From assembly GCA_965204375.1 (NCBI GenBank), contig OZ241986.1, positions 640,001-704,000 on the forward strand: DNA of 64,000 nucleotides, in the 5' to 3' direction. The position numbers were made by a program, and so were the translations under genes. Within the stretch, counting starts at the first letter, position 1, and the number at the start of each line of letters is the position of its first letter. Source of the stretch: Candidatus Latescibacterota bacterium (lineage in GTDB: Bacteria > Latescibacterota > UBA2968). This document shows, in pieces, positions 1 to 64,000 of the stretch. The notes under the pieces are model-generated. The model was not told the origin of the DNA. It saw only the letters and a program-made list of their open reading frames with translations, and did no database searches.

Positions 1-28
1 CCAGAACCGGGATCACGGAAACGCTCCG

Positions 29-1045
29 TTGGCCTGGTTCTACTTCGCCATCGGCAAGCAACCAACGGTCAATGGTCATGACGTCAACGCCGCACTCAGC
101 GCTTACCGCCCCCCGACCGTAGTGGCCGATATCGCGTCCGACGTAAAGGGACGCGGCCGCTACGAAGTGCGACAGCGTACACAGGGTCTCGGGAAACAAG
201 GCCATTCGTTTCCCATGGTGGCAGTTGCGAGCAAAGCGCCGAATCAATTACGAACCGACGGTGGTGGCATTCTGCGCTACAGTTTCTGTGACCCTGCCTT
301 CATCTTGGGTACCCCAATGACCGAGGCGCGACCGCTGTCCGATTGGGTTGCGATCAGCGCACAGAATCGTTGGCAGGGTGTGATCTTTGCTGGCGAAGAC
401 GATGCCCGCATCGTTCCTCTTGTGCGTCCCGAGGACAACAAGGTCGTTCTCAATGCTCAGTGGTCCGTCCAAAGCAAGGGTAGCCTGATCACACAGAAGC
501 TCAAGTACCACAAGGGTGGCGCCGAGCTGAACGTCTGGATGTCGGAAAAAGGCTTGAGCGCACCAGTTGAGGAAGATGGTGTGGTATTTGTGGAAGCAGA
601 AGGAGCATGGGCAGCTATTCGCGTGTCCGATGGAGGCTTCATGTGGAAGGATGGCTCATACACCGTCAAGGCTGAGGATGGCAGTACACGTAAGACACCT
701 CCCGGAAGGATTATGGCGCTTAAGGGCGAATACGCCTCCGTCATTCTCGAGGTTATGGCCAAGAGCGATCTCGATAGCTTCGACACGTTCAAAGCGAAGG
801 TAAAAGGTTGTGAGATGAGCATGGATGGAGCCATTCTTAGATACACCACGATCTACAGCGACCTGTTGACCTTCGACACCAGCTTTGAGAAAACGCCCAG
901 CATTAACAGCAAGCCCGTCAACTACGCCCCGAAGATGGTCTTTGAAAGCCCTTTCCTCAATGCCGACTACGATCGTGGTATTGTGACCATCAGCAAGGAG
1001 GCTCGGAAGAAGGTCCTTGACTTCAACAAGAACACACAGGAGTAG
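29..1045 (+). CDS. Hypothetical protein, probably 5'-truncated by the window edge
   Basis: Open frame from near base 1 to TAG at 1045; no family motif recognised. Confidence 0.55.
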   Translation: MAWFYFAIGKQPTVNGHDVNAALSAYRPPTVVADIASDVKGRGRYEVRQRTQGLGKQGHSFPMVAVASKAPNQLRTDGGGILRYSFCDPAFILGTPMTEARPLSDWVAISAQNRWQGVIFAGEDDARIVPLVRPEDNKVVLNAQWSVQSKGSLITQKLKYHKGGAELNVWMSEKGLSAPVEEDGVVFVEAEGAWAAIRVSDGGFMWKDGSYTVKAEDGSTRKTPPGRIMALKGEYASVILEVMAKSDLDSFDTFKAKVKGCEMSMDGAILRYTTIYSDLLTFDTSFEKTPSINSKPVNYAPKMVFESPFLNADYDRGIVTISKEARKKVLDFNKNTQE

Positions 1046-1172
1046 AACTGAGCGAACGGATTGTCGTGATGATTCAGCTTCCCTATCCATTGTTTTTTAT
1101 AATTGTTTTTCTTGCTATTTGCCAAAAAATAACTATAATTCTCATTTAATAATCATTTTTCCGGGATGTGCT

Positions 1173-2690
1173 ATGGCTAAACATCATCAAAATCAATCGC
1201 TATACAGGCTCGCGGGGTATGCGGCACTGATTGAACAGTATGACCTCGACGTCATCCCGAATTGGCACACGTCTATGGTGACTATTAGAGGAATCCACAG
1301 GATTGATTCCCTCGGGGGGATCATCAAAGAAGTCTATCCAGCCCGGTACTGGCCCGGGGAGACATTGGGCGACCATCTGGAATTTGCGCTCAAATACGAT
1401 GGGACGAATCTCGCAATTCTCGCCAGCTTGTTCCAGAAAGTATCAGAGGGTGATTTCCTCGACTATGTCTGCTCGAAACCGACCGGTAAGTATGCCAGGC
1501 GACTGTGGTTTTTCTATGAGTTCCTGACCGGAAAGATACTCCCGCTGGATGACCTGAACCGGGGAAATTACATCGATCTCCTCGAACCGGATGCCTATTA
1601 TACGGTCGAGCCTGCCCTCAAGGTTCGCCGTCAGCGGATCAACAATAATCTGCCTGGTGAACGCCGATTCTGTCCCACAATTCGTCGTACAGATATTTTT
1701 CGAGACTTTGAAGCGAAAGCGTTGCATACCAGATGCCAGCAAGTCGTGTCTCGATACGCGCCAGAATTGTTGAAACGCGCGCTCAGCTACCTGTACACCA
1801 AGGAAACGAAATCGTCTTATGAAATCGAACGCATCAATCCTTCCTCAACCCGAACCGAACGCTTCATAGCCCTGCTCCAACTGGCCGAGCAAGAGGATTT
1901 TTGTCGAAAACCTCGGTTGATTGACTTACAGAACCGCATCGTTGACGCCCGGTTCCAGGATCCCGACTATCGAATGACCCAAAATTATGTCGGTCAAACT
2001 GTGGCCTATCAGAGAGAGCATATCCACTTTGTGGCCCCAAAGCCCGACGATTTAGCTGGTCTTATGGAAGGTCTCATAGCCACCCACAAACGCATGGAAG
2101 CCGGTGCTGTCCCACCCGTGATTCAAGCTGCTGCCATTGCCTATGGATTCGTCTTTCTACACCCTTTTGAGGATGGCAATGGTCGTATCCACCGCTTCTT
2201 GATCCACAATATTCTCGCTCGGCGGGGCTTTACACCCGAAAGCGTTATGTTTCCCATATCGGCGGTCATGCTGAAGAATCCATCCGACTACGACGCTTCC
2301 TTAGATGCATTCTCCCGACAACTCATGCCTCTGGTGGAATACACTCTGGAACAGGATGGGCGCTTGACTGTGCATAACGATACCGCGATATGGTATCGCT
2401 ATATCGACCTGACCACCCAGGCAGAGGCTCTGTTTCGGTTTATCGACCAGACCATTGATACCGAACTCGCCGACGAACTGGCCTTCTTGGCCAACTACGA
2501 TGCGGCCAAACAAGCGATCCAAAATACCGTAGATATGCCCGACCGGCAGATAGATCTTTTCATTCGCTTCTGTCTCCAAAACAACGGCCGCCTGTCCGCA
2601 CGAAAACGCACAAGCCACTTTGATCATCTGACGGATGAAGAAATCGATGCTATGGAACAGGCTGTGCAATTTCCTGAGCGGTCTTCTTGA
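1173..2690 (+). CDS. Fic-domain protein (AMPylase-type)
   Basis: Canonical Fic motif HPFEDGNGRIHR; likely ATG at 1173 (MAKHHQ) after an AT-rich intergenic region. Confidence 0.9.
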   Translation: MAKHHQNQSLYRLAGYAALIEQYDLDVIPNWHTSMVTIRGIHRIDSLGGIIKEVYPARYWPGETLGDHLEFALKYDGTNLAILASLFQKVSEGDFLDYVCSKPTGKYARRLWFFYEFLTGKILPLDDLNRGNYIDLLEPDAYYTVEPALKVRRQRINNNLPGERRFCPTIRRTDIFRDFEAKALHTRCQQVVSRYAPELLKRALSYLYTKETKSSYEIERINPSSTRTERFIALLQLAEQEDFCRKPRLIDLQNRIVDARFQDPDYRMTQNYVGQTVAYQREHIHFVAPKPDDLAGLMEGLIATHKRMEAGAVPPVIQAAAIAYGFVFLHPFEDGNGRIHRFLIHNILARRGFTPESVMFPISAVMLKNPSDYDASLDAFSRQLMPLVEYTLEQDGRLTVHNDTAIWYRYIDLTTQAEALFRFIDQTIDTELADELAFLANYDAAKQAIQNTVDMPDRQIDLFIRFCLQNNGRLSARKRTSHFDHLTDEEIDAMEQAVQFPERSS

Positions 2691-2714
2691 CGATGATCAA
2701 GCAATATCGCGGAC

Positions 2715-2821
2715 GATGCTGTTGCCGAATTCCAAATCTGTCCATACAGAGCTTGTATTCAGGCTACAAATAGCCGTTTTTCCAACCATAGGTCCTTCTT
2801 GACCAATTCGGCAACAGCATC
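2715..2821. mobile_element. MITE family A (107 bp, 17-bp perfect TIR GATGCTGTTGCCGAATT), inverted relative to other copies
   Basis: TIRs at 2715-2731 and 2805-2821; internal sequence related to the copies at 5319 and 17623. Confidence 0.8.
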
Positions 2822-2877
2822 CAAAACGGGCCAAGTCCAAATTTGTGAAGGCCGTGTTTATCGCACGGCCTTTTTAA

Positions 2878-3708
2878 TTATCCAGATACAGGTTTACCTA
2901 ACGGCATTATCCCAGTATAGAAACCGAGAACGTCAGGACGGTCTCCAAATGCGTCTATGTGATAAAATTCATTAAACTTGATATCTCTGTCATATAAATC
3001 TTTAAGCACTTCAAATCTCATATTGAAAAACAGAGAATACTTTTCGATCATTTCTGAAAGCTGTTCACTCTCTATTATCGGGGGCTGTTCACACCATTCT
3101 TCGTCCATGCAGAGTAATAAAAGTGTTTCTACTGCATTCTCTGGCATTTGGTCACGCAGAACATCAGCATAAAATTTTTTAGAATTTTCATCGAATTTAG
3201 CATCCTCAATTACTTTCAGAATTTTAATTAGAAATAAAAAATAAGACTTTATAACAGTGCTTAAATATACCGTATATTGTCCGTATTTTTTTTTGTCATG
3301 CAAAACCCATTGGATAACATTATCAAAAACCTCTGCTCCCCGTGCCTGTGAGCCGGTAAATACCTCTATTGAATAGTATTTACTATCAAATAGTCCTGTG
3401 AGATAAAAAAATGTGCGTTCAAATGTCTCCTTTTCCAATGATTGTCTCTGTCCCCTTAATTCGTCTTGTTGGAGTGCAATTTCTTGCCGCTGAAGTGCCA
3501 AGGTGACAATAACCCCCCAAAAGGCGAAAGCTGTGAACAATGCATTGACGACTCCAAACGAATCTCCGAATTGCCCTTGATCGGATATTTTAGGAAAGTT
3601 CTTAAATTCTATTATAAATACTACCAAAGCCAAGTAACCTAAAAAAACCAAGATAATAATACCAAACGTCACCCAGCACCACCGAGGTATTCTAACACTG
3701 TCTTTCAA
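2878..3708 (-). CDS. Putative phage abortive-infection protein (putAbiC-like) with N-terminal TM segments
   Basis: GQFGDSFG..NALF motif after a TM helix, FERTFFYL, KKFYADVLRDQ, IEKYSLF pattern typical of this family. Confidence 0.7.
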   Translation of the reverse strand: MKDSVRIPRWCWVTFGIIILVFLGYLALVVFIIEFKNFPKISDQGQFGDSFGVVNALFTAFAFWGVIVTLALQRQEIALQQDELRGQRQSLEKETFERTFFYLTGLFDSKYYSIEVFTGSQARGAEVFDNVIQWVLHDKKKYGQYTVYLSTVIKSYFLFLIKILKVIEDAKFDENSKKFYADVLRDQMPENAVETLLLLCMDEEWCEQPPIIESEQLSEMIEKYSLFFNMRFEVLKDLYDRDIKFNEFYHIDAFGDRPDVLGFYTGIMPLGKPVSG

Positions 3709-3756
3709 GCTAACCTCCTCTCTTTCTCTTGTTTCAAAAAAAATATATCATTTACT

Positions 3757-3938
3757 TGGAGTTACTCCGGTTTTGGTGGAGTGTTTAGGGCTTGGGTCTC
3801 AAGTCTGTGTTAATGCTGCTTGCCGTATAGAATCATTACGGCATCTGCTTCGTAGGCCATCGGCAACGATTCTATACAGTGATGTGCTCTGACCTCATCC
3901 ACAACTTTTGAATATACCCCTAAAACGGGTCAAGTCCA
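3757..3938. mobile_element. MITE with IS3-like TG...CA imperfect TIRs (182 bp)
   Basis: TGGAGTTACTCCGGTTTTGGTGG ... CCCCTAAAACGGGTCAAGTCCA; internal part is the reverse complement of sequence at ~5230-5318 and ~17554-17622. Confidence 0.7.
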
Positions 3939-4230
3939 CTAATCCTTTCTTGTGAATAATTTTTAACCACGCCAGTAATTCTAAGTGTCTTTTTTTTCAA
4001 TTCGATGTCCATTTTGTCTTGGATATAGATGTCAACAGTTTTGCGCATTTTCTTTTCCTCAATTTTGGGGCTAACCGAGTACAGGTTGCGAAATTACGGC
4101 CGGAGGAAAATTAAAGGTTTTTCATAATAAACACAATGAATTTGACGGTGTTGTACTCGAGGCGAGCATTAGCGCCCATCTTTTTTTTGCCTTCTGATGA
4201 TATTGCGCCTGACACCTGAAAAGGTGCGAT

Positions 4231-5088
4231 TTACAATACTGACCATCGTTCTTGCATGAACTCCTTTATTTTTTTTCCGTAGCGCACAAGATTTTTCAGT
4301 TTTGCGCCCACTTCAGGATCAATCTTTGGACCAGCGTGACTCGAAGAATAGAAACGCCCATACGGAAAGTACGACCGCAACCAATAGACGCTCCTGTTAT
4401 CTCCCTTTAGATTCACGATACGCGCGATGGAATTAACGATGCCTTGTACACTCTGGACTGCGGTTTGCTGGACAATTTCATCAAAAACATGCTGTTCTGC
4501 CTGATCGTGTGCGTTATTACCTTGGGTAACGATCACATCGGGCTTAAGAATACGCAATTCCTTCCTGAGATAAGGACCACAATTTTGGTACATTCTGTAG
4601 GGTTCTTGATTTGTTCCACCTGCGCTGGAACAACACTTCGCTGTTCTCACATGAACGAAGAGTTGCTCAATTATTCTTGTACTCTCGTCTCCAAAGCCCT
4701 CTGCAGGAGCTAGTTCAATGAAGGCATGAAGAAGGCTCCGGACTGTCGTTGTAGTTCCCCGCCAGTGCGGATTCAACGCCATACTCTCTGGAGAAGAAAA
4801 ATCCGGCTTTGGAGCGGACAAGGAGACAACCACGATACGGGGTATGCGATGGCCATTGTAATTTCTTTCTCTATAGTATTGGCTAACGGTAACGCCCTCT
4901 GTCCGAGCTAAAAAGTGAACGTTTCCTTGTGAGGCTTCTTGGCAGGCATCCCGACAACTATCTTTATTAGGACAACGGAAGGCCGCAAATATGGCGTCGA
5001 GGTTGCCAGGCGTAACAGGTATATCAGTAATAGGTGTAATACCAACGTCCTCGTAATACTGATTGAGTTTTCTTTGTATTTTATTCAT
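4231..5088 (-). CDS. Uracil-DNA-glycosylase-like superfamily protein (divergent)
   Basis: AKCC..., C.PYLRKELRILKPDVIVTQG segment typical of the UDG-like fold; catalytic motifs atypical. Confidence 0.55.
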   Translation of the reverse strand: MNKIQRKLNQYYEDVGITPITDIPVTPGNLDAIFAAFRCPNKDSCRDACQEASQGNVHFLARTEGVTVSQYYRERNYNGHRIPRIVVVSLSAPKPDFSSPESMALNPHWRGTTTTVRSLLHAFIELAPAEGFGDESTRIIEQLFVHVRTAKCCSSAGGTNQEPYRMYQNCGPYLRKELRILKPDVIVTQGNNAHDQAEQHVFDEIVQQTAVQSVQGIVNSIARIVNLKGDNRSVYWLRSYFPYGRFYSSSHAGPKIDPEVGAKLKNLVRYGKKIKEFMQERWSVL

Positions 5089-5318
5089 AGCCAAAATTTC
5101 TCCGGTCAAGTCCCAAAAGTTCTGTAAAAAGATAGCTTTGTGATAGGGGGTAGTGATTTTGTTTCAAGTACGTCATGTCCAGATAACGTCTGCCTGAGAT
5201 CCACTCGTCAGACCATTCCATACACAATGCGCCGATAGCCTACGAAGCAAATGATTCTATACGGAAAGCTGCATCAATCATAGGCTTGAAACTCAAGCTC
5301 TAAATATTCCACCAAAAC

Positions 5319-5425
5319 GATGCTGTTGCCGAATTGGTCGAGAGGGGTCTGTGGCCTGAATACAGGCTCTGTAAATCCTATGTTTAGTGCGGCGGGACAG
5401 CAATTCGGAATTCGGCAACAGCATC
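5319..5425. mobile_element. MITE family A (107 bp) inserted in an IS3-like TIR
   Basis: TIRs 5319-5335 and 5409-5425; flanks CAAAAC / AAAAAC (near-perfect 6-bp duplication). Confidence 0.85.
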
Positions 5426-5725
5426 AAAAACTGGTCAAGTCCAGAATGGCCTTTATGATGCTGGCTCTCTACGTCTTTACCACAACGGCGGCACTATTGG
5501 GATATGCCCATGAAGATGCAGATTTGTTTGGCATGAATTTGTTTCTAACATATGCAGGTGGGAATGATTTTGGGGTATTATTTTTCGCGTAGATAATGGT
5601 GATAATTGGGTTGGCGAGGGCAGGAAACTTGCACATATTAACCCCCGTGTCTTTTCCACGAAGACACGGGGGTTTTTTATAACTGCTGAGAGCCAACCAA
5701 CATCAGTTAATATAGGAAAAACCGT

Positions 5726-6406
5726 ATGGATTTGCTAACAAATTTTATGAAAAACCGATTTGTAAAAACGGTTAAATGGGTGATTTTAGCAATTGTGTGG
5801 TTTATTGGTTTAGCAGGTTTGCCTGATGACACCAATAAATGGCTGGAATGGCTCTCGTGGCTTACCACTACGATTCCGGATGTGGCCAATAAATGGTGGT
5901 GGTGGGGAGAATGGCCTTGGTGGATTAGATTGGCCTTTGATGCCCTTTTTTGGTTTATTACATTTCTGTTTTTGCAACGCCTCCCATGGCACAAAATATG
6001 GCATCATATTATTTCCCGATGGTCCACAATATGGGATACCATTCGTAGAGTTGAGGCATTTTTTTTCGGTGTCCCCGTTGAATACTGGTTTTGCTCAACA
6101 GACGAAAAGGGTGAAGCCAATATCATTGGTGAAAAAAGAAAGACGCGCTTGCGCCCTGAACAACCAACAAACGTGTCTTTGAATCATTTGTGGGAATTCG
6201 AGCAAGATGACGTGCATATTGCTGAAATGCAGATCAGAATACCAGTAAGCGGATATAGGGCATCAGTCAGCATAGAAGACCACCCCCTTAGATATACGTC
6301 TTACGAAGAATCGGGTTTGATGTCATATTATAGTTTTGACTTGTGGCAACATTCTGGATTATTCCCTCATGAAGTTAGAATTAAGGTTGAGAAGCGCGAA
6401 ACGTAA
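5726..6406 (+). CDS. Hypothetical Trp-rich membrane protein
   Basis: 226-aa ORF with N-terminal hydrophobic segments. Confidence 0.5.
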   Translation: MDLLTNFMKNRFVKTVKWVILAIVWFIGLAGLPDDTNKWLEWLSWLTTTIPDVANKWWWWGEWPWWIRLAFDALFWFITFLFLQRLPWHKIWHHIISRWSTIWDTIRRVEAFFFGVPVEYWFCSTDEKGEANIIGEKRKTRLRPEQPTNVSLNHLWEFEQDDVHIAEMQIRIPVSGYRASVSIEDHPLRYTSYEESGLMSYYSFDLWQHSGLFPHEVRIKVEKRET

Positions 6407-6897
6407 AGTTTAATGCGATTTTGGGAGCTTTCTTTTTTGCCTCGAAACCCATATAAAAGTCAGTGCTCAAATGAGCAGAAAAACGCTTGGTTTCAGGGGA
6501 TTATGGAGTTATCTTAATGGTAATTCATAACCCCTTATATTTGTGGGGATAAAAAAGTAGGGCCTGCGTTTTACGAGAACGCAAGCCCTCTAAGGGGAAA
6601 TGATCATGCAGACATTATTCTTTCCCCGTATAGTACAAACAATCTTGCTCTTTTTCGGTTGCCCATCTCGCCTGACCTGTCTATCTTTTATCGTCCGCTG
6701 ACGGCAAATGTACACCAGAGAGGGGAGGGGAATGTCTATCTACAAGCTCAATGCAATAATCAGACTGATTGAAACACTTTTTCGACTGGACAGGTGCCTG
6801 AAAAAAGAATACGGACAGAAAATGCAAAGGCCACCAAGATCGAGAGCATTTCCAAAAAGGGACTGGAGATAACACGCTATGAGAAGGAGGTAAAAAA

Positions 6898-7095
6898 TTG
6901 AAACAGAAATATAGCTACGTGGTTACTGATGTGCGAGATTTAAAAAGCGCAAAGGATTATATTGAAAAATGGTCTGAAAGGGGATTCCGCCTGAAAGTGT
7001 ATCAAAAATGCTTAATTTCTCCACCTCCACCTCTCGATGAACTGGAAGGACCATTTGTTGTTAGTTACTCGATTGTGATGGAGAAGAAATTGTAA
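6898..7095 (+). CDS. Small hypothetical protein (DUF4177/DUF1737-like pattern)
   Basis: Strong RBS AAGGAGG; Y..V...helix..GF.L...Y..VMEK pattern. Confidence 0.45.
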   Translation: MKQKYSYVVTDVRDLKSAKDYIEKWSERGFRLKVYQKCLISPPPPLDELEGPFVVSYSIVMEKKL

Positions 7096-7264
7096 TCGTA
7101 ATCTCACCTTTAAACGGCGATGCCTCAAAAAGTGCATGGGGTTTAATCTGAAAAGACAACCGGGCGGTGTCCGATACAACGGACGCCGCTCTTATGTTTT
7201 CATCCAGTTTTGCAGTAATTTTTCCTCCATAGTAAACTCCCCTTTTTCAACAAGTTACGGATGG

Positions 7265-7395
7265 TCAGGGAATCAAATTATATAATTCTCGTTTTGACAA
7301 GCGGAGCAAAAATTATGCCAACTTTTATAAATAGACTTGCCCCGTTTTAGTGGATAATAGCATAAATCGCCCATCACCTATGAAAAACTGATGGC
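7265..7395 (+). repeat. ~130-bp direct repeat (partner at ~14865-14990)
   Basis: Shared AATCAA.TATATAATTC.CGTTTT...CAAAAATTATGCCAACTTTT.TAAATAGACTTGC.CCGTTTT.GTGGATAATAGCATAAAT.GCCCATCACCTA. Confidence 0.8.
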
Positions 7396-7449
7396 TCAGG
7401 ATGATGGGGTTGAAACTTCTACACTATACACTCAAACGGAGTAATTCCA
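7332..7449. mobile_element. MITE family C (118 bp) with IS3-like TIRs
   Basis: TAGACTTGCCCCGTTTTAGTG ... CACTCAAACGGAGTAATTCCA; same length and interior as 19309-19426. Confidence 0.75.
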
Positions 7450-7572
7450 AACATCATCCTTCGTTGCTTTGGTCGCATAGAATTTGGCAACAGCATCCAA
7501 AATGCGTCAAGTCCAGTCTATAAAAACTGCTTACCGCCATTTACCGCCATTAAAGATTTACCATCCTCTCCC

Positions 7573-7601
7573 TTGACCCTTTTATCACTCCTGACTATAA
7601 T
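7573..7601 (+). promoter_or_regulatory. Sigma70-type promoter of the four-gene operon
   Basis: TTGACC-17 bp-TATAAT, with AAGGAG RBS before ATG 7665. Confidence 0.6.
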
Positions 7602-7664
7602 ATCTCATATTTTCATCTGTCCTGAGCAGGCATCTCATGCAACTGAATCAAGGAGACTTTCGAA

Positions 7665-8534
7665 ATGGTCGTGAAGACGAGCACCGTAACCTATCGTGCC
7701 CTGAGCTTAGGGGCTGGCGTACAGAGTTCTGTTTTAGCACTCCTCCTATCGAGGTCCCACCCCCGTTTGGTTGAGTTGGGCTATCCCAAACCTGACGTTG
7801 CCGTCTTCGCTGATACTGGATGGGAGCCAGATTATGTATATCAACATTTGGACTGGCTTGAAGAGCAACTCCAATATCCACTGATTCGCGTGTCCGAAGG
7901 TGATCTAAAGACTAATCTTAAAAAAGCCCGCACGGTGTCGGGTCACAACTTTGTTGATGTTCCCTTATTCACGGTCAATGGGGATGGGAAGAAGGGCATG
8001 TTACGGCGGCAATGCACCACTCACTACAAAATTAAGCCTATTTATCGACGGGTCAGGGAACTTGCGGGAGGACAGCGCGGCCGACCATTTCCCAAGAACA
8101 CCCACGCCGAAATGTGGATCGGAATTTCGCTGGATGAGGTGGGCCGCATGAAGCCGAGCCGGGAACGATGGGTCGAACATCGCTGGCCGCTAGTGGATAT
8201 TGGTATGACACGCCAAGATTGTGTTGAATGGTTTAATTCTGAATATCCAGGTCGCCACCTGCCCCGGTCAGCTTGCGTCATCTGTCCTTATCGTTCAGAC
8301 GAACATTGGCTGGAACTGAAGCAGTCTGAACCAGATAGCTACGAGGAGGCTGTGCATTTTGATCGATGGCTTCGCCATAGTACAAAGAATCCTGTAAGGG
8401 AATTGCTACATGGCCGGCCATATCTACATGCTGCACGTCGTCCCCTTGATAGCGTTATTGATGAGCAAGAAGCAGAGGGCGGGAGAGAGATCAATCACTT
8501 TGAAAACGAATGCGAAGGCCTTTGCGGTGTCTGA
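7665..8534 (+). CDS. PAPS-reductase-like (adenine-nucleotide alpha-hydrolase, PP-loop) Cys-rich protein
   Basis: SLGAGVQSS PP-loop variant, FADTGWE, RQCT..YK, SACVICPY, C-terminal ECEGLCGV. Confidence 0.8.
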   Translation: MVVKTSTVTYRALSLGAGVQSSVLALLLSRSHPRLVELGYPKPDVAVFADTGWEPDYVYQHLDWLEEQLQYPLIRVSEGDLKTNLKKARTVSGHNFVDVPLFTVNGDGKKGMLRRQCTTHYKIKPIYRRVRELAGGQRGRPFPKNTHAEMWIGISLDEVGRMKPSRERWVEHRWPLVDIGMTRQDCVEWFNSEYPGRHLPRSACVICPYRSDEHWLELKQSEPDSYEEAVHFDRWLRHSTKNPVRELLHGRPYLHAARRPLDSVIDEQEAEGGREINHFENECEGLCGV

Positions 8535-9774
8535 AACAGAGGTAGAAACGGTCAGGCCGAAGTTCCCGCTATATCCCTACCAGCGGCAGGTATTAACTGA
8601 CATCTTTCGTGCCCTATCATCTCCTGATCGTCGAGCCGTAGCTCATCTTCCTACCGGTGCGGGAAAGACTAGAATCGCAGCCCACGCGGCCTGTCACTTG
8701 CTCAACAAAAAAGACACCGATGAGTCCCTTGTCATCTGGTTAGCGGCTACTGAGGAACTTTGCGAACAAGCGGCAAATCAACTCTCTGACGCCTGGACAT
8801 ATCTGGGACGGCGGGATGCCTCCATTCATCGAAACTGGGGAAGCCGGTCGCTTGATCTACGGCGTCTTTCATCCGGATTCTTGGTGACTGGTCTCGCCAA
8901 ACTGCGCTTTGCTGCATTCCAAGACAATACCCTTCTTGCACACCTTGCGAACTGTACTGCTGCCGTCATCTTTGACGAGGCTCATCAGGCAGTTGCAGAA
9001 ACCTACTCTTTCATAACTGAGCAGCTATGCAGTGTTAGGCCGCCTCTCCTTGGTCTTACGGCCACGCCGGGACGCACAGCAAATCTGACCGATGACGACT
9101 ATCGACTTGCCGACATGTTCAATCACAAAAAGGTTTCGATAGATCCAAGGGGTCACGATAGCCCCGTTACCTACCTGATCCAGAATCGCTACCTTGCCGA
9201 TCCCCGCTTTGTGCCGATCAGCTTCGACTCCGATACCGTAATTACTGATCCTCAACCCGGTATGGATTATAGTATTCATGAGCTGGACGACCTGGGTCGC
9301 AACCGCGAGCGTACGATAAAAATAGTCGAACTCACAGAGGATGCAGTTAGACGTCACCCTCGTACAATTGTTTTTTCCCCTTCTGTTGGAAGTGCTGTGG
9401 AATGCAACAGACTTCTCCGGAGTAAAGGAGTTGCAAGTGCAGTGGTAACTGCCAATACACCAGGTGAAGATCGTCGATCTATTGTTGATGACTTTAGGAG
9501 TGACAGCAGGGAGCATAAAGTGGTGTTCAACTATGGCGTGCTTACCGCCGGTTTTGACGCGCCCAGGACTCGTTGCGTCATTATCGCCCGGCCTACCACA
9601 TCACTGGTACTCTACTCACAAATGGCAGGTCGAGCGATGCGCGGGCCCAGGGCTGGAGGAAATCCAAAAGCCGAGATACTCACCGTTGCAGATACGAACC
9701 TTCCGGGTTTCGGGTCTGTTACAGATGCATTCACGAATTGGGAGGAACTATGGTCGAACAACTCAACGACCTAA
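8527..9774 (+). CDS. SF2 (DEAH, ResIII-like) helicase
   Basis: LYPYQ Q-motif, PTGAGKT, DEAH, TAT, GFDAP, QMAGRAMR; GTG start overlaps the upstream stop. Confidence 0.9.
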   Translation: MSETEVETVRPKFPLYPYQRQVLTDIFRALSSPDRRAVAHLPTGAGKTRIAAHAACHLLNKKDTDESLVIWLAATEELCEQAANQLSDAWTYLGRRDASIHRNWGSRSLDLRRLSSGFLVTGLAKLRFAAFQDNTLLAHLANCTAAVIFDEAHQAVAETYSFITEQLCSVRPPLLGLTATPGRTANLTDDDYRLADMFNHKKVSIDPRGHDSPVTYLIQNRYLADPRFVPISFDSDTVITDPQPGMDYSIHELDDLGRNRERTIKIVELTEDAVRRHPRTIVFSPSVGSAVECNRLLRSKGVASAVVTANTPGEDRRSIVDDFRSDSREHKVVFNYGVLTAGFDAPRTRCVIIARPTTSLVLYSQMAGRAMRGPRAGGNPKAEILTVADTNLPGFGSVTDAFTNWEELWSNNSTT

Positions 9775-11603
9775 GAGATGCAGATCGCAGCCTATTTCCC
9801 AGCAGCTACACCATACGAGCTCTTCGAGATAGTAGGTATCATAACACCGCGTATGCCATAGCAGAACTCATAGATAACTCAATAGAGGCAGATGCCGAAC
9901 AGATTGATCTCCTTTGCTTGGAACGCTCGCAGCGGGTAGGGTCTCAGACCCGGTGGCGAGTGTCTGAAGTGGCTGTCTTGGACAATGGTTCAGGAATGAG
10001 CGTGAAGACCCTCTTTGACGCTCTTAAGTTTGGAGGAGGAACCCGGCATAACTCAAATAGGGGAATTGGAAAATACGGCATGGGACTCCCAACTTCGTCA
10101 ATGTCGCAATGCAAAAGGGTGGATGTATGGACCTGGCAAGACGGTATTGATTCAGCGTGGCACTCCAGCATCGACGCCGACGATATTGAGCAAGGTAATC
10201 ATGAGGTTCCCATTCCTGATCAAGACACATCTATACCGGAGGTGTGGAAAACGGCCGGCAGTGACAAAATCTATGAAAGCCTCTCAGGGACTCTTGTAGT
10301 GTGGAGCAAACTGGACAAAATGCAATGGAAAACCGGCCGTACAATTATCGACAACGTTTCCAGAGAGGTAGGGCGCATCCACCGGTACTGGATTGATGCG
10401 GAGATGACAAGAATACGAGTTGGTTCTTTCCACTCTAACCGCCCTGGCGAAATTGAGAATGAAGGGTATATTGTCTCAAATGATCCTCTCTACCTGATAA
10501 AACCTTCGTCTACTCCTGTGCCTTGGAACAACGAACCGATGTTTAGCGAATGGGCTAAGAAAGAGTATCCCCTTACTGCGGAGGGTAAAGAGATCACTAT
10601 TGAGGTGAAGTATTCAATTGTGAGGCCCGAGGCCCTAAAAACAGATAGTGTTAGACAGTATCCAGGCAGCACTGATTATGGCAAGCACGCCAGACATAAC
10701 ATTGGTGTCTCAGTCATTCGGGAGGATAGGGAGATCGTTCTTGAGGACGCCTTTCTCAGAGAGGGGGGTAGTGATGAAAATCCCCTGAACCGCTGGTGGG
10801 GTTGTGAAGTGCATTTCCGTCGAAGTTGCGATGAGTTGTTTGGCGTGGATCACAACAAGCAGATGGCTGCGAACTTCACGCATGCTGCAAAGACGCTCGC
10901 GCGTGATGATCGCCCCAATCAGGTCATACTAGACGAGATGGGAATTGACGATGACATCATCTACAAAATCGTAGGAGATATCCGTGATCAAACGCGTGCC
11001 ATGATGCGTCAAATCGCACAGATGTTTGCACAACGGAGGGACTCACAGAATGGGGGTGGCAGTAGAAGCCCAGAAATTAAGGCTGTAGAGACTGCCACTG
11101 ATGCAGACCGAGACGCTATAACGGCCGGTATAGAGACACCAACCGGCACTGATAAAGACCGTGAGCAAATTCCATCCGAAGAGCGAGAAGCCGGTCTTAC
11201 GGAACAGTTCATTGAATCTGGTCAGGACGGTCAGGAAGCCCAAAAACTCGCAAAGATGCTGGTAGAGCAAGGTCTCTCATATCAATTCAATCCAGCTCAA
11301 CTTGACGGATATCAGATGTTTAATGTGCGCTCGAATCAAGGAGTCCTGCATATCAATCTTAATACTGACCATCCAATCTACAATCTGCTCAAGCATATCG
11401 AAGGTCGTCTTGACGAAAATATTGACGAGAGCCATCCTTTATTTGAGGCCAGTGTCGCTATCCGATTATTACTGTCGTCATGGGCACGAATGGAAGACCA
11501 GACCGAATCACGGGAAGAACGAATGCATATCCAAAACATCAGTATGAATTGGGGGCGCCAAGTAGATAAGGTCATCAATCAACTGCGTGATAGGGACGAA
11601 TAA
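9750..11603 (+). CDS. MORC-type GHKL ATPase (HATPase_c_3)
   Basis: ELIDNS, DNGSGM, IGKYGMG, GT boxes; GGAGG RBS before ATG 9750, which overlaps the helicase end. Confidence 0.85.
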   Translation: MVEQLNDLRDADRSLFPSSYTIRALRDSRYHNTAYAIAELIDNSIEADAEQIDLLCLERSQRVGSQTRWRVSEVAVLDNGSGMSVKTLFDALKFGGGTRHNSNRGIGKYGMGLPTSSMSQCKRVDVWTWQDGIDSAWHSSIDADDIEQGNHEVPIPDQDTSIPEVWKTAGSDKIYESLSGTLVVWSKLDKMQWKTGRTIIDNVSREVGRIHRYWIDAEMTRIRVGSFHSNRPGEIENEGYIVSNDPLYLIKPSSTPVPWNNEPMFSEWAKKEYPLTAEGKEITIEVKYSIVRPEALKTDSVRQYPGSTDYGKHARHNIGVSVIREDREIVLEDAFLREGGSDENPLNRWWGCEVHFRRSCDELFGVDHNKQMAANFTHAAKTLARDDRPNQVILDEMGIDDDIIYKIVGDIRDQTRAMMRQIAQMFAQRRDSQNGGGSRSPEIKAVETATDADRDAITAGIETPTGTDKDREQIPSEEREAGLTEQFIESGQDGQEAQKLAKMLVEQGLSYQFNPAQLDGYQMFNVRSNQGVLHINLNTDHPIYNLLKHIEGRLDENIDESHPLFEASVAIRLLLSSWARMEDQTESREERMHIQNISMNWGRQVDKVINQLRDRDE

Positions 11604-11605
11604 AT

Positions 11606-12460
11606 ATGTCTATTGGGCCAGGAGATTTGTTGAGCCAGCTCTGTTCAGATGCTCAGGATCTCATCTTGGCGGCACCCTACATCAAGGCTGATGCACTTAC
11701 CAGAGTTCTGACAGATGTTAGTCCGGCTGCGTCCCTCATCTGTATCACAAGGTGGAATTTGCACGACCTCGCTGTGGGGGCGTCCGATACTGAATGTCGC
11801 ACTATTGTCACTGAGCGTGGTGGCTCATTCAGGCTCCATCCCTCACTTCATGCCAAATACTACCGAGTAGATGATATAGTCCTCATCGGATCTGCTAACC
11901 TGACATCGTCCGCAATGGGCTGGTCGCGCCAGCCTAACTTGGAGATCCTTTGTCGTCCAGGAGACAACTTTGATGCATACGCCTTTCAGCAGGGACTTCT
12001 GGAAGGATCGAGAGAAATAGGCAATGACGAATTCGCACGTTGGGAATCCATAACTGAAATCAGTACGCAGAGTAACAGCGTAATTACTGACGACCAACCT
12101 CAGCTTGACAACTGGCGACCAGCGACTCGTGATTTTAGGAATTTAGAACTCTCATATCAAGACAGAGAAGATGAGATAGCTTCATTCGACGAGCAACGAG
12201 CGGCGCAGCACGACATCCAAGCTCTCCGAATCCCTCCAGGATTGACCGATGAGCAGGTCCGAATGTGGGCATCGGCTTGTTTACTTGCCGCTCCCTTCAC
12301 TAACACCGTGATAGGATTGTATAACATGGAAGTCCCAAGAGCATCTCGCTCAATTGCTGAGACCTATAACCTTGATGTTACTGAGGCAAGAAGAGCCATG
12401 GAAACGGCACAGAACTGGCTCGCATTCCTCACCCCTGAGACATTATTCAGAAATCCTTAA
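11606..12460 (+). CDS. Phospholipase D-like (HKD) nuclease-domain protein
   Basis: APYI, HAKYYRVDD...GSANLT......NLE single HKD motif; 2 bp after the MORC stop. Confidence 0.85.
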   Translation: MSIGPGDLLSQLCSDAQDLILAAPYIKADALTRVLTDVSPAASLICITRWNLHDLAVGASDTECRTIVTERGGSFRLHPSLHAKYYRVDDIVLIGSANLTSSAMGWSRQPNLEILCRPGDNFDAYAFQQGLLEGSREIGNDEFARWESITEISTQSNSVITDDQPQLDNWRPATRDFRNLELSYQDREDEIASFDEQRAAQHDIQALRIPPGLTDEQVRMWASACLLAAPFTNTVIGLYNMEVPRASRSIAETYNLDVTEARRAMETAQNWLAFLTPETLFRNP

Positions 12461-12547
12461 ATTGGATGAAATAGGTGGAGTGTTTAGGACTTACTCCTAC
12501 TTCTCGGAGATATTGGCAAAAATTGCGGATCACCTCGAGTACACAAC

Positions 12548-12587
12548 AAAAGCCCGTCGATCATCACCGATTGACGGGCTTTCTTTT
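12548..12587 (+). terminator. Intrinsic terminator after the four-gene operon
   Basis: AAAGCCCGTCGAT...ATTGACGGGCTTTCTTTT hairpin with U-tract. Confidence 0.7.
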
Positions 12588-12590
12588 ACA

Positions 12591-13091
12591 ATGAAGCAGA
12601 TAGATCAAGTTCAGCGAGAAGATATTTTTGGCTCCCCAACTGATTCATTTACTGAATCTTTCTGTGTGTGGGATCATTTCCCCATCCATCACTTCCGCAG
12701 GAACAAGAAGCCTATTATCGCAATCGGACATGAGCCACAAAAACAATTGGTTCCCCAAAAACTACACCATCCCAATTATCTCAAAAAAGCCTTGTATTAT
12801 CACGAGATTCTTGAAAAGGGCTATGTTCAGTCTCAGACTGCACTTGCCGAACAGGTGGGCATTTCGAGAACCAAAACTCGCTTGATTCTACGGTTGCCCA
12901 AACTGGATAAAAAAATTAAAGATTTTATTCTGAAGATAGATGACTCAGACCCTAAATTGGATTTCCTATCTGTATATCGGTTGCAGCCATTACTCCAGGT
13001 TAAAAACAAAGAGAGACAGAGAAGGGAATTTTGGCAAATGATTGAGGAGCAATATCCAGACCAAAGTGCCTGTGAGCAGGTGGCAGACTGA
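12591..13091 (+). CDS. HTH protein (ParB/KorB-like HTH segment)
   Basis: SQTALAEQVGISRTKTRLILRLPKL HTH pattern. Confidence 0.5.
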   Translation: MKQIDQVQREDIFGSPTDSFTESFCVWDHFPIHHFRRNKKPIIAIGHEPQKQLVPQKLHHPNYLKKALYYHEILEKGYVQSQTALAEQVGISRTKTRLILRLPKLDKKIKDFILKIDDSDPKLDFLSVYRLQPLLQVKNKERQRREFWQMIEEQYPDQSACEQVAD

Positions 13092-13254
13092 ATTGGCAAA
13101 ATTGATCGGATCAAAACAGTCCGTAATTGCACAACTCGAAGATGCGGATTATGAAGGGCATTCTCTTACGATGCTTCAAAGAATCGCGATTGCATTGAAT
13201 CAAAGGATTGAGATTAATTTCGTACCAGTGCAAGGGCAACAAGAGGTTGTTTAA
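13084..13254 (+). pseudogene. Truncated XRE-family HTH (antitoxin-like) fragment
   Basis: QTELAKLIGSKQSVIAQLEDADYEGHSLTMLQRIAIAL without its own N-terminus; overlaps the previous ORF. Confidence 0.55.
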
Positions 13255-13278
13255 CAGTAGCGGGCTGAATAGCGGAAT

Positions 13279-13304
13279 CTGTCCACAGAAACGGAGTAAT
13301 TCCA
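13279..13304. mobile_element. Solo IS3-like terminal repeat
   Basis: CTGTCCACAGAAACGGAGTAATTCCA matches the TIR family of the other MITEs. Confidence 0.6.
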
Positions 13305-13448
13305 ATGTTGAAACTTTTAAACCTTTATAAGAGTCAATTAATGTTAGAACAGTTAAATAAAATGGGTTGACGCCTTTAAGTCGTGGGTGTATATTGAGTT
13401 AGAAAAGGTGAGCTAATTTTCTAATTCTGCACGACAATAAGGCATTAG

Positions 13449-14471
13449 ATGACAACCATTGTTACGTTTGCAACGAAAGACGTTATTGTAATGGGCAGTG
13501 ATAGTCTCGGCACTGCCAGTCGTCCCGTAATTGATCCTGTCAAGCTATATTCGCATTTTGACAAAGAGGGCAATTTAAAAACTGACTTGAAAAATTTCAA
13601 TTTTTGGAAGGACGTTTATTCAGACCGAGAAGAAGTCCCTTATAGCCACATGGCACACATGGATAAACTTTTTCGACTACGTGATAATATTGGAGTTTTG
13701 ACTGCTGGCATTGTAAGCATTGGCAACGTGACGATAAAAAGCATCATCCGCGAGGTAGCTACAACAGGAGTCAGTGGGTGTGAGGAAGTGGTTGAAAAAT
13801 TAATTGACAAAATCAGACCACATTACGAAAAACAATATTCTGAATCACACCATAAACCAAACATTGAGCTTATGGTTGCAGGGTGGGATAACAGCGACCT
13901 GACCAAGCCCCAAATTTATCGGATAAAATTTCCTTATCTGCTAACGGAGTCGTTTGATGATCCCGATGACGCACTGCCAGAAAACAGGTTAGAACTGAGG
14001 CAGGAATATGGTATATATTTTGGTGGACAATTCCGAGAAATAGCACGCCTTGTACACGGCACAGACGTTGAAAATATGCGCGAAATCCAAACCCGCCATA
14101 TAGACCTTTTAAAGCGTTTTGCTGGTGACATTAAAAAATTAAACCCTAAAAAAAAGATTAAAGTACCAGATTTATTAAAGGATGATTCTGGCAGGTTTGA
14201 TATGTTTGGCCCCATAGACCCTGACAATCCCAAAAGTAGAGATTGGCAGCTTAGTGGTCTTGAGGCTACTTGTGGTGACTTTTCTGACCAAAACGCCATA
14301 AACTGTGTATACTGGCTTATTGATCTTATGATCAAAGTTCAAGAATTTGGGGATACTATGCCCACAGTCGGGGGAGATATTCACATCGCAATCATCGACA
14401 AAAAGACAGGATTTAAATTTCTTTCTCAGGAGTCCTATAATCTTCAAGGCCACAAGACACCTAAAATTTAA
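13449..14471 (+). CDS. Proteasome-beta/HslV-like Ntn hydrolase
   Basis: M-TT N-terminus, MGSDS, K-LF...IGVLTAG, LMVAGWD, C-terminal TVGGDIHIAII; own TTGACG-17-TATATT promoter at 13367-13395. Confidence 0.7.
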   Translation: MTTIVTFATKDVIVMGSDSLGTASRPVIDPVKLYSHFDKEGNLKTDLKNFNFWKDVYSDREEVPYSHMAHMDKLFRLRDNIGVLTAGIVSIGNVTIKSIIREVATTGVSGCEEVVEKLIDKIRPHYEKQYSESHHKPNIELMVAGWDNSDLTKPQIYRIKFPYLLTESFDDPDDALPENRLELRQEYGIYFGGQFREIARLVHGTDVENMREIQTRHIDLLKRFAGDIKKLNPKKKIKVPDLLKDDSGRFDMFGPIDPDNPKSRDWQLSGLEATCGDFSDQNAINCVYWLIDLMIKVQEFGDTMPTVGGDIHIAIIDKKTGFKFLSQESYNLQGHKTPKI

Positions 14472-14483
14472 GGAGCTTTCCCC

Positions 14484-14681
14484 ATGACACCACAAAAAAG
14501 TCTGTATTCTAACTCGGATAAAGAGGCTGAGATCAAACGCCTTCCTTATCCTGATATGGGATTTCTTCCTGCTGTTGACTTGTATGCTCCTAGGGAAACT
14601 CGAAATCCCGAACTCACCGAAAAAGAAAAAGAAATATTTATTGCACAAGCCGAAGCCGAGGCAGCCAATTCTAAAGATTAA
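14484..14681 (+). CDS. Small hypothetical protein, co-operonic with the Ntn hydrolase
   Basis: AAGGAG RBS immediately after the upstream stop; 65 aa. Confidence 0.5.
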   Translation: MTPQKSLYSNSDKEAEIKRLPYPDMGFLPAVDLYAPRETRNPELTEKEKEIFIAQAEAEAANSKD

Positions 14682-14791
14682 CGAGACCACAAGGAAGCGG
14701 TTTCTCGCAGGTCTTGTTATCGTTGCCCTCGCTCTCCTAAAAGGGGATATTGACAAAAACAAATGATGTTTGGAACAGCTTTGCGCTTAAG

Positions 14792-14829
14792 AAAAAGCCC
14801 GAGTACGTGTGTGTACTCGGGCTTTTTCT
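14792..14829. terminator. Bidirectional terminator-like hairpin
   Basis: AAAAAGCCCGAGTAC...GTACTCGGGCTTTTT. Confidence 0.65.
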
Positions 14830-14928
14830 ATATCTTACTCTTTCAATCACTTACGCGAAATTGGGTCAATCAAGTATATAATTCCCGTTTTAACAGAGCA
14901 GGACAAAAATTATGCCAACTTTTCTAAA

Positions 14929-15105
14929 TAGACTTGCTCCGTTTTGGTGGATAATAGCATAAATTGCCCATCACCTAATGCAAAACTGATAGTATTGGAA
15001 AAATAGCTGTTTGTGGCCTGGTTAAAAGCTCTGTAAACCTTATGTTTATTTCCATCAATACAGAATTCGGAATTCGGCAACAGCATCTAAAAGGGGGTAA
15101 CACCA
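14929..15105. mobile_element. Composite MITE relic (family C left part, right half of family A, TIR remainder)
   Basis: TAGACTTGCTCCGTTTTGGTGGA at 14929; AATTCGGCAACAGCATC at 15071-15087 followed by TAAAAGGGGGTAACACCA. Confidence 0.7.
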
Positions 15106-15703
15106 TTTTTCAGATCACCCTAAACCCGTCAGGTCCAGACGCTCTAGCGGGATAACAAAACGTACCGACAAAGCATTGTTGTACGCGGGCAGTCAGCGCA
15201 TTGCTTGATGCGATACCTGCCCCTTCTGGCAGTCGGCGTCCGATATAATGCCAAACCATTTGTTCTGCTTCAAAGCTGTCAAACAACTCATTGTTTTGGG
15301 CCACTGGATTGTCAGTTCTGCGACCGTTGTTTACAAGATATAATTTCAAACCCGACCTTTCCAAACAAGTAATGGGACTTGACCCGTTCCATTTGAGGGG
15401 ATAACAGTATATAGCATAAATTGCCCATCACCCATACAAAACTGATGGCACAGGATGATTGGGGTAAATCTTCTACACTGTCTGCTAAAAGAAGGGAGCT
15501 TCAGATCTAAAACAAAAGGTCGTAAGTGCCGTTATTTACAGCAAAAACTTACGGCCTTAAAAATTATTGTCGAGAATTTTCTTGCCATTGCCTGTGAGAG
15601 TAATAATCATGTAGTGGTTTTGGAAGGGGCACATTCGGAGAACAGAAGCCGACCTTGCTACCAGCTATGAAGGCGTGACTGTGAAAGAAAGAGAGGAACA
15701 TCT

Positions 15704-17104
15704 ATGGGAAAATTAAATGTGGAAAATAGGACATTGTTCACTTATGACAACCTGTCTGTGATGCAGGGCATTAACAGTGAAACGATTGATTTGATTTACC
15801 TGGATCCGCCGTTTAACTCAAAGCGTAATTATGCAGCTCCTATTGGATCACAAGCTGCGGGAGCTGCTTTCAAGGATACGTGGAATCTTGATGATATTAA
15901 GCGCGAATGGGTAGAGGAAATAGAGGCAGATAATAAAGCGACATGGGCATCAATAGTCTCTGCTGGTCATATAAGCGGTGAAAGTACACAAGCATATTTG
16001 ACGTATATGGCGATCAGACTTATCGAGATGCGCCGAATTTTGAAACCAACAGGCAGTATATATCTGCACTGTGATCCTACGGCAAGTCACTATCTGAAAC
16101 TTTTAACGGATGCCGTTTTTGGACAGCAAAATTTTCGAGCAGAAATTACGTGGCATCGTTCTGCGGAAAATTTGTCAAACAAAAAATGGCGACGGGCTTT
16201 TGAAACATTATTTTATTATTCAAAAGGGAAATCGTGGACTTGGAATCAAATTTTTGAGCCGCTCTCTGAACAGGTATTGACGAGAGATTATCGCTTCGAG
16301 GATGGGCGGGGACGCTACAAGACGACGGCTTGCACAAACAATGCACACCGCCCGAATATGTTTTATGAGTTTAATGGCAACACTCGACAATGGCGATATT
16401 CCAAAGAAACCATGATGAGATATGATCGGGAAGGCATGTTGGTCTATAACAAGGAGGGTATCCCCCGCCGTAAACTTTATCTTTCGGATGTTCAGGGGAC
16501 AAAACTGACTAATGTATGGTCAGATATAAAAGTCTTAGCCAGTAATGCAAAAGAGAAAACGGGGTACCCCACGCAGAAGCCCCTCGCTCTTTTAGAGCGC
16601 ATTATTGAAGCGTCGTCAAATCCGGGCGATATGGTACTCGATCCCTTCTGTGGTTGTGCTACAACCTGCATAGCTGCGGAGAAATTGGAGCGACAATGGG
16701 TTGGCATAGATATTGAGCCAGAAGCCCGCAATCTTGTTATTCAGCGATTGGAAAAAGAGATTGATGTAGATGCTCTTTTCAAGGCTGGTGGTGGCGCATT
16801 GCCCGATGTAATTCATAGAAAGACACCGCCTAAGCGTACAGAAAAAGATGCCCCCCGGCGATCTTCTAATATAAAAATGAAGTTATACAAGTTACAGGAG
16901 GGACGTTGTAATGCCCCATGTGGAGAGGATGAGCAAGGGCGGGCGTTCCCTATTGATATATTTGAGATTGACCATATACGCCCCAGGTCTAAAGGCGGTG
17001 CGGATGTTGATGAGAATTTACAGTTGTTGTGTCCCACTTGTAATGGGCGTAAAGGGAATCGTACGATGGGATATTTGTTGGATCTGTTAAGTCAAGAATC
17101 ATGA
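15704..17104 (+). CDS. Beta-class N6/N4 DNA methyltransferase fused to a C-terminal HNH endonuclease
   Basis: DPPFN precedes YPTQKP and DPFCGCAT; C-terminal DHIRPRSKGG....NLQLLCPTCN..K. Confidence 0.9.
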   Translation: MGKLNVENRTLFTYDNLSVMQGINSETIDLIYLDPPFNSKRNYAAPIGSQAAGAAFKDTWNLDDIKREWVEEIEADNKATWASIVSAGHISGESTQAYLTYMAIRLIEMRRILKPTGSIYLHCDPTASHYLKLLTDAVFGQQNFRAEITWHRSAENLSNKKWRRAFETLFYYSKGKSWTWNQIFEPLSEQVLTRDYRFEDGRGRYKTTACTNNAHRPNMFYEFNGNTRQWRYSKETMMRYDREGMLVYNKEGIPRRKLYLSDVQGTKLTNVWSDIKVLASNAKEKTGYPTQKPLALLERIIEASSNPGDMVLDPFCGCATTCIAAEKLERQWVGIDIEPEARNLVIQRLEKEIDVDALFKAGGGALPDVIHRKTPPKRTEKDAPRRSSNIKMKLYKLQEGRCNAPCGEDEQGRAFPIDIFEIDHIRPRSKGGADVDENLQLLCPTCNGRKGNRTMGYLLDLLSQES

Positions 17105-17301
17105 ACGTTTAGCGAGATGAGATAATGGCAGGCAATGGACGGCACAAAGACGGGCGGTTTGCTAAAGGTCATGCAGACGTTATCTGGACACGACGTATTT
17201 GAAACAAAGTCACTGACCCCTATCACAGAATTTTTGGACTTGACCTGGGCGCAGAGACTTTCTCTGACAATGGTACTGTTAAAACGCATAAGGAGACACC
17301 T

Positions 17302-17532
17302 ATGATTTTACCACCAGAAAAATATCCCTTCGGATTAAAAATGGAGATGGCAATAAGCGAGGTTGAGAATCGCGTGAAATCTATGGAGGGATTGAAGTGG
17401 GAGCGCAATGACGTAAATACCATAACCATCTACGATGTGCCGTTTGAAATTCGCCGTCTTTGCGATCTAATTTGCAAGTTTAAATTGGACGGCAATCTCT
17501 ATGATATATATTACTATGAAGTTTCATCTTAA
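17302..17532 (+). CDS. Small hypothetical protein
   Basis: AAGGAG RBS, 76 aa. Confidence 0.4.
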   Translation: MILPPEKYPFGLKMEMAISEVENRVKSMEGLKWERNDVNTITIYDVPFEIRRLCDLICKFKLDGNLYDIYYYEVSS

Positions 17533-17622
17533 CTCGTTTATCGCCTGCCCTGCGCCGATAGCTTATGAAAAACTGCATCAATCACAGGCTTGATACACAA
17601 GCCCTAAACTCTCCACCGAAGC

Positions 17623-17730
17623 GATGCTGTTGCCGAATTGGTCGAGAGGGGGTCTGTGGCCTGAATATAGGCTCTGTAAACCCTATGTTTAGTACGGCGA
17701 GACAGCAATTAGGAATTCGGCAACAGCATC
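17623..17730. mobile_element. MITE family A (108 bp) with perfect 6-bp target duplication CGAAGC
   Basis: TIRs 17623-17639 and 17714-17730; CGAAGC at 17617-17622 and 17731-17736. Confidence 0.9.
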
Positions 17731-17768
17731 CGAAGCGGGGTAACTCTATCTAAACACAGGAGGCGTCC

Positions 17769-18302
17769 ATGACGCCAGAAAAAAAAGAGAAACAGCGAGA
17801 AAGAGACAGCAAACTAGCCTATGGCACACCAGCTATGATTTTAGAACAAGCAAGGTCACTTCTTTGGGCTGCTCAACACATGCAGGGGTTATTACACGCT
17901 GCTGCTAATGCACCTAATCCAGACTCTTTCCAGTTGATTGGATGCTTCTTTTCTACCACAATGCTCCGGGCATTTGCCGCCGAGATCGCATTGAAGGGTT
18001 TATATCAAAAAATCATTGGCGAATACGCCGATCAAACTCATGACTTATCTGAATTGTTTGACTCATTGCCACAAACAGTACAAAATGATCTCGATGCACA
18101 GTTCAAGGCTGTGTGCAGAGTGAAACCTGGATATGACGGGCCGGATACCATAAAAGAAGTGCTATCTAACCACAAAGACGATTTTGTTACATTTAGATAT
18201 ATTCTTTTTAAACCGCCGCAAGCACCAAAAAAGGCAAATACCAAGCCCTTAGACCTTGAACCCGCGGTAGAAGCAATAATACAGATTGGAAGTATTATAT
18301 AA
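17769..18302 (+). CDS. HEPN-like protein
   Basis: AFAAEIALKG...THDLSELFDSL...FVTFRY pattern of HEPN-domain proteins; GGAGG RBS. Confidence 0.65.
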   Translation: MTPEKKEKQRERDSKLAYGTPAMILEQARSLLWAAQHMQGLLHAAANAPNPDSFQLIGCFFSTTMLRAFAAEIALKGLYQKIIGEYADQTHDLSELFDSLPQTVQNDLDAQFKAVCRVKPGYDGPDTIKEVLSNHKDDFVTFRYILFKPPQAPKKANTKPLDLEPAVEAIIQIGSII

Positions 18303-18393
18303 ACACATTTACGCTCTGGGGATTATGTATCACAGTAGCATAAATCCCATGAGACAAGGCCGTGCAGAGAAGAGCGCGGCCTTTAGACAAAAA

Positions 18394-18519
18394 TTATTTT
18401 TTGGGTGGTGGCTTTGGTGGTGGCTTTGGTGGTGGTTTTGATGGCGGTTTTGATGGACGTGCAGGGCGCCCTCCTCTTTGTTCGTAATTGGACTTACCTC
18501 TATTACTCTGCTGTGGCAT
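18394..18519 (-). CDS. 41-aa Pro/Lys-rich peptide (not in the ORF track)
   Basis: MPQQSNRGKSNYEQRGGRPARPSKPPSKPPPKPPPKPPPKK; AAGGAG RBS; overlaps the stop of the upstream gene. Confidence 0.55.
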   Translation of the reverse strand: MPQQSNRGKSNYEQRGGRPARPSKPPSKPPPKPPPKPPPKK

Positions 18520-19054
18520 ATCTACTCCTTAGATATTCGGCGGCTTCGTCAAGGCACTTTTCGTTAAGTTTGTGATTTTCAGATATGTCTGAGAATCCTA
18601 TTGTGCTTGTTACAATAACCATAGTGTGAGACAACTCCCTGTCTTTGGCAATTATTTCTGCGTCTTCCATATCCATTGACCTCATATCGGCCCAGAGTTT
18701 TTCCCATTCACTTTCTAACAAACCGCAGTGGACGCTTATTGCATGCAAGATCGCAGACTTTCTTCCCCAATCAAGCACAAAATCTACAGCAAGGGTAGCA
18801 GCAAGAACGAGGCCAAAACCAAGTTGCCACCCGTAATCCAATGCGTTAATAAATGATACTACTCCAGCGGTTGCAGAAACAAATAGAAGAAACCGAACCC
18901 CAGTATGCCATTTGCGGTAGTTATCGGAAAGATAAGCATAATACCGAACCAACCTACAGGCATCAAACAAGTGTTCCCATACCTCCTGTTCTATATGTTC
19001 ACGGTTAGAGGGCGGCAATGGTGGTGAACCTGCTACAATCCCAGGAGTATCCAT
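18503..19054 (-). CDS. SLATT-like two-TM effector protein
   Basis: Helix (RYY..LSDNY), two TM helices, helical tail (H..I...W..LW); GGAGG RBS. Confidence 0.6.
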   Translation of the reverse strand: MDTPGIVAGSPPLPPSNREHIEQEVWEHLFDACRLVRYYAYLSDNYRKWHTGVRFLLFVSATAGVVSFINALDYGWQLGFGLVLAATLAVDFVLDWGRKSAILHAISVHCGLLESEWEKLWADMRSMDMEDAEIIAKDRELSHTMVIVTSTIGFSDISENHKLNEKCLDEAAEYLRSRYATAE

Positions 19055-19069
19055 CTTATACCTCCTCTA

Positions 19070-19234
19070 TTATTTTTTGTTTTTATTACTTGATGCTTGC
19101 TTATTGCCCTCACTTCGCGTACTTTTTGATCCAGAAGATTTGTTTACCGGACGTGCTGGACGGGAGAGTGTTGTGCTATTCTCTCCTTTATCAATAAACG
19201 TAATGGTTTTTGTCTTCTCATTTTGTCCCATCAT
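19070..19234 (-). CDS. 54-aa disordered basic peptide (not in the ORF track)
   Basis: AAGGAGG RBS; MMGQNEK...LSRPARPVNK...NKNKK; ends just before the RBS of the SLATT-like gene. Confidence 0.5.
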   Translation of the reverse strand: MMGQNEKTKTITFIDKGENSTTLSRPARPVNKSSGSKSTRSEGNKQASSNKNKK

Positions 19235-19308
19235 TGAACCTCCTTAGAGTATAGACATCAATATAAGGTATTTTCATGGTCTTGTCGATCAGATTTCAGG
19301 GGGATGAT

Positions 19309-19426
19309 TGGACTTGACCCGCTTTGGTGGATAATAGCATAAACACCCCCATCACCTATGAAAAACTGATGGACAAGATGATTGGCGTGAAACTTCTACA
19401 CTATCTACTGAACCGGAATAACTCCA
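19309..19426. mobile_element. MITE family C (118 bp)
   Basis: TGGACTTGACCCGCTTTGGTGG ... CTACTGAACCGGAATAACTCCA; homologous to 7332-7449. Confidence 0.75.
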
Positions 19427-19539
19427 GAAAACGTTGATTTCGTTGGCGGAAACTGATGAAAAGCTGACAGAGGAACTCAGGAGGCATATCAATCTGCCCT
19501 CCAATTTTTACGACGATTAGCTGTCATAGAGGAGGAGAA

Positions 19540-19770
19540 ATGGATAATTTTTTAATTGTAACCAACACAAGCAAACATACATTTTGCGATGAACTCTCAG
19601 AAAACAAAGAGTTAGGCTACAGCGTAACTTCTTTTTTTGTTACAGATAACGGCAGTAGTGTTCGTTATACCGCTCTAATGGAAATAGACGAAGATGCTAA
19701 AACAATAATGGCGAATCGCAAAGCAATAGGCCAAATCCTAAATAAATCTACTGGCGAAAACTCATCATGA
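19540..19770 (+). CDS. Small hypothetical protein (DUF1737-like pattern)
   Basis: GGAGGAG RBS; GY.V.......Y.ALME pattern like 6898-7095. Confidence 0.45.
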   Translation: MDNFLIVTNTSKHTFCDELSENKELGYSVTSFFVTDNGSSVRYTALMEIDEDAKTIMANRKAIGQILNKSTGENSS

Positions 19771-19887
19771 CAGTTTTGCGTCGGGGATTATGTATTATAG
19801 TGCCGAGAACATAATCCACATAATCCCACAATAAAAAAGCTGGCTACTCACTGATAAAGAAGCGGCCAGCTTTTCCTCTAAAATGAT

Positions 19888-20364
19888 TTAGGTACTGCCT
19901 TTTATTCTACGTTGCATCATTCTTCTTTTTCTGTAATATTCCGGGTTATATTTGCTTCCATCAGCCTTTTGTGGTGTTTGTGTCTTGGGCCTCACAGGAC
20001 CTTTAGACCCAAACCATTCTGACAGCTTATCTTTCGCCAGATTCGCTGTTTCAGCCGTCATATATGCTCTGGCAAGACCCAAAGCTGTTGCTAAAACTCC
20101 CGCATCATCTCCATACCCAACCAGAGGTGTCATATCAGGGACCGCATCTATTGGGATAATAAAGTATGCTAAGGCACTATAAATCGCGGTTTTTACCGTG
20201 ATCGGTGTTCCTTCTTGCTTTGCGGTATAGTAAAGCTCTAGCGATTTTTTAACAACTGCCCTACCCGCGGTAGTAGCTTGATTAGACAGTTTATCCCAAA
20301 ATCCACGCTCCGTGTACTTCTCTGGCTCTGGTAACGAGGGACTCTTACGATTTCCGCTTTGCAT
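19888..20364 (-). CDS. YkvA/DUF1232 membrane protein with an extra basic C-terminal tail
   Basis: FWDKL...AG......L.LYY...ALAYFIIPIDAVPD.TPLVGYGDD; GGAGG RBS at ATG 20364. Confidence 0.85.
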   Translation of the reverse strand: MQSGNRKSPSLPEPEKYTERGFWDKLSNQATTAGRAVVKKSLELYYTAKQEGTPITVKTAIYSALAYFIIPIDAVPDMTPLVGYGDDAGVLATALGLARAYMTAETANLAKDKLSEWFGSKGPVRPKTQTPQKADGSKYNPEYYRKRRMMQRRIKGST

Positions 20365-20398
20365 CTCTACCTCCGGTGTGAGTGTTAGCCCATAATCC

Positions 20399-20561
20399 GG
20401 CACCCCGGTTTGGGTGCCGGGCGGTATCAACACTCGCGCAGTAGAGATGCGGGAAGTCCTACTTATTTACCAAGGCTTGGGGAGCTACCCCTCGCCTATG
20501 TGATTGGTTATTGTATTCGGCAGGCCACCCGACATACGGGCACCGCACGAGCGTTGATACC
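20399..20561 (-). ncRNA. Candidate structured RNA, copy 1 (family unidentified)
   Basis: 19-bp closing stem, inner hairpins and 3' hairpin covarying with copy 2; TTGACT-17-TATCAT promoter at 20593-20565. Confidence 0.65.
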
Positions 20562-20747
20562 TGTATGATACAATAGCCTTTTCTGTAAGTCAAAACATAA
20601 ATCCCTATCTAATCTGATTGACGGGTTTTGTGTTGTACAACACGAGGGGCACATGTTGCCTGCCATAGTTTGACATTTGATTCTGGAAATCCTATTTTGT
20701 TACTTTGAAATAGGCAAGGCATGCGCTGATTCTAAAAGAAGATAAAG

Positions 20748-21236
20748 ATGGCTAAGGGCGACCATATTTGTGTAAGTAGAGGACTCTACTGGCATCATGG
20801 AATTGATCTCGGAAATGGCCGAGTCATACACTATACGGGGTACCCTGGGGATAAGGGCAGAAATGCCGCTATTAAAGTTGAAAGTATCCAAAAATTTGCC
20901 AAAGGAAGGGAAATTTACTACGGAGACTCTAAAGCGCAATATTCGCATGATGAAATTGTGAGGCGTGCCGAAGGTCGGATTGGTGAAGAGGACTACGATA
21001 TCGTCGGCAACAATTGCGAACATTTTGTGAACTGGTGCAGAACTGGCCGACATAAGAGCCAGCAAGTCAATACGGCGGCGGCTTTGGTTACACCTGCTGC
21101 ACCTTACGCGTACCTTAAACAGAAATTCGGTGCTCCGACACCTCCGGCACCACAAAAGGCTGACGGCAGTAAATATAATGCGGAATATTACAGAAGAAAA
21201 AGAATGATGCAACGCAGAATAAAGGGTAGCACCTAA
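20748..21236 (+). CDS. LRAT-family (permuted NlpC/P60) acyltransferase/phospholipase with a basic C-terminal tail
   Basis: GDHI, HHGIDLG, VIHY, NNCEHFVNWC catalytic motifs. Confidence 0.9.
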   Translation: MAKGDHICVSRGLYWHHGIDLGNGRVIHYTGYPGDKGRNAAIKVESIQKFAKGREIYYGDSKAQYSHDEIVRRAEGRIGEEDYDIVGNNCEHFVNWCRTGRHKSQQVNTAAALVTPAAPYAYLKQKFGAPTPPAPQKADGSKYNAEYYRRKRMMQRRIKGST

Positions 21237-21642
21237 ATCATTTAATCGGTCGATTTTTTTTATGAATGAGTGTCTAAATGGAGGCAGAAATACATTTTTC
21301 AGGGCCTGTTTTTGGGCGTATTTGCACAAAAAAACGCCAATTTGCGGGCCTGGGTACACTGAAAAAGGGCAATTTAGGGGCTTTTTACAATATTCGAGGC
21401 GAGCAAGGCGTAGTCTGTTTTTGTGTTGGAAGGCGCTGAACAGCCATAAATGGGTCAGGTAAAGGAAAAAAACAGCGTTTCTGTGGTGACATGGTAGCAA
21501 AAGGGCGTGTTTTTGCTCAAAATGCCCCGCATGCGGTTCCGCCCTCAGTGTGTCATCCTGCCCAAGTAAGCGGACATGTTGGGTGCAAAAGCCCGTCGAT
21601 CGTTCTGATTAACGGGCTTTTGTGTTGTACTCGAGGCGGGTT

Positions 21643-22335
21643 TTACCGCCCTTTTTCCCATATTGCGTTATAGGCGGGGCTGGTGTTCGTGAACTCTGTT
21701 GTCAGGCTTATCCTGCCTTTTCCGAGGGTCTCCACAACGATTAACAGCTTTACCTCGGTCACATTATCCGGGAAAGGTTTTCCCCCCAATCCTCTCATGT
21801 CTTTCCATTCGGATATGAACGCCTGACCGTCGTAATTCAAAAACCGCCTTGTCCAATCCTCTGGCGAGTCCCAAGCGTTGGTATTAAATGACCGCTGCAT
21901 CCGGTAGCCGCCTGAGCTGTACCGCTCGGCCAGTTGCTTTTTGATTGCCTGGTATTTAGGCATGATATTCTCGCCACCATTCCCCACGTCCATTTCATCC
22001 GACCAGGCCCACAGCTTAAAAAGCCCGTGATCGGGCGTGAAATATAGCCGAAAGAGGGTAAAGTCAGCCTCTTTCGGCTCCTCAGAAAAGAGGCCGGAAA
22101 ACAGATCGAGGGCTGATTTTTCCGGGGGTGTATCAGCCAGTTTAAGTATAATGGAGCGTCGATAGCCCACCGAGTCAATGTCTGTTATCTCGAAGCCTTT
22201 GAGGGCCTTAACTTCATCAAAAGGCATCCCCATATAGAACTCAAAGGAATAGACGCCGGGCGGTTTTGTCTGGGCGGTCGCTGATGCGACAAGTAGCACC
22301 AGTGAGGTCAATAGTGTGCGGGTTAAAGTCAACAT
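21643..22335 (-). CDS. Secreted hypothetical protein
   Basis: Signal peptide MLTLTRTLLTSLVLLVASATA-Q; AAGGAG RBS. Confidence 0.65.
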   Translation of the reverse strand: MLTLTRTLLTSLVLLVASATAQTKPPGVYSFEFYMGMPFDEVKALKGFEITDIDSVGYRRSIILKLADTPPEKSALDLFSGLFSEEPKEADFTLFRLYFTPDHGLFKLWAWSDEMDVGNGGENIMPKYQAIKKQLAERYSSGGYRMQRSFNTNAWDSPEDWTRRFLNYDGQAFISEWKDMRGLGGKPFPDNVTEVKLLIVVETLGKGRISLTTEFTNTSPAYNAIWEKGR

Positions 22336-22488
22336 GTGTTGCTCCTTTGTGTTGGGTGGTGAGTACACACAAAAAGCACCTGGAAACACGCGCTCCAGGT
22401 GCTTTCTATTTTTCCCAAATAGTCTTGAAAAACTTCTACAGTTTTCGCGTGGACTTTTCGCATGGTGGACTTTCTGCGAGGTGGTTGT

Positions 22489-22651
22489 GGCACTCAAAAT
22501 TGAGTGCCGGGCACAGTCCACCGTCACGCAGAAAGATGCGATTAAGCCCTGCCTGTTTACCCTAGATCGGGGAGCTACCCGTCACCGTTAATGGGCTATT
22601 GTATTCAGCAGGCTACCCGACAAAACGGGTATCTGCCTGACAATGGACTGT
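22489..22651 (-). ncRNA. Candidate structured RNA, copy 2
   Basis: Same length and architecture as 20399-20561; TTGACA-17-TATTCT promoter at 22684-22656. Confidence 0.65.
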
Positions 22652-22692
22652 TGCCAGAATACAACCACAGGCAGGGGGTGTCAATATAAATA

Positions 22693-23022
22693 TCACGTAT
22701 CGAACCAACCGACCATTTGCTCAGCGGCTTGCTTTTTCGCCTTTGGTGTGATGTGCATTGCAATAGCGGCGACTGTGCTGATCAGTACGCCGAGGTCGTC
22801 TGTGAACCCGAACACTGGCGTTGGGTCAGGTATGGCATCAATGGGCGATATGAAATAGGCCAGTGCCGCGAAAACTGTGGCCTTCGCCCACTTGGGCGTA
22901 TCCTTTGATTCGGCAGTGTAATACAGCCATAGAGCTTTTTCAATCACATCGCGGCCAGCTTTGCGAGCGAATGTTTTGATCTTCTGCCAGAAATCGGCCT
23001 CGCTAAAATCCTTGTCGGCCAT
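22693..23022 (-). CDS. YkvA/DUF1232 membrane protein (no tail)
   Basis: FWQKI...AG......LWLYY...ALAYFISPIDAIPD.TPVFGFTDD. Confidence 0.85.
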   Translation of the reverse strand: MADKDFSEADFWQKIKTFARKAGRDVIEKALWLYYTAESKDTPKWAKATVFAALAYFISPIDAIPDPTPVFGFTDDLGVLISTVAAIAMHITPKAKKQAAEQMVGWFDT

Positions 23023-23153
23023 ATACGGTCTCCATCGAAAAATCCCACAGCTTAAAGTTCTGTGGGGTAGTTGAACGGACCTTGCTCTTGTCCGCAAGGG
23101 GGGAATGAGGCGATTCAGCAATGCGGTGCTTAAATCGCTTCTGTGGGCGTCTG

Positions 23154-23375
23154 TCAGGGGAGTCCGATACTTTCCGAAAATTCCAGTGGGGCGTTGTCGG
23201 CCCTGACCAACTGGCCAGTGAGGTACTGCTCCAAGATGGAACGGATGACAGTGTTTCGAGTATCCCACGAGTTACCGGCGGCGCGGTCGAGACGTACAAC
23301 GATACCGCGCGGGATTTTTGCAGCAACAATCATCAGCTCCCTTTTTGGCGGCGGCTTTCCGTTGGATTTGCTCAT
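23154..23375 (-). CDS. Ribbon-helix-helix (CopG-like) protein
   Basis: Strand-helix-helix pattern; paralogous to the C-terminus of 23718-24308. Confidence 0.6.
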   Translation of the reverse strand: MSKSNGKPPPKRELMIVAAKIPRGIVVRLDRAAGNSWDTRNTVIRSILEQYLTGQLVRADNAPLEFSESIGLP

Positions 23376-23683
23376 GATGCCCTCCTGTTCAGGAATAGAC
23401 GTGCAGAGTATCGGTCGCCTTTGCGTACCCAGCCCGGTTCAATATGTGGCTCTGTCCCCATCGAAATACGCGATCCATCGACAAAGGCGATTGAGTCAAT
23501 CCTGACGCTATCAATCTCCGGCTTTTCGTTTTCCAAAATAGCGTCAAGATCTCCCTGGTGATCTTTCCATACGCGCAGGGCGATGGTGTCGGAAATATCT
23601 GATTGATACCGCTCAAATTCTTGCTCTTGCAAGTCCTCAATCCTGTCCCTCATCCGCTCAATGCGCGGGTCGATTGCTTCCAT
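23372..23683 (-). CDS. Hypothetical protein
   Basis: AAGGAG RBS, MEAIDPRIE...; ATGA overlap with the next gene. Confidence 0.55.
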   Translation of the reverse strand: MEAIDPRIERMRDRIEDLQEQEFERYQSDISDTIALRVWKDHQGDLDAILENEKPEIDSVRIDSIAFVDGSRISMGTEPHIEPGWVRKGDRYSARLFLNRRAS

Positions 23684-23717
23684 TGAAGTCTCCTTGTTGA
23701 ATGTTTTCGAGTACGGG

Positions 23718-24308
23718 TTATTGTAAGGACGTGGGCAATGGACGCCTGACCATTGGGGCGTCAAAGTCGATGCTGTTTGAGTAGTCCAGCGGCGCGTCGT
23801 CTGCCCTGATCAATTCCCCATTGAAATACTGATCGAGGACTTTTCCTATCACCTGATTGCGGGAATCATGAGAGTTGCTTTTGGCCTTCTCAATCTTCGC
23901 CAAAAGTGGCCGAGGGATCCTCACAGACACCAGCTTGAGATTGTTTGTCCTGGGCTGTCCAACAAGGCGTTTGGTCTGGCGCTCGATGCGGGCTTTCTCT
24001 TTCCATTCCAGCGACACGGCTTGCCCTCTCGATAATCCAGTGTCCAGGCATTCAGCACGCCAGACGGATCCCGGCTTTAAGCCTTGCCCGATCGGGCTGT
24101 TTTTTGTGCGGGAATGCTCTTTGATCCTGTCAACAATTCTGCCCTCTGTGGCCTCGACAAAGGTTTGACCATTGGCAAGGGTTATTCGATAGACCGAGTA
24201 ATGGCTTTCGTCCTCTGGGGGATCCGTGAGGTGGTATCCACAAAGACCCTTCTCGACAGGCGGCAAGAGACAATACAGATGCTTGCAATAGTTCTTCAGA
24301 ATGTCCAT
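23718..24308 (-). CDS. Degenerate GIY-YIG-like domain fused to an RHH domain
   Basis: SVYRIT.....FVEAT...DRIKEH...A..LE followed by LVSVRIPRPLLAKIE...RNQVI. Confidence 0.5.
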   Translation of the reverse strand: MDILKNYCKHLYCLLPPVEKGLCGYHLTDPPEDESHYSVYRITLANGQTFVEATEGRIVDRIKEHSRTKNSPIGQGLKPGSVWRAECLDTGLSRGQAVSLEWKEKARIERQTKRLVGQPRTNNLKLVSVRIPRPLLAKIEKAKSNSHDSRNQVIGKVLDQYFNGELIRADDAPLDYSNSIDFDAPMVRRPLPTSLQ

Positions 24309-24547
24309 ATCACTCCTTTTGTTTCAGTATTACGGGATATAGAAAAAGCCCCCGGCGATCTTCTGCCAGAGGCTTGTGTGAATGTACTCGAGTCGGGCGC
24401 CGATGGTTGGGGGACTGTTCACCGCGCCCGACGCCCTCAATGCACAAAAACCTCTGAAACCCCTATTTTTAAGCTGTCTGAGAAGCGATAGACGTGTCTC
24501 CCCCAAGCACGTTTTTAATTATCGCCTCTCAGACGCCTCTAATCCTC

Positions 24548-25309
24548 TCAATCCTTGTCGAATGCGCGGCTTATCAAATCAGATGCCTCTTTTTTGGTCA
24601 CGCGCACCTCGCCGTCTTTTGGTGGAGTCTTCAGCTTGCGGTTAATCTCGTCGGCAAGGTCGGGGTCAGTCTTGTTGCTCTTTGCGATGTTCTGCAAAGC
24701 CACAATCTGTTTCGATGTAGCCGCTTCACCTGGGCCTACCTCAAAGCGAGCGTCCGATTGATGCCGAGGCGGAGGGGTTGGATCGTTGAGCCAATCATGG
24801 CCGGGGTCTTCAATCCCGTTGTCTGGCGGATCGTCGTAGCGGCCATTGTGATGCCCGTTGTTGCTGGCCTGGCGGTTGGCCTGGTCATTATCTCCATCGT
24901 AGAGGTGTAGGCCAATGCCGAAGGTCGAACAACACTTTTTGAGCGCATCGACGGCGGCCACTTTCATTGCATCGCCTAATGGGAATCCGCGGTTGATTGT
25001 GCCGTGCCCGAAGTTTTCCCTGGTAATTGTTCGGCCATCCTCAAGGGTGATCGAGAGCGAGCCTTTGACGGCGACATGAGAATCAGTAAGTCCTGCCACT
25101 TCAGTCCGAAAGTTCCAGGCGAAGGGAAAGAGCGCATCGAGGCGGCGCGTGTACTCGGGGTGTCCCACATACGAGAGCGGCTTGTTGCCTGTTCCTGCGT
25201 CCTGGCGAACCTTTATCACGTTACTGGGGAACGGCACATAACACTCGCCAACGATCTGCTCAACGTCCACTTCTGGCAGTAAAGCGGTTTCTGCGGTGAT
25301 TGCTTCCAT
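24548..25309 (-). CDS. Rad52/Rad22-family single-strand annealing protein
   Basis: LSYV.....RRLD..F...W.F, V...L.I...RE.FG, K.A..DALKKC..FGIGLHLY. Confidence 0.9.
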   Translation of the reverse strand: MEAITAETALLPEVDVEQIVGECYVPFPSNVIKVRQDAGTGNKPLSYVGHPEYTRRLDALFPFAWNFRTEVAGLTDSHVAVKGSLSITLEDGRTITRENFGHGTINRGFPLGDAMKVAAVDALKKCCSTFGIGLHLYDGDNDQANRQASNNGHHNGRYDDPPDNGIEDPGHDWLNDPTPPPRHQSDARFEVGPGEAATSKQIVALQNIAKSNKTDPDLADEINRKLKTPPKDGEVRVTKKEASDLISRAFDKD

Positions 25310-25379
25310 TGGATAATCCTTTCAATGGTTGGGGGTTATGGGCGACACAAGGCCGCCCTGGTTGTCAGCTTCGTGGGGG

Positions 25380-25568
25380 TTAGACCTGCGTGATGATCCG
25401 ATCATTTAGCCGCCGCGCGATCTTTTTATACTGCACTTCTGCGGCCTGTTCTGAAGGGTAGCGGATTGCTTCGATATTGCTCCTGCCTTCAAACACAATA
25501 TCCCGATGTTCGAGCCGTATATCTCTCCCGTCGAGAGCAATGAGACGCTTGCCATTTTCGATCCACAT
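25380..25568 (-). CDS. Small hypothetical protein, paralogue of 26225-26410
   Basis: MWIENGKRLIALDGRDIRLE...IRYPS.QAA..QY..I..RL. Confidence 0.65.
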   Translation of the reverse strand: MWIENGKRLIALDGRDIRLEHRDIVFEGRSNIEAIRYPSEQAAEVQYKKIARRLNDRIITQV

Positions 25569-25648
25569 AGGGCTGTGTCTCCTGTGAGAGTTGGGCGACT
25601 TCGAGAGCCGCGCCAGGTGGTCGGTTGACTACTGCACTGGCGGTACGG

Positions 25649-25906
25649 CTATTCGCCATCGGCGCCCGGATCCGCAAAGCTGTTCGAGGTGAGAAATTCA
25701 TACGCCTTGTTCAGCACCAAAACAGCCTTTGGTATATCGTTCACCTTCAAGCTGTTGGTGGTCTGCCAGTTGCCCTCTTTGTCCAGGTAACTGCGCTGAA
25801 AGCTGACAGTGCGGACGGTCAGCTTTTCACCGCCTCGATCAAACTCTTGCTCGTAGATCGAGGCCGAACATAAGCCGTGACGGAATGTTATTTCGGGTTG
25901 TGGCAT
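25649..25906 (-). CDS. Small SSB/PC4-like mobile-element protein
   Basis: ASIYE...TVSFQRSYLDKEGNWQTTNSL..NDIPK pattern; AGGAG RBS. Confidence 0.6.
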   Translation of the reverse strand: MPQPEITFRHGLCSASIYEQEFDRGGEKLTVRTVSFQRSYLDKEGNWQTTNSLKVNDIPKAVLVLNKAYEFLTSNSFADPGADGE

Positions 25907-25960
25907 TGTGGTTCTCCTGTTGGATGCGGGCGACCTTGAGAGCCGCCCAGGTGGTTAGGG

Positions 25961-26191
25961 TTATTCTGCGGCAAAGTCGGTGTCCCAGGAAAAGCTGTAT
26001 TCCTCTGGCGAGTCCGTGAACTCTTGGCAAAGCTGTTCGAGCTTCTCGACAAATTCCTCTGGCTTGACTGTGACCAGCCCGAAGAACTTGAGACGGACAA
26101 CAAACTTTTCGGGTGTGTGTGCCTTTTCTATGGTGGTGGACTGCTCAATTGCCTCGCCGATCTCGGTGGGCGCGTCCTCATATTCTGCCAT
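25961..26191 (-). CDS. Small acidic hypothetical protein
   Basis: 76-aa ORF with AAAGGA RBS, in the operon. Confidence 0.5.
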   Translation of the reverse strand: MAEYEDAPTEIGEAIEQSTTIEKAHTPEKFVVRLKFFGLVTVKPEEFVEKLEQLCQEFTDSPEEYSFSWDTDFAAE

Positions 26192-26224
26192 GTGCAGTGT
26201 CCTTTCTCGCCTTGTGGTCGGGGG

Positions 26225-26410
26225 CTATATGATCAAGCCGCTTTCTGTCAGGCGGTTGACTATGGTGTTATACTGGGCGCTCGCGGCTTGCGGTGATGGA
26301 TAACGGATGATCTCGATGTCGCGGCCATTGTCGAAGACGATCTCGCGGCATTCCAGCTTGATGTCTCGACTTTCGAGAGCAATCAGCCGCTGGCGGCTTT
26401 CTACCCACAT
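26225..26410 (-). CDS. Small hypothetical protein, paralogue of 25380-25568
   Basis: MWVESRQRLIALESRDIKLE...IRYPS.QAA..QY..I..RL. Confidence 0.65.
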   Translation of the reverse strand: MWVESRQRLIALESRDIKLECREIVFDNGRDIEIIRYPSPQAASAQYNTIVNRLTESGLII

Positions 26411-26461
26411 TGTTTTGATCCTCTTGTGTGTGACGGGCGACCACGCGGGCCGCCCAGGTGA

Positions 26462-27160
26462 TTAGAATACGTTGGCCTCTTTCATCGAGAGAAACCGCTC
26501 GGATCCAATGATCAGATGATCGACCACTTCGATGCCGAGGATTTCGCCAGCCTGAACCATCCGGCGCGTAAGCTCGATGTCCTCACGAGAGGGCGTTACG
26601 TCTCCAGAAGGATGGTTATGCCCAAGTATCACCGAGGCGGCACTTGTCCCGACTGCGGGGGCAAACACTTCTCTCGGATGCACAAGAGAGGCATTGAGGG
26701 ATCCGATGCTGATTGTCTCAGTCTTCAAAATCTGATTGCGGGCATTCAGATAGACACAGACGAAATGTTCACGCTTCAAATTCTTTATATGGCGAAGCTC
26801 AGGGAGTACATCGAGCGGGCTTGTTATGGACGGCTCTGTACCCATGCCCTGGTTAAGAACACGTCTCGAAAACTCTATCGAGGCTTGCAGGGTCAACAGT
26901 TGGGATTTCGTGAGGTCGTTCCCTTTGAGTTGTTGGTTGACAATCTGCCCGGGCGGATGTTCAATTTGAAAATTTGCCAAAGTCTCAAGCGGGTTCTGTT
27001 TGAGGAATGACTTGGTTTTTGTCAACGCTCCGGTCTTTCCTCTTTGCGGCATTCGCAGAACCAGGGCGAGCAGTTCTTCTGCGGCCAAAGATTCTGGGCC
27101 GTTTCTTTGGAGTTTATAGATGGGCTGATCCGCTTCCTGGATGCGGTTGAGTTTATACAT
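26462..27160 (-). CDS. radC: RadC/JAB-domain protein
   Basis: HPREVF, HNHPSGD..PS..D, VDHLII motifs. Confidence 0.95.
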   Translation of the reverse strand: MYKLNRIQEADQPIYKLQRNGPESLAAEELLALVLRMPQRGKTGALTKTKSFLKQNPLETLANFQIEHPPGQIVNQQLKGNDLTKSQLLTLQASIEFSRRVLNQGMGTEPSITSPLDVLPELRHIKNLKREHFVCVYLNARNQILKTETISIGSLNASLVHPREVFAPAVGTSAASVILGHNHPSGDVTPSREDIELTRRMVQAGEILGIEVVDHLIIGSERFLSMKEANVF

Positions 27161-27187
27161 TGAGGTTTCCTCCTATTCGTTGGGGGT

Positions 27188-27637
27188 TTAGCCGAAGATG
27201 GCCTTTGATGCAGCTGCGGCAGCCTCGTTTTTATCTGTGTAATCCACACCATTGATGCGATAGATTTTTTGCTCATCTTCAGCTTTGCGAGCTGGTGCAG
27301 GAACTGGCGTATCTTCGGGGGTCTCTCCATTGGCCGAATCTCCACCATTGGGCGGGTAGTCCTTCGAGTACCGCGGGGGCGGATATTCACCACCATTGTC
27401 TTTATTCGCGTGGTATTCGGCCCTGCGCTCGGCACTGGCTTTTTTCGCATCATCTCGCTTTTTGATGCGAGCCAGTGCGTTGTCGATCATTTCGCTCGCC
27501 TTCTCTTTGGTTGCGCGTGGACTGTTCAGCCAAATAGCAATGCGGTGGGCTTCTTCCGCGGTGAATACCGAAGAAAGCAACAACTGATTGAGCCGATGCC
27601 GTTGTCGCGGGGTTGGCTTTTCTGTTGCGGTGTCCAT
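27188..27637 (-). CDS. Hypothetical protein, first gene of the minus-strand operon
   Basis: AAGGAG RBS; 149 aa; disordered middle. Confidence 0.6.
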   Translation of the reverse strand: MDTATEKPTPRQRHRLNQLLLSSVFTAEEAHRIAIWLNSPRATKEKASEMIDNALARIKKRDDAKKASAERRAEYHANKDNGGEYPPPRYSKDYPPNGGDSANGETPEDTPVPAPARKAEDEQKIYRINGVDYTDKNEAAAAASKAIFG

Positions 27638-27887
27638 TACGATCTCCTTTCATGTGTGAACACCTGTCAAGGTGTGCAGGACGATTTGCCCTAGTGAGTG
27701 TTAGTGGCACTCACTGGGGCTTTCATAGTTTTTATGCCAGAAAATTGGGATAAACGCACCAGGAGAAAAAGGCCGCCGATCTCTCCGATCAGTGGCCTTT
27801 TTTGTTTGTCTCGCTGGTCAAGGTGGCGTACATATCCCTTGACATTTCTTTATACAATTGTACAATTAGTGTTTTGGGGAGACTATT

Positions 27888-28286
27888 ATGGACATTGTAA
27901 TTGATACGTCAGCGATTATTGCGGTGATTGTAGGTGAACCTGAAAAAGACGCGATTATCGCAGCTACATCGGGTCACACACTTATCGGTCCCCGCTCCAT
28001 TCCCTGGGAAATTGGAAATGCTTTCTCGTTGATGTTCAAGAAAGGCAGCCTCGATGTTGAGGATGCACAGCGGGGTCTGAAGATTTTCGATAGTATCCCA
28101 TTGCAATACGTGAACGTTGACATGGCAAATGTTCTGTCTATCGCGGCCCAGGTGAACGCATACGCATACGACGCGTACTTATTGGACTGCGCTTTGCGGC
28201 ATACAGCGCCCTTATTAACGCTGGATCGAACACTTAGACGGGCCGCAGACGAACTCAATATCAACCTCGTTAATTTGGAGGAGTAA
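27888..28286 (+). CDS. vapC: VapC-like PIN toxin
   Basis: IVIDTSA, E in WEIGNA, AYDA, LLTLD; promoter TTGACA..TACAAT overlapping the palindrome TACAATTGTA. Confidence 0.9.
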   Translation: MDIVIDTSAIIAVIVGEPEKDAIIAATSGHTLIGPRSIPWEIGNAFSLMFKKGSLDVEDAQRGLKIFDSIPLQYVNVDMANVLSIAAQVNAYAYDAYLLDCALRHTAPLLTLDRTLRRAADELNINLVNLEE

Positions 28287-28287
28287 G

Positions 28288-28533
28288 ATGGACGTATATA
28301 CGTATTCAGAAGCCAGACAAAACCTCTCCAACGTGCTGAAAAAAGCCGAGTCGGATGGTAAGGTTCTTATACGCAGAAAAGACGGCAAGACTTATGCCTT
28401 GGTGCCGGAGCGTCCCACCGCGTCACCGCTGGATGTTCCTTCAATCAAGGCAGACATCTCTACACAGGAAATCGTCACACTTGTCAGGCAAGAGAGGGGT
28501 AGAATAAGGGGGTGGCGTCAACGCGCCCAATAA
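28288..28533 (+). CDS. Phd/YefM-family antitoxin
   Basis: YTYSEARQNLSNVL..AE..G.V.I.R.DG. Confidence 0.85.
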   Translation: MDVYTYSEARQNLSNVLKKAESDGKVLIRRKDGKTYALVPERPTASPLDVPSIKADISTQEIVTLVRQERGRIRGWRQRAQ

Positions 28534-28826
28534 AGCACGTCTCAACCCAGAAGTCTCCCTTTATCTACTTGCCCTGTATGGTAGCGATAACCCCGTGTGC
28601 CAATTCCTCTTTCTCGGTATATCTGGCCGGCCTGCGGTGTCTTTCCATCGACCAGCCGTCTGGAGTTGCGGCATTGTCGCTTTGTTCTCTACGAGGCTTT
28701 GCGAGGATCAAAGTGGATCACCCGAACCTATCAACGTACAAAATAGCAGATATATTTGGATATTCACAAATGACTGTGGTGCGTGCATTGCGCGACAGTT
28801 GACACTTAACCAGAAGGGAGCAACAC

Positions 28827-29018
28827 ATGTGGGCCTATAACATGACCAAAGACCAGATAATCAACCTTGATCATGTGGTGTCGCTTGAAAGGCATGGGTC
28901 GTATATTGACTATCACGGGGTTGACGGGAAAATGGTGAGATTCCTCTATCCAAATGACCAGATTGCGAAAGATGTCTATGGGACTATTGTGGACAGGATC
29001 GGCGAGAATATGGTTTGA
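28827..29018 (+). CDS. Small hypothetical protein
   Basis: GGGAG RBS; MW start, IINLDHV. Confidence 0.55.
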   Translation: MWAYNMTKDQIINLDHVVSLERHGSYIDYHGVDGKMVRFLYPNDQIAKDVYGTIVDRIGENMV

Positions 29019-29035
29019 TTTGAAAGGAGCAACAC

Positions 29036-29266
29036 ATGTGGTTTGAATACACAGCAAGAACGTCGGCAGGAGAGGCGCACGTCCTGAAGCATATCGAGAC
29101 CGGCGCACGATGGGAACACTGCAAGGGCAGTGCATGTATCTATTTCTATACAGCAGCAGGAGGGGAGAGTACAATCTCTTTTGATGGCGAGAACGCAGCG
29201 GAACAGGCAGAGCGCCGTTGGTTAGACCTTGTGGGCGGTCTAAGCCGAAAGGATTTGATTATCTAA
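29036..29266 (+). CDS. Small hypothetical protein
   Basis: AAGGAG RBS; same GGAGCAACACATG leader as 28827. Confidence 0.55.
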   Translation: MWFEYTARTSAGEAHVLKHIETGARWEHCKGSACIYFYTAAGGESTISFDGENAAEQAERRWLDLVGGLSRKDLII

Positions 29267-29415
29267 ACCAGTTTGTAATGTTGGAAAATTCGACCTGGCG
29301 CAATTTAAGCCCTTTTAACGCGCGATCTGCTTGACTGCCTGATAACGCGGGCAAGTGGTCGCTCACACAACGGGCATGACCAGGCAAAGCACACAGCCCA
29401 AAATGAGGGGGAGTT

Positions 29416-29736
29416 ATGCAGGACAAAGATATTATTGGTTTAGCGATCAGAGAAACGCCGCTCGTGTTGGAACTTCAGGCACTTGAAAAAGTAGGTCACA
29501 TTAAAGGTCATGAAGGTGAAGACGTATTTTACGACTGGAGGGATAGGGTACCGCCGTATGCCTATAAGTGGTATTCGCCAGAATCGGAGGAGTGGCGGTT
29601 TGCCTATGAATGGCGCAGACAGTTTATTGAAGAGGACTATATCTATTTCTCCCTGATCACGCGCGCAGAGATCCGCACCGCTGAAGAGTATGAGGCAACA
29701 AGGGAAAAGTTGAGTGGCGCAATGTATTTACTCTGA
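29416..29736 (+). CDS. Hypothetical protein
   Basis: GGGGAG RBS, 106 aa. Confidence 0.5.
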   Translation: MQDKDIIGLAIRETPLVLELQALEKVGHIKGHEGEDVFYDWRDRVPPYAYKWYSPESEEWRFAYEWRRQFIEEDYIYFSLITRAEIRTAEEYEATREKLSGAMYLL

Positions 29737-29917
29737 CCCTATCGGTTTATACGGCTGAAAATGCGACCAGACGCATATGCGCCTGATTAAGATAACACAG
29801 TGCTACTACGAGCAGAATGTAAAATCGGGGGAGTCTTTTAGGAAGTATCAGACTCCCCGATTTTGTTTGTTTTTATGGTCACTACCCTACATAATTCCCT
29901 TACAAAAGGAGCTTTCT

Positions 29918-30757
29918 GTGCGTCTGTTATTGGTAATCACTTACATATTATTGGTCATAGGTTTTCTGTGTGCTTTTTATTTCTTTAGGCAAATTCTCGA
30001 AACCTCGGATAAAATTGCTATCATTGTACCACCTGCTATTGCTGCAATATACGCACATTTGCAGTGTCTCTATTACAGAAACGAAGAAAGGCGCCAAAAA
30101 AAGGAAGAGGCACTTGATAATTTTGAGAAAAGATTTAAGGATCTTATTGAGTCGAAGAACAGCGTGGGGGTTGAGAGCGAAACGGACAACGTACCATGGT
30201 TTCGTTTTCCCGGCGTTAGCATTGGTGAATTTATGATAAACCCGTTCACAATTTCCAGGAAAAATGTACATAAATTGAAAAGTGGTGTGATAGCCTTTCA
30301 GGATGAATCACTATCTATCTCCCTAAACACGCTTAACAATGCTCCTCCAGAAGTCCGCTATGACTGGATAGACGCACAGGGCAAACCAAATCTGGACGAT
30401 TCGTACAGTGATAGGTTTCAGGTTTGGGATACATACTTCGGGTACTATTTTTCAGGCTTGTGCGCCTTGATTCGGTCTGTTGAGAAAGAAATAGAATTCA
30501 ATGAAAGTGACAGAATGTTTTGCATAACAAGAATAAGGCACTCCCTGTCCGGGGGTGAAGTTTTTTGCTTATTCTATTACTGCATGAACGATAATCTGTT
30601 GTGTAAAGAATTGAAGGGGCATGTGGAAAAGTACGGACTCTTTGAGAACCTCTCATTTTTCTGTCTCGAAGACGAAAAAATGCATAGAGGCAGATTCTAC
30701 GATCCGCGTGCATTTGGTGACAGAGAAACGGTCATTCGCGGTCACTACTCTACATAA
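29918..30757 (+). CDS. Second putAbiC-like abortive-infection protein
   Basis: Two TM segments, YFGYYF..L..LI..V, IR..LS..E...LFYYC, VEKYGLFENL; ends FY...AFGDR like 2878-3708. Confidence 0.65.
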   Translation: MRLLLVITYILLVIGFLCAFYFFRQILETSDKIAIIVPPAIAAIYAHLQCLYYRNEERRQKKEEALDNFEKRFKDLIESKNSVGVESETDNVPWFRFPGVSIGEFMINPFTISRKNVHKLKSGVIAFQDESLSISLNTLNNAPPEVRYDWIDAQGKPNLDDSYSDRFQVWDTYFGYYFSGLCALIRSVEKEIEFNESDRMFCITRIRHSLSGGEVFCLFYYCMNDNLLCKELKGHVEKYGLFENLSFFCLEDEKMHRGRFYDPRAFGDRETVIRGHYST

Positions 30758-30917
30758 CTCCCATCCCCGAAGTATTAAAGAGACAACAGTGTTTAGATCG
30801 GATAGCTTGGTGTGTGCTTGGTGTGTGCTTGCTGCGGTAGTTGTGTTATCAATTGTAGTGTTCTTTAGTCACTATTCTGCGTAATCAATCCCCGTTTTTA
30901 GAAGGAGGCACAGAACT

Positions 30918-31334
30918 ATGAACAGATCAGTAAATGTTGGCATCCGTCCAACCCCATTATCAGAAATAGGTTATGTAGATAGATATACACAACCAAAACC
31001 GCGAGGGATCCAGTTCCCGGATGGGACAGTGCGGCGATTTTCGGCTAAATGGTTCAATGTGTTGCGAATGACTGCCCAGTGGCTTGCAGATACAGGGAGA
31101 TTAACGGCGAGTAACGCACGAGTGCGTCATAAGAACATTAGGCATTTATGTGTTACAGATGGCGAAAACCCAACACATCCTACTGCCAGAAACAGGCCAT
31201 TCAAACGACCCGAAAGAGTTGCCACTGGTGTCTATCTTGAAAATAACTGGAAGGCGGACGATGTAATATCTGGCGCAATAGGACTTCTTGAGCGTTTTGA
31301 TATAGATCCCGATAGCGTTATAATAGGATTTTGA
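30918..31334 (+). CDS. Hypothetical protein (possibly a restriction-associated DNA-binding domain)
   Basis: AAGGAGG RBS; W..VL..TA.WL...GVYLE.N pattern. Confidence 0.5.
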   Translation: MNRSVNVGIRPTPLSEIGYVDRYTQPKPRGIQFPDGTVRRFSAKWFNVLRMTAQWLADTGRLTASNARVRHKNIRHLCVTDGENPTHPTARNRPFKRPERVATGVYLENNWKADDVISGAIGLLERFDIDPDSVIIGF

Positions 31335-31347
31335 AAAAAGGAATAAA

Positions 31348-31725
31348 ATGACGAAACAAGAACTGGACGAATTGATAGAATTTATTGAAGTGAAACATGA
31401 CATTCCCCCGACAAATGGCAAGTGCAAATCTCGAAAGGTTAAAAAGGATAGAAATATGTATAATACATTCACGCTGATCGCCTTCGATGAAGGTGGAGTA
31501 AAAGGTTCGCCGTCAAACCTCAGACTGGTGTGCAACACTGAAAAAGGCGACAAAATTGCGATTTGGGGAGATAGGAAAAACCGCCAGAACATCGACACTG
31601 TTCTGGATGCAGGGCTACCTTGTAAGGTGTCCTGTAAGTATCGGGAACCCAAGTTAGACCACGCCAAACAGTACGGTCACACACATTGGGTCAAGCAGGA
31701 TTTCCCGCTAAGGGTGTTGGCGTAG
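31348..31725 (+). CDS. Hypothetical protein
   Basis: 125-aa ORF with AAGGA RBS. Confidence 0.5.
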   Translation: MTKQELDELIEFIEVKHDIPPTNGKCKSRKVKKDRNMYNTFTLIAFDEGGVKGSPSNLRLVCNTEKGDKIAIWGDRKNRQNIDTVLDAGLPCKVSCKYREPKLDHAKQYGHTHWVKQDFPLRVLA

Positions 31726-32706
31726 CATAGCGTAATCTTTGTAAAAAAAGAGAGAAGTTGAAGGCTGATGGATTACTTTAGAAAAGAAAGGTGGTGATGC
31801 GTAATGCTCCCTGATGATATCAACCGGACAATTTCTGGTATAATAGCAGACTTAAAAGACAGAGGGGACATGTAGCGTAGGGCAAGCTCATTATTTAGAG
31901 GAAAATTCAGACTTTTCAGACACTACCTAGGAGAGCCTAAAATGACAGATTTTGCAAATCTGATGTCGGATGTGGCAAAGGCGTTGTTGGGCGAGCCGAC
32001 AAAGGAAAAACAAAAGGCCGTAAGTGCTGTACAGCGACAGCAAAAACTTACGGCCTTAAACAATTTACCAACTGGTGCATTCACTGAACTTTTCAGCGTG
32101 GACTTTACCCGTTTTGGTGTATAACATGTTGGAGATGGGAAAGGGACAAGTGAGCGTTGTGGTGGGTATTGCCATCGTCGATATTGCCGAATAACCTGCT
32201 TTAGAGCACTATGATAATACAAAGGGTTGTCCAGTACAATTGGACAACCCTTGTTTTTGTACACATAAATACAAAACGAGTATCAACGGATCTGGATTAC
32301 AGAAAATTACCTTTTTGCTCAAAAAATACCCTACGAAAACAGGCGGTTGAGGAAATCATTATCTTTTTTTAGGCAGGCGTGATGGATGCCCTAAAACATC
32401 GCACAGCCGCTCACATCACGGCTACTATTATAAGGTCCAAAAACTGAGAATATTCTATTATTATAGCGTTTGCGTGGTCTGACCATATACTCAGGAACCG
32501 CAATTCAACGACCAAAAGGACCTTGTGGATACCCCCGCCCAAGCCCACTAAGAGAGCTATCCTGAGTGATGCAGGAATAAAAAAACTAAAAGGAGTTAGA
32601 ATTACATTCGCGTAACATCTATTTTTATACCAACGGAAAGGAGAGTGCCCTGCCAACTCACACTCAATACCATACAGACCGGCTGCGGTCAGGAGGAGAT
32701 CACCAA

Positions 32707-32871
32707 ATGAAAAAACAAACAATCAAAGAAATTGTACGACTCTTGAAAGAACTTGACCCCTCTTTTTGGGGTTCGATTACACTGCGTATTCAACGAGGAG
32801 AGGTGGTCAATGTGAAAAAAGAACAGAGCATTAAAATAGATGCCCTGGCGCAAGATGTGCAATACAAATAA
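32707..32871 (+). CDS. YezD/DUF2292-like small protein (not in the ORF track)
   Basis: AGGAGGAG RBS; WGSITLRIQRGEVVNVKKEQSIK. Confidence 0.6.
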   Translation: MKKQTIKEIVRLLKELDPSFWGSITLRIQRGEVVNVKKEQSIKIDALAQDVQYK

Positions 32872-32953
32872 GACTCGAAAAATAATATCATTAAAATTCT
32901 AAAAACAATATCAAGGAGTAGGAAAAACCACACTTGATAAGAAAGGTGTGGTT

Positions 32954-33124
32954 ATGGGAAAACGACAAAAAAACGACTGGGACAATATCCCCGTCACAGT
33001 CATAGACGAAGGTTCTCCAAATCCACAAAATCCCTATGCTCAATTATCTCCTGAAGAACGGACAACTCACTTGAAAGAACTCTGCCAAACTATTTATCTC
33101 AGAAGGTTGGAAAACCAACTATGA
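32954..33124 (+). CDS. 56-aa hypothetical protein upstream of the recombinase (not in the ORF track)
   Basis: AAAGGTG RBS; MGKRQKNDW...NPYAQLSPEERTTHLKELC... Confidence 0.45.
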   Translation: MGKRQKNDWDNIPVTVIDEGSPNPQNPYAQLSPEERTTHLKELCQTIYLRRLENQL

Positions 33125-33282
33125 ACAATATTTTTGGAAGTGGAGATAGCAATTAAATGTTGCATAAAGTATTGTTTTTAAGTATATTTATGGTGATAAA
33201 ATAGGGAATATACTCGTAACCAATTTTATGGCTACTGTCGTATATAATTCCCATCAAACAATGCGGGGTAAAGGAGGTAGAT

Positions 33283-34923
33283 GTGATTAAATGCGTTCTG
33301 TATGTACGAGTTTCCACCGACCTGCAAGCCGAGATTAAGAACAGTAGTCTCGATACCCAAATTGATCTGCTTCAGAAGTACATCGAAATTAAGGATTCCA
33401 CGTCGCCAAAGGAAGAATGGAAAGTGGTGGCGACCTATCGTGAAGAAGGAAAATCAGGCAAGAATTTAGAGCGTCCTGAATTCAAACGGATGGTTCGAGA
33501 CATTGAGCAGGGTAAAATCAATGCGGTATTATGCACAAAAATTGATCGTGTCAGCAGGTCTATCGTCGACTTTTATCAATTCCAAGAATTTCTAAAAGAG
33601 CATAAAGTAACATTCATATCTCTCCAGGATAATTGGGACACGTCAACTGCTATGGGGCGGTTTGCCCTCTCAATTTCTTTGGTAATGGCCCAGCTAGAAA
33701 GGGAACGCACCAGTGAACGTACAAAAGAAAAAATGCAGTGGCGTGCAGAGAAGGGTCTGTGTAATGGCGGACAGATTCTTGGGTATGATAATGATCCAGA
33801 CAACAAAGGTGTTCCAAAGCCCAATGAGGCAGAACGAGAACAGGTACTCTTAATTTTTCAGACGTATGTTAAAGAGCAGAGTTTTCGGGCTACGGCACGA
33901 ATCATAAATGAAAAAGGCTATCGTACGAAATCATACATATCGAGGAGAGGTAATATCCACGTTGGCAGAAAATTCAATAAAACACAGATCATGCGTATGT
34001 TGCAAAATGAATTTTATATTGGAAAAATTACTCACAAAGGGAAGACGTATGACGGCCAGCATGAACCCATTATTCCAATGGAATTATGGAATCGGGTGCA
34101 AGCTATCATAAAAACCAACCGAGTCACTGGTTCCAGAAGCAGAAAACAAAACCTGCATACCTTCTTGCTACAAGGTCTGGTAAAATGCGGATTATGTGAA
34201 TCTCACATGACGCCCACTTATGCTCAGAACCGCCAAAAAAAGCACTATTTCTATTATCATTGCACCTGTAAAATCCATCGTGGAAACGATGAATGCAAAA
34301 TGAAACCTGTGCCTGCACAAGCACTTGAACAGGTGGTCTCAGATCGGTTAATTCAACTCAGTGACGACCAGAAACGTGTCCAGGAGCTTATCGCAGAAGC
34401 TACGACAAGCAACTCAGAGCGTATAAAAACTTTGGGGCAGACACAGGAAAATTATCGCAGGAATCTCAAAGATATTGAAAAGAGGCTGGATGCTTTGGCG
34501 GAAAGCATTGCTGGACGCAAGATCGGCATAAAAACCATCAGTCAAAAAATCATCGGCCTGGAAGAACAAAAAAGCCAAATAGAGCAGGAGATGATGGAGA
34601 ATGAAACAACGCTTGCAGAGGCAAAACAAAAGGCCGTAAGTGTTGCTCAGTGGGAGCAAAAACTCACGACCTTTGAGGAATTATATAATGAAGCCACACC
34701 AGAGGAAAAAAAAGACCTCTTAAGGCTGCATATCAACCACCTGATCTATACCCCTGATGGGATTCAACTCGCCTTATTTGATCCCAGTGCCGAAGTGGAT
34801 AGGCCCAAAGTTCAGCGAGTCGTTGCATCTGGCTCCGGCGGTAGGACTCGAACCTACGACCCAGTGGTTAACAGCCACTTGCTCTGCCAGCTGAGCTACG
34901 CCGGAACGTCATATTTCCAATAG
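33283..34923 (+). CDS. Large serine recombinase (integrase)
   Basis: YVRVST catalytic Ser, SG....RP.F, DRVSR, recombinase domain (YIG), zinc ribbon (C..C...YY.C...C), coiled coil; AAGGAGG RBS. Confidence 0.95.
   Translation: MIKCVLYVRVSTDLQAEIKNSSLDTQIDLLQKYIEIKDSTSPKEEWKVVATYREEGKSGKNLERPEFKRMVRDIEQGKINAVLCTKIDRVSRSIVDFYQFQEFLKEHKVTFISLQDNWDTSTAMGRFALSISLVMAQLERERTSERTKEKMQWRAEKGLCNGGQILGYDNDPDNKGVPKPNEAEREQVLLIFQTYVKEQSFRATARIINEKGYRTKSYISRRGNIHVGRKFNKTQIMRMLQNEFYIGKITHKGKTYDGQHEPIIPMELWNRVQAIIKTNRVTGSRSRKQNLHTFLLQGLVKCGLCESHMTPTYAQNRQKKHYFYYHCTCKIHRGNDECKMKPVPAQALEQVVSDRLIQLSDDQKRVQELIAEATTSNSERIKTLGQTQENYRRNLKDIEKRLDALAESIAGRKIGIKTISQKIIGLEEQKSQIEQEMMENETTLAEAKQKAVSVAQWEQKLTTFEELYNEATPEEKKDLLRLHINHLIYTPDGIQLALFDPSAEVDRPKVQRVVASGSGGRTRTYDPVVNSHLLCQLSYAGTSYFQ
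34830..34905 (-). tRNA. tRNA-Asn(GTT), island insertion site
   Basis: TCCGGCGTAGCTCAG...GCTGTTAAC...GGTTCGAGTCC...GGAGCCA cloverleaf. Confidence 0.95.
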
Positions 34924-35103
34924 CGATGAAATCTACTGGAAGTGAATATCAGTGTCAAGCGCAAATTTTAATTCTTTGATTTATCAGCGTCTGGCTATCA
35001 GGGCATTCCGCTTGACATCATTCTGGTGAACATCTATGTTTCCAGAGGTTAGCCTAACCACCCAACCTACCAGTCCATAGCCCCAGTCCCCAGCCCCTTG
35101 CCT

Positions 35104-35829
35104 ATGCCAGATGAAAAGTTGATACAGCGGATTGTTGCCGAAGTTGTGCGGCGGTTGAAGGCGTTGGAGGGGGGCGTGGTATCTGCACCGATTGATCCGC
35201 CGGTGAGTTTGGTGACGGAAGATCTGGTTAAATCTGCGATCAATCGCGGCGGCGATGCAGTTTATGTGACGCCCAATGCGATTGTGACGCCGTTGGCGCG
35301 GGATTTGATACGGCAGCAGAAGGTGCGTCTGCTGGTCGTGGCTGATGATGAGGCGGTGGTTCAAGAGCCGCAGAAATCGAGTGTCATAGCTATTGGTGCA
35401 GACCACAAGGGATTTGAACTGAAGAAACAGATTGTGCTTATGTTGCAAGATGCCGGGCGAGAGGTGATGGATTGTGGTGTGCATAGTCCGCAAGAGGTAT
35501 CTTATGTCGGTGTGGCAAAAGCGGTGGCTGACGTTGTTCTGGAAAAGAATTTGATGACGGGTGTTGTGGTTGATGGAGGGGGGACGGGAACTGCACTCGT
35601 TGCGAATAAGGTAAAGGGGATTCGCGCGGTATCGTGTCACGATGTGACATCGGCCAAGTTTGCCCGCGCCCATGTAGATGCCAATATTTTGTGTCTCGGT
35701 GTCGGTGTGGTGGGAGATACCGTGGCAAAGGAGATTGTTGCGACGTGGTTGAGTACCCCGTTTGAGGGCAGTCAATATGCCGCGCGTGTTCGGGAAATTG
35801 GTGAGGTGGAGGATGAGAATCGGGATTGA
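35104..35829 (+). CDS. rpiB: RpiB/LacA/B sugar-phosphate isomerase with an N-terminal extension
   Basis: IAIGADHKGFELK, ANKVKGIRA, H.DANILCLG; about 85 aa extra at the N-terminus. Confidence 0.85.
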   Translation: MPDEKLIQRIVAEVVRRLKALEGGVVSAPIDPPVSLVTEDLVKSAINRGGDAVYVTPNAIVTPLARDLIRQQKVRLLVVADDEAVVQEPQKSSVIAIGADHKGFELKKQIVLMLQDAGREVMDCGVHSPQEVSYVGVAKAVADVVLEKNLMTGVVVDGGGTGTALVANKVKGIRAVSCHDVTSAKFARAHVDANILCLGVGVVGDTVAKEIVATWLSTPFEGSQYAARVREIGEVEDENRD

Positions 35830-35853
35830 GCTGAATGTTCTTTTAACCAGGGG

Positions 35854-36630
35854 ATGACTATGCTTTCACAAGAGCAACTGACACAATATGATCGAGATGG
35901 GTATGTGCTGGTGTCGGGCTTGATTCCAGAAGAGACAATTGCCAATGCGGAAGCTGCGATGTGGTCTGCGCTCGGGTTGGATCGGGATGATCCAGCTTCG
36001 TGGTCTCCTTTGCCAGACGAAACAGATGGGGTGACAACAATCGCCCGCCAGGGGGTGATTGAACATTTTGGGCTTCGTGATCCCGCGTTGCTGGCTTGTT
36101 GTACGCCCGCATTTTACGAGGCGCAGAGCCAACTGGTTCGGGAGAATGCAGATGCATTTCACTGTCAGAAACCACAGCCTGAGGCAGTGTGGGCACGCAG
36201 TGTATTTCCAGTTCCGAAAGGCTGGGATTATCTCAGTGGACACGTCGATGGTGGACATCGACCTTTTAATGTTTTTCCCGGGTCATTTCGGGTTTCCTCT
36301 CTGACTTATCTCGATTCTGGTGTTGCACAAGGTGGTGGGACTGCGGTCTGGCCAGGATCACACCGAAAGCTCAGTGAGGCGGCAGTGCAGGATCCCGACC
36401 GATATCAAATGCTGTCAGATTTTGCGAAACCGCTACAAAAGTTTGATATGGGAGAGCCGATTGAGTTGAGGCCGTCCCGAGGAGATGTACTGTTTTTTCA
36501 TTATCTGTTGATACATTGCGGGTCTCTCAATACAAGCAATAAACCGCGTTTTGCCCTCCGCTGGATGTGTGTCTGTGACACATGTCGCATCTGGGAAAAG
36601 TATGGCGAGTGGAATATCTGGATGCCCTGA
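35854..36630 (+). CDS. PhyH-family 2OG-Fe(II) dioxygenase
   Basis: YDRDGY, HVD, GGT.V.PGSH, GDVLFFH..LIH......R. Confidence 0.85.
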   Translation: MTMLSQEQLTQYDRDGYVLVSGLIPEETIANAEAAMWSALGLDRDDPASWSPLPDETDGVTTIARQGVIEHFGLRDPALLACCTPAFYEAQSQLVRENADAFHCQKPQPEAVWARSVFPVPKGWDYLSGHVDGGHRPFNVFPGSFRVSSLTYLDSGVAQGGGTAVWPGSHRKLSEAAVQDPDRYQMLSDFAKPLQKFDMGEPIELRPSRGDVLFFHYLLIHCGSLNTSNKPRFALRWMCVCDTCRIWEKYGEWNIWMP

Positions 36631-36700
36631 TGTTGATGGTTGACTCAGTGCGGGGAAACCCGTATATTTTTTTTCTTGTAATCAGCGTTGTTTCCGCGGG

Positions 36701-37165
36701 GTGTCCGTGCTGGATGATGACCTGACAGGCATGAATTTTGCGCTCGAAGAAGCCCGCATAGCAGCAAGCGAGCAGGAAGTGCCTATTGGCGCTGTTGTGA
36801 TGCACAATGGTGAGGTCATCGCACGAGATCACAATCGCATTGTCCAGCGAAATGATCCCACTGCGCATGCCGAAATGCTCGTTATTGGGCAGGCAACAGA
36901 AAAGTTGGGCGTTCGGTGGCTAAATAACTGCGTGCTTTATGTAACACTGGAGCCCTGTGCGATGTGTGCAGGTGCTATGGTGCTTGCCCGATTGTCCCGG
37001 TTGGTTTTTGGGGCTTGCGATCCCAAAACCGGGGCTTGTGGATCTCTGAGAAATATTGTGGAAGATACACGTCTGAATCATCGCGTGGATGTGCGCCGAG
37101 GCGTTTTAGAAGATGCGTGTGGTCAGGTATTGCGGGCGTTTTTTCAAACTTTGCGCGAAAAATAA
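36701..37165 (+). CDS. tadA: tRNA adenosine deaminase
   Basis: EVPIGAV, HAE, TLEPCAMCAGA. Confidence 0.95.
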   Translation: MSVLDDDLTGMNFALEEARIAASEQEVPIGAVVMHNGEVIARDHNRIVQRNDPTAHAEMLVIGQATEKLGVRWLNNCVLYVTLEPCAMCAGAMVLARLSRLVFGACDPKTGACGSLRNIVEDTRLNHRVDVRRGVLEDACGQVLRAFFQTLREK

Positions 37166-37175
37166 ATAAAATATC

Positions 37176-37265
<90 letters not shown>

Positions 37266-37325
37266 AAAATAAGCACACAGGTGTATGTGTGAGAAAGCCG
37301 ATAGCTGACCGCTTACAGCTATATT

Positions 37326-37415
<90 letters not shown>

Positions 37416-37434
37416 AAAATATCACGAGGTCGTT

Positions 37435-37806
37435 ATGCCGCATCCCATTCGCATTACAGTTGGCGATATTGAACTCGAGGCCGAGTTAAACGATTCGCAA
37501 ACAGCAGACAAAGTTCGCGAGGTTTTGCCGCTGGATTGTTCGTTTAATACATGGGGCGATGAGATTTACTTTGCAATTCCCGTTCAAGCGGGGCCCGAAG
37601 ATGCATGTGAAACTGTGGCGTTGAACGACCTCGGATATTGGCCGCCGGGTCATGCATTTTGCATTTTTTACGGTCAGACCCCAGCCAGTCATGGAGATGA
37701 AATTCGTCCCGCAAGTCCCGTCAATATTATTGGACGGGTGCTGGGCGATGCCACGGTGCTCAAATCTGTTTCGGGAGAGCGCAATATCGTGGTTGAAGCC
37801 GTTTAG
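37435..37806 (+). CDS. Cyclophilin-like fold protein (DUF369-type)
   Basis: WGDEIYF.IP, YWPPG.AFCIFYG.TP.S....RPASPVN. Confidence 0.85.
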   Translation: MPHPIRITVGDIELEAELNDSQTADKVREVLPLDCSFNTWGDEIYFAIPVQAGPEDACETVALNDLGYWPPGHAFCIFYGQTPASHGDEIRPASPVNIIGRVLGDATVLKSVSGERNIVVEAV

Positions 37807-37807
37807 G

Positions 37808-37884
<77 letters not shown>

Positions 37885-37939
37885 AAATATATTGTTAAGA
37901 GGCGAGAGGTAAGATCCCTCTTGTATCTCACTGTTTTCA

Positions 37940-38212
37940 GGTCGTGCTAGACGGGGAGATAGCGGTGCCCTGTAGCCCGCAATCCGCTATAGCGGGGTCG
38001 AATTCCACGTCTGAGAACCGGTATTTTGGATCGCGGTCGATGAGTAGGCAGCGTTGATCGTCAGGTCCTGCGCAACGTACCTATGCCGAACCCCGTCAGG
38101 ACCGGAAGGTAGCAGCGGTAAGCAAATCGGTGCGTGTGCCGCAGGGGCACCTGGCAGGAGCCAGCGCTCGTTGAACGCCCCGGGGTAGCGGTTCGAAGCG
38201 CGGTGCACGACC
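37940..38212 (+). ncRNA. ffs: Long (Alu-domain) SRP RNA
   Basis: GTGCTAGACGGGGAG..AGCGGTGCCCTGT 5' Alu region; GTCAGGACCGGAAGGTAGCAGC helix 8; closing GGTCGTGC/GCACGACC; upstream of dnaX. Confidence 0.9.
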
Positions 38213-38261
38213 TTTTTTCAGGTTGGGGGCTGGGGTTGGAGAGGCCCCCTTTGGAGTTTTT

Positions 38262-39983
38262 ATGTCTTACACGGTAATGGCCCGAAAGCGGAGGCCACAG
38301 GCATTTGAAACAGTGGTGGCACAAAACCATGTGACCACCACATTGCAAAATGCCATTCGGCTGGGGCGCGTGGCGCAATCGTATCTGTTTTCCGGGCCTC
38401 GAGGCACGGGTAAGACCACTACGGCGCGATTGCTTGCCATGGCACTCAATTGCGAGCATGGGCCAACGGCTGAACCGTGTGGGGAATGTGCTTCGTGTGT
38501 TGCCATACGCCAGGGCAACAGCATGGATGTGCTGGAGATTGACGGGGCTTCGAACCGCGGGATTGATGAAATCAGGCAATTGCGCGAAGAGGTGGGGTAT
38601 GCGGCTTCGCAAGGCAAACGCAAGGTTTATATTATCGACGAAGTACACATGCTCACGACTGAGGCTTTTAATGCCTTGCTCAAAACACTCGAAGAACCGC
38701 CAGCGCATGTTGTTTTTGTATTTGCAACGACCGAAGCTCACAAAGTGCCCGAAACCATTTTGTCCCGGTGTCAGCGCTACAATTTTCGGCGCATTCCGCC
38801 CGTGGCTATTGTAGAAGAACTCAAAATGGCTGTGGATGAAGAAGGCGTAACAGCAGAAGAATCCGCTCTGTTTTTGATCGCTCGAAAAGCCGATGGGGGC
38901 ATGCGCGATGCACTGAGTTTGCTGGATCAGGTCATTGCATTCTCAGATGCTGATATTACGGAAGATGCCATACAGAATTTACTGGGTTTGATTCCTCGAG
39001 ATGTGTATTTTGATCTGACGCAGGCCATTGTGGATCGGGATGGTGCCCGCGCTTTGGAGATTGTTGACGAATTGGCACGCGAAGGAAGTGATCTGGGTGA
39101 ATTTGTGGCGGGGCTGATGGCGCATTTTCGACATTTGCTCGTTGCTTGTGCTGCGGGAAATTTAACAGATGAAAATTTACCAGAAGCTGACCGCGTGCAG
39201 TATGCAGAGGTCGCCGCGCAATTCGAAGAGGCAGACCTCGTGCGCATGCTCAACGCTGTGAGTGAACTGGAAACGCAGATTAGTCGGGTGACCGAGCCGC
39301 GATTCTGGCTCGAATTGACGGTTATGAAGCTGGTGCAGATGACGTCAAGTGTAGATTTGCAGGTTTTGATTAGTCGATTAGAACAACTCGAGCAGGGGTT
39401 AAAAAACCAGGGGACGACTACTGGGACGCGGCGGTCATTGCCCAGACCCCAACCTGCACCAGAGCGAAAAGCGACATCATCCAGACCAGATACGCGCGTT
39501 AGGGAAGAGAGGTTACCACCGCCGACAACGGTTTCCAAATCTTCACCACCGCAACAGAGGGGCAATGGCCGTCCCGTGGCAGAACAGCCAGAAGAAGAAA
39601 TACCTCCAGTGCCAGATGTATCCTCAGAAGAGCCGCCAGACTTTTCTGTCATAAAGGATAAGTGGGAACAACTTGTACAGGCAGTGAAGAACGAGAGAAT
39701 GTCGTTGGGTACATTTTTGGCCGAAGGCCGCCCACAATCAATGGATGGGCGACTTCTCGTGGTGGCTTTTCAAAAGAACCTCGAATTTCACGCCAATCAG
39801 GTGCGGCGCGGACGCGCTCTGGTAGAAGAAGTTGCACGCGGTGTTTTTGGAGGTACAGTCACCATTTCGTGTGAGGTTATTTACGATGATAATAAGGAGC
39901 AAGTCGCTGAGGATAAGGGTGTAGAAGAAGATGAGCGCGTGCAGATGGTGATGCAGGTGTTTAGCGGGGAAGTGATCAGGTAA
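38262..39983 (+). CDS. dnaX: DNA polymerase III gamma/tau
   Basis: GPRGTGKTT, Zn cysteines, DEVHML, AFNALLKTLEEPP, SRC. Confidence 0.97.
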   Translation: MSYTVMARKRRPQAFETVVAQNHVTTTLQNAIRLGRVAQSYLFSGPRGTGKTTTARLLAMALNCEHGPTAEPCGECASCVAIRQGNSMDVLEIDGASNRGIDEIRQLREEVGYAASQGKRKVYIIDEVHMLTTEAFNALLKTLEEPPAHVVFVFATTEAHKVPETILSRCQRYNFRRIPPVAIVEELKMAVDEEGVTAEESALFLIARKADGGMRDALSLLDQVIAFSDADITEDAIQNLLGLIPRDVYFDLTQAIVDRDGARALEIVDELAREGSDLGEFVAGLMAHFRHLLVACAAGNLTDENLPEADRVQYAEVAAQFEEADLVRMLNAVSELETQISRVTEPRFWLELTVMKLVQMTSSVDLQVLISRLEQLEQGLKNQGTTTGTRRSLPRPQPAPERKATSSRPDTRVREERLPPPTTVSKSSPPQQRGNGRPVAEQPEEEIPPVPDVSSEEPPDFSVIKDKWEQLVQAVKNERMSLGTFLAEGRPQSMDGRLLVVAFQKNLEFHANQVRRGRALVEEVARGVFGGTVTISCEVIYDDNKEQVAEDKGVEEDERVQMVMQVFSGEVIR

Positions 39984-40011
39984 GGATAGCAAAGGATAAA
40001 GGAGATAGAGT

Positions 40012-40338
40012 ATGGCAAAAGGTATGGGCGCGATGATGAAGCAGGCCCAAAAGCTGCAAGCCAAGCTGGCCAGGGTGCAAGAAGAACTGGGAGCAAAAGA
40101 GGTAGAGGCAACTTCGGGTGGGGGTATGGTGACAGTAAGGGCCAGTGGGCATCAAGATATTTTGTCGATAAAAATTGATCCCGAAGTAGTTGATCCCGAA
40201 GATGTGGAAATGCTGGAAGACCTCGTGCTGGCGGCGGTTCAGCAGGCGCGTCAAAAAGCTGCGGACATGGCCGAAGCAGAAATGCAGAAAGCCACAGCGG
40301 GCCTTATTCCGCCCGGCATGAATATGCCGGGGTTCTGA
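40012..40338 (+). CDS. ybaB: YbaB/EbfC nucleoid-associated protein
   Basis: MMKQAQKLQ, SGGGMV, D.EMLEDLV; lies between dnaX and recR. Confidence 0.95.
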   Translation: MAKGMGAMMKQAQKLQAKLARVQEELGAKEVEATSGGGMVTVRASGHQDILSIKIDPEVVDPEDVEMLEDLVLAAVQQARQKAADMAEAEMQKATAGLIPPGMNMPGF

Positions 40339-40383
40339 GATTGGAAAAGCGAAGTCCTCGCGCTATAGTTTTTGGAGTTTTCC

Positions 40384-40977
40384 ATGGCATCAGAGGCCAT
40401 TGAGAAATTGATTGTCGCTTTGAATCGGTTGCCCGGGGTCGGCGCTAAAACAGCACGGCGTCTCGCGCTGGAGATGTTGACATGGGATACGGATGAGGTG
40501 CGCGAACTCGCCGATTTGATGGTGGATGTCAAGACCCGGGTGCGGCGGTGCTCAATTTGTTTTAATTTGACTGAGGTTGATCCGTGTTCTGTGTGCAGCG
40601 ATACGCGTCGGGATCGTTCCCGTGTGATGGTGGTTGATTTTATCGGCGATCTTTTGGCATTTGAGCGCACCGGGCTTTATCGGGGACTTTATCATGTACT
40701 GGACGGGCGAATTTCGCCTCTGGATGGTATTGGTCCAGAAGACTTGAATATTTCCCAATTGCTCCAACGCCTGCGCCAGGGGGAAATTCGAGAAGTCATT
40801 CTCGCCAACGGTCCAACCGTAGAGGGAGATGCCACGGCACAATATCTGTCTCAATGTTTGGCTCCGTTTGAAGTATCTGTCACACAAATTGCGCGTGGTT
40901 TGCCGGTGGGCAGTGATCTCGCCCTGGCCGATCAAGTGACATTGTCTCGCGCGCTGGAAGGCCGTCGGGAGTATTAA
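40384..40977 (+). CDS. recR: Recombination protein RecR
   Basis: LPGVGAKTA, C4 zinc finger, YHVL.G.ISPLDG, Toprim. Confidence 0.95.
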   Translation: MASEAIEKLIVALNRLPGVGAKTARRLALEMLTWDTDEVRELADLMVDVKTRVRRCSICFNLTEVDPCSVCSDTRRDRSRVMVVDFIGDLLAFERTGLYRGLYHVLDGRISPLDGIGPEDLNISQLLQRLRQGEIREVILANGPTVEGDATAQYLSQCLAPFEVSVTQIARGLPVGSDLALADQVTLSRALEGRREY

Positions 40978-41619
40978 ATGCCCCAGGTAAATACCATAGA
41001 ATCGAACCGCATGACAATGCCTGAGCCGCAGACTCCAAATCGGTTGTGGACAGTGCCCAATGCCTTAACGGTGTCGCGTCTGCTGCTTACGCCGGTGTTT
41101 TTGCTGTTGATTTTTGCCGCCAACTGGTATTTCAAAATCCTCGCGCTGCTCGTCTTTACTGTAGCCTCGTTGACTGATTTCTACGATGGGCGCATTGCGC
41201 GGCGCGATGGTACAGTGACGAATTTTGGTCGCTTTATGGATCCGCTGGCCGATAAGTTGCTGGTATCTTCGGCGTTGATTGCATTTGCGCGTTTGGGCAT
41301 GGTTGAAGCATGGCTTATCGGGGCGATGCTCGTGCGCGATGTCGTGATTACGGGATTGCGCATTTTTGCGATTCGACGAGGCAAACCCGTGGTGACCTCA
41401 CAACTTGCAAAGTGGAAAACCATGCTGCAATTGGTGCTTGTTTTTGGCATTTTGATCTTTATCAATGTGCGCGTGGTCGAAGCCGAATTGGCCGCCCAAC
41501 CAATTGTACTCGTAGGCGATATTTCTTATTGGGTTTTGAATGTCCTGGTGGCTGTTGTGACTCTCGTTGCTGTTGTTTCAGGCGTTCGGTATTTAATTGA
41601 AAATCGCAAGACATTTTAA
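40978..41619 (+). CDS. pgsA: CDP-diacylglycerol-glycerol-3-phosphate phosphatidyltransferase
   Basis: PN.LT..R, D..DG.IAR......FG..MDP.ADK. Confidence 0.93.
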   Translation: MPQVNTIESNRMTMPEPQTPNRLWTVPNALTVSRLLLTPVFLLLIFAANWYFKILALLVFTVASLTDFYDGRIARRDGTVTNFGRFMDPLADKLLVSSALIAFARLGMVEAWLIGAMLVRDVVITGLRIFAIRRGKPVVTSQLAKWKTMLQLVLVFGILIFINVRVVEAELAAQPIVLVGDISYWVLNVLVAVVTLVAVVSGVRYLIENRKTF

Positions 41620-41646
41620 GGCGAGCGAATAGCTGCGCCTATAGTT

Positions 41647-42120
41647 ATGACAGATCTTCGGCCTCTTGAGCCATCTTTTTTTGTCCGGTTGATTGCAACC
41701 GGCTTTTTTTCTGGTTATTCGGGTTTTGCCCCGGGAACAGTCGGGTCAGGGGTGGCATTGGCGATTTATTGTCTGTTGCCGCCACTGAACCCTTGGGCGT
41801 GGGGGGGGCTGTTGATCGGGTTGTTTTTCGTGGGGGTTTATACATCCGGGGCATGCGAAAAAGCCTGGGGTAAAGATCCCAGATGTGTGGTGATCGACGA
41901 GTTTGTCGGATTTTTTGTGACCGTGAGTCTGCTTCCGCAGTCGGTGTTGGTGGGCATAGTTGGCTTTTTCGTGTTTCGCATACTGGATATTATTAAGCCG
42001 CCGCCCGTCCGGCAGGCCGAGGCCTTGTCCGGTGGGTGGGGTATTGTGGCCGACGATGTGGTTGCGGGAATTTATGGACAGATGATACTATGGCTGGCAT
42101 TCGCACCTTTATCGCTTTAG
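41647..42120 (+). CDS. pgpA: Phosphatidylglycerophosphatase A
   Basis: APGTVGS, DP..VVIDE, FRILDIIKP, DDVVAG. Confidence 0.93.
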   Translation: MTDLRPLEPSFFVRLIATGFFSGYSGFAPGTVGSGVALAIYCLLPPLNPWAWGGLLIGLFFVGVYTSGACEKAWGKDPRCVVIDEFVGFFVTVSLLPQSVLVGIVGFFVFRILDIIKPPPVRQAEALSGGWGIVADDVVAGIYGQMILWLAFAPLSL

Positions 42121-42665
42121 AAATGCCCGTTGCTGTTAAACGGCAAGTCGTTTCTGTGGCGCGTCACATGAGCCATTTGGGCCAGATTCGCTGGGTAAGA
42201 CCCGAGGGCGTACACCTCACCCTCAAATTTTTAGGTGATGTGGAAGAAAATCGCGTTGCGGATATTGTTTCAGCCGTGCAGCAGGTCGCTTCCAAATTTC
42301 AACCCTTCGCGTTGTCAACTGCGGGGTTGGGTGGTTTTCCGCGTCTTGAAAGTGCACGGGTGTTGTGGTTGGGCGTTGAAGGCGACCTGGAACAGCTAAG
42401 GATATTGCAAGGTCGGGTTGCGCAGAAGCTCGAAGACCTGGGATTTGAGCGGGAGCGACGCCGATTTTTCGCCCATGTGACGGTGGGGAGAGCGCGTCGT
42501 AAGCCGGTTCGCGTGACCGCTGAAAATGTGAAAACGTGGCGTGCGGTAAATTTTTCAGTTGATCGCGTCTCGGTGATGAAAAGCACATTGCGTCCCGAAG
42601 GTGCTGTGTACACGCCTTTGGGATACGGGATGTTTGAGGGTGGAGATCCCGGTTCTGATCGCTAA
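42090..42665 (+). CDS. thpR: RNA 2',3'-cyclic phosphodiesterase (2H)
   Basis: [16 protein letters not shown]. Confidence 0.9.
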
Positions 42666-42673
42666 ATTGCTTC

Positions 42674-42702
42674 TTGACGTATATACAAATGTTCACTATA
42701 CT
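42674..42702 (+). promoter_or_regulatory. recA promoter with a possible SOS box
   Basis: TTGACG-17-TATACT; ATAC-AAAT-GTTC in the spacer resembles GAAC-N4-GTTC. Confidence 0.5.
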
Positions 42703-42771
42703 TTGTTATACTTTGTGCGGTGCAGAATACGAGAGGGGCTGCGCCGTGATCCCAAACCTTTTGAAGGAGAG

Positions 42772-43839
42772 ATGCAGATGGCCAAACGCAATATTAAAGG
42801 TACGCAACAAATGGATGGCAAGCAGCAAGCAATAGACAACGCCATTGCCCAAATCGAAAAGCAATTTGGACAGGGGGCAATTATGCGCCTGGGAGGCGAG
42901 GATGGGCAACCCCTTGTCACAGAGGTTATTCCAACGGGTTCTCTAAGCCTGGATGTTGCATTGGGCGCTGGTGGCGTTCCCCAGGGAAGAGTGGTTGAAA
43001 TATATGGCCCTGAAGGGTCGGGCAAGACGACCTTGATTTTGCACATTATTGCCGAGGCGCAAAAGCGCGGTGGGGCAGCGGCTTTTGTCGATGCAGAACA
43101 CGCATTGAATGTGGAATTGGCCGAGCGCCTGGGCGTAGATATCGAAAATTTATTGATCGCCCAGCCCGATACGGGTGAAGAAGCACTCGAGATTACAGAT
43201 ACCCTCGTGCGCAGTGGTGCCTTTGAGGTCGTGGCTTTAGACTCTGTGGCTGCTCTGGTGCCGCGTGCAGAACTCGAAGGTGAGATGGGTGATTCTCACA
43301 TGGGCCTGCACGCTCGTTTGATGTCTCAAGCCCTGCGCAAACTCGTCGGATCAATCAGCCAGTCTAAAACCTGTGTGATCTTTGCCAATCAGATTCGCAT
43401 GAAGATCGGCGTGATGTTTGGCAATCCCGAGACGACTACCGGGGGCCGCGCGCTTCCGTTTTACGCAACGGTGCGTATGGATATTCGGCGCATTGGTTCT
43501 ATTAAAGACGGGCAGGAGATCGTTGGCAATCGCGTTCGGATTCGCGTGGTAAAAAACAAGATGGCACCGCCTTTTAAGGAATGTGAAGTCGATCTGATGT
43601 TTGGCGAGGGCATTTCCAGAGAGGGTAGCTTGATCGATATGGCCGAATTGCACGGGATTATCAAGAAGAGCGGTACCTGGTTCTCTTATGGGGATGATCG
43701 GCTTGGTCAGGGGCGTGAAAATGTCAAGCGCCATCTGAAAGAGAACGCGGTTTTGTCTGCAAAAATCGAACGCGAGGTGCGCGAGGTCGTGGGCCTTCCC
43801 ATAGATAAGGCGTTTGAACTCGGGGAAGACCCCGCCTAA
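42772..43839 (+). CDS. recA: Recombinase A
   Basis: [36 protein letters not shown]. Confidence 0.98.
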
Positions 43840-43979
43840 GTATGTTGTTGACATCTCAATTTTCTCTAATTTATTAAATGATGTTACGTATGCTCAAAAA
43901 AACTGGGAATCTTATCTAACGTGTTGGTGATAATTTCATCTTTTTAATTTTTCCAGGCCTTCAGAGAAATTGAGAAAGG

Positions 43980-46946
43980 ATGTCGCAAATGTTTTTGAAC
44001 AAAGGAATAGCGTTTATCGCTGCCCTTGTGTTGCTGCTATGCGTGGGGCAAGCCTCTGCTGTTTCCGATGCAAATAATCCTGCGGCGACTGTTACGCAGT
44101 CTGCGGATGCGGATCTCAACGGCGATGGGATGGTTGGTTTTGCGGATTTTTTGATCTTTGCAGGCATGTTTGGGGCAAATCAAGGCGATGATAGGTATGA
44201 TGTTCGAGCCGATCTGGATGGGGATGGTGCGATAGGTTTTGGCGATTTTTTGATCTTTGCCAATGCCTTTGGCACATCCGGATCTGGCGGCGGTGGTAGC
44301 CCTGATCTCATTGTTATAGCGCCTTCGGTGAGCGACACCCTGCTGATGCCTGGGCAGATGTTCACGCTGAATGTGACGGTGCGCAACCATGGGAATGCAC
44401 AAGCCGCTGAGACGACACTGACGTATTACCTCTCGACCGACGCGGCGATATCGACGAGTGATACGGAGGTTGGCACAGATGCGGTGGGCGGCCTTGCCGC
44501 TTCAGGAACCAGTGATAAATCGATCGGTTTGAATGCCCTATCAAGTGCTGGCATGTACTATTACGGTGCCTGTGTGGCGAGTGTCAGTGGTGAGAGCAAT
44601 GCGGATAACAACTGCTCAGGTGGGGTGCGCGTCACGGTCAGCGATGGTGGAGAAGGCGATCAAGGCAGTGAGACGTCCTTTGATCTGGATAACAACAGCA
44701 ATCCGCAGGATATCCTCTATGCCAACAACCGATTCTATGTGCTTGATTGGGAGGACGCAAGGGTCTATGGGTATGAGAGTGACGGTCAGCGCGATTCGGG
44801 AGTAAGCTTCCGTCTAAATAGCAGTTCTCCGACGAGTATCACCTATGCCAACGACCGATTCTATGTGGTTGATGACGGGGATGATAAGGTCTATGGGTAT
44901 GGGAGTGATGGTCAGCGCGATGCGGCAGCAGACTTTGATCTGGGTATCAGTGATCCGAGAGGTATCACCTTTGCCAATAACCGGTTCTATGTGGTTAATG
45001 ACGGGGATGATAAGGTCTATGGGTATGGGAGTGATGGTCAGCGCGATACGGATGCAGACTTCGATCTGGGTATCAGTGATCCGAGGGGTATCACCTATGC
45101 CAATGACCGATTCTATGTGGTTAATGACGGGGATGATAGGGTCTATGTGTACACGAATACTGGTCAGCGCGTTGCGGATGCAGACTTCCGTTTGTTTACC
45201 GGTGATCCGAGGGGTATCACCTTTGCCAACAACCGATTCTATGTGGTTGATTTCTGGAATGATAAGGTCTATGGTCACGGAAGTGACGGGCGGCGTGATA
45301 CGGGTGCGGACTTCGATCTGCATAGCAACAACTCTCCGCAGGCTATCACCTATGCCAACAACCGATTCTATGTACTCGATGTTGATGATGGAAAGATCTA
45401 TGGGTATGGGAGTGCTGGTCAGCGCGATGCGGCAGCAGACTTCGATCTGGCTAATAGTGATCCGTTTAGTATTACCTATGCCAACGACCGGTTCTATGTG
45501 CTTGATCCCTCGGATGTAAAGGTTTATGTGTACACGAGTGCTGGTCAGCGCGTTGAGGATGCAGATTTCGATCTGGCTGGCAACAACGATGACCCGTCGG
45601 GTATCACCTTTGCCAACGACCAATTCTATGTGCCTGACGGCTTAGATGAAAAGATTTATGCGTACACGAGTTCTGGTCAACGTGTTGCGATTGCAGACTT
45701 CGACCTGGCTAACACTTCTCCGTCGGGTATCGCCTATGTCGATAATCTGTTCTATGTGGTTGATGCCGCAGATGAAAAGGTTTATGTGTACACGAGTGCT
45801 GGTCAGCGTGTTGGGGCTGCGGACTTTGATGTGGCTATCAGTGATCCGAGAGGTATCGTCTATGCCAACGATCAATTCTATGTGCTTGAAGTGGAAGGTG
45901 CAAAGGTTCATTGGTACCCGATTGCCGACCCAACTCCCGATCTAATTATTGTATCGCCGTCGGCGAGCAATGACAGCCCGAATACCGGCGAGTCCTTCAG
46001 TTTGAGCGTTGCAGTTCGCAACCAGGGCGCGGGTTCTTCGGCTGCGACATCCTTGCGCTACTATCTCTCGACCGATGATTCGATTACAACGAGTGATACA
46101 GCGGTTGGCACGGGTGCCATAAGCAGTCTCAATGCGGGGAACGCGAGTGTCCAGTCAATTGACTTGAATGCGCCATCGAGTGTGGGGATATACTACTACG
46201 GCGCGTGTGTCCAAAGCGTCAGTGGAGAGAGCAATACCGATAACAACTGCTCGAATGGGGTGCGTGTCTCGACTGCAAACTTCGCTCTGGATGGCGAAAA
46301 TACTGATCCGGAAGGTATCGTCTATGCCAACAACCGATTCTATGTGGTTGATGCCAGGGACGCAAAGGTCTATGCGTACACGGGTTCTGGTCAGCGCGAT
46401 GCGGCAGCAGACTTTGCTCTGGATAGCAACAACACGGCGCCGGAAGGTATCACCTATGCCGACAACCGATTCTATGTGATTGATCGGGGAACTGTGTCTG
46501 AGCGGGGAGATGAAAAGATTTATGCGTACACGAGTGCTGGTCAGCGCGATGCGGCAGCAGACCTCACTCTGGATAGCGACAACACTGCTCCGGCGAGTAT
46601 TACCTATGCCAACGACCGGTTCTATGTGCCTGATTTTTCGAATCTAAAGATCTATGCGTACACGAGTGCCGGTCAGCGTGTTGCGGATGCAGACTTCGAT
46701 CTGGCTGAAGACAACATTGATCCGTTTGGTATTGCCTATGCCAATGACCGATTCTATGTGGCTAATAACTCTGATAGCGAGACTAATAAGGTCTTTGCGT
46801 ACACGAGTGCTGGTCAGCGTGATGAGGATGCGGACTTCGATCTGGTCAGCAGTGATCCGTTTGGTATCATCTATGCCAGCGACCGATTCTATGTGGTTGA
46901 TGGCGGGGATAATGCGGTCTATGCGTACACGAGTGCTGGACAATAA
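43980..46946 (+). CDS. Secreted repeat protein: signal peptide, EF-hand/dockerin-like pair, two CARDB-like domains, 15 beta-propeller-like repeats
   Basis: DLNGDGMVGFADF / DLDGDGAIGFGDF; PDLI...V.N.G...YYGACV..V.GESN..NNC twice; ~42-aa DFDL..DP.GITYANDRFYV repeats. Confidence 0.85.
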   Translation: MSQMFLNKGIAFIAALVLLLCVGQASAVSDANNPAATVTQSADADLNGDGMVGFADFLIFAGMFGANQGDDRYDVRADLDGDGAIGFGDFLIFANAFGTSGSGGGGSPDLIVIAPSVSDTLLMPGQMFTLNVTVRNHGNAQAAETTLTYYLSTDAAISTSDTEVGTDAVGGLAASGTSDKSIGLNALSSAGMYYYGACVASVSGESNADNNCSGGVRVTVSDGGEGDQGSETSFDLDNNSNPQDILYANNRFYVLDWEDARVYGYESDGQRDSGVSFRLNSSSPTSITYANDRFYVVDDGDDKVYGYGSDGQRDAAADFDLGISDPRGITFANNRFYVVNDGDDKVYGYGSDGQRDTDADFDLGISDPRGITYANDRFYVVNDGDDRVYVYTNTGQRVADADFRLFTGDPRGITFANNRFYVVDFWNDKVYGHGSDGRRDTGADFDLHSNNSPQAITYANNRFYVLDVDDGKIYGYGSAGQRDAAADFDLANSDPFSITYANDRFYVLDPSDVKVYVYTSAGQRVEDADFDLAGNNDDPSGITFANDQFYVPDGLDEKIYAYTSSGQRVAIADFDLANTSPSGIAYVDNLFYVVDAADEKVYVYTSAGQRVGAADFDVAISDPRGIVYANDQFYVLEVEGAKVHWYPIADPTPDLIIVSPSASNDSPNTGESFSLSVAVRNQGAGSSAATSLRYYLSTDDSITTSDTAVGTGAISSLNAGNASVQSIDLNAPSSVGIYYYGACVQSVSGESNTDNNCSNGVRVSTANFALDGENTDPEGIVYANNRFYVVDARDAKVYAYTGSGQRDAAADFALDSNNTAPEGITYADNRFYVIDRGTVSERGDEKIYAYTSAGQRDAAADLTLDSDNTAPASITYANDRFYVPDFSNLKIYAYTSAGQRVADADFDLAEDNIDPFGIAYANDRFYVANNSDSETNKVFAYTSAGQRDEDADFDLVSSDPFGIIYASDRFYVVDGGDNAVYAYTSAGQ

Positions 46947-47051
46947 CGCACGGGGAACCTGAGAAAGAAATCGCATTTTAGGCTTTGACAACAGAGTGGG
47001 TTTGCCTATTTTAATACCTGCTCTGTTGTTCTTTTTTAGCGAGAAATTGTC

Positions 47052-47549
47052 GTGAAATTAGAAACCGATGAAGCCGTTGAGAAGGCCAAGGCGTATGTCT
47101 TGCGCTTGCTGGGCAATAGGGCTTATACAAAAAAAGAGATTTGCGACAAACTCGCTGGACGGGATTATGAGCAAGATGCGATTGAACAGACTCTCTCGAT
47201 GCTCGAGCGTCTCAATTTAATTGATGATGTGTTGTTTGCGCGTCAATTTGTCGAGCAGCGGTTGCGATTGCGGCCTTCTGGACGGATGGCACTTGTGCGC
47301 GATCTCGTGCATCGGGGTGTTCCGACTGAGATAATCGATCGCGTTTTGGACGATGTTTTGGCAGATATTGATATTGAAGATGTCGCACTCGATTTGCTGA
47401 TGGGCAGGGCAAATCGCTACCGGGGATTGTCTCGTGAGAAAGCGCTCGGGCGGATGTACGGTTTTTTGGGGCGCAGGGGATTTGAGGTTTCGGTTGCGCG
47501 AGATGTCGCTCAAAAAGTGTGGTCTAAAATAGAAAATGAAGAGGGTTGA
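47052..47549 (+). CDS. recX: RecX regulator
   Basis: LRLL..R.....E...KL, IDD..FA, L.RRGF; lies before alaS. Confidence 0.9.
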   Translation: MKLETDEAVEKAKAYVLRLLGNRAYTKKEICDKLAGRDYEQDAIEQTLSMLERLNLIDDVLFARQFVEQRLRLRPSGRMALVRDLVHRGVPTEIIDRVLDDVLADIDIEDVALDLLMGRANRYRGLSREKALGRMYGFLGRRGFEVSVARDVAQKVWSKIENEEG

Positions 47550-47556
47550 ATAGAAG

Positions 47557-50172
47557 ATGAAGACTGCTGTACAAATTCGCGAAGAGTTTCAGGCATTTTT
47601 TGAATCCAAAGGCCATACGCGGGTTCAAAGTGCCCCTCTATTGCCGCAAGACGATCCCACCCTTTTGTTTACCAATGCGGGTATGAATCAGTTTAAGGAT
47701 GTATTTTTGGGTTCCGGGCGTCGGTCTTATTCACGGGCGGTTGATACGCAGAAGTGTTTGCGGGTTTCGGGTACACACAACGACTTGGAAGAAGTGGGAT
47801 TCAGCCCCAACCATCACACGTTTTTTGAGATGTTGGGCAACTGGTCTTTTGGCGACTACTTTAAAGAAGAAGCTATAGCATGGGCGTGGGAGTTGCTCAC
47901 AGATGTGTGGCAGTTGCCAAAAGATCGCATGTGGGCAACGGTGTTTGGCGGCGACGAGGAGGACGGCCTGGAGGCCGATGTGGAGGCTGAAAATCTCTGG
48001 ACGCGCGTGACGGATTTGCCCGCCAATCGCGTGTTGCGTCTGGACAAGAAAGATAATTTTTGGGAGATGGGGAGTACTGGCCCTTGTGGCCCGTGTTCTG
48101 AAGTACACTTTTATCTCGGCGATGACCCGGCGCAACAGGATGCCGTGCCGGATTTAGACGCTGAGGATTATGTCGAGATCTGGAATCTGGTTTTTATTCA
48201 GTACAATCGCGATGCCGATGGTATATTGCAGCCTTTGCCAGCTCAGCACGTGGATACGGGGATGGGGTTTGAGCGGATTTGCTCAATTTTGCAGGGGGTA
48301 CAAACGACTTACGATACGGATGTGTTTTTGCCAATTATTGGGGCGATCAGTGAGATTACTCGAAAACCCTATAACCAAGACCATCAGGTGCCCATACGCG
48401 TGATTGCCGATCACGTGCGTGCACTCGCTTTTGCAATAGCAGACGGGACGTTGCCGTCCAATGAAGGGCGAGGTTATGTTTTACGGCGAATTTTGCGTCG
48501 CGCCGCACGGTTTGGACGCACGCTGGGAATGCATGAGCCGTTTATATTTCGACTGGTAGAGACAGTAGCCAGTGAAATGCGTGTTGCTTTTCCCGAGGTG
48601 GCAGAAAAACGCGATTATATTACACGGGTGATTCGGTCTGAGGAAGAGGGATTTGGCAAAACACTGGATCGCGGGCTGGAAATTTTTGACGCGATGCAGG
48701 CAAAAGGACATATTTCCGGGACAGATGCTTTCCAGTTATACGATACCTATGGCTTTCCCATTGATTTGACGCGGTTGATGGCAGCCGAAAAAGGTATTGA
48801 GGTGGATGAGGAGGGTTTTGAAGCGCAGATGGCAGCGCAACAGACGCGATCTCGTGAGGCGAACAAAAATGTGTTTGCACCACAAGAGACACATCGGGAA
48901 CTGCCGGAAAAGCATTCGGAATTTGTGGGATACGAAACGCTTGTATCCAATTCGCGCATTGTCGCCTGTCAACCCGCACAGGATGAGATGTTGGATCTCT
49001 ATCTGGATGTAACGCCATTTTATGCCGAGTCTGGTGGGCAGGTTGGGGATAAGGGTGAACTTGTAGGCGAAGGTGTGCGCTTTGAGGTAGCGACTACATT
49101 TAAGGCGGGAGAAGCAATTGTTCATCGCGGTCGCCTGTGCAATGGGCAGGCCGAAGGGCTGGTGGGGACAGGCGTGAAGGCGCGCGTCGATGTTGAAATC
49201 CGTTTGAATACAGCGCGCAATCACACGGCTACGCATCTGATGCATCGCGCTTTGCGGCAGGTATTGGGCGATCATGTACACCAGGCTGGTTCGCTGGTTG
49301 CCCCAGATAGGTTGCGCTTTGATTTTACGCATTTTGAAGGTGTAACGCCCGCGCAATTAGACGATATTGTGGGCATTGTCAATGACGCGGTCAGGCGGGA
49401 TTGGGCTGTCGATATTTCTTTTGGCTCATTGGATCGCGCCGTGGAAATGGGTGCGATGATGTTGTTTAACGAAAAATATGGCGATGTGGTGCGCATGGTG
49501 CAGGTAGGGGATTTTAGCCTGGAGTTGTGTGGTGGCACGCATGTGCAAAGCACCGGGCAAATCGGGCTGTTTCAACTCACGCAAGAGACGGGTACTGCAG
49601 CCGGTGTGCGGCGCATTGAGGCGGTTACCGGGCCGGGTGCAGAAGCCCTCGTGCGCGAGCAAAAGAAAATTTTGGTCGATCTCTCGTCGCAACTGAGTGC
49701 GTCAACATCGGAATTGTCGGATAAGGTCGCGCACCTGATCGCGCACAATCGCGAACTCGAGCGCGAGTTGCAGAGTTTGCGGCGGGAGCAGGCCGGTTCA
49801 GAGATGGATATGCTGGTGAGCAGTGCTCTGAATGTAAATGGGGTGCGCGTTGTGGCCGCCGAGGTCTCGCCGCCCGATATGGAAGGATTTCGCACAATGG
49901 GTGACGGTTTGCGCGATGCCTTGGGTACAGAGGGCGTTGGGGTGATTGGTGCGAATTTAAATGGCAAAGCATCGCTTCTCGCTGTGGTGACAGACGATCT
50001 GATCGGTCGGGGTGTGCAGGCTGGCAATGTTGTCAAAGCCATCGCACAGATTGTGGGTGGTGGTGGCGGTGGTCGCCCCCATCTGGCGCAGGCCGGTGGC
50101 AAGTTTCCCGAAAGGATTGGAGAGGCTCTGGCGCGAGTGCCCGACATCATTCGGACACAGGTGGGAGGGTAA
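47557..50172 (+). CDS. alaS: Alanyl-tRNA synthetase
   Basis: FTNAGMNQFK, HHTFFEMLGNWSFGDYFK, HTATH, ELCGGTH. Confidence 0.98.
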   Translation: MKTAVQIREEFQAFFESKGHTRVQSAPLLPQDDPTLLFTNAGMNQFKDVFLGSGRRSYSRAVDTQKCLRVSGTHNDLEEVGFSPNHHTFFEMLGNWSFGDYFKEEAIAWAWELLTDVWQLPKDRMWATVFGGDEEDGLEADVEAENLWTRVTDLPANRVLRLDKKDNFWEMGSTGPCGPCSEVHFYLGDDPAQQDAVPDLDAEDYVEIWNLVFIQYNRDADGILQPLPAQHVDTGMGFERICSILQGVQTTYDTDVFLPIIGAISEITRKPYNQDHQVPIRVIADHVRALAFAIADGTLPSNEGRGYVLRRILRRAARFGRTLGMHEPFIFRLVETVASEMRVAFPEVAEKRDYITRVIRSEEEGFGKTLDRGLEIFDAMQAKGHISGTDAFQLYDTYGFPIDLTRLMAAEKGIEVDEEGFEAQMAAQQTRSREANKNVFAPQETHRELPEKHSEFVGYETLVSNSRIVACQPAQDEMLDLYLDVTPFYAESGGQVGDKGELVGEGVRFEVATTFKAGEAIVHRGRLCNGQAEGLVGTGVKARVDVEIRLNTARNHTATHLMHRALRQVLGDHVHQAGSLVAPDRLRFDFTHFEGVTPAQLDDIVGIVNDAVRRDWAVDISFGSLDRAVEMGAMMLFNEKYGDVVRMVQVGDFSLELCGGTHVQSTGQIGLFQLTQETGTAAGVRRIEAVTGPGAEALVREQKKILVDLSSQLSASTSELSDKVAHLIAHNRELERELQSLRREQAGSEMDMLVSSALNVNGVRVVAAEVSPPDMEGFRTMGDGLRDALGTEGVGVIGANLNGKASLLAVVTDDLIGRGVQAGNVVKAIAQIVGGGGGGRPHLAQAGGKFPERIGEALARVPDIIRTQVGG

Positions 50173-50183
50173 GTAGTGCCTCA

Positions 50184-50933
50184 ATGTCGATATTCGAACA
50201 GTTGGTGGCTATTCGCAATCGCCGCGGGGCGGGGTTTTTGCCCTATCTGGATCCCGACAGGCTCGACAAGAACGATCTGGGGCGCACGGCCTCTCTTTGC
50301 GAAGCGCAGGGGGCAGACGCCATTTTGATCGGCGGCAGTTTTTTGCTATCCACCAATTTTGATCGCATGGTGAGCGAGGTTGTACGCGCTGTAGATATTC
50401 CGGTGATTATATTTCCCGGCGATACCAACCAGATCTCAGCGGCTGCCGATGCGATTATGTTTTTGTCGCTTATCAGTGGACGCAATCCCGAATTGCTGAT
50501 CGGGCAACACGTCAAGGCCGCGCCAATTTTGAAAGCACACGGCTTAGAGGCCATTGCAACCGGCTACGCGCTCGTAGATACAGGGCAATTAACCACAGCC
50601 GAATACGTGAGCAACACACGTCCCTTGCCGCGCGACAAACCCGAGATTGCAATGGCGCATGCTCTTGCCGCTGAGTATTTGGGTATGCAATGCGTGTATT
50701 TGGATGCCGGTAGCGGGCCAGAGTTGATGGTACCCGAAGAAATAGTACAGGCAGTCTGTAGTTATGTGTCAATCCCAATAATTGTCGGTGGTGGCATTCG
50801 CGATCCCAAAGCTGCGGCAAAGCGGGTCGCATTGGGTGCATCTTTTGTGGTGGTTGGTAGCATTTTTGAAGAAACGGGCTGGGATGCCGCGCTGATTGGC
50901 GCGTTTGCCTCTGCTATTCACTGTCTCGACTGA
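50184..50933 (+). CDS. Geranylgeranylglyceryl-phosphate synthase family (group II-like)
   Basis: LDPD, GGS, FPG, SLISGRNPELLIG.H, YLDAGSG, VGGGIR. Confidence 0.9.
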   Translation: MSIFEQLVAIRNRRGAGFLPYLDPDRLDKNDLGRTASLCEAQGADAILIGGSFLLSTNFDRMVSEVVRAVDIPVIIFPGDTNQISAAADAIMFLSLISGRNPELLIGQHVKAAPILKAHGLEAIATGYALVDTGQLTTAEYVSNTRPLPRDKPEIAMAHALAAEYLGMQCVYLDAGSGPELMVPEEIVQAVCSYVSIPIIVGGGIRDPKAAAKRVALGASFVVVGSIFEETGWDAALIGAFASAIHCLD

Positions 50934-51003
50934 GTCCATTTTTTCACAATTGGGGATGTCGTTACCGTCTTTGCGGACGGTTTTTTTATGCGAGTGTATT
51001 GTT

Positions 51004-51894
51004 ATGTCTATTTCATCTGGCGCAGTATTGTGTTACGGTGTACTGGGTATCGATCAAATCGTGCAAGTGGCCTGGTTTCCCGAGCGCAATGGACACACGC
51101 GCGCGTTTAGAGACGAGGAATTTGCTGGTGGAGAAGCGACCAATACGGCGGTGACGTTGAGCGGATTGGGGGTTGACGTGCGGTTGATGGGGTGTGCAAT
51201 CGGAGATGATCGCAGGGGCGCGCTTTTTTTGCGCACGATGCGTCAATTTGATGTGGATATTCGCAGGCTCGATATAGATCCGAGCGTTCGCACCGGGCAT
51301 GCCGTTATCCTGTCTGATGTCAATGGTGGACGAACGATTTGTGGGCATTTTCCCGATGTGCGCAGCAGGCCACTAACTGAGGCGGATCTCGACGGTGTCA
51401 CCCTGTTGTCGGTTGATCCCTTTTTGGGTGAAAATGCAATCCGAGCAGCTCAAATTGCACGAGAGCATGATATAACTGTGTTTGCTATTGAACTGTCTCC
51501 CGATCACCCGCTTGCAAAATTCTGTGATGTGGTGATCAATTCTGACGGTTTTATGCGCCGACACAGAATGGGCATGCCCTCGGATGTGGCGGTTGGGCTT
51601 TTGAAGGCCGGTATAGAAACCGTGGTGATTACCAGGGGAAAACAGGGATGTCAAGTTTTTCAGGAAAATGGCAATAGTTTTGAACAGCCCGCATACCAGG
51701 TCACTGCGCGCGATACAACGGGAGCGGGAGATGCCTTTCGAGCCGGTCTTATTTACGGGTATTTGCAGGGATGGACGCTGACGCGCAGTGTGCAATTTGC
51801 CAGCGGAAGTGCGGCGTTAACATGTACCAGGGCCGGTGGAGCAGGGCATATTCACGGGGAAGAACAGGTCTTGCAACTGATTGCCGAAGATTGA
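51004..51894 (+). CDS. PfkB-family carbohydrate kinase
   Basis: GG...N.A, DTTGAGDAF. Confidence 0.9.
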   Translation: MSISSGAVLCYGVLGIDQIVQVAWFPERNGHTRAFRDEEFAGGEATNTAVTLSGLGVDVRLMGCAIGDDRRGALFLRTMRQFDVDIRRLDIDPSVRTGHAVILSDVNGGRTICGHFPDVRSRPLTEADLDGVTLLSVDPFLGENAIRAAQIAREHDITVFAIELSPDHPLAKFCDVVINSDGFMRRHRMGMPSDVAVGLLKAGIETVVITRGKQGCQVFQENGNSFEQPAYQVTARDTTGAGDAFRAGLIYGYLQGWTLTRSVQFASGSAALTCTRAGGAGHIHGEEQVLQLIAED

Positions 51895-51930
51895 TTTTCA
51901 AAAGTTTTCTGATTATGGGTGGTATAGACG

Positions 51931-52191
51931 ATGCTGGAACAACGGGCTACGGTAAAAAATAAATTGGGCCTTCACGCGAGACCCGCGGCTTTGCTGGTAC
52001 AGGCAGCGGCTAAATTTACTTCTGAAATTACACTGGAAAAAGATGGTCTGGCAATCAATGGCAAGAGTATTATGGGTGTGATGATGTTGGCTGCGGAAGT
52101 GGGTTCTGTGATCACGGTGCGGGTCGAAGGTGAAGATGCCTGCACCGCACTGGATCATATCGTCGAAATGATTGAATCAAAATTTGACTGA
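51931..52191 (+). CDS. ptsH: PTS HPr
   Basis: GLHARPA (His15), KSIMGV (Ser46). Confidence 0.95.
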   Translation: MLEQRATVKNKLGLHARPAALLVQAAAKFTSEITLEKDGLAINGKSIMGVMMLAAEVGSVITVRVEGEDACTALDHIVEMIESKFD

Positions 52192-52194
52192 GCT

Positions 52195-53979
52195 ATGAAA
52201 TATCTCAAAGGCATACAGGCGTCTCCGGGCATTGCAATTGCACCGGTGTATTTGCACGATCCAGAAGAGTTTCCCGTGGAGCAACGCCGGATAGATCCCC
52301 GCGATATTCCCGCAGAAAAAGCGAGACTGCAAGAGGCAATCAAAGCGGTGTCTGAGGATTTCTCGGCCACGCGGGCACATGTCGAGGACATACTGGGCAA
52401 AGAGCACGCGCAGATATTCGACGCGCATCTGCTCATGTTGCAAGATCCCATGCTTCTCGAGCTTACATATCCACATATAGAAAAATACAATGCCGAATAC
52501 GCTTTCTGGACGACTTTCCAGAATTTGCGTCGTCAATTTGAAGCGTTTCAAGATGATTATTTGAGAGAACGGGGTGCCGATTTATTGGGCATTGCAAAGC
52601 GGGTATTGGCCAAATTGGGGAATTGGGAAAAAGCAGGGTTAGACCGATTGCCCGACAAAGCAATTGTCGTTGCACGCGATTTAATGCCCGATGATATGGC
52701 ACACTTGCAACCCGATCGGGTTTTGGGACTTGTGACAGAGGTTGGTGGCCACACATCCCATGCGATTATTCTGGCGCGCGGATTAGAGATCCCCGCTGTT
52801 GTCAGCGTTGCCAACGCACTATCTAATGCGCGTATAGGCGATATCGCGATAGTAGATGGTCGCCGCGGAGATTTTATTCTCAACCCGGATGATAAAACAC
52901 TCGCACAGTATCGAAGCCTGGCTGAAAAACTGAGAAGGCGAAAGGCCGGGTTGGTCGATTCCCGAAATTTGCCCGCCCAGACTGAGGACGGCGTTCGGGT
53001 CGCGTTGCAGGCCAATGTGGAATTGCCCAGCGAGGTGCATTCTGCGATGGACTACGGTGCTGAAGGCGTCGGGTTGTACCGCACGGAATATCTCTATCTC
53101 GCCAGCGATAGTTTGCCCGATGAGGCCTCGCAGGTTGCCGCTTATTCGCAAATGGCCAGGCGCATTGCGCCGCATCCTCTCGTGATTCGCACCCTGGATC
53201 TGGGGGGCGATAAAATGTCGCATGTAATCAATACACAGACAGAAATGAATCCCTTTTTGGGGTTGCGATCCATCCGGCTGACGCTGAGGCACCGCGATCT
53301 TTTTAAAATACAGCTTCGGGCGATTTTAAAAGCGAGTGCCGTTGGCAATGTGAAGTTGATGTTGCCCCTGATTTCGGGGGTTGACGAATTGCGCGAGGCT
53401 CTTGCCGTGCTCGATGATGTGCGCGAAGAATTGACACGAGAAGGTGTACCTTTTGACCTTCAGTGTCCCGTTGGAGTCATGATCGAAGTCCCTTCTGCTG
53501 CGCTGATAGCCGATCAATTGGCAAGGGAAGTCGATTTTTTTAGTATTGGTACCAATGACCTGATCCAGTACACGCTTGCAGTTGATCGCGGCAATGATCT
53601 CGTCTCGTATTTATTCGATCCGTTTCACCCCGCGGTCTTGCGATTGATTAAGGGCGTGGTCGATGCAGCGCATGCACAAAATATACCGGTGACTGTTTGC
53701 GGTGAGATGGCGGGAGATCCGCGTTCTGGATTGTTGCTGGCAGGCATGGGGGTTGATAAGCTGTCTATGACGCCTTCGGCATTGCCCGAGGTCAAACGCG
53801 CAATTCGGAATACATCCTTTAAGCAGCTTCAGGCACTTGGCGAAGATGTGCTCAATATGCAGGAGATCGCAGATATTCGGGCGCGTGTAAACGCCACTTT
53901 ATCCGATGAGGATGACGAGACGTTCGTTGGCGGGGAGAGTGGTGAGACGACACTACAAATGAGATTGTCATTGTTCTGA
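52195..53979 (+). CDS. ptsI: PTS enzyme I
   Basis: GGHTSH, GLYRTE, RTLDLGGDK, SIGTNDL.QY, CGEMA. Confidence 0.95.
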   Translation: MKYLKGIQASPGIAIAPVYLHDPEEFPVEQRRIDPRDIPAEKARLQEAIKAVSEDFSATRAHVEDILGKEHAQIFDAHLLMLQDPMLLELTYPHIEKYNAEYAFWTTFQNLRRQFEAFQDDYLRERGADLLGIAKRVLAKLGNWEKAGLDRLPDKAIVVARDLMPDDMAHLQPDRVLGLVTEVGGHTSHAIILARGLEIPAVVSVANALSNARIGDIAIVDGRRGDFILNPDDKTLAQYRSLAEKLRRRKAGLVDSRNLPAQTEDGVRVALQANVELPSEVHSAMDYGAEGVGLYRTEYLYLASDSLPDEASQVAAYSQMARRIAPHPLVIRTLDLGGDKMSHVINTQTEMNPFLGLRSIRLTLRHRDLFKIQLRAILKASAVGNVKLMLPLISGVDELREALAVLDDVREELTREGVPFDLQCPVGVMIEVPSAALIADQLAREVDFFSIGTNDLIQYTLAVDRGNDLVSYLFDPFHPAVLRLIKGVVDAAHAQNIPVTVCGEMAGDPRSGLLLAGMGVDKLSMTPSALPEVKRAIRNTSFKQLQALGEDVLNMQEIADIRARVNATLSDEDDETFVGGESGETTLQMRLSLF

Positions 53980-54000
53980 TTTTTTTACAGGAGCAGGTTT

Positions 54001-55134
54001 ATGGGCCGTTTGTTTACGTCGGAGTCGGTTTCTGAAGGGCATCCAGATAAGGTGGCAGATCAAATTTCGGATGCTGTACTCGATGCTATGTTGGAGAAAG
54101 ATCCCAAATCGAGGGTGGCTTGCGAAACGCTGGTGACAACCGGGCTTGTGCTGATCGCAGGGGAAGTGACCAGTAAGGCTACCGTGGATTTTCAGTCGCT
54201 GGTGCGCGGCGTGATTAAAGATATTGGCTATACGGATTCGAGCTATGGATTTGATTACAGAAGTTGTGCTGTGTTGGTGGCTTTAGACCAGCAATCGTCC
54301 GATATTGCACAGGGGGTAGATACGGGTGGAGCGGGCGATCAGGGGATGATGTTTGGATATGCGTGTCGAGAAACACCTGAACTGATGCCGTTGCCCATTA
54401 CCCTGTCTCACCAATTGGTGGCAGAACTCGCGCAAATTCGCAAAGACAAAGGGCTTTCGTATTTGCGCCCCGATAGCAAAGCACAGGTAACGGTGGAATA
54501 CGACGGGGACGAGCCAGTTCGCGTTCATACAGTGGTGGTTTCGACGCAGCACGATGAAGATGTATCGCACGAGCAGATTAAGCGGGATGTGAAAGAGAAG
54601 GTGATCCGCGAGGTGGTGCCCACGCATCTTTTGGATGGAGATACAATCTATCACGTCAACCCAACCAAAAAATTTGTGGTGGGGGGACCACACGGCGATT
54701 GCGGGTTGACCGGGCGAAAAATTATTGTGGATACGTACGGTGGGATGGGGCGACACGGCGGTGGAGCATTTTCCGGCAAGGATCCGAGCAAGGTGGATCG
54801 CAGTGGGCATTATGCGGCGCGCTGGGTCGCCAAAAATGTCGTTGCTGCGGGCCTGGCATCTCGATGCGAAGTGCAACTGGCCTACGCGATCGGGGTGAAA
54901 AAACCCGTTTCAATCGCCGTAGATACGTTTGGTACGAGTAAAATTGAGGAATCAAAAATCGTTGATCTGATTGACGATCACTTTGACCTGACGCCGTCTG
55001 GCATTATTGCAGCACTCGAGTTGACCAGGCCCATTTACCAATGCACGGCTGCTTATGGGCATTTTGGACGCGGAGAATTTACATGGGAGCAGACGAGTAA
55101 AGCCAAGGTCTTAAAAAAAGCCGCCGGGCTGTAA
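54001..55134 (+). CDS. metK: S-adenosylmethionine synthetase
   Basis: [27 protein letters not shown]. Confidence 0.98.
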
Positions 55135-55211
55135 TATTTTCAATATCATCTTGCCAATTTTTTAGCGCGGAATTCATTTCCGCGCTTTTTTTGTTCTGCG
55201 TAAATGCGTCC

Positions 55212-56573
55212 TCATCTTTCGAGGTCGTATTGTTTTATTTTTTTGTGCAAGTTGGTGCGTTCGATGCCCAGGGCATTGGATGCGCGTGTGACATTGCCTT
55301 TGTGGCGCTCCAGCGCCTCAGCAATGTAGTGTCGCTCAACAGCCTCGCGCACCTGACGAAGTGTTTTTCCCGCGCCGAGATCCGGGAAAGAACCGGGTTG
55401 TTTTGGAATGGTCATACCATCTAAAGTAGGTAAATCTTCGGGGTAGATGGTGTCTCCTGAAACCATAATTGAGAGGCGTTCAACCAGGTTTTTCAGTTCG
55501 CGGATGTTGCCGGGCCAGTCGTATTGCAAGAGCAGGTCTCGCGCTTCTGCCGATAGTGCTTTGGGTAAAAAACCATTTTCTTCGGCATAGGCTTTGAGGA
55601 AGTGTTCGGCCAGCGCGGGGATATCTTCGCGGCGCTCCCGCAAGGGCGGCGCTGTCAATGGTACCACATTCAGACGAAAGTAGAGGTCTTCTCGAAATTT
55701 GCCCTGCTCGACTTCGGCGTGTAATTTTTTGTTTGTCGCAGCGATGACGCGCACATCTACCCTAAAAGTTTTGGCACCACCTACCCGTTCAAATTCACCC
55801 TGCTCGAGCGCGCGCAAGACCTTGGCCTGTACCGACAGGCTCATGTCGCCAATTTCATCGAGAAATAATGTCCCTCCATCGGCCTGGAGGAATTTGCCAT
55901 CGCGCGTTTTGACCGCGCCGGTAAACGCGCCTCGATCACTTCCGAACAATTCGCTTTCAATGAGTTCTTCGGGAATGGCAGCACAGTTTACTTTGACAAA
56001 GGAGTTTTTCGCTCTGTGACTCATTTTGTGAACAGCGCGGGCAATGAGTTCTTTACCTGTGCCGCTTTCTCCGAGGATGAGGACGCGCCCATTGGTGGGG
56101 GCAACGCGCGCGATCTGGTCGCGAATTTCTGTCAGGGCAGGACTTTGTCCCACCATTTCATAGCGCCCTTCAATTTGTTGCTTGAGGTGGCGGTTTTCCG
56201 CGGCGAGTTCCCGCGTTTGAAGGGCGCGAGAAATCGCCAGGAGCACTTTGTCGCGATCGAGAGGTTTTTCCAGGAAATCATAAGCTCCTCGTTTGATGGC
56301 GAGAACGGCGTTTTGCACATTACCGTGTCCCGAAATCATGATGACTGCCAGATTGGGGCGAACTTCGAGGAGTTTGGGCAACAGGTCAAGGCCGTTGATT
56401 TCTGGCATAACAATGTCGAGCAAGACCAGGTGAATGCGTTCTTTTTGGAGTATGTCAAGACCCGCCTGTGCCGAGGCACAGGTGAAGACCTGATAGCCTT
56501 CACCCGATAGGATCATGTCTAAGGTTCGGCGGATATTTCTTTCGTCGTCAATAATGAGAATATTTTTGTTCAT
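55212..56573 (-). CDS. Sigma54-dependent response regulator (NtrX/NtrC-like)
   Basis: Receiver domain, [15 protein letters not shown]-terminal Fis HTH. Confidence 0.93.
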
Positions 56574-58018
56574 TGCTGTTCCTCCGGTTGCGCTATGGCT
56601 CGGTCGGGAATGGGGAGTTGAAGGTCGAATTGCGCGCCTCCTGCAGGGGCATCTTTGACCGAGATGTGACCTCCGTGATCTTCAATGATGTTGTGTACTA
56701 CGGCAAGGCCCAGGCCCATACCGCTTTCTTTTGTAGAGACATAAGGTTGGAAGATGCGCACGCGATCTTCTAAGGGCACGCCCGGTCCGCTGTCAATTAC
56801 GGACAGTATAGCTGTGTCGTCAGATGTGCGCGTGCGTATCTCGATCTGGCCGTTTTTGCCAGAGGCGTCAAGGGCATTTTCTATAAGATTAATCAGCACC
56901 CGACGCATCTGCTCGGCGTCGAGTTCGAGCGCGGGCTGATTTTCCTCCAGGTCGAGGTGAATGCTGGCATCCGGGTAAAGGCGAACGACATTGTGTACAC
57001 ACTCATTGAGGTCGCTGGGAGACAGCGAGAGAGATGGCATGCGGGCAAAGTTGGCAAATTCCTGAACCAGAGATCTGAGATTTTCGACTTCTTCTGTGAC
57101 GATTTCCGTGCAGTTGGTTACAAAATGTTGATACGCGGGATCATTACCAGAGTATTTGTCGCGCATTTGCTGCACGGCAAGTTGAATGGGCGTTAACGGA
57201 TTTTTTATTTCGTGAGCCAGGCGCCGAGCAATTTCTCGCCAGGCTGCAATTTGCTCGGCTTCGAGTCGTTTGCGTCTGTTTTCAACAAGGTCTTGCGCCA
57301 TCTGATTAAAGGATTCGATAAGTAAGCCGATCTCGTCATCTCTGCCTTTGGGGATGCGGTATTGCAGGTTATCTCGTCCCATTTCTCGCGTGCCTTTAAG
57401 TAGTGCGTTAAGCGGACGCGTGATCCCAAATCCAATGCGAACGCCAATCACAGATGCCAGAAGGACAACGCCTGCGGCGGCGACGAGAAAGGCGAGTAGA
57501 AATGCAGTGTGCAGATCGTCTTCTGCCATTTCAATATGTTTGTACGTATGTACGGCATTTTTGACATCGATGAGCGCCTCGAGTGAAAGCAAGGCAGTTA
57601 GTGCTCGTTGCGAATCGGGAAGTGCGAGTACCAGTTGAAGCTGATCGTTTTCTACTTTGGAGACCACGGGACCTTGCGAAAGGTCTATGTCGATCTGTTC
57701 GAGAGGCGAAACGCGCAGGGTCAGATTGTCGAGACCGGCATCTGCAAACGCGGCGTGTAAGGCATTGAGGTCGCGGTGAGGCGGTGCAGACAAAAGCTGT
57801 CCAATGTCCTGAAGTTGTCGTTTTTTGGCGTCGTAGTTCTCTTTTGCCAAAGAAAGCGCACTGGTCAGCGCACTGCCCATCTCGAGATTGACGTTGGTGT
57901 TGGTCTGAAGGCTCAGCGCCAAAAAGTGTCGTGCGAGTAGCGCGAGTATGAGCGTCGTGCCCAATGCCAGACCAATAAGGGAGGCGATGATGCGCCAGCG
58001 CAAGGGAATAGATCTCAT
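56570..58018 (-). CDS. HAMP sensor histidine kinase (NtrY-like)
   Basis: AAWREIARRLAHEIKNPLTPI, N/G boxes. Confidence 0.92.
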   Translation of the reverse strand: MRSIPLRWRIIASLIGLALGTTLILALLARHFLALSLQTNTNVNLEMGSALTSALSLAKENYDAKKRQLQDIGQLLSAPPHRDLNALHAAFADAGLDNLTLRVSPLEQIDIDLSQGPVVSKVENDQLQLVLALPDSQRALTALLSLEALIDVKNAVHTYKHIEMAEDDLHTAFLLAFLVAAAGVVLLASVIGVRIGFGITRPLNALLKGTREMGRDNLQYRIPKGRDDEIGLLIESFNQMAQDLVENRRKRLEAEQIAAWREIARRLAHEIKNPLTPIQLAVQQMRDKYSGNDPAYQHFVTNCTEIVTEEVENLRSLVQEFANFARMPSLSLSPSDLNECVHNVVRLYPDASIHLDLEENQPALELDAEQMRRVLINLIENALDASGKNGQIEIRTRTSDDTAILSVIDSGPGVPLEDRVRIFQPYVSTKESGMGLGLAVVHNIIEDHGGHISVKDAPAGGAQFDLQLPIPDRAIAQPEEQQ

Positions 58019-58040
58019 GGTTGTGTCTCCAGGCAGAGTG

Positions 58041-58652
58041 TTATTCAGTCAGAAGATGTGGAAGTGCGCTGGGGCGAAATCTGAACAGGTCAATCCAATC
58101 TGGAGATGTGGCTCTGTCCAGCGTGAAAAAAAATTCGAGAAAGCTGCCTTTTTCAATTATCTTGAGCCATTGTCGCGTGCGTTCTCGTTGCTCGGGCGAG
58201 ATTGGGTTTACGTCTATCCGCACCTGCAATGTGATAGGCTCGTCGGGAAAGGGAAGTTGAGCCAGTGCGACTCTCTGAAGTTCAGAACACGCGCGTCGAA
58301 TGTCTTCAAAATGAGACGTTATCTGCGTGTCTGGCCGCGCGGATTGCCGGATGAGGCGATATTGCCCTTCCCAGATGTCGTGTTCCAAACGCCTGAGCAG
58401 GCTGCTTTGTCCCAGATTATCTCCGCGGCCTGTCCGCAGGCGAAATTGCACAGAGATAGATGTCGTCATGCCCGATTCAATGGCGTCAATAGCCCGTTTT
58501 GAAAAGAGAGAATCAATGGTTGCATCAAGGCGCAGGGTGTCGGATTGCACATAAATATAAAGACTGTCTTGCGGTATGTGTTGTGCAAGTAAGGGTTGCA
58601 CGTTGGCAAACAAGCAAACTGTGAGTGTCTGGATGATGAAGAACCGAGCCAT
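58041..58652 (-). CDS. DUF4390-like exported protein
   Basis: Signal peptide; AIESG...L.HDIW...Y pattern; upstream of the NtrY-like kinase. Confidence 0.6.
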   Translation of the reverse strand: MARFFIIQTLTVCLFANVQPLLAQHIPQDSLYIYVQSDTLRLDATIDSLFSKRAIDAIESGMTTSISVQFRLRTGRGDNLGQSSLLRRLEHDIWEGQYRLIRQSARPDTQITSHFEDIRRACSELQRVALAQLPFPDEPITLQVRIDVNPISPEQRERTRQWLKIIEKGSFLEFFFTLDRATSPDWIDLFRFRPSALPHLLTE

Positions 58653-58659
58653 CTCGTCC

Positions 58660-59928
58660 TCACAGACCAATCTTGACGTCGGCAAAGCGATGTGATTTTA
58701 CGATGAGTGTTCCCGTGCTGATTCCAAAGCTGATATCTACGCGGTTAAAGAGCAGCATGCCCACGCCAAAGGCGAAGTCGGCATCTCGCCGATTGTTGCC
58801 GTTTACAGAGCGGTGTACACCGCCACTTTCGGCAAAGGCATATACCCGCCCCAGGGTTTTGAGATCGATGGCATAGAGGGCTTCAGCCGCAAAAAACAGA
58901 GTGCCACCTTCTGGCCCAATAACGCGGCGTTCAATGCCTCTGAGTTGATTATCCCCATCGAGATAAAAGCGTTCGTAAAAGGGCGGATTTCCCCAGACCC
59001 CCCCTGTTTTGACGCCGAGTGAGAGGATGTGTCTTGAGATAACTTGCTGGTGCCGATAGAGTTCCGTGCGAAGTTTGATATAATTTGCAACTGACCCCAG
59101 AAGTTTGGACGACAGTGTGAGCCGGGCGTTAAAATCCGTACCTTGCCCCCAGATCGCGCTCACGGGTTGTTTGAAAAGGCTAAAAGAAAGTGTGGAGAGG
59201 GCTTCCCGCCCTACGGCAGCTTTAATTTCGTTGGCGAATACCCCACCGCCCGTGGGGATGGAGGGGTGTTGAAAATCGCCGATTTGTATGGCTTCAAAAG
59301 CGTATTTTAAGACGAAATGGTAGGCGCGCAAGGGAGAGGGTTGACCAAAACCCATGGCAAATCCGATGCGCTCGAGATCGTAGCGCCCCCTGATATTGGG
59401 GTTTCGATCGCGAAAGATGTCGCGGTCTGCAGAAGACCCCGTTACTTGAATATGAAATGCCTGATTGGTTTTGAGAAAGAGCGGATCGCTGTAGTGAAAC
59501 CCCCAGTATTTGAAGCGTTCTCCCAAACCGTATTCTACGCCGACTAATTTTCCCTCTCCACGCAGGTTGGCGTAATGGGCATTTGCGGACGCGCCAAAGC
59601 CATCGAGTTCGGAATATTCAAGACTCACGCCGAGGTCGCCAAAGCGCTTTTCTTGCACATAGACCACGAGAATGGCTTTGCCTTTTTCTGCACCGGGTTT
59701 GACATTGACAAATGCAGTTCGGAAAAGCAGCAATCGCTCGAGGATTACGCGGCAGCGGTCGATATCCCCTTCGCGCAGGTTATCCCCCACTTTTATTGGT
59801 AAGACCTGCCGAATGATTTCAACACGAGTTTTTTCATTGCCGCGCACTTCAATCTTCTCTATTTCGTGTCCAATTTGCCCCAGGGCAGGGGTGGCAATCA
59901 GGCAGAGCAGGATGAGGTATTTGTACAT
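58660..59928 (-). CDS. Omp85/BamA-TamA family outer-membrane protein (single POTRA)
   Basis: Signal peptide, I.V.GNEKTR POTRA, NLRGEG, FYLDG..QLRG. Confidence 0.8.
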   Translation of the reverse strand: MYKYLILLCLIATPALGQIGHEIEKIEVRGNEKTRVEIIRQVLPIKVGDNLREGDIDRCRVILERLLLFRTAFVNVKPGAEKGKAILVVYVQEKRFGDLGVSLEYSELDGFGASANAHYANLRGEGKLVGVEYGLGERFKYWGFHYSDPLFLKTNQAFHIQVTGSSADRDIFRDRNPNIRGRYDLERIGFAMGFGQPSPLRAYHFVLKYAFEAIQIGDFQHPSIPTGGGVFANEIKAAVGREALSTLSFSLFKQPVSAIWGQGTDFNARLTLSSKLLGSVANYIKLRTELYRHQQVISRHILSLGVKTGGVWGNPPFYERFYLDGDNQLRGIERRVIGPEGGTLFFAAEALYAIDLKTLGRVYAFAESGGVHRSVNGNNRRDADFAFGVGMLLFNRVDISFGISTGTLIVKSHRFADVKIGL

Positions 59929-60138
59929 GATGGTAGCACTCGTGTGGTTTTTAGATACAAGTATGCAAAAACCGTGCCCGTGTCGTGAGACTTTTCGGTA
60001 TAGAAATAAAATTTGGAAAAATAAGAAGTTGTGTGTATATCTAATGCCTGAAACCCGGTACGCATTGTGTGAAACAATACGACATGTGTATCTTTTTTGC
60101 AACAGTATTGAGGAATAATATTCTGGAGGGTGTAAATA

Positions 60139-60984
60139 ATGTCGGTTTCTCATATCCTCGAAAAACTCAAACGCGATGGGTTTTATGTGGTCGAAAACGT
60201 GATTCCCGAAGATGAGGTGGATGCCGTGCGGCAAGCCATAGTGGCAGCACAGGCGCAAAAACACGCGGAGTCTGAGGCGGCACTGGCCGCAACCCGGGCG
60301 CGGGGACATCGCGTCGGTGCAGAAGGTGTGGCGAGTTTGCGGCAGGTGATTAATGAAACGCAGATTTTTGTACCTTATCTGGCAAGTCGAAAGATGATGG
60401 ATGTGGTGGATGCGCTGTTTGGACCTTATGCGCGCGTTTCCTGCACCGATTGTGTGATCAATTATCCGGGCAATGAAAGGGGATACTGGCACGCGGATTG
60501 GCCGTATAATGCGACCAATGCGTCGCATGTTCCTGCGCCGTATCCCGATGCGTTATTGCATTTGTCATCTATCTGGATGTTGACGGCGTTTAATGAGAAA
60601 AATGGCGGGACATTTCTCGTGCCGGGCAGTCATCGATGGCTCGATAACCCGGCCGCAGGTGGGATGGACGATGTGGATCAGGATGCGCCGTATCCCTCCG
60701 AGATGCAGGTGAAGGGCGCAGCGGGCAGTGTGCTGATTTACGATAGTCGATTGTGGCATGCAGTGGCATCAAATCATAGTGACCAACCGCGCGTGGCATT
60801 GATTGTGCGCTATGCCCCGTGGTGGTTGAATTTGAATCCGTCGCATATTGGCAAACCCGAGCACGAGATGATGGTGGTGGAGACAGGTGGCAAGAATTAC
60901 GAGTCTATGCCATTGCAAAAGGAGGTGTACGACGGGTTGCCGAAAGATGTGAAGCCTTTGTACCGTCACTGGGTCGAACAATAA
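60139..60984 (+). CDS. PhyH-family dioxygenase
   Basis: WHADWP, GGT..VPGSH, GSVLIYDSRLWH...N.S..PR. Confidence 0.88.
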   Translation: MSVSHILEKLKRDGFYVVENVIPEDEVDAVRQAIVAAQAQKHAESEAALAATRARGHRVGAEGVASLRQVINETQIFVPYLASRKMMDVVDALFGPYARVSCTDCVINYPGNERGYWHADWPYNATNASHVPAPYPDALLHLSSIWMLTAFNEKNGGTFLVPGSHRWLDNPAAGGMDDVDQDAPYPSEMQVKGAAGSVLIYDSRLWHAVASNHSDQPRVALIVRYAPWWLNLNPSHIGKPEHEMMVVETGGKNYESMPLQKEVYDGLPKDVKPLYRHWVEQ

Positions 60985-61043
60985 TTCAGGTACTATTCGC
61001 AGGTTAAGAATATCGTGAAAATAAAAAATTAAAGGAGCAGACT

Positions 61044-62366
61044 ATGTCAGAGTTACAACTTGAGTCTATTGAACCCTGGGCGCCGCATCCGACCGCTGCG
61101 CCATTGACAGAACGCAGTGGAGATACACTGGCAATTGCCGCAAATGGGACGCGCACCTGTATTGGTGGATGGCAGGTCGCGTATTCGGGTGTTGAGGCTG
61201 GCAAAATATATGAGATCGTTGCTCAGTCGCGGTTTCAAGATGTGGAACAGGTGCGTGATGTGTTGCGCTGTGAGGCGTATTGGGGCCACCTGGATCGGGA
61301 CAGTGGGCGACGCAGCGAAGTTCTGTGCTGGGATTATCTTCTTCCCGAATGGAGTGGCGACACTGTGCAATTTTCACGGCGTCTCACTGCCCCGGAAGAT
61401 GCCGAACATTTGACCGTGCGCTATACGTTTCGCTGGTCGGTTGTGGGATCATCCGAATGGCAATTGCCCAAAGTGATTGCAACCGAAGTGGAAGAATCAT
61501 ACAAACCCGTGAAAATTTGTGTCGCGACGGGACGGCGAGAAGATCGCGACCGGCGGTTTGAGTCCATTCAGGAGAATGTCGATCTTTATTTGCCTTTGTG
61601 CCGGGAGATATGTGAAAAAGAAAAACCCGATTTGATTGTGCTGCCCGAGATTGCTTTGCAATACGGGGTTAAAGGGAGTCCATTGGAACTGGCAGTGCCC
61701 GTGCCGGGACCCGAGGCGGAGCCGTTTGCGGATGTTGCGTGCGATTATGGCGTATATGTGCTGTTGGGTGTGATTGAACGAGATGGTGATGCCGTTCACA
61801 ATACAGCCGTGTTATTCGCGCCCGATGGCGGCGTGGATGGCAAATATCGCAAGGTGCATCTGGCGGTGGGTGGCGAGATGGATTCGGGTATCCTGCCAGG
61901 TGATGATTTTCCCGTATTCGATACAGAGATCGGACGGATTGGGTGCAATATTTGTATGGATTCTTCGGCGGCTGAGTCGTCGCGGATGATCGGATTAAAC
62001 GGCGCAGACTTTTTGTTGTTGCCGATTATGGGTGATCACCGCGCGTGGCATCCGGAAGATCATACGTGGGATCCGGAGCGCTTTCGCGGGATTATGCAGA
62101 CGCGGGCGCTGGACAATCAGTTGTGTATGGTGGTGGCGGTAAATCGCGCGGAGGGTAGCTGTATTATTGATCGCACCGGGCATGTGCTGGCATGGAATGA
62201 TGGCAATGAACGGTTTGTGACCGCTGAGGTGAATCTCGTGGATGGATTCAGGCCAAAGAGTCGCGGGTGCTTTCGCGGGATTAACTGGATGCAGCGACGA
62301 CCACATACCTATCGCGCTTTTGTCGATGAAAAGAACGCGGGTACCTTGAAGGCTGAGGCGTATTGA
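61044..62366 (+). CDS. Carbon-nitrogen hydrolase (nitrilase family) with an N-terminal beta-sandwich-like domain
   Basis: LPE, YRKVHL, ICMD catalytic triad. Confidence 0.88.
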   Translation: MSELQLESIEPWAPHPTAAPLTERSGDTLAIAANGTRTCIGGWQVAYSGVEAGKIYEIVAQSRFQDVEQVRDVLRCEAYWGHLDRDSGRRSEVLCWDYLLPEWSGDTVQFSRRLTAPEDAEHLTVRYTFRWSVVGSSEWQLPKVIATEVEESYKPVKICVATGRREDRDRRFESIQENVDLYLPLCREICEKEKPDLIVLPEIALQYGVKGSPLELAVPVPGPEAEPFADVACDYGVYVLLGVIERDGDAVHNTAVLFAPDGGVDGKYRKVHLAVGGEMDSGILPGDDFPVFDTEIGRIGCNICMDSSAAESSRMIGLNGADFLLLPIMGDHRAWHPEDHTWDPERFRGIMQTRALDNQLCMVVAVNRAEGSCIIDRTGHVLAWNDGNERFVTAEVNLVDGFRPKSRGCFRGINWMQRRPHTYRAFVDEKNAGTLKAEAY

Positions 62367-62369
62367 GAA

Positions 62370-63917
62370 TTATATGCCGAGCGCGCTTTGTTCGCATTTG
62401 GCATATTTTTTGACCAGTTCGTCGTACACTGCGGGGTTGGTGGGCTTGACGACGGAGCCAGATAGGGGTTCGGCGATGCCCGTGCTGATGTCTTCCCAGG
62501 TGGTGTTGAGGTGCGCATGCGCTGCGCGGAGTGCCGCGCCGAGAGCTGCGCTGTTGGTGACTTCAAATTGGTGAACGGGACAGTTTTGCACGTCGGCCAT
62601 GATCTGGAGAATTTCGGGATTGACCGATGCACCACCTGTGACGTAGATGGCTGAGGAACGCACGCCCATCCATTCTGAGTGAATGCGCATGGACATCATT
62701 TGCGCCTCGACAACTGCGCGGCAATTGCCGGCGGCGTCCTGTTCGTCGAGGCCAAAGCGGTGTACGCCGGGTTTGAGGACATTGGGTACGATTTCGGGTT
62801 CAAAATAGGGAAGCATGATTTTGCCATTATTGCCCGGGGGAGTGGATTGGAGTGCATGGGAAAAACCGTTCCAGTCCAGACCGTGAGATTTGCGAACGGC
62901 TTCGCGGGCGAGGGAGCCGTTTTTGAAACAGATGAGGGTCATATAGTCGCCAGTGGGTGAGACGAAGACGTGACCTTCGCCGCGCGGGTCGGTCTGGCAA
63001 TTTTTCATTGTGCCAAAGTAGGTGTCGCTGGTGCCGAGTGAGATGGCGACAAGGCCCTCGCGGATAAGACCGAGGCCGATGACGCTGTTGGGATTGTCGC
63101 CCGACCAGACGAGTGCCTGTGCATTGGGATTGACGCCGTATTTATCGACAAAGTAGGGGTTCACAGTGCCGATAATCGCGCGGGATTCTGAGAGAGGGGG
63201 CAGACGATGGGGTAGATCGGGTGCCGTGGTATCGAGCGCGGCAGCATGATAGGTTCGGGTCTGAATGTCCATCAGGTTCATGCCCGCGCCATCGCCGTGA
63301 TCGATGGGGGCAACTTTGCCCGCGACCAGAGAGGCCATGAAGGAAGAGACGAGCATGATGTGTGCGGTGTTGTTATAAGCATCGGGTTGTGTTTTGTAGA
63401 ATTTGCGAATCTGTGGTCCCGTGAAGCGCTCAAAGGTGGTAGATCCCGTGGCGCTGGCTGTGGCTTGAAGACCGCCGAGGGCGTCGCAAATTTCATCGCA
63501 TTCGGCGCGGGTAGAGGAATCCATCCAGATGGGAGATGTGTCGCGAGAGAATATATCGCCGAGATTTTCTACGAGGGGTTTTGATGGATTGAGATTGGAT
63601 AGGATATCCGCGGTTTTGAGATAGACAGATCCGTGTTGTTGCCCCGAGCCAGAGATGGCCCGGATATTGCCGAGGGTTACGCCCTCGGTTTTCATTTTTT
63701 CGAAAAGCACGTCGAGGGCTTCGGCCCACATGAGAGGTGGCGAGTGAACAATTTTGGGGTCGGGGTGGTCGAGGACGCCATTTTGAGTGCCATAATGCGG
63801 TAGTGTTTCGTCGTAGTTCAAAGAGACGTCGTACACGACTTTGCGGGTGTCGATGTCTATGATAATAGCACTCAAGCTCTGCGTGCTGGCGTCAAGCCCG
63901 AGATAAAGGTCGCTCAT
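62370..63917 (-). CDS. xylB: Xylulokinase (eukaryote-like FGGY type)
   Basis: GLDASTQ, SGSGQQHGSVY, PIWMDSST, ERFTGPQI, GDNP, SLGTSDT. Confidence 0.88.
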   Translation of the reverse strand: MSDLYLGLDASTQSLSAIIIDIDTRKVVYDVSLNYDETLPHYGTQNGVLDHPDPKIVHSPPLMWAEALDVLFEKMKTEGVTLGNIRAISGSGQQHGSVYLKTADILSNLNPSKPLVENLGDIFSRDTSPIWMDSSTRAECDEICDALGGLQATASATGSTTFERFTGPQIRKFYKTQPDAYNNTAHIMLVSSFMASLVAGKVAPIDHGDGAGMNLMDIQTRTYHAAALDTTAPDLPHRLPPLSESRAIIGTVNPYFVDKYGVNPNAQALVWSGDNPNSVIGLGLIREGLVAISLGTSDTYFGTMKNCQTDPRGEGHVFVSPTGDYMTLICFKNGSLAREAVRKSHGLDWNGFSHALQSTPPGNNGKIMLPYFEPEIVPNVLKPGVHRFGLDEQDAAGNCRAVVEAQMMSMRIHSEWMGVRSSAIYVTGGASVNPEILQIMADVQNCPVHQFEVTNSAALGAALRAAHAHLNTTWEDISTGIAEPLSGSVVKPTNPAVYDELVKKYAKCEQSALGI

Positions 63918-64000
63918 GGATACTCCTTACGATTCATAGATAACCGGGCATTTCGATAGATCGTCAATGTGTCGGGTGAGGCCCTGTCGCTCATCGTTGA

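Follow-up and report, generated by a model that had tools for sequence, protein, structure and literature searches.

A cassette of four genes, A to D, in the 64,000 nt stretch of Latescibacterota DNA analysed here (the window) is probably an undescribed compact restriction-modification system, since a helicase-MORC-PLD trio (genes B, C and D) that elsewhere follows phosphorothioation genes is here paired with one small phage-type enzyme (gene A). Judged by sequence comparison, the unit that holds these genes is self-contained and horizontally mobile, and relatives of the trio link it to a module for DNA-sulfur modification in two phyla. We give an even chance to the more specific reading that gene A is the writer of a self mark, probably one based on sulfur, and that genes B-C-D form the restriction effector of a defence cassette of the restriction-modification type. 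The sequence-only reading of this DNA had proposed a minimal modification/restriction system, and the conserved mobile unit, its lack of a PADLOC name and the ties of the trio to ssp genes agree with this, while we infer the defence function, the action of gene A on DNA, the chemistry of the mark and the contacts among the proteins.

Organization and mobility of the cassette

The conserved unit, whose ends were placed by homology comparison, occupies 4,959 bp (7514-12472) and consists of a promoter and genes A-D, all on the forward strand. The sigma-70-like promoter, TTGACC-17-TATAAT at 7573-7601, matches at 11 of 12 positions and ranks best among nine promoter-like sites, a number that is not above chance (8.1 ± 3.2 in shuffled sequence); of 12 upstream regions that were aligned, 7 keep both of its hexamers while the flanking bases vary, and the earlier proposal of this single promoter is upheld, as is that of four coupled ORFs. 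Gene A (7665-8534, 289 aa) encodes a phage-type protein of the PAPS-reductase fold within the PP-loop superfamily, gene B (8527-9774, 415 aa) an SF2 helicase similar to RadD, Rad25 and HsdR, gene C (9750-11603, 617 aa) a MORC-like GHKL ATPase, and gene D (11606-12460, 284 aa) a predicted single-HKD PLD nuclease domain joined to a helical domain. The ORFs listed for the four genes are 7665-8534, 8410-9774, 9573-11603 and 11606-12460, and the list contains no further ORFs inside the unit. The likeliest start of gene B is the GTG at 8527, giving an 8 nt overlap with gene A, which ends at a TGA (8532-8534), and in two related loci (L006 and L007) the gene B ORF begins exactly at the equivalent GTG. 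Gene C starts at the ATG at 9750, which is preceded by GGGAGG and lies within a 25 nt overlap with gene B, and five orthologous ORFs begin at the equivalent position; the ATG of gene D (11606) follows 2 nt past the gene C TAA. Downstream, folding predicts an intrinsic-terminator-like hairpin and U tract on the same strand (12549-12590), in which a perfect 14 bp stem (12549-12582; −23.4 kcal/mol, z −8.05) is followed by UUUCUUUU. This had been taken for the terminator of the operon, and a strong hairpin does lie 3′ of gene D, but the conserved unit stops upstream of it, at 12472, and the hairpin is absent from the list of the scan tool.

The same genome contains a second copy (C1:4557621-4552661) with 90.7 % nucleotide identity over 4,975 aligned bp. 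The unit has the same two end points in this copy and in locus L002, and the same right end in L001, while the flanking sequence differs. A comparison of gene neighbourhoods across genomes, which had been suggested as a check, found the order A-B-C-D in all 17 related loci recovered with gene A, so that the trio does stand beside this PP-loop subfamily; by record title the hosts are Latescibacterota, Dehalococcoidia/Chloroflexota and one alphaproteobacterial MAG, and the flanks are not conserved. Conservation across the related loci decreases in the order A > B > C, D, with identities of 71-97 % for A, 55-93 % for B, 37-98 % for C and 40-96 % for D; a writer that is better conserved than its effector is the usual pattern. 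Within the Latescibacterota the A-linked cassette is patchy, occurring in 11 of 168 genomes. Four of 19 cassette copies are broken, three in gene C (the second genomic copy, L001 and L009) and one in gene B (L015), and none in gene A, although this sparing of gene A is a hint only, since chance by gene length would give it with p of about 0.17. In metatranscriptome library X6 a single contig of 4,812 nt, from a relative that is 95.5 % identical, spans 7631-12419; such a contig alone proves neither transcription nor a single transcript, and the DNA contig of the X6 sample continues into other flanks. All four genes are also covered in RNA libraries X17 and X18 of a second study.

The surroundings had been described as a defence-rich island, and this is borne out in part by a Fic protein that matches PDC-S24 (E-value 5e-184), two AbiC-like proteins and a methyltransferase-HNH fusion. 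The last of these, an N6_N4 MTase-HNH gene at 15704-17104, is the methylase nearest to the unit; the earlier observation that there is no methyltransferase is thus true of the operon, in which neither the ORFs nor the Pfam matches within 7514-12472 include one, but not of its neighbourhood.

The helicase-MORC-PLD trio

Gene B has the Pfam domains ResIII, DEAD and Helicase_C, and across 23 sequences its motifs I (PTGxGKT), II (DExH), III (TATPGR) and VI (QMxGRxxR) do not vary. Its best PDB match and its best named relative are both the repair helicase RadD (PDB match, 1e-36), the SauUSI helicase matches the gene B profile at 3.3e-16, and the PADLOC PbeA model is matched in its helicase part only (positions 227-420 of 672, 6.8e-19). 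Gene C matches Pfam HATPase_c_3 (1.4e-22) and PADLOC MzaB (2e-15), with no match to PADLOC PbeC. All nine PDB sequence matches of its profile are to MORC2, MORC3 or MORC4, and these cover residues 30-155 only; residues at about 53-89 and 203-282 are variable in the alignment, and the differences between the two genomic copies are clustered. Gene D scores below the cut-off for Pfam PLDc_2 (23.5 bits against 27), and residues H82, K84, S96 and N98 of its HxK(x)4D...GSxN motif are invariant in 23 sequences. In the AlphaFold2 model (pLDDT 89.6) residues 1 to about 140 form the single-HKD PLD domain and residues 166-284 the helical domain; the model matches SauUSI (Z 13.3, r.m.s.d. 3.0, 140 residues aligned), NucT and Nuc (both 11.3), BfiI (10.8) and NgoAVII (10.1), and the sequence also matches PADLOC DrmC (8.6e-9). 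By motif and predicted fold the N-terminal domain thus belongs to the PLD-superfamily nucleases of the Nuc/BfiI type. Single-HKD members of this family need to dimerize to build one active site.

Homologues of gene C are present in 26 of the 168 Latescibacterota genomes, 11 of which have the A-linked form. The distant B-C-D trios are about 30-40 % identical to that of the cassette, and in 8 of 11 such Latescibacterota loci fetched there is an SspD-like gene 0.6-3.3 kb upstream. All four of these loci that were scanned encode SspC (E-values 0 to 1.5e-90) and SspD (1e-95 to 3e-135); L063 additionally encodes SspB/DUF4007 (2.6e-86), and in L056 and L059 the modules have DndB genes between them. 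Among a sample of 401 Pseudomonadota genomes, all four further strong matches to gene C lie beside sspD, three of them with sspB and sspC too. In these arrangements paralogues of B-C-D take the position behind sspBCD that belongs to SspE or SspFGH in the SspABCD-SspE and SspBCD-SspFGH systems. In the other three distant loci (L061, L062 and L064) the roughly 7 kb fetched to either side contain no modification gene, from which it appears that the trio can persist without a linked writer; in the accessible text of PMC6459918, 320 of 553 PbeAC pairs are likewise without one. L064 is the sole fused case seen, a PLD-helicase protein that matches PbeA at 1.2e-72.

Gene C and gene A phylogenies were both built by quick searches with SH-aLRT as the only measure of support. 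In the gene C tree (IQ-TREE, 31 rows) all 17 A-linked rows fall into one clade (SH-aLRT 100) with the Ssp-linked rows in more than one place outside it, the root resting on the two very long branches of an outgroup of two distant GHKL proteins. In this tree the A-linked trios have a single origin, as one clade nested among Ssp-linked trios.

Gene A, a PAPS-reductase-like enzyme of phage type

By sequence, gene A is a member of a very large phage-type PAPS-reductase-like family with 4,255 representative clusters at 50 % identity and at least 544 relatives in viral contigs; its match to phrog_424, annotated ‘PAPS reductase’, has an E-value of 3.2e-44. It scores below the Pfam PAPS_reduct cut-off (19.1 bits against 22.5), and the best fold matches of its AlphaFold2 model (pLDDT 93.5) are PAPS and APS reductases with Z of 10.2-11.9, the Cap9-CdnD complex also being among the matches (Z 8.7). 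The PP-loop is degenerate, reading S14-L-G-A-G-V-Q-S21 (GAGVQS) where SspD has the canonical S-G-G-[KR]-D-S (SGGxDS), and it resembles what we take to be the degenerate loop of true PAPS reductases such as E. coli CysH. This makes ATP-pyrophosphatase chemistry of the DndC/SspD kind doubtful, and weakens the earlier idea that gene A makes an adenylated intermediate. Five cysteines are conserved (C117, C204, C207, C283 and C287), the last two within a flexible C-terminal tail, ECEGLCGV, where confidence of the model falls below 50 (residues 280-289).

Gene A is homologous to SspD of the Ssp systems (PADLOC model, 2.9e-15, 54.7 bits), with which it has in common the motifs DTG, R-x-C-T..K-x-x-P, GIS-x-DE and RS-x-C-x-x-C as well as the C-terminal cysteines. 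It is nevertheless not SspD proper, since the SspD proteins of L056, L057, L059 and L063 score 318-448 bits against the same model, the loop is GAGVQS, and gene A falls outside the SspD clade: 19 cassette A sequences form one short-branched clade (support 97) within the phage-type family, and a branch supported at 100 parts them from nine SspD sequences. Nor is it a short DndC, as PADLOC gives no DndC match. The sequence-only reading saw a short SLGAGVQS-type PP-loop protein in place of canonical DndC; the protein comes from a phage-type family and is not a shortened DndC or SspD.

In phages the A-family genes sit in DNA-replication modules, next to a gene for a DNA methyltransferase in 20 of 80 loci, and neither gene C nor gene D is beside them in any of the 80 loci examined. 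This overwhelmingly phage-borne distribution, together with the kinship of gene B to the repair helicase RadD, would suit an incidental linkage, in which gene A is an anti-defence gene (of the anti-Dnd kind) derived from a mobile element or phage and lying beside an unrelated trio, or in which the set is a DNA-repair module. We think either very improbable, given the gene order fixed in 17 of 17 loci, the 8 nt A/B overlap and the common promoter, the single short-branched clade of cassette A proteins paralleled by one clade of C proteins, and the patchy occurrence of a cassette that is duplicated within one genome and whose island also carries Fic/PDC-S24, AbiC-like and MTase-HNH genes.

An unlikely reading, though a less improbable one, is that gene A marks no DNA and that B-C-D is an innate, modification-independent helicase-nuclease effector. 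Gene A would instead modify a nucleotide, a small molecule or one of the proteins of the system, or use a sulfonucleotide such as PAPS or APS. There is a parallel in Cap9, the QueC-like PP-loop enzyme of type IV CBASS. The CysH-like loop, the flexible tail with its cysteines, the fold matches to true PAPS/APS reductases (Z 10-12) and to Cap9-CdnD, the lack of a DNA-binding domain and the existence of solitary trios all point in this direction. Against them stand the ties of related trios to DNA-phosphorothioation genes in two phyla, the replication-module setting of the phage genes with their methyltransferase neighbours, and the SspD cysteine constellation that gene A retains.

Proposed action and relation to known systems

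On the preferred reading, in which gene A writes a self mark, gene A would most probably give the DNA of its host a mark that contains sulfur and is phosphorothioate-like, drawing the sulfur from a housekeeping cysteine desulfurase, and B-C-D would tell self from invader by that mark. The three proteins would make up an ATP-driven effector on DNA in which gene B translocates as an SF2 helicase, gene C clamps or loops the DNA as a MORC-like GHKL ATPase, and gene D, dimerizing to form one active site, cuts. The three-protein Ssp writer would thus have been replaced in the A-linked lineage by one 289 aa enzyme of a phage-type family. By analogy, the mark could serve either for protection, as with SspFGH and DndFGH, or for licensing, as with SspE and Pbe.

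The size of gene A (289 aa) and its lack of a DNA-binding domain for site finding count against it as a DNA writer, as does the absence of counterparts of SspB (a nickase and DNA reader) and SspC (an ATPase). Neither gave a tblastn match with queries from L063 anywhere in the 6.34 Mb genome (95.98 % complete), and neither was matched by PADLOC or Pfam among the neighbours in the window. The DndC model also found nothing in the whole genome, and the best DndD score was 40.7 bits against a cut-off of 245.85; all five genes of the cysteine-desulfurase family lie away from the cassette. The earlier statement that SspB/C, DndD and a cysteine desulfurase are missing nearby therefore holds, and for the first three extends to the genome. 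That one enzyme should suffice for a heritable sulfur mark without SspB, SspC, DndD or DndE, perhaps by riding on the helicase-MORC complex, and that the trio should be a third, undescribed class of phosphorothioate-reading effector next to SspE and SspFGH/DndFGH on the one hand and Pbe on the other, strikes us as doubtful. Since the loop is CysH-like and not ATP-pyrophosphatase-like, the chemistry could depart from that of known phosphorothioation, for example by drawing on a sulfonucleotide or by leaving a mark other than phosphorothioate.

In the proposed PADLOC search no named system matched the A-B-C-D set. The cassette lacks SspA, SspB and SspC, and of the Ssp effector models that PADLOC may contain none was matched by gene B, C or D (E ≤ 0.01). 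By the domain descriptions in the available text of PMC8092258 and PMC12707154, SspE is a DUF262-DUF1524 protein, and SspFGH comprises a Walker-A, an unknown and an FtsK-like protein, in contrast to the helicase, GHKL and PLD proteins found here. Among described effectors PbeA comes closest in content; this fusion of PLD, ResIII and Helicase_C domains corresponds to gene D plus gene B, and the DndCDEA-PbeABCD system resembles the cassette in its ATPase partner, which Pbe requires, and in being paired with a writer of the PAPS-reductase family (both from the available text of PMC6459918). The two differ in that PLD and helicase are fused in one protein in Pbe and separate in the cassette, PbeC is SMC-like and gene C is MORC-like, counterparts of PbeB and PbeD are missing, and the writer is DndCDEA in one and a single protein in the other.

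The same source describes PbeABCD as acting only with phosphorothioation and as non-toxic without it (PMC6459918), and the logic of the cassette could be reversed accordingly, as also in SspE: the gene A mark would license or stimulate B-C-D, which would block the replication of unmarked invader DNA, and loss of A would abolish defence without toxicity. This has some appeal given the closeness of PbeA in content (both the helicase-part match of gene B and the match of the L064 fusion) and the solitary trios L061 and L062, but we hold it to be fairly unlikely, as all four breaks are in B or C and none in A, which fits a toxic effector restrained by gene A, and as gene C is a GHKL protein in place of the SMC-like PbeC and PbeB and PbeD have no counterparts.

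Likeness to MORC restriction-modification operons had also been proposed, and it is correct in that a GHKL ATPase adjoins an SF2 helicase and a nuclease, although PbeA is the closer effector. In the laterally mobile MORC/paraMORC operons of Iyer, Abhiman and Aravind (2008) the GHKL ATPase similarly adjoins an SF2 helicase of Rad25 type and a nuclease of the HKD or restriction-endonuclease kind, but those operons have DNA methylases where the cassette has an enzyme of the PAPS-reductase fold, and the terms PAPS, PP-loop and DndC each occur nowhere in the available text of that paper (PMC2292703). SauUSI, NgoAVII and BfiI have a fold in common with the N-terminal domain of gene D, and SauUSI couples PLD to an SF2 helicase as do genes D and B, but this type IV enzyme is a modification-dependent single chain that has neither a writer nor a GHKL partner. 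In the defence system BREX type 4 a writer of the PAPS-reductase family, BrxP, takes the place of a methylase (available text of PMC12839542); gene A does not match the PADLOC BrxP model, which true SspD proteins do match, and there is no PglZ, BrxC or BrxL near the cassette.

According to the available text of a 2025 review there are three branches of effectors, DndFGH/SspFGH, SspE and Pbe (PMC12707154), and the trio seen downstream of sspBCD in two phyla would form a further one. The available text of a 2021 survey gives 2,678 sspBCD modules, 196 with sspFGH and 199 with sspE, so that about 15 % have a known restriction partner (PMC8092258). The trio would in addition offer a concrete substrate on which to test bacterial MORC ATPases and, if gene A is the lone writer and the trio the reader, bacterial MORC ATPases would read a DNA backbone mark. 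At under 5 kb and with its own promoter the cassette can be cloned whole, and the question that it poses is whether a phage-type PAPS-reductase-like enzyme can mark DNA alone. As the gene A family is large and common in phages, where its function is a guess, the answer would bear on phage anti-restriction too; we note that a citing sentence in PMC13551039 credits a phage PAPS reductase with helping the phage to evade host Dnd.

A mobile unit of four genes in fixed order

The cassette consists of four forward-strand genes encoding a PAPS-reductase-fold protein (A, 7665–8534, 289 aa), an SF2 helicase (B, 8527–9774, 415 aa, with a GTG as its most likely start), a MORC-like GHKL ATPase (C, 9750–11603, 617 aa, with an ATG preceded by GGGAGG) and a single-HKD PLD nuclease (D, 11606–12460, 284 aa). 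The coupling of the four ORFs described in the sequence-only reading was recovered, with an 8 nt overlap between the stop of A and the start of B, a 25 nt overlap between B and C and a 2 nt gap between C and D, and the same start positions open orthologous ORFs in several relatives. The promoter proposed there (TTGACC-17-TATAAT, 7573–7601, forward strand, 11/12 match) is the best promoter-like site in the region, in which the number of such sites (9, against 8.1 ± 3.2 in shuffles) is not above chance; both hexamers are retained in 7 of 12 aligned upstream regions, and the spacer and flanks drift. The proposed terminator stands in part, since the forward-strand hairpin at 12549–12582 has a perfect 14 bp stem followed by UUUCUUUU (−23.4 kcal/mol, z −8.05), but it is absent from the terminator scan list and lies outside the conserved unit.

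A pattern scan that took a single genome for each species located close relatives of A (71–97 % identity) at 17 loci, and at all 17 of these the four genes are present in the order A-B-C-D, so that the neighbourhood predicted from the window alone is conserved; no flanking genes are common to these loci beyond close kin. By record titles they belong to metagenome-assembled genomes of Latescibacterota, of Dehalococcoidia/Chloroflexota and of an alphaproteobacterium, and to a 'Rhodothermaceae' contig. Identity to the window's proteins falls in the order A (71–97 %), B (55–93 %), C (37–98 %) and D (40–96 %). Beside an association this regular, we think it most improbable that the linkage of A to the B-C-D trio is incidental, or that the cassette has a role other than defence.

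The genome itself (6.34 Mb) carries a second copy of the cassette (copy 2, G000:C1:4552661–4557621, reverse strand; locus L068, ~7662–12622), located among TonB-receptor-like and TPR neighbours with no island around it. Window positions 7514–12472 align to C1:4557621–4552661 at 90.7 % nucleotide identity and the surroundings do not align. Homology to the related locus L002 is bounded by the same two end points, and that to L001 by the right one, and the unit is thus 4,959 bp long, with the promoter inside and the hairpin outside. Since copy 2 and L002 have flanks in common and the window's copy is set in different DNA, it is the window's copy that was transposed or recombined. L002 is a 9 kb contig labelled 'uncultured Rhodothermaceae', of which the flanks at ~920–993 and ~5953–6020 match those of copy 2; this contig thus probably represents the orthologous site in a close relative, and its taxonomic assignment may result from misbinning.

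Some cassette copies are decaying. Gene C of copy 2 is cut by a TAA into ORFs of 370 and 265 aa, with A, B and D intact, C lacks residues 42–147 in L001 and has an in-frame TAA in L009, and B is split in L015. Gene A is intact in 19 of 19 copies, an asymmetry with the breaks elsewhere that could arise by chance given the gene lengths (p ~0.17). Locus L003 also contains, at 6046–6415 and ~2 kb upstream of its intact cassette, fragments of a second A (residues 71–105) and a second B (residues 3–75) that look like the remnant of another cassette copy.

The four encoded proteins

Protein A scores 19.1 bits against Pfam PAPS_reduct, just below the cut-off of 22.5, and matches the PADLOC model of SspD, a component of a known DNA phosphorothioation system, at 2.9e-15 and the phage family phrog_424 ('PAPS reductase') at 3.2e-44; none of the NCBIfam models matches it. 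An AlphaFold2 model built from a 108-sequence alignment (pLDDT 93.5) is confident apart from the last ten residues, and its closest solved folds are PAPS and APS reductases (Z 10.2–11.9), after which come NcsA and TtuA, both Fe-S tRNA thiolases, and TilS. The closeness to true PAPS and APS reductases is in keeping with a reading in which A acts on something other than DNA; with the likeness to SspD on the other side, we regard that reading as improbable. Residues G16, G18, Q20, S21, R115, C117, E158, R161, S202, C204, C207, P208, W215, G285 and C287 are invariant in the A family, and C186 and C283 are present in at least 90 % of its sequences. In alignment A and SspD have in common the motifs DTG, R-x-C-T...K-[IL]-x-P, [GA]-I-[SR]-x-D-E and R-S-x-C-x-x-C and the C-terminal cysteines, and differ in a loop that is G-A-G-V-Q-S throughout the A family and S-G-G-[KR]-D-S in SspD. 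We take GAGVQS to resemble the degenerate loop of Escherichia coli CysH, an enzyme that binds PAPS without splitting ATP, and the disordered C-terminal ECEGLCGV tail of A is presumably comparable with the mobile ECGLH tail of CysH. The reading of A as a housekeeping CysH was rejected in view of the two copies on a mobile unit, the patchy distribution and the lack of sulfate-assimilation neighbours. The sole PDB sequence relative of the A profile (1.3e-3), and also of SspD (3.8e-7), is the 270 aa entry 21fy_C, 'PptA', for which a literature search by name found no explanatory paper. Prediction of an A+B complex gave a score of 0.00 (mark 0.32), which carries no weight for or against binding.

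The A family is very large: an exhaustive search yielded 1,249 representative clusters at E ≤ 1e-30 and 4,255 at ≤ 1e-3, and a word-indexed search with A gave 7,729 hits, with an identity of at least 73 % for each of the best 120. Viral contigs hold at least 544 relatives with 41–47 % identity. Among the 80 viral loci that were kept, none has a homologue of C or D and one has a distant helicase; the usual neighbours are genes for DNA polymerase (36 loci), replicative helicase (32) and primase (21), and a DNA methyltransferase gene adjoins the A relative in 20. A phage PAPS reductase is reported to promote evasion of host Dnd (Piel et al., 2022, as cited in PMC13551039).

Protein B is an SF2 helicase, and none of the core motifs varies across 23 sequences; among solved structures RadD is its closest relative (1e-36), and HsdR, Hef, the SauUSI helicase and XPB/Rad25 come next. 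Protein C is a GHKL ATPase (HATPase_c_3, 1.4e-22) with a profile that matches nine PDB sequences, every one of them a eukaryotic MORC2, MORC3 or MORC4; the nearest model in the defence libraries is that of MzaB (2e-15). A metagenome scan with the C alignment found six loci, mostly short (L020–L025). Between the window's copy and copy 2, A is 98 % identical, B 94 % and D 93 %, and C only 84 %. The 98 differences between the two C proteins fall mostly in residues 53–89 and 203–282, with only one after residue 432, a clustering that suggests either a specificity region or recombination.

Protein D scores below the Pfam cut-off, with the HKD-motif residues H82, K84, S96 and N98 invariant. Residues 1 to ~140 adopt a PLD-nuclease fold in the predicted structure (pLDDT 89.6), closest to SauUSI (Z 13.3), NucT and Nuc (11.3), BfiI (10.8) and NgoAVII (10.1). 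The helical C-terminal domain (166–284) has no convincing fold match: BrxA (Z 5.8), the FokI recognition domain (4.7), SspB (4.5) and winged-helix proteins (~4) are all below the threshold for helical domains, and a protein atlas search gave scores of at most 0.82, which are leads at most. That this domain may be a DNA-binding winged helix is a lead and no more.

Trios beside ssp genes and the predicted working of the cassette

A search of the window's phylum with the C profile gave matches in 26 of 168 genomes. The A-linked form of C (≥850 bits) accounts for 11 of these and the other 15 have mostly a distant form (~300–460 bits), two having weak matches of ~80 bits alone. We compared 11 distant-form loci with ~7 kb on each side, plus one weak match. 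All 11 encode a helicase (~41 % identical to B) and a GHKL ATPase (~32 %), and 10 a PLD protein (20–41 %); in L064 the helicase carries the PLD domain at its own N terminus, as a fusion that makes a full PbeA-like protein (1.2e-72). An sspD-like gene is located 0.6–3.3 kb upstream in 8 of the 11, although several of these eight loci come from one genus and are not independent cases. PADLOC was applied to four of the eight and found SspC (E 0 to 1.5e-90) and SspD (1e-95 to 3e-135) in each. In L063 the genes sspB (DUF4007, 2.6e-86), sspC and sspD and those for the helicase, GHKL and PLD proteins are contiguous; a GmrSD_N-like gene separates the ssp module from the trio in L057, and DndB lies between the modules in L056 and L059, together with a GIY-YIG gene in the former and an IS element in the latter. 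No modification gene was found within ~7 kb on each side in L061, L062 and L064, the first two of which are surrounded by metabolic genes. A sample of 401 Pseudomonadota genomes contained seven C matches at 1e-30 or better, of which one is the A-linked cassette of L014 and two are weak and confined to the GHKL N-terminal part; the other four are strong and all lie beside sspD (49–66 % identical to that of L063), with sspB and sspC in three of them. The sequences thus establish the anatomy and catalytic motifs of the cassette, the strict linkage of its four genes, its mobility and a tie between the trio and DNA phosphorothioation genes.

In a quick IQ-TREE analysis of C (31 rows, SH-aLRT support, the broken copy 2 and L001 omitted, two distant long-branched GHKL proteins as outgroup) the 17 A-linked proteins group as a single clade with a support of 100, outside which the nine Ssp-linked proteins occupy at least two positions. 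The simplest history suggested by these sequences is that the trio began as an Ssp partner and that A took the place of sspBCD in one lineage. A quick tree of A had 94 rows: 19 cassette copies, 41 representatives (every third stand-alone protein listed, plus P0121 and P0122), five fusions, 20 of the 80 viral relatives and nine SspD proteins. The cassette copies form one short-branched clade (support 97), nearest to which are P0121, P0122 and P0126 and then four of the five fusions, and SspD is separated from the A family by a long branch (support 100). By this comparison, the SspD adjoining the Ssp-linked trios is not the source of A. In the five fusions (P0124, P0125, P0128, P0134 and P0160, 520–560 aa) the PAPS-reductase-like domain follows DUF6339, which is the PADLOC candidate component PDC-M33C (matches down to 1e-19), and cellular members of the A family have thus joined defence candidates on more than one occasion. 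A scan of viral contigs with P0124 matched the PP-loop half alone in 79 of 80 loci, so that the fusions are seemingly not viral. One further family member, P0259, has an N-terminal winged-helix domain (Csa3/MarR-like) in place of DUF6339.

The sequence-only reading had remarked on the lack of DndD, SspB/C and cysteine desulfurase nearby, and, cysteine desulfurase apart, the observation extends to the whole genome (assembly 95.98 % complete), in which neither SspB, SspC nor DndC was found and no DndD scored over the cut-off. A DndB homologue is far from the cassette (C1:2810225–2811349), and five cysteine-desulfurase-family genes, none of them linked to it, make a housekeeping sulfur donor available. 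Published Ssp and Dnd systems are iscS-dependent (PMC8092258).

The idea that the four genes correspond to no named system agrees with PADLOC (2023 models), which recognizes them only piecemeal: A as SspD, B as the helicase part of PbeA and as type I, III and IV restriction helicases, C as MzaB, and D as DrmC and ZacB. By content the effector is closest to PbeA plus its ATPase and to the operons of MORC, Rad25-like helicase and HKD genes. It resembles the former in its PLD, ResIII and Helicase_C domains, but its ATPase is GHKL whereas that described for Pbe is SMC-like, and PbeB and PbeD have no counterpart (PMC6459918). The operons described by Iyer et al. (2008; PMC2292703) are alike in effector content but have methylases where the cassette has a PAPS-reductase-fold enzyme. 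SspFGH and SspE, as described in PMC8092258, are unrelated in domain content. The phosphorothioate-linked restriction branches named in a 2025 review are only DndFGH/SspFGH, SspE and Pbe (PMC12707154), and the words MORC, HATPase and PLD do not occur in a 2024 reappraisal of Dnd. In BREX type 4 a PAPS-reductase-family writer can stand in for the methylase (PMC12839542). A literature search found no system joining a PAPS-reductase, SspD or DndC-type enzyme to a GHKL/MORC ATPase, a helicase and a PLD protein, though the supplementary tables of PMC10853773, PMC6459918 and PMC8092258 may hold such loci; nor is the trio described as an Ssp partner in the literature searched.

The finding is real, coherent and out of the ordinary, and the unit is most likely a system of the restriction-modification type, for which the functional statements made here are predictions. 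There is about an even chance that A marks DNA and that the trio reads the mark. B would translocate on DNA, C would, in the manner that PMC2292703 proposes, clamp or loop DNA like MutL or MORC and couple ATP to the nuclease, D would dimerize to cut or nick, and A would supply the self mark. The mark could either shield DNA, as with SspFGH and DndFGH, or license the effector, as with SspE and Pbe; that it is the licence for B-C-D we consider rather unlikely, for all the PbeA-like domain content of the trio. As a predicted variant of phosphorothioation-type defence, the set brings two testable novelties: a helicase-MORC-PLD effector located downstream of sspBCD, and a compact form with one phage-type enzyme in the place of the entire writer.

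Occurrence in sponge metagenomes and the surroundings of the window's copy

Near-identical sequence is present in 20 sequencing-run rows from 10 studies, mostly labelled as sponge metagenomes. In one metatranscriptome (X6) a single contig of 4,812 nt covers 7631–12419 at ~95.5 % identity and ends in adapter, and in the DNA assembly from that sample (X7) the sequence goes on beyond 7514 and 12472 into other flanks; a further study has two RNA libraries (X17 and X18) that cover 7652–12472 in pieces. These contigs fit one transcript beginning just downstream of the predicted −10 hexamer, although contigs from RNA libraries are no proof of transcription, strand or a single molecule. Several separate X7 contigs match the hairpin stretch alone (12535–12640) with high summed depth, and the terminator-like element may thus be a repeated sequence in these genomes.

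The defence island that had been seen around the window's copy is indeed both mobile and defence-flavoured. It includes a Fic protein (1017–2690) with a nearly full-length match to the PADLOC candidate PDC-S24 (5e-184) and a match to SoFic at 3.5e-22, an N6_N4 DNA methylase with a C-terminal HNH nuclease fused in one 466 aa ORF (15704–17104), two AbiC-like proteins, a UDG-like protein, Rad52, RadC and a large serine recombinase (33283–34923). Right after the hairpin, and outside the conserved unit, are a ParB-HTH gene (12592–13091), with a 65 % identical paralogue at C1:626369–626785, and a small ORF without a family match (13042–13254). A 340 aa proteasome-subunit-like protein (13449–14471) has a 35 % identical paralogue at C1:4589585–4590580, ~32 kb from copy 2. 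Beyond the serine recombinase gene lie ~20 kb (35854–55134) in which the ORFs share one strand and the GC skew is strongly positive, perhaps a prophage or integrative element.

What the first reader, a model, noticed from the sequence alone, without database searches (positions are those of the whole stretch)
19888..21236. Two unrelated, divergently transcribed proteins (YkvA/DUF1232 and LRAT) share a 28-aa Arg-rich C-terminal tail under purifying selection
Seen: PQKADGSKYNPEYYRKRRMMQRRIKGST (19888-19974, minus) versus PQKADGSKYNAEYYRRKRMMQRRIKGST (21150-21236, plus), 25/28 identical. By codon, 8 differences are synonymous and 3 are non-synonymous (P/A, K/R, R/K), so the peptide is conserved rather than just the DNA. 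A Pro-rich linker precedes both tails. A second YkvA paralogue 2 kb away (22693-23022) lacks the tail, so it is an add-on module. Inference: a portable tag that routes a lipid acyltransferase/phospholipase and a membrane protein to the same place. Options are a basic C-terminal translocation signal, a membrane or nucleic-acid anchor, or an arginine-rich RNA-binding motif for the structured RNA encoded between the two genes.
Basis: partly seen in the sequence, partly recalled or inferred. Interest (0 to 1): 0.82.

Follow-up and report, generated by a model that had tools for sequence, protein, structure and literature searches.

The report
Shared C-terminal peptide on three proteins
Two neighbouring, unrelated genes really do end in the same 28-residue peptide; it is a rare, selectively maintained add-on, also found on a third protein family in a few related bacteria, and its job is unproven.

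Summary
A 96-nt inverted repeat (19881-19976 / 21148-21243, 89%) encodes the last 28 residues of a DUF1232/YkvA protein and an LRAT protein. They differ at 11 bases: 8 synonymous, 3 conservative (dN/dS 0.05, Fisher p 2e-5; dS about 0.9, so the copy is old). The tail is not confined to this pair. Searches found 11 intact carriers and one frameshifted: 4 LRAT, 6+1 DUF1232, and 1 EcsC protein (PADLOC candidate PDC-S29). All share an invariant KADGSKY core behind a variable flexible linker, followed by a cationic stretch that AlphaFold2 models as a helix in the two window proteins. Each family also has close tail-less relatives. Among the genomes I could place, it is limited to one genus (2 of 168 genomes of the phylum) and lies in mobile or defence regions. 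No type IV secretion ATPases were found. The intergenic RNA is a multi-copy element that also accompanies tail-less YkvA genes. The tail is too hydrophilic for a classical membrane-targeting helix. Best reading: a portable docking peptide, probably native to a small YkvA clade and copied onto neighbouring genes by 3'-end recombination, that brings its carriers to one partner or site at the inner membrane face. The function is inferred.

The parts
19888..20364 (-). DUF1232/YkvA gene with C-terminal extension (P0004, 158 aa)
   Evidence: ORF. Pfam PF06803 E 3.7e-12, 46.2 bits against cut-off 23. AlphaFold2 mean pLDDT 80.5.
19888..19974 (-). Tail copy A: PQKADGSKYNPEYYRKRRMMQRRIKGST plus stop
   Evidence: AlphaFold2 models residues 141-155 as a helix, block pLDDT 80-86.
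19975..20007 (-). Linker SKGPVRPKTQT between the canonical YkvA end (..SEWFG) and the tail
   Evidence: Canonical homologues end near residue 120. The model shows coil, block pLDDT 54-70.
20748..21236 (+). LRAT-family (NlpC/P60 superfamily) gene (P0001, 162 aa)
   Evidence: Pfam PF04970 E 9.9e-28, 97.3 bits against cut-off 24.3. H16, H17, H28 and C90 are invariant in 9 homologues.
21150..21236 (+). Tail copy B: PQKADGSKYNAEYYRRKRMMQRRIKGST plus stop
   Evidence: Helix 145-159 predicted at low confidence.
21129..21149 (+). Pro-rich linker GAPTPPA
19881..19976 (.). Left arm of the 96-nt inverted repeat (tail, stop and 7 nt beyond)
   Evidence: I1, 89% complementary
21148..21243 (.). Right arm of the 96-nt inverted repeat
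20371..20599 (-). Structured leader RNA between a promoter-like site and the YkvA Shine-Dalgarno; one member of a multi-copy element family
   Evidence: nhmmer. In an alignment of 7 copies, 14 of 49 pairs show compensatory changes. Promoter-like TTGACT-17-TATCAT at 20593-20565.
20670..20698 (+). Promoter-like site for the LRAT gene (TTGACA-17-TATTTT)
   Evidence: consensus match only
19833..19874 (-). Terminator-like hairpin with T-run after the YkvA stop
   Evidence: Read directly from the sequence. Not called by the scan because its loop is over 8 nt.
22693..23022 (-). Tail-less DUF1232 paralogue, followed by a second copy of the RNA element (22442-22688)

Best explanation
The tail is a real, translated, selectively maintained C-terminal peptide module. 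It has three parts: a flexible linker of variable length, an invariant core KADGSKY (usually followed by N), and a Tyr/Arg/Lys-rich stretch; this stretch was modelled as a helix in the two window proteins, the only ones folded. It is probably native to a small clade of DUF1232/YkvA membrane-hairpin proteins. It was copied by recombination of gene 3' ends onto the adjacent LRAT gene, giving the inverted repeat seen here, and in another genome onto an EcsC (PDC-S29) gene. I read it as a docking peptide. The invariant core would be recognised by a shared partner at the cytoplasmic face of the membrane, and the cationic stretch would add electrostatic affinity for an anionic surface. Unrelated small membrane-acting proteins of mobile or defence regions would thereby be brought to the same place. 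Shown: it codes for protein, it is under purifying selection, it is modular, it is rare, and the secondary structure and charge are as predicted. Inferred: the direction of transfer (about 0.6) and the docking function (about 0.35-0.4).
For: Purifying selection on an old duplicate: dN/dS 0.048, dS 0.93. There are 11 intact carriers in three Pfam families: LRAT P0001, P0002, P0003, P0159; DUF1232 P0004, P0006, P0155, P0157, P0162, P0163; EcsC P0156. P0005 is a twelfth, frameshifted. K-A-D-G-S-K-Y is invariant in all 12 (N follows in 11, T in P0005), whereas linkers vary from 7 to about 40 residues and the basic stretch varies (net charge +4 to +9 in the seven carriers computed). P0003 and P0159 repeat the core alone in tandem (PQKADENKYN / PQKVDGNKYN), which argues for recognition of the core rather than charge alone. 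Synonymous codons differ in the core between the window and G015. There are tail-less close relatives in every family. The G015 EcsC orthologue is 86% identical and stops at ..IGSKA, where P0156 continues ..IGSKGYVPG..PKADGSKYN. LRAT P0158 and P0160 belong to the same 90% cluster as P0003. YkvA P0011 is tail-less. The five tail-bearing YkvA rows in the tree fall in one SH-aLRT 95 clade of 6 rows, and 0 of 500 label shuffles were as clustered (quick tree). They have diverged to 46-54% identity, whereas the LRAT carriers are 79-81% identical, so the tail looks older in YkvA. More distant LRAT homologues (38-43%) end in a hydrophobic helix with a short basic end, or right after the domain, and have no such tail. 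AlphaFold2 gives coil for linker and core and a helix for 141-155 of P0004, block pLDDT 80-86. Context is mobile or defence-rich: a roughly 35-kb island with a serine recombinase beside a tRNA, Fic, AbiC, helicase, methylase-HNH and PIN/Phd genes; in G015 the carrier lies beside a CRISPR array; P0156 matches PDC-S29 at 1.9e-87.
Against: No partner is identified and no experiment bears on function. The module is very rare. No further carrier appeared in 185,579-species genome contigs (type-A peptide patterns only), in JGI metagenome contigs or in IMG/VR. Only 2 of 168 genomes of the phylum carry it. Rarity could equally mean a neutral passenger in a small gene pool. Tail-less LRAT and EcsC variants show it is dispensable for the folds. 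P0005 has a frameshift inside the tail. The YkvA-to-LRAT direction rests on a quick tree of 106 columns (support for exact monophyly is low and the careful search did not finish) and on relative divergence. P0004's own tail resembles the LRAT tails more than other YkvA tails, so the reverse direction or repeated gene conversion is not excluded. The tail helix of P0001 is low confidence, pLDDT 47-55.
Confidence: 0.5

Rival explanations
1. The tail is a purely electrostatic juxtamembrane anchor. The polybasic stretch binds anionic phospholipids, and the conserved core is only a structural cap.
For: Net charge is +4 to +9. The carriers are membrane-associated families. The LRAT carriers have at most a weak hydrophobic segment where more distant homologues have a clear C-terminal hydrophobic helix, so the tail could replace a lost anchor.
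Against: The basic stretch is the least conserved part; P0157's tail is +4 and includes acidic residues. The core is invariant and is duplicated on its own in P0003 and P0159. Mean hydrophobicity of -0.6 to -1.0 with moment 0.3-0.57 does not fit a surface-seeking amphipathic helix. YkvA and EcsC already have hydrophobic segments.
Confidence: 0.2
2. The tail is an arginine-rich nucleic-acid-binding motif. It would bind the structured leader RNA between the two genes, or phage or plasmid nucleic acid.
For: The YYRRKRMMQRRIK composition resembles arginine-rich RNA-binding peptides (recalled, not tested). It is very hydrophilic. A structured RNA lies between the genes. The context is a defence island.
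Against: The RNA element has 8-9 copies in this genome, in front of other genes. It sits next to tail-less DUF1232 genes in four fetched loci of relatives, two of them from G003, which has no tail match, so it does not depend on the tail. Type-B tails (..KNYREFRSEKRGG) are only weakly basic. All carriers are membrane-associated proteins.
Confidence: 0.12
3. The tail is a C-terminal secretion or translocation signal, of the positively charged type IV secretion kind.
For: It is C-terminal, flexible, positively charged and shared by unrelated proteins on a mobile island.
Against: No VirB4 (PF03135) or VirD4 (PF02534) match in G000 or G015. No conjugation or phage structural genes appeared among the Pfam hits of the 41 window ORFs scanned or of the 16 ORFs in the 20 kb to the left. 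YkvA and EcsC have hydrophobic membrane segments. Other coupling-protein families were not searched.
Confidence: 0.05
4. The tail has no function of its own. It is a passenger DNA repeat kept similar by gene conversion between the inverted arms.
For: The arms are inverted repeats 1.2 kb apart. Identity runs 7 nt beyond the stops. In run X4, the end of a relative's YkvA contig fits the LRAT arm better than the YkvA arm. Tail-less variants exist.
Against: Synonymous sites are near saturation while the protein is conserved (dN/dS 0.048, p 1.9e-5); conversion would erase synonymous differences. The core is kept across 46-54% diverged YkvA proteins and on EcsC with different codons.
Confidence: 0.03

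Closest known systems
C-terminal protein-sorting tags shared by unrelated proteins within a lineage (LPXTG/sortase, PEP-CTERM/exosortase, GlyGly-CTERM/rhombosortase) - recalled
   Same: A short C-terminal module with a signature motif and a basic end, present on unrelated proteins, lineage-restricted, gained and lost as a unit.
   Different: Those tags have a transmembrane helix between the motif and the basic cluster, and their carriers have N-terminal signal peptides. Here there is no hydrophobic segment after KADGSKYN, and P0001 has no hydrophobic 19-residue window at all. No NCBIfam model matches the tail. No cognate sorting enzyme is known.
FtsZ C-terminal organisation: disordered linker, conserved docking peptide, short basic variable end - recalled
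   Same: The same three-part layout: a linker of variable length, an invariant short peptide and a variable basic end. In FtsZ the peptide docks several membrane-associated partners.
   Different: No sequence similarity. Here the module sits on three unrelated families and the partner is unknown.
Positively charged C-terminal signals of type IV secretion substrates - recalled
   Same: C-terminal, unstructured, Arg-rich, on unrelated proteins of mobile elements.
   Different: No VirB4 or VirD4 in the two carrier genomes. Such signals have no invariant eight-residue core. The carriers here include integral membrane proteins.
C-terminal membrane anchor of LRAT/PLAAT enzymes (recalled) and of bacterial LRAT homologues
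   Same: In homologues 39-43% identical (L003, L004) the catalytic domain is followed by a C-terminal membrane-targeting segment: a hydrophobic helix with a short basic end.
   Different: In P0001 and P0002 the hydrophobic segment is degenerate (no Kyte-Doolittle window above 1.4), and a linker plus the KADGSKYN tail follows.
Arginine-rich peptides such as HIV Tat or lambda N - recalled
   Same: A similar composition of Tyr, Arg, Lys and Gln in a short helix.
   Different: No test of RNA binding was possible. The tail sits on membrane proteins, and its conserved part is the non-basic core.

Membership tests
LRAT (Pfam PF04970, NlpC/P60 superfamily) for 20748-21236 | Profile score above the curated cut-off | tested here: met
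   97.3 bits against 24.3, E 9.9e-28, profile positions 5-119 of 120
LRAT (Pfam PF04970, NlpC/P60 superfamily) for 20748-21236 | Catalytic His / His / Cys (NCEHF motif); the identity of the triad is recalled | tested here: met
   H16, H17, H28 and C90 are invariant in the alignment of 9 homologues. Enzyme activity was not tested.
DUF1232 / YkvA (Pfam PF06803) for 19888-20364 | Profile score above the curated cut-off | tested here: met
   46.2 bits against 23. 2353 homologues at E<=0.001.
EcsC (PF12787) / PADLOC PDC-S29 for P0156 | Profile match | tested here: met
   EcsC 47 bits against 30.4. PDC-S29 E 1.9e-87 over 10-215 of 220. PDC-S29 is only a candidate system: in one paper I saw one passage listing it as a PADLOC hit, with no function test.
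Tripartite C-terminal sorting signal (sortase or exosortase type) | Hydrophobic transmembrane stretch between the motif and the basic cluster | tested here: not met
   The tails have mean hydrophobicity -0.6 to -1.0 and no hydrophobic run.
Tripartite C-terminal sorting signal (sortase or exosortase type) | N-terminal signal peptide on carriers | tested here: inconclusive
   No 19-residue window with Kyte-Doolittle above 1.4 anywhere in P0001 or P0002. No dedicated signal-peptide predictor was available.
Type IV secretion substrate signal | A type IV secretion system in the same genome | tested here: not met
   PF03135 and PF02534: 0 of 2 genomes (G000, G015), with positive controls ringing.
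Amphipathic membrane-targeting helix (MinD/FtsA type, recalled) | High hydrophobic moment with moderate mean hydrophobicity | tested here: not met
   Moment 0.31-0.57 but mean hydrophobicity -0.58 to -1.0 on the Eisenberg scale.
sRNA-Xcc1 (Rfam RF02221) for the leader 20408-20533 (-) | Score at or above the gathering threshold | tested here: not met
   27.7 bits against 53. Four other copies give no match at E<=0.1.

The most novel reading that the evidence does not exclude
KADGSKYN plus the cationic helix is a lineage-specific effector tag. A single, still unidentified reader (a protease, a chaperone-like adaptor or a phage-triggered sensor at the membrane) would recognise the core. It would thereby regulate or activate three unrelated membrane-acting proteins of defence islands: an LRAT-type lipid hydrolase or acyltransferase, a YkvA hairpin protein and an EcsC/PDC-S29 protein. 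Different effectors would then be wired to one trigger. This is loosely analogous to cleavable C-terminal inhibitory peptides of bacterial gasdermins (recalled).
Probability: 0.2. Interest if true: 0.75.

Novelty: new variant of a known kind. Interest (0 to 1): 0.45.

Why it matters
Short peptide modules that move between unrelated bacterial proteins are usually sorting or docking signals, and each one found has pointed to a dedicated machine. This one has no match in Pfam, NCBIfam or the PDB, and the motif appears in none of the papers searched. It is under strong selection and sits on three families of small membrane-associated proteins of unknown role in mobile or defence regions. Finding its reader would give a first functional handle on DUF1232/YkvA, on bacterial LRAT homologues and on EcsC-like PDC-S29 proteins. 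Against that, it is confined to a handful of genomes of one genus, so its general importance may be small.

Tried and rejected
- Complex prediction for LRAT plus YkvA (alignments A7, A6) never ran. There is no result either way.
- ESM Atlas look-alikes of the tail: no usable hit.
- PDB profile search with the tail: best E 0.93.
- Foldseek of the YkvA model against the PDB: nothing at E<=0.001.
- NCBIfam: no family for the tail.
- PADLOC: no hit for LRAT, YkvA or seven neighbouring ORFs.
- DNA pattern for KADG[S/T]KYNxxxY: 3 metagenome and 5 viral loci, all internal KADGTKYN in other proteins and none C-terminal.
- Tail-profile hits at E 0.04-0.94 in 17 relatives were treated as noise.
- Sequencing runs: no RNA holder was listed. 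X1-X3 hold the stretch at 100% and may be the source. Only contigs were laid, and none of X1-X3 shows an inversion joint between the arms.
- The careful tree did not finish in two runs; only the quick tree is used.
- Literature: DUF1232/YkvA gave 20 papers. Going by the listing of 15 (titles and abstract starts), none is a study of the family's function. For LRAT with anti-phage terms, none of the 10 listed papers mentions LRAT.
- Supplements of papers were closed and were not consulted.
Full report
OBSERVATION

The window holds a DUF1232/YkvA gene on the minus strand. The ORF is listed as 19888-20433; the likely start is the ATG at 20364 behind a GGAGGT, which gives the 158-aa protein stored as P0004. 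It also holds an LRAT-family gene on the plus strand (20748-21236, 162 aa, P0001). The two are transcribed divergently from promoter-like sites at 20593-20565 (-) and 20670-20698 (+).

Their 3' ends form an inverted repeat, 19881-19976 against 21148-21243, 96 nt and 89% complementary. This encodes PQKADGSKYNPEYYRKRRMMQRRIKGST and PQKADGSKYNAEYYRRKRMMQRRIKGST. The 11 base differences are 8 synonymous third-position changes and 3 conservative replacements.

By Nei-Gojobori counting, dS is 0.93, dN 0.045 and the ratio 0.048 (Fisher p 1.9e-5). Only the annotated frame is both open and gives this pattern. The copies are therefore old and have been kept as protein, not as DNA. Outside the tail the two proteins are unrelated. 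The genome holds the tail only at these two places. A second DUF1232 paralogue at 22693-23022 ends at ..GWFDT without it.

HOW WIDESPREAD IT IS

I searched about 5.8 billion proteins with the last 42 residues of P0001, restricted to proteins of 89-284 aa. Only four proteins came back: the two of the window and two LRAT orthologues, P0002 and P0003. Longer proteins gave none.

phmmer of P0004 against 1.84 billion cluster representatives gave 2353 DUF1232 proteins. The canonical ones end near residue 120 of P0004. Two of the best 150 carry the motif: P0005 (83% identical) and P0006 (55%).

A profile of six tails, searched against proteins of 112-2000 aa, added three more: P0155 and P0157 (DUF1232) and P0156. 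Only the 8000 candidates sharing most words were scored in that search. P0156 is an EcsC-family protein on the same 693-kb contig as LRAT P0002. It matches the PADLOC candidate PDC-S29 at 1.9e-87.

The 90%-identity clusters added P0159 (LRAT), P0162 and P0163 (DUF1232). They also added LRAT variants without the tail: P0158 and P0160, which have a different 17-residue end, and P0161, which is truncated.

The tally is 11 intact carriers (4 LRAT, 6 DUF1232, 1 EcsC) plus P0005. P0005's tail reads ..EYYKKKEWCNAK. That is what a one-base shift in the A-rich run would give. The old frame would still read roughly RMVQRKI, which I infer from the genetic code. I cannot tell whether the shift is an assembly error or a real lesion.

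No carrier turned up in the following searches:
- Genome contigs, one genome for each of 185,579 species, using type-A peptide patterns only;
- JGI metagenome contigs;
- IMG/VR. The eight DNA-pattern hits are internal KADGTKYN in unrelated proteins.

Among whole genomes, the tail profile hits 2 of 61 relatives and 2 of 168 genomes of the phylum, both in the window's genus: G000 and G015. The LRAT gene itself was found in none of 40 relatives.

ANATOMY OF THE MODULE

All 12 tails share K-A-D-G-S-K-Y; N follows in 11 and T in P0005.

Before this core lies a linker of 7 to about 40 residues, rich in Pro, Gly, Ser and Lys. After the core there are two types.
- Type A is xEYYR[KR][KR]R followed by more basic residues. 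It occurs on all LRAT carriers, on EcsC P0156, and on YkvA P0004 and P0005.
- Type B is xKNYRxxRxxKRG. It occurs on the other five YkvA proteins.

P0003 and P0159 carry an extra copy of the core alone.

Net charge is +4 to +9. Mean hydrophobicity is -0.6 to -1.0 and the hydrophobic moment 0.3-0.57. AlphaFold2 models the linker and core of P0004 as coil and residues 141-155 as a helix with block pLDDT 80-86. The P0001 tail helix is low confidence.

GAIN AND LOSS

In G015 an EcsC orthologue 86% identical to P0156 stops at ..FIGSKA, whereas P0156 continues ..FIGSKGYVPGRAQVHSYPKADGSKYN... The YkvA junction reads ..WFGSKGPV... The shared GSKG may mark the joint; this is inference.

The five tail-bearing YkvA rows in the tree sit in one clade of six rows with the tail-less P0011 (SH-aLRT 95, quick tree; 0 of 500 label shuffles were as clustered). 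That clade has diverged to 46-54% identity, whereas the LRAT carriers are 79-81% identical. LRAT homologues at 38-43% identity end in a hydrophobic helix with a short basic end, or right after the domain.

The simplest history is that the tail is native to this YkvA clade and was copied onto the LRAT gene next door and onto an EcsC gene. The reverse direction, or repeated conversion between the arms, is not excluded. P0004's tail is type A like the LRAT tails. In run X4, a contig 91% identical to the YkvA gene ends in a piece that fits the LRAT arm better.

CONTEXT

Window positions 1 to about 34,900 look like an integrated island. They have lower G+C and a large serine recombinase (33283-34920) beside a tRNA (34833-34905). 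They carry Fic, two AbiC-like genes, a ResIII helicase, HATPase_c_3, a PLD-like gene, a ParB-like gene, a methylase-HNH fusion, Rad52, RadC and a PIN/Phd pair. The left flank is ordinary chromosome with transposases.

Parts of the island backbone recur at two places in G015 without the LRAT and tailed-YkvA pair. In G015 the tailed YkvA lies next to a CRISPR array, RAMP and Cas_APE2256 genes, a PIN toxin and an AEP-TOTE protein. Its tail-less EcsC gene lies 15 kb away.

(a) Translocation signal. No VirB4 or VirD4 family was found in G000 or G015, with positive controls ringing. No secretion or virion genes appeared among the Pfam hits of the window ORFs scanned.

(b) Anchor. A classical amphipathic or hydrophobic anchor does not fit the numbers. 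A purely electrostatic one remains possible, but it does not explain the invariant non-basic core or its tandem repeat.

(c) RNA-binding motif for the RNA between the genes. The RNA is real: in an alignment of seven copies, 14 of 49 pairs show compensatory changes. It starts just after a promoter-like site and ends at the YkvA Shine-Dalgarno. However, it is a family with 8-9 copies in this genome, in front of several other genes. It also lies directly downstream of tail-less DUF1232 genes in four fetched loci of relatives, L013, L014, L016 and L018. Two of these are from G003, which has no tail match, and two from G015. It does not need the tail. Its resemblance to Rfam sRNA-Xcc1 is below threshold (27.7 against 53 bits) and is absent in four other copies.

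MOST LIKELY MECHANISM

The layout of a variable flexible linker, an invariant short core and a variable cationic stretch is that of a docking peptide. I propose that the core is read by one partner at the cytoplasmic face of the membrane and that the cationic stretch adds affinity for an anionic surface. Unrelated small membrane-acting proteins would thereby be brought to one site.

My confidence is about 0.9 that it is a selected, portable coding module, about 0.6 for the YkvA origin and about 0.35-0.4 for docking. The rivals are a pure electrostatic anchor (0.2), nucleic-acid binding (0.12), a secretion signal (0.05) and a functionless repeat (0.03).

The boldest reading not excluded, at about 0.2, is an effector tag through which one reader, for instance a protease or a trigger sensor, controls three kinds of defence-island effectors.

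COMPARISON WITH WHAT IS KNOWN

The comparisons below are recalled unless a call is cited. The kind, a short C-terminal module shared by unrelated proteins of a lineage, is known from sortase and exosortase tags. This one lacks their transmembrane stretch and matches no NCBIfam model. The closest analogy in layout is the FtsZ C-terminal linker, peptide and basic end.

The two domain families are ordinary members of PF04970 and PF06803. The motif string occurs in none of the papers searched. I rate the finding a new variant of a known kind. It is of moderate interest because it is well supported as a selected module but confined to a few genomes and without a demonstrated function.

LIMITS

- Short-motif searches depend on shared words. 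Proteins of about 80-111 aa were not covered.
- Only type-A patterns were scanned across genome contigs.
- Complex prediction never ran.
- No RNA data were available.

Noticed in passing
window 20371-20599 (-) and 22442-22688 (-); genome copies near C1:1318015-1318729 (two), 2990645, 4304178, 6229248, 6243947; L013, L014, L016, L018, L038:9068-9260: A structured RNA element of about 200 nt with its own promoter-like site. It has a long closing stem, a conserved AAUACAA loop region and a terminal GC hairpin. In an alignment of 7 copies, 14 of 49 pairs show compensatory changes. It is often immediately downstream of tail-less DUF1232 genes, or upstream of genes for secreted or membrane proteins. 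It is not in Rfam above threshold (weak sRNA-Xcc1 hit for one copy only). Contigs of an unrelated run (X4) cover it at high depth.
   Followed up: partly
window 1-34920: An island of about 35 kb bounded by a large serine recombinase (33283-34920) overlapping a tRNA (34833-34905). It carries Fic, two AbiC-like genes, a ResIII helicase plus HATPase_c_3 plus PLD-like plus ParB-like block, a methylase-HNH fusion, Rad52, RadC and PIN/Phd. Parts of its backbone recur at two loci in G015.
   Followed up: partly
window 23154-23375 (-) and 23718-24308 (-): Two neighbouring ORFs of different length share a similar C-terminal stretch of about 38 residues (..RNTVIRSILEQYLTGQLVRADNAPLEFSESIGLP against ..RNQVIGKVLDQYFNGELIRADDAPLDYSNSIDF). 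This is a second case of a shared C-terminal module in the same island.
   Followed up: no
window 18394-18519 (-): A 41-aa ORF ending in a (KPPP)n-like repeat, just downstream of the 183-aa ORF 18503-19054. That ORF has hydrophobic helices and no Pfam match.
   Followed up: no
window 19881-19887 and 21237-21243: The seven bases after both stop codons are identical (ATCATTT), although synonymous sites inside the tails are about half diverged. The reason is unknown.
   Followed up: no
L038:11129-12688 (G015): A 520-aa protein combining TPR repeats, an AEP-TOTE primase domain and a C-terminal piece matching the end of Cas1. It lies beside a CRISPR array and the tailed YkvA gene.
   Followed up: no
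proteins P0003 and P0159: These LRAT orthologues carry a tandem duplication of the linker plus core (..PKPLTPQKADENKYN-SAPKPPTPQKADGSKYN..) and divergent extreme C-termini.
   Followed up: partly
window 19926 / 21200 in run X4: A contig of another study is 91% identical to the YkvA 3' half. It switches at 19926 to the opposite-strand arm at 21200, meaning its tail end resembles the LRAT arm. This is compatible with exchange between the two tails.
   Followed up: no

Follow-up and report, generated by a model that had tools for sequence, protein, structure and literature searches.

Two stretches on the minus strand of a Latescibacterota contig, each beside a gene of the YkvA family, had been read from the letters alone as copies of one structured RNA that fits no known family. 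They raise the question of what such an RNA is, and of what it does to the gene that follows it. Here we report that they belong to a widespread, uncatalogued and horizontally spread RNA family, which is a long variant or relative of the sRNA-Xcc1 scaffold (RF02221). We propose, at a probability of about 0.55, that the RNA is a self-masked antisense leader, co-transcribed with its target and most likely controlling translation of the next gene via the ribosome-binding site. The window is the whole stretch of 64,000 nucleotides that was analysed, and all coordinates given below refer to its minus strand.

Two copies, their folds and their promoters

The two elements lie where the sequence-only reading had placed them, copy A at 20561-20399 (model R1, 160.8 bits over 20396-20565) and copy B at 22651-22489 (150.9 bits over 22486-22655), and they share an identical geometry in which the closing stem, here P1, spans 139 nt. 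In copy A this stem pairs GGUAUCAACGCUCGUGCGG (20561-20543) with CUGCGCGAGUGUUGAUACC (20441-20423) at 19 of 19 positions, G-U pairs counted; in copy B it pairs ACAGUCCAUUGUCAGGCAG (22651-22633) with CUGCGUGACGGUGGACUGU (22531-22513) at 18 of 19, the exception being one G-G mismatch. The stem sequence differs between the two, as claimed, and a third copy in the genome carries yet another. The minimum free energies of -82.5 kcal/mol (copy A, z = -6.74) and -73.6 kcal/mol (copy B, z = -5.57) were equalled by none of 200 dinucleotide shuffles in either case. Pairwise alignment recovers the segments described as common to both copies, namely CCCG-loop-GUCGGGU, GCCUGC.GAAUACAAUA, GGGUAGCUCCCC, GGUAAA, CGCAUCU and GCCCGGCAC, and the 20-nt GGCAC...GUGCC hairpins are present at 20418-20399 and 22508-22489. 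Both the folds and the covariation bear out that the G-U pairs are compatible with one strand only. A protein-coding reading was rejected, the overlapping ORFs being 44-52 aa long and the alignment showing 1-2 nt indels and compensatory stem changes.

Each copy follows its own sigma70-type promoter, again in agreement with the earlier reading: TTGACT-17-TATCAT before copy A (20593-20565; -35 at 20593-20588, -10 at 20570-20565, 17-nt spacer) and TTGACA-17-TATTCT before copy B (22684-22656), both matching the consensus at 10 of 12 positions. This arrangement extends to the relatives. A promoter with at least 8 of 12 consensus positions is found in 58 of 87 non-redundant loci, and in 56 of those 58 its -10 box stops 4-6 nt short of P1a, the 5'-terminal strand of P1; promoters of at least 9/12 occur in 39/87 loci, against 1/87 in any of four control windows.

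Covarying helices and two probably alternative closures

The claim of a covarying structured RNA is upheld by strong covariation over 96 distinct homologues, and compensatory changes preserve the helices in 99 homologues. P1 forms 14-23 bp in all 107 loci in which the anchors could be located, its many sequences being unrelated to one another, and double changes occur at all 16 of the 16 modelled pairs; 94.6% of P1 cells pair, compared with 74.5% in shuffles and 34-45% when the partners are slid, and the energy of the stem runs from about -20 to -36 kcal/mol across loci. In copy A, P1a occupies 20561-20541 and contributes to a helix of 19 bp and -30.0 kcal/mol, in which it would mask the 3' strand, P1b. 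Next to it stands the P2 hairpin (20540-20528), made of CCCG (20540-20537), a loop and CGGG (20531-20528); this helix is invariant in the family, so covariation is no test of it.

A second closing helix, K, was absent from model R1 and had no influence on how the alignment was fitted. K comprises 9 consecutive base pairs in 94 of the 107 loci and 8 bp in 11, and it covaries at its positions 7-9; the pair 51-187 is CG in 35 sequences, AU in 26, UG in 14, GC and GU in 5 each and UA in 4. In copy A its 5' strand, K5 (GUCGGGUGG, 20533-20525), makes 9 bp with K3 (CCGCCCGGC, 20424-20416), which directly adjoins P1b and shares bases with the 5' arm of the terminal hairpin T (20418-20399, GGCACCC-AAACCG-GGGUGCC). 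K and P2 compete for the same CGGG, K3 and T share GGC, and T covaries at 7/7 pairs. What had been taken for a GCCC spacer before the last hairpin is in fact part of K, and the long closing stem, real as it is, would be only one of two mutually exclusive closures. We infer this exclusion from geometry rather than from a computation: P1b runs straight into K3, the gap being 0-1 nt in most loci, and P1a lies only about 8-12 nt from K5, so the two covariation-supported helices should be unable to coexist.

Between the closing strands lies the conserved P3 domain (20524-20458 in copy A), consisting of P3a (CCUGC/GUAGG), an internal loop (CGAAUACAAUA / AAAUAA) that aligns to the sRNA-Xcc1 model, P3b and P3c, with a P3d hairpin (GGGG-UAGCU-CCCC) at 20491-20479; helices 4-7 covary. 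The strong sequence conservation of this core goes beyond what antisense action alone would explain and suggests a bound protein or ligand. Copy B is built alike, with P1a at 22651-22631, CCCG at 22629-22626, K5 at 22621-22614, the P3 domain at 22612-22548, P1b at 22533-22513, K3 at 22513-22506 and the T hairpin at 22508-22489. One further pairing, GUCGGG with the junction word CCCGCA, was proposed by RNAalifold from the first 34 homologues and was rejected, because the junction word is missing outside Latescibacterota-type copies and pairs better with the start-codon region, and because GUCGGG covaries with the distal CCCGRC.

A long relative of sRNA-Xcc1 in mobile contexts

The statement that the RNA fits no known family holds in that no Rfam 15 family reaches its threshold on it in the window, the scan proposed earlier returning only sub-threshold sRNA-Xcc1 matches; it does not hold in that a relative exists. 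Neither copy meets the sRNA-Xcc1 cut-off of 53 bits (27.7 bits, E = 0.051, for copy A; 17.1 bits for copy B), the five sRNA-Xcc1 matches of the host genome score 17-29 bits (best 28.6), and 20 proteobacterial loci gave no Rfam match to the RNA at E <= 0.01. The kinship is evident from shared architecture. The 9-bp closing stem GUCGGG.../...CCCGRC of sRNA-Xcc1 (model positions 1-9 and 71-79) is helix K, and its first helix is broken by the internal loop AAUACAAUA opposite GAAUA; this AAUACAAYA/GAAUA loop hardly varies across alignments A3 and A4 and is also found in bona fide Xcc1 matches. Both RNAs carry a variable segment between P3 and K3 that is antisense to the adjacent downstream leader (a feature found in this analysis and outside the Rfam definition of RF02221), both have a hairpin directly after K3, and both sit in mobile DNA upstream of cargo genes.

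The differences are equally clear. The long variant measures 163-175 nt, about twice the 88 nt of sRNA-Xcc1, with a 33-nt insertion in its first domain and an additional P3c/P3d arm (GGGUAGCUCCC). The antisense segment of Xcc1 lies in a short second hairpin, whereas that of the long variant is P1b, paired to the 5'-terminal mask P1a, so that the long variant has a second, longer closure. The long variant mostly precedes genes for exported or envelope proteins, Xcc1 antirepressor genes: on phage contigs, 10 of 13 genes that follow Xcc1 are of the antirepressor type. Of 20 viral loci with the Xcc1 core motif, 14 pass the RF02221 cut-off, and the long-variant core pattern occurs in one of 2.9 million viral contigs. 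BLAST with copy A found no match among 72,556 plasmids and 50,697 phage records. Neither the long variant nor the antisense relation was found described in the published literature on sRNA-Xcc1, candidate riboswitches and sponge symbionts.

The host genome holds eight scattered copies, and of the 151 genomes sampled from the phylum 63 have a match, with 1-14 copies per genome. At least 120 sites of the core motif lie in MAGs labelled as at least six phyla, the hosts being mainly uncultured Latescibacterota, Binatia, Alpha- and Gammaproteobacteria, Acidobacteriota and others. The YkvA (DUF1232) genes noted beside each copy are indeed there, one after copy A (20364-19888, or 20364-19891 in the gene scan; PF06803, E = 3.1e-12), likely as its target, and one before copy B (23025-22693, or 23025-22696 in the gene scan; PF06803, E = 9e-15), with its stop 8 nt before the -35 box. 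This is not a property of the family. DUF1232 lies near the RNA in 3 of 34 loci from relatives, and not one of the 48 downstream proteins that were tested in other lineages carries it; the proximity to YkvA genes is incidental. Most loci have their next ORF on the same strand; it starts a median of 50 nt past K3 (n = 102), with the nearest ORF more than 100 nt off or miscalled in some; 65 of 102 downstream N-termini are hydrophobic, 18 with a lipobox. Outer membrane (OMP) barrels, CsgG-like proteins and peptidases are among the downstream families, along with secreted ankyrin-repeat and lipoprotein genes, and 31 of the 48 tested proteins have no Pfam family.

Signs of mobility surround the RNA. 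The window has a serine recombinase beside a tRNA, with RadC, PIN, putAbiC and a Rad52-like gene, and IS110 or IS1595 transposases, or tRNAs, lie near other loci. A retron reading was rejected, as no reverse transcriptase was found among the scanned flanking proteins. Mobile contexts and a multi-copy family would also suit an element that acts as DNA, such as an attC-like site, a MITE or a recombination site, and sRNA-Xcc1 is itself described from integron cassettes, for example upstream of symE in Xanthomonas (bioRxiv 10.1101/2025.06.18.660453). It is further reported upstream of an ORF6N gene in APSE phage. We nevertheless hold a DNA-level element, or a self-cleaving ribozyme, to be very improbable. 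The inverted repeat varies among copies, so there is no conserved terminal repeat; G-U pairs work on one strand only; and the promoter stands at a fixed distance. Sites of the attC type have a conserved R''/R' core, GTTRRRY, form cassette arrays and lie near an integron integrase, whereas the stems seen here lack that core, the eight genomic copies are scattered instead of arrayed, and the only recombinase nearby is the large serine recombinase. No Rfam ribozyme family matches.

A putative antisense segment against the next gene

The feature that bears most directly on function is the complementarity between P1b and the ribosome-binding region of the gene that follows. In copy A the antisense segment (20450-20425) consists of the junction element GCAUCUCUAC followed by P1b (20444-20425), and its complement (20388-20361) comprises S2 (CUAACACUCAC..., a partial copy of P1a), the Shine-Dalgarno sequence (SD) GGAGG at 20374-20370 and the DUF1232 start codon at 20364-20362. 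When P1a is blocked, folding pairs the antisense segment with 20388-20361 at -80.9 kcal/mol, GCAUCUCUAC meeting GUAGAGAUGC (the AUG together with part of the SD) and P1b meeting S2. With P1 formed the energy is -95.9 kcal/mol, 15 kcal/mol better, and the full-length minimum-energy fold keeps P1 always, so a closed state would need an extra input. The segment from P1b to nine nucleotides past the AUG, folded by itself, sequesters the SD in many lineages.

Across the long variant this signal is modest and yet significant. When each locus's own P1b was compared with the P1b of other loci on its own leader, 23% of 47 non-redundant loci fell in the top 5% (KS p = 0.0095, Wilcoxon p = 0.0046; p = 1e-4 against an upstream control region), about three quarters thus lying outside it, and in 30 of the 47 the P1b duplex reaches into the SD window. 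The complementarity of P1b to S2 is accordingly present in a significant subset of loci, and in copies A and B. Genuine Xcc1 RNAs on phage contigs show a like relation: the variable stretch that separates P3 from K3 is antisense to the SD-proximal part of the following gene's leader, and 31% of 55 non-redundant loci reach the top 5% (KS p = 9.5e-13).

These observations are consistent with a model in which each copy is a promoter-proximal leader RNA of roughly 165 nt that would combine a constant core, namely stem K and the P3 domain with its AAUACAAYA/GAAUA loop, with a copy-specific antisense segment (P1b and the preceding junction) matching the SD and start-codon region in many copies, copy A included. 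P1a, as a near copy of S2, would mask the antisense segment within the long stem. In the putative open state, P1, the CCCG:CGGG hairpin and the T hairpin would form and leave the ribosome-binding site accessible; in the putative closed state, with K closed as in the Xcc1-like fold, or with P1a removed or occupied, P1b would pair with S2 and shut it. The switch might be triggered by a protein, by a ligand or by processing of the RNA's 5' strand.

Phages provide well-known parallels. The c4 RNA of phages P1 and P7 (a1b1 / a'b' / a2b2) and the CI RNA of P4 (seqA / seqB / seqC) are antisense RNAs co-transcribed with their targets, carry variable specificity words on a constant scaffold and are processed by RNase P, which releases a mature RNA that acts in trans to confer immunity; Rfam lists them as C4 and the c4-a1b1 motif. 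By analogy, antisense RNA and target gene would here too be transcribed from the same promoter; short specificity words differ between elements while the scaffold is constant, and a complementary copy lies upstream (P1a, in 107/107 loci) as well as downstream at the ribosome-binding region (S2). The scaffold itself is another one, with no sequence or Rfam similarity (C4, RF01695, gave no match in 20300-22800 at the gathering threshold or at E <= 10), and here the upstream copy and the antisense word form one continuous helix of 14-23 bp.

The same architecture invites comparison with translational riboswitches, and one could suppose that the P3/junction core binds a small molecule or ion and thereby favours P1 or K, with S2 and the SD as the expression platform. 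The conserved core between variable covarying helices and the two exclusive closures are classical for such RNAs, the 3' strand of P1 could pair instead with a region containing the SD, and a near-invariant core demands an explanation beyond base-pairing. The family's spread, at 1-14 copies per genome before varied genes, many of them exported or envelope, also resembles that of second-messenger riboswitches. We regard a ligand-sensing riboswitch as unlikely all the same, since a P1 of 14-23 perfect pairs far exceeds the switching helices of known riboswitches, the downstream genes have no common metabolic theme (31/48 being without a Pfam family) and their context suggests no candidate ligand. 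The short relatives, moreover, precede antirepressor genes of phages, a setting in which antisense immunity RNAs are usual, and they behave like such immunity RNAs.

A further alternative is that the RNA acts in trans on distant mRNAs, perhaps with a chaperone, the neighbouring gene having no regulatory meaning. sRNA-Xcc1, reported since 2010, has been described as a trans-acting or virulence-linked sRNA, and the report gives a single Northern band of about 100 nt with mapped ends and a length of 88 nt (PMC2996969); an intrinsic terminator ends copy B, and a convincing S2 is missing at some loci. Against this stand the lack of a U-tract terminator after T in copy A and most family members, the same-strand ORF at a median of 50 nt, and the match of the sole variable exposed segment to the adjacent gene in long and short variants alike. 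P1b also differs among copies of one genome, which makes a shared distant target unlikely, and we judge the trans-acting reading to be rather doubtful. The self-masked antisense leader accounts best for these data.

A bolder extension may be offered tentatively: the near-invariant P3 core could sense a small molecule or a dedicated protein and flip the RNA between P1 and K, and the family could form a new class of bistable riboregulator, passed horizontally in at least six phyla and gating translation of exported and envelope proteins, with sRNA-Xcc1 as a whole being a cis-encoded antisense controller and not a trans-acting virulence sRNA. Even short of this, the family is a large, well-supported structured RNA missed by Rfam 15, with hundreds of copies mostly in uncultured bacteria, and its two apparently exclusive, covariation-supported closures, together with a third partner at the ribosome-binding site, offer a natural model for RNA switching. 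For sRNA-Xcc1 it supplies a concrete, testable mechanism, in which the variable segment would act as antisense against the ribosome-binding region of its downstream neighbour, usually a phage antirepressor gene. A module transplanted before exported-protein genes across phyla also bears on the spread of mobile regulatory parts in microbial communities.

Termination differs between the two copies. T as an intrinsic terminator was rejected, since most copies have no U-tract after it; none follows T in copy A, where the scan found no terminator. Copy B has a predicted intrinsic terminator behind it at 22402-22371, GCACCUGGA / UCCAGGUGC and then UUUUU, which the terminator scan missed because its loop is 9 nt. 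It precedes the next protein gene (ATG at 22335), so copy B may be a stand-alone RNA of about 280 nt with its own S2. That S2, CCACCUCGCAGAA (22484-22472), is followed by a second P1a-like word, AGUCCACC (22471-22464), and by a 9-codon ORF, MRKVHAKTV (22463-22434); this small ORF or its RNA is conserved in four relatives (L019, L033, L039 and L072).

A family of structured RNAs behind the two copies

The two homologous elements that the sequence-only reading had noticed on the minus strand of the window, at 20561-20399 (copy A) and 22651-22489 (copy B), are members of a large family and not a local duplication. They are as first described: in each, a long closing stem spans 139 nt, the two stems are unrelated in sequence, and the interior is conserved, with a mean column identity of 77% in a pairwise alignment of the copies. 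All 19 positions of the stem are paired in copy A and 18 of 19 in copy B, which carries one G-G mismatch. Copy A folds at -82.5 kcal/mol (z = -6.74) and copy B at -73.6 kcal/mol (z = -5.57), and 0 of 200 dinucleotide shuffles were as good in either case. The proposed sigma70 promoters were also recovered, each matching 10 of 12 consensus positions and ending a few bases 5' of its stem.

BLAST revealed a third copy in the source genome, with yet another stem sequence (copy C), and matches in 37 of 61 genomes (the source and 60 relatives). R1, a covariance model built from 34 homologues, found eight copies in the 6.34-Mb source genome and matched 63 of 151 genomes sampled evenly across the phylum, at 1-14 copies each. 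These genomes cluster in a handful of genera (g1, 18/19; g7, 15/15; g20, 18/22), and 11 of the 46 genera sampled have a match. A strict core pattern occurred in at least 120 stretches of a one-genome-per-species collection; labels among the matches listed include Latescibacterota, Binatia, Alpha- and Gammaproteobacteria, Gemmatimonadota, Acidobacteriota and Nitrospirales, and many of the records listed are complete chromosomes. R1, whose E-values are rough, returned 99 matches across the 100 sources searched. Only one of the viral contigs scanned carries the core pattern of this long form, and BLAST against plasmid and phage records did not find the family.

Several record titles hint at bacteria that may be associated with sponges. 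On two MAG contigs labelled Gemmatimonadota (L105, L113), the RNA copies and downstream genes are near-identical to those of L031, L097 and L114, labelled Latescibacterota, which reflects either recent transfer or mislabelled bins.

Two closing helices, probably alternatives

From 5' to 3', the family runs promoter, P1a, CCCG, K5, P3, junction, P1b, K3, T and S2. P1a and P1b are the strands of the long closing stem, P1; P1a is 14-23 nt long and variable in sequence. The CCCG is followed by a 2-5 nt loop and then by K5 (GUCGGGUNN), the 5' strand of a 9-bp alternative closing stem, K. The inner P3 domain comprises P3a, an internal loop of GAAUACAAYA opposite RAAUA, P3b, P3c and a GGGUAGCUCCC hairpin, and a junction of about 20 nt connects it to P1b. 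K3 (NNRCCCGRC) directly abuts P1b, hairpin T overlaps K3 with its 5' arm (three shared bases), and the next start codon lies a median of 50 nt 3' of K3 (n=102). At 58 of 87 non-redundant loci the promoter agrees with the consensus at 8 or more of 12 positions, and in 56 of them its -10 element ends 4-6 nt 5' of the RNA; 9 or more of the 12 agree at 39/87, versus 1/87 where any of four control windows does so.

P1 is formed in all 107 loci with placeable anchors, at -19 to -36 kcal/mol; the other seven of the 114 loci, lacking a recognisable K3, were excluded from the P1 and K counts. In an alignment of 99 sequences (96 distinct rows), both sides change at 16/16 pairs of P1 and 7/7 of T, the four P3 helices covary at 14/16 pairs, and 94.6% of cells are paired, compared with 74.5% in shuffles and 34-45% after sliding the partners; these counts overstate independence, as the homologues are related, and they favour P1, P2, P3 and T, the helices contained in the model R1 to which the alignment was fitted. 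The family is genuine, well supported by covariation and not captured by Rfam 15.

Helix K is absent from R1. It forms nine consecutive base pairs in 94 of the 107 loci and eight in a further 11, and its outer positions covary (pair 51-187: CG 35, AU 26, UG 14, GC 5, GU 5, UA 4). K is also the outer stem of the Rfam model of sRNA-Xcc1 (RF02221), a short relative, and that model aligned copy A in this way. Because P1b runs directly into K3, and only some 8-12 nt separate P1a from K5, geometry suggests that full-length P1 and K could not coexist. Hairpin P2, in which the CGGG of K5 can be taken up by the invariant CCCG, never varies and so lies beyond the reach of the covariation test.

Proposed antisense pairing with the ribosome-binding site

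In many copies a partial repeat of P1a, S2, follows T, constant in place and varying in sequence from lineage to lineage. Folded by itself, the sequence running from P1b as far as the start codon forms one long hairpin, P1b-K3-T-S2; in many lineages, copy A included, the Shine-Dalgarno sequence (SD) is covered in this hairpin by the 5' end of P1b, which is rich in pyrimidines. Folded without constraint, copy A forms P1 and reaches -95.9 kcal/mol; blocking P1a gives a fold of -80.9 kcal/mol, in which P1b is paired with CUAACACUC, and GCAUCUCUAC, the CGCAUCU word earlier noted as conserved, pairs with GUAGAGAUGC, which is part of the SD plus the AUG. Across 47 non-redundant loci, a locus's own P1b matched its leader better than did the P1b of other loci (top 5% in 23%; KS p = 0.0095, Wilcoxon p = 0.0046; p = 1e-4 against an upstream control region), and in 30 of the 47 the duplex and the SD window overlap. 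The signal is real and confined to a subset of loci.

Copy B has its S2 at 22484-22472; next come a 9-codon ORF or RNA word conserved in relatives and, unlike in copy A, an intrinsic terminator (22402-22371) before the next gene. The ORF, MRK[VA]HAK[TA]V (22434-22463, minus strand), is kept in L019, L033, L039 and L072, and a different tiny ORF, MF(MF)KNTF[AT], follows RNAs of the copy C type (L002, L016-L018, L051). These could be leader peptides or merely conserved RNA.

A comparable relationship is found in sRNA-Xcc1. A core motif, derived from the consensus of the Rfam-model alignment to the copy A region, occurs on at least 103 viral contigs, and 14 of 20 viral loci tested passed the RF02221 cut-off. 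Across 55 non-redundant loci, the stretch that separates the first domain from K3 is variable, and it is antisense to the sequence immediately preceding the SD of the next gene and running into it (31% in the top 5%, KS p = 9.5e-13), as in CUCGUUGA versus UCAACGAG-G and UCUUUUGG versus CCAAAAGA-GG. The next gene is of antirepressor type in 10 of 13 cases (AntA, KilA-N, P22_AR_N, ORF6N, Bro-N or pRha). In published accounts, sRNA-Xcc1 lies upstream of symE, in integron cassettes of Xanthomonas (bioRxiv 10.1101/2025.06.18.660453), and upstream of an ORF6N gene in phage APSE, occurs in tandem in a Xylella island, and was mapped as an 88-nt species (PMC2996969); the passages concerned describe no antisense relation to the adjacent gene. 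On phage contigs (IMG/VR, L173-L252; for example L181, L180 and L246), the variable loop is perfectly complementary to the 7-8 nt immediately before the SD of the adjacent antirepressor gene and covaries with the pre-SD sequence across loci, which points to a possible c4-like role in immunity.

In the c4 RNA of P1 and P7 (a1b1, a'b', a2b2), one transcript holds the antisense word, a copy of the target upstream of that word and the target itself downstream, and the CI RNA of P4 (seqA, seqB, seqC) has the same layout. The long variant resembles both in this three-part layout, a likeness of mechanism only; an Rfam scan gave no match to C4 at either copy. Three features are common to the long variant and sRNA-Xcc1: stem K, the AAUACAAYA/GAAUA loop, and an antisense word that varies in sequence and is directed at the neighbouring gene. 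To these the long variant adds an extra arm and a 5'-terminal target copy, P1a, masking that word. Based on these shared features and the c4/CI-like layout, we read the element as a putative self-masked antisense leader. In the P1-closed state, the ribosome-binding site would be free; were P1a removed or displaced, the RNA would take the Xcc1-like K closure, in which P1b would pair with S2 and shut the site. K together with P1b:S2 would be connected like a classical H-type pseudoknot, 0-1 nt separating the stems. Both the mutual exclusion of P1 and K and this direction of regulation are what we infer, and candidate triggers are processing, a protein, or a ligand that binds the invariant core of P3. 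The family fits best among RNAs of the sRNA-Xcc1 kind, as a new long form for which a bistable antisense mechanism, open to testing, can be proposed.

A tandem pair in the source genome, 475 nt apart (G000:C1:1318037-1318688; L169 600-1760), resembles the tandem sRNA-Xcc1 arrays reported from Xylella. Behind each copy lies a short ORF for a non-secreted product (33 and about 70 aa), and GCGG(G)AAUUUUUUUAUG precedes the ORF.

Gene neighbourhood and a probable mobile setting

The YkvA (DUF1232) genes pointed out beside the copies are present, downstream of copy A (19891-20364) and upstream of copy B (22696-23025), and the association is incidental, since flanking genes are highly diverse on both sides and none of 48 downstream proteins from other lineages is DUF1232. 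Of these 48, 31 have no Pfam family; the remainder include CsgG-like, OMP beta-barrel, M10 peptidase, secreted ankyrin-repeat, DUF7424 and TbpB-like proteins. With heuristic ORF calls and a crude hydropathy test, the next ORF often appears to encode an exported or envelope protein (65/102 N-termini strongly hydrophobic, 18 with a lipobox).

At 33283-34920 on the plus strand, a gene for a large serine recombinase (domains Resolvase, Recombinase and Zn_ribbon_recom) overlaps a tRNA gene of the minus strand (34833-34905). Together with RadC (26465-27160), PIN (27888-28283), putAbiC (29777-30754) and a Rad52-like gene (24551-25309), this suggests that copies A and B lie within an integrated mobile island.

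The window also holds a 96-nt inverted repeat, 89% complementary (19881-19976 and 21148-21243), whose arms encode the same C-terminal tail of about 28 residues, PQKADGSKYN.EYYR..RMMQRRIKGST, in two divergent, unrelated genes: the DUF1232 gene ending at 19888 and an LRAT/NlpC-like gene (20748-21236; PF04970). At 18362-18520, tandem repeats of 12 nt (GGTGGTGGCTTT) can be read on both strands, in overlapping frames rich in Gly/Phe on one and in Pro/Lys on the other. A bacterial SRP RNA of the large type, with an Alu domain, scores 178.6 bits and adjoins three tRNA genes (37942-38210 and 37176-37881).
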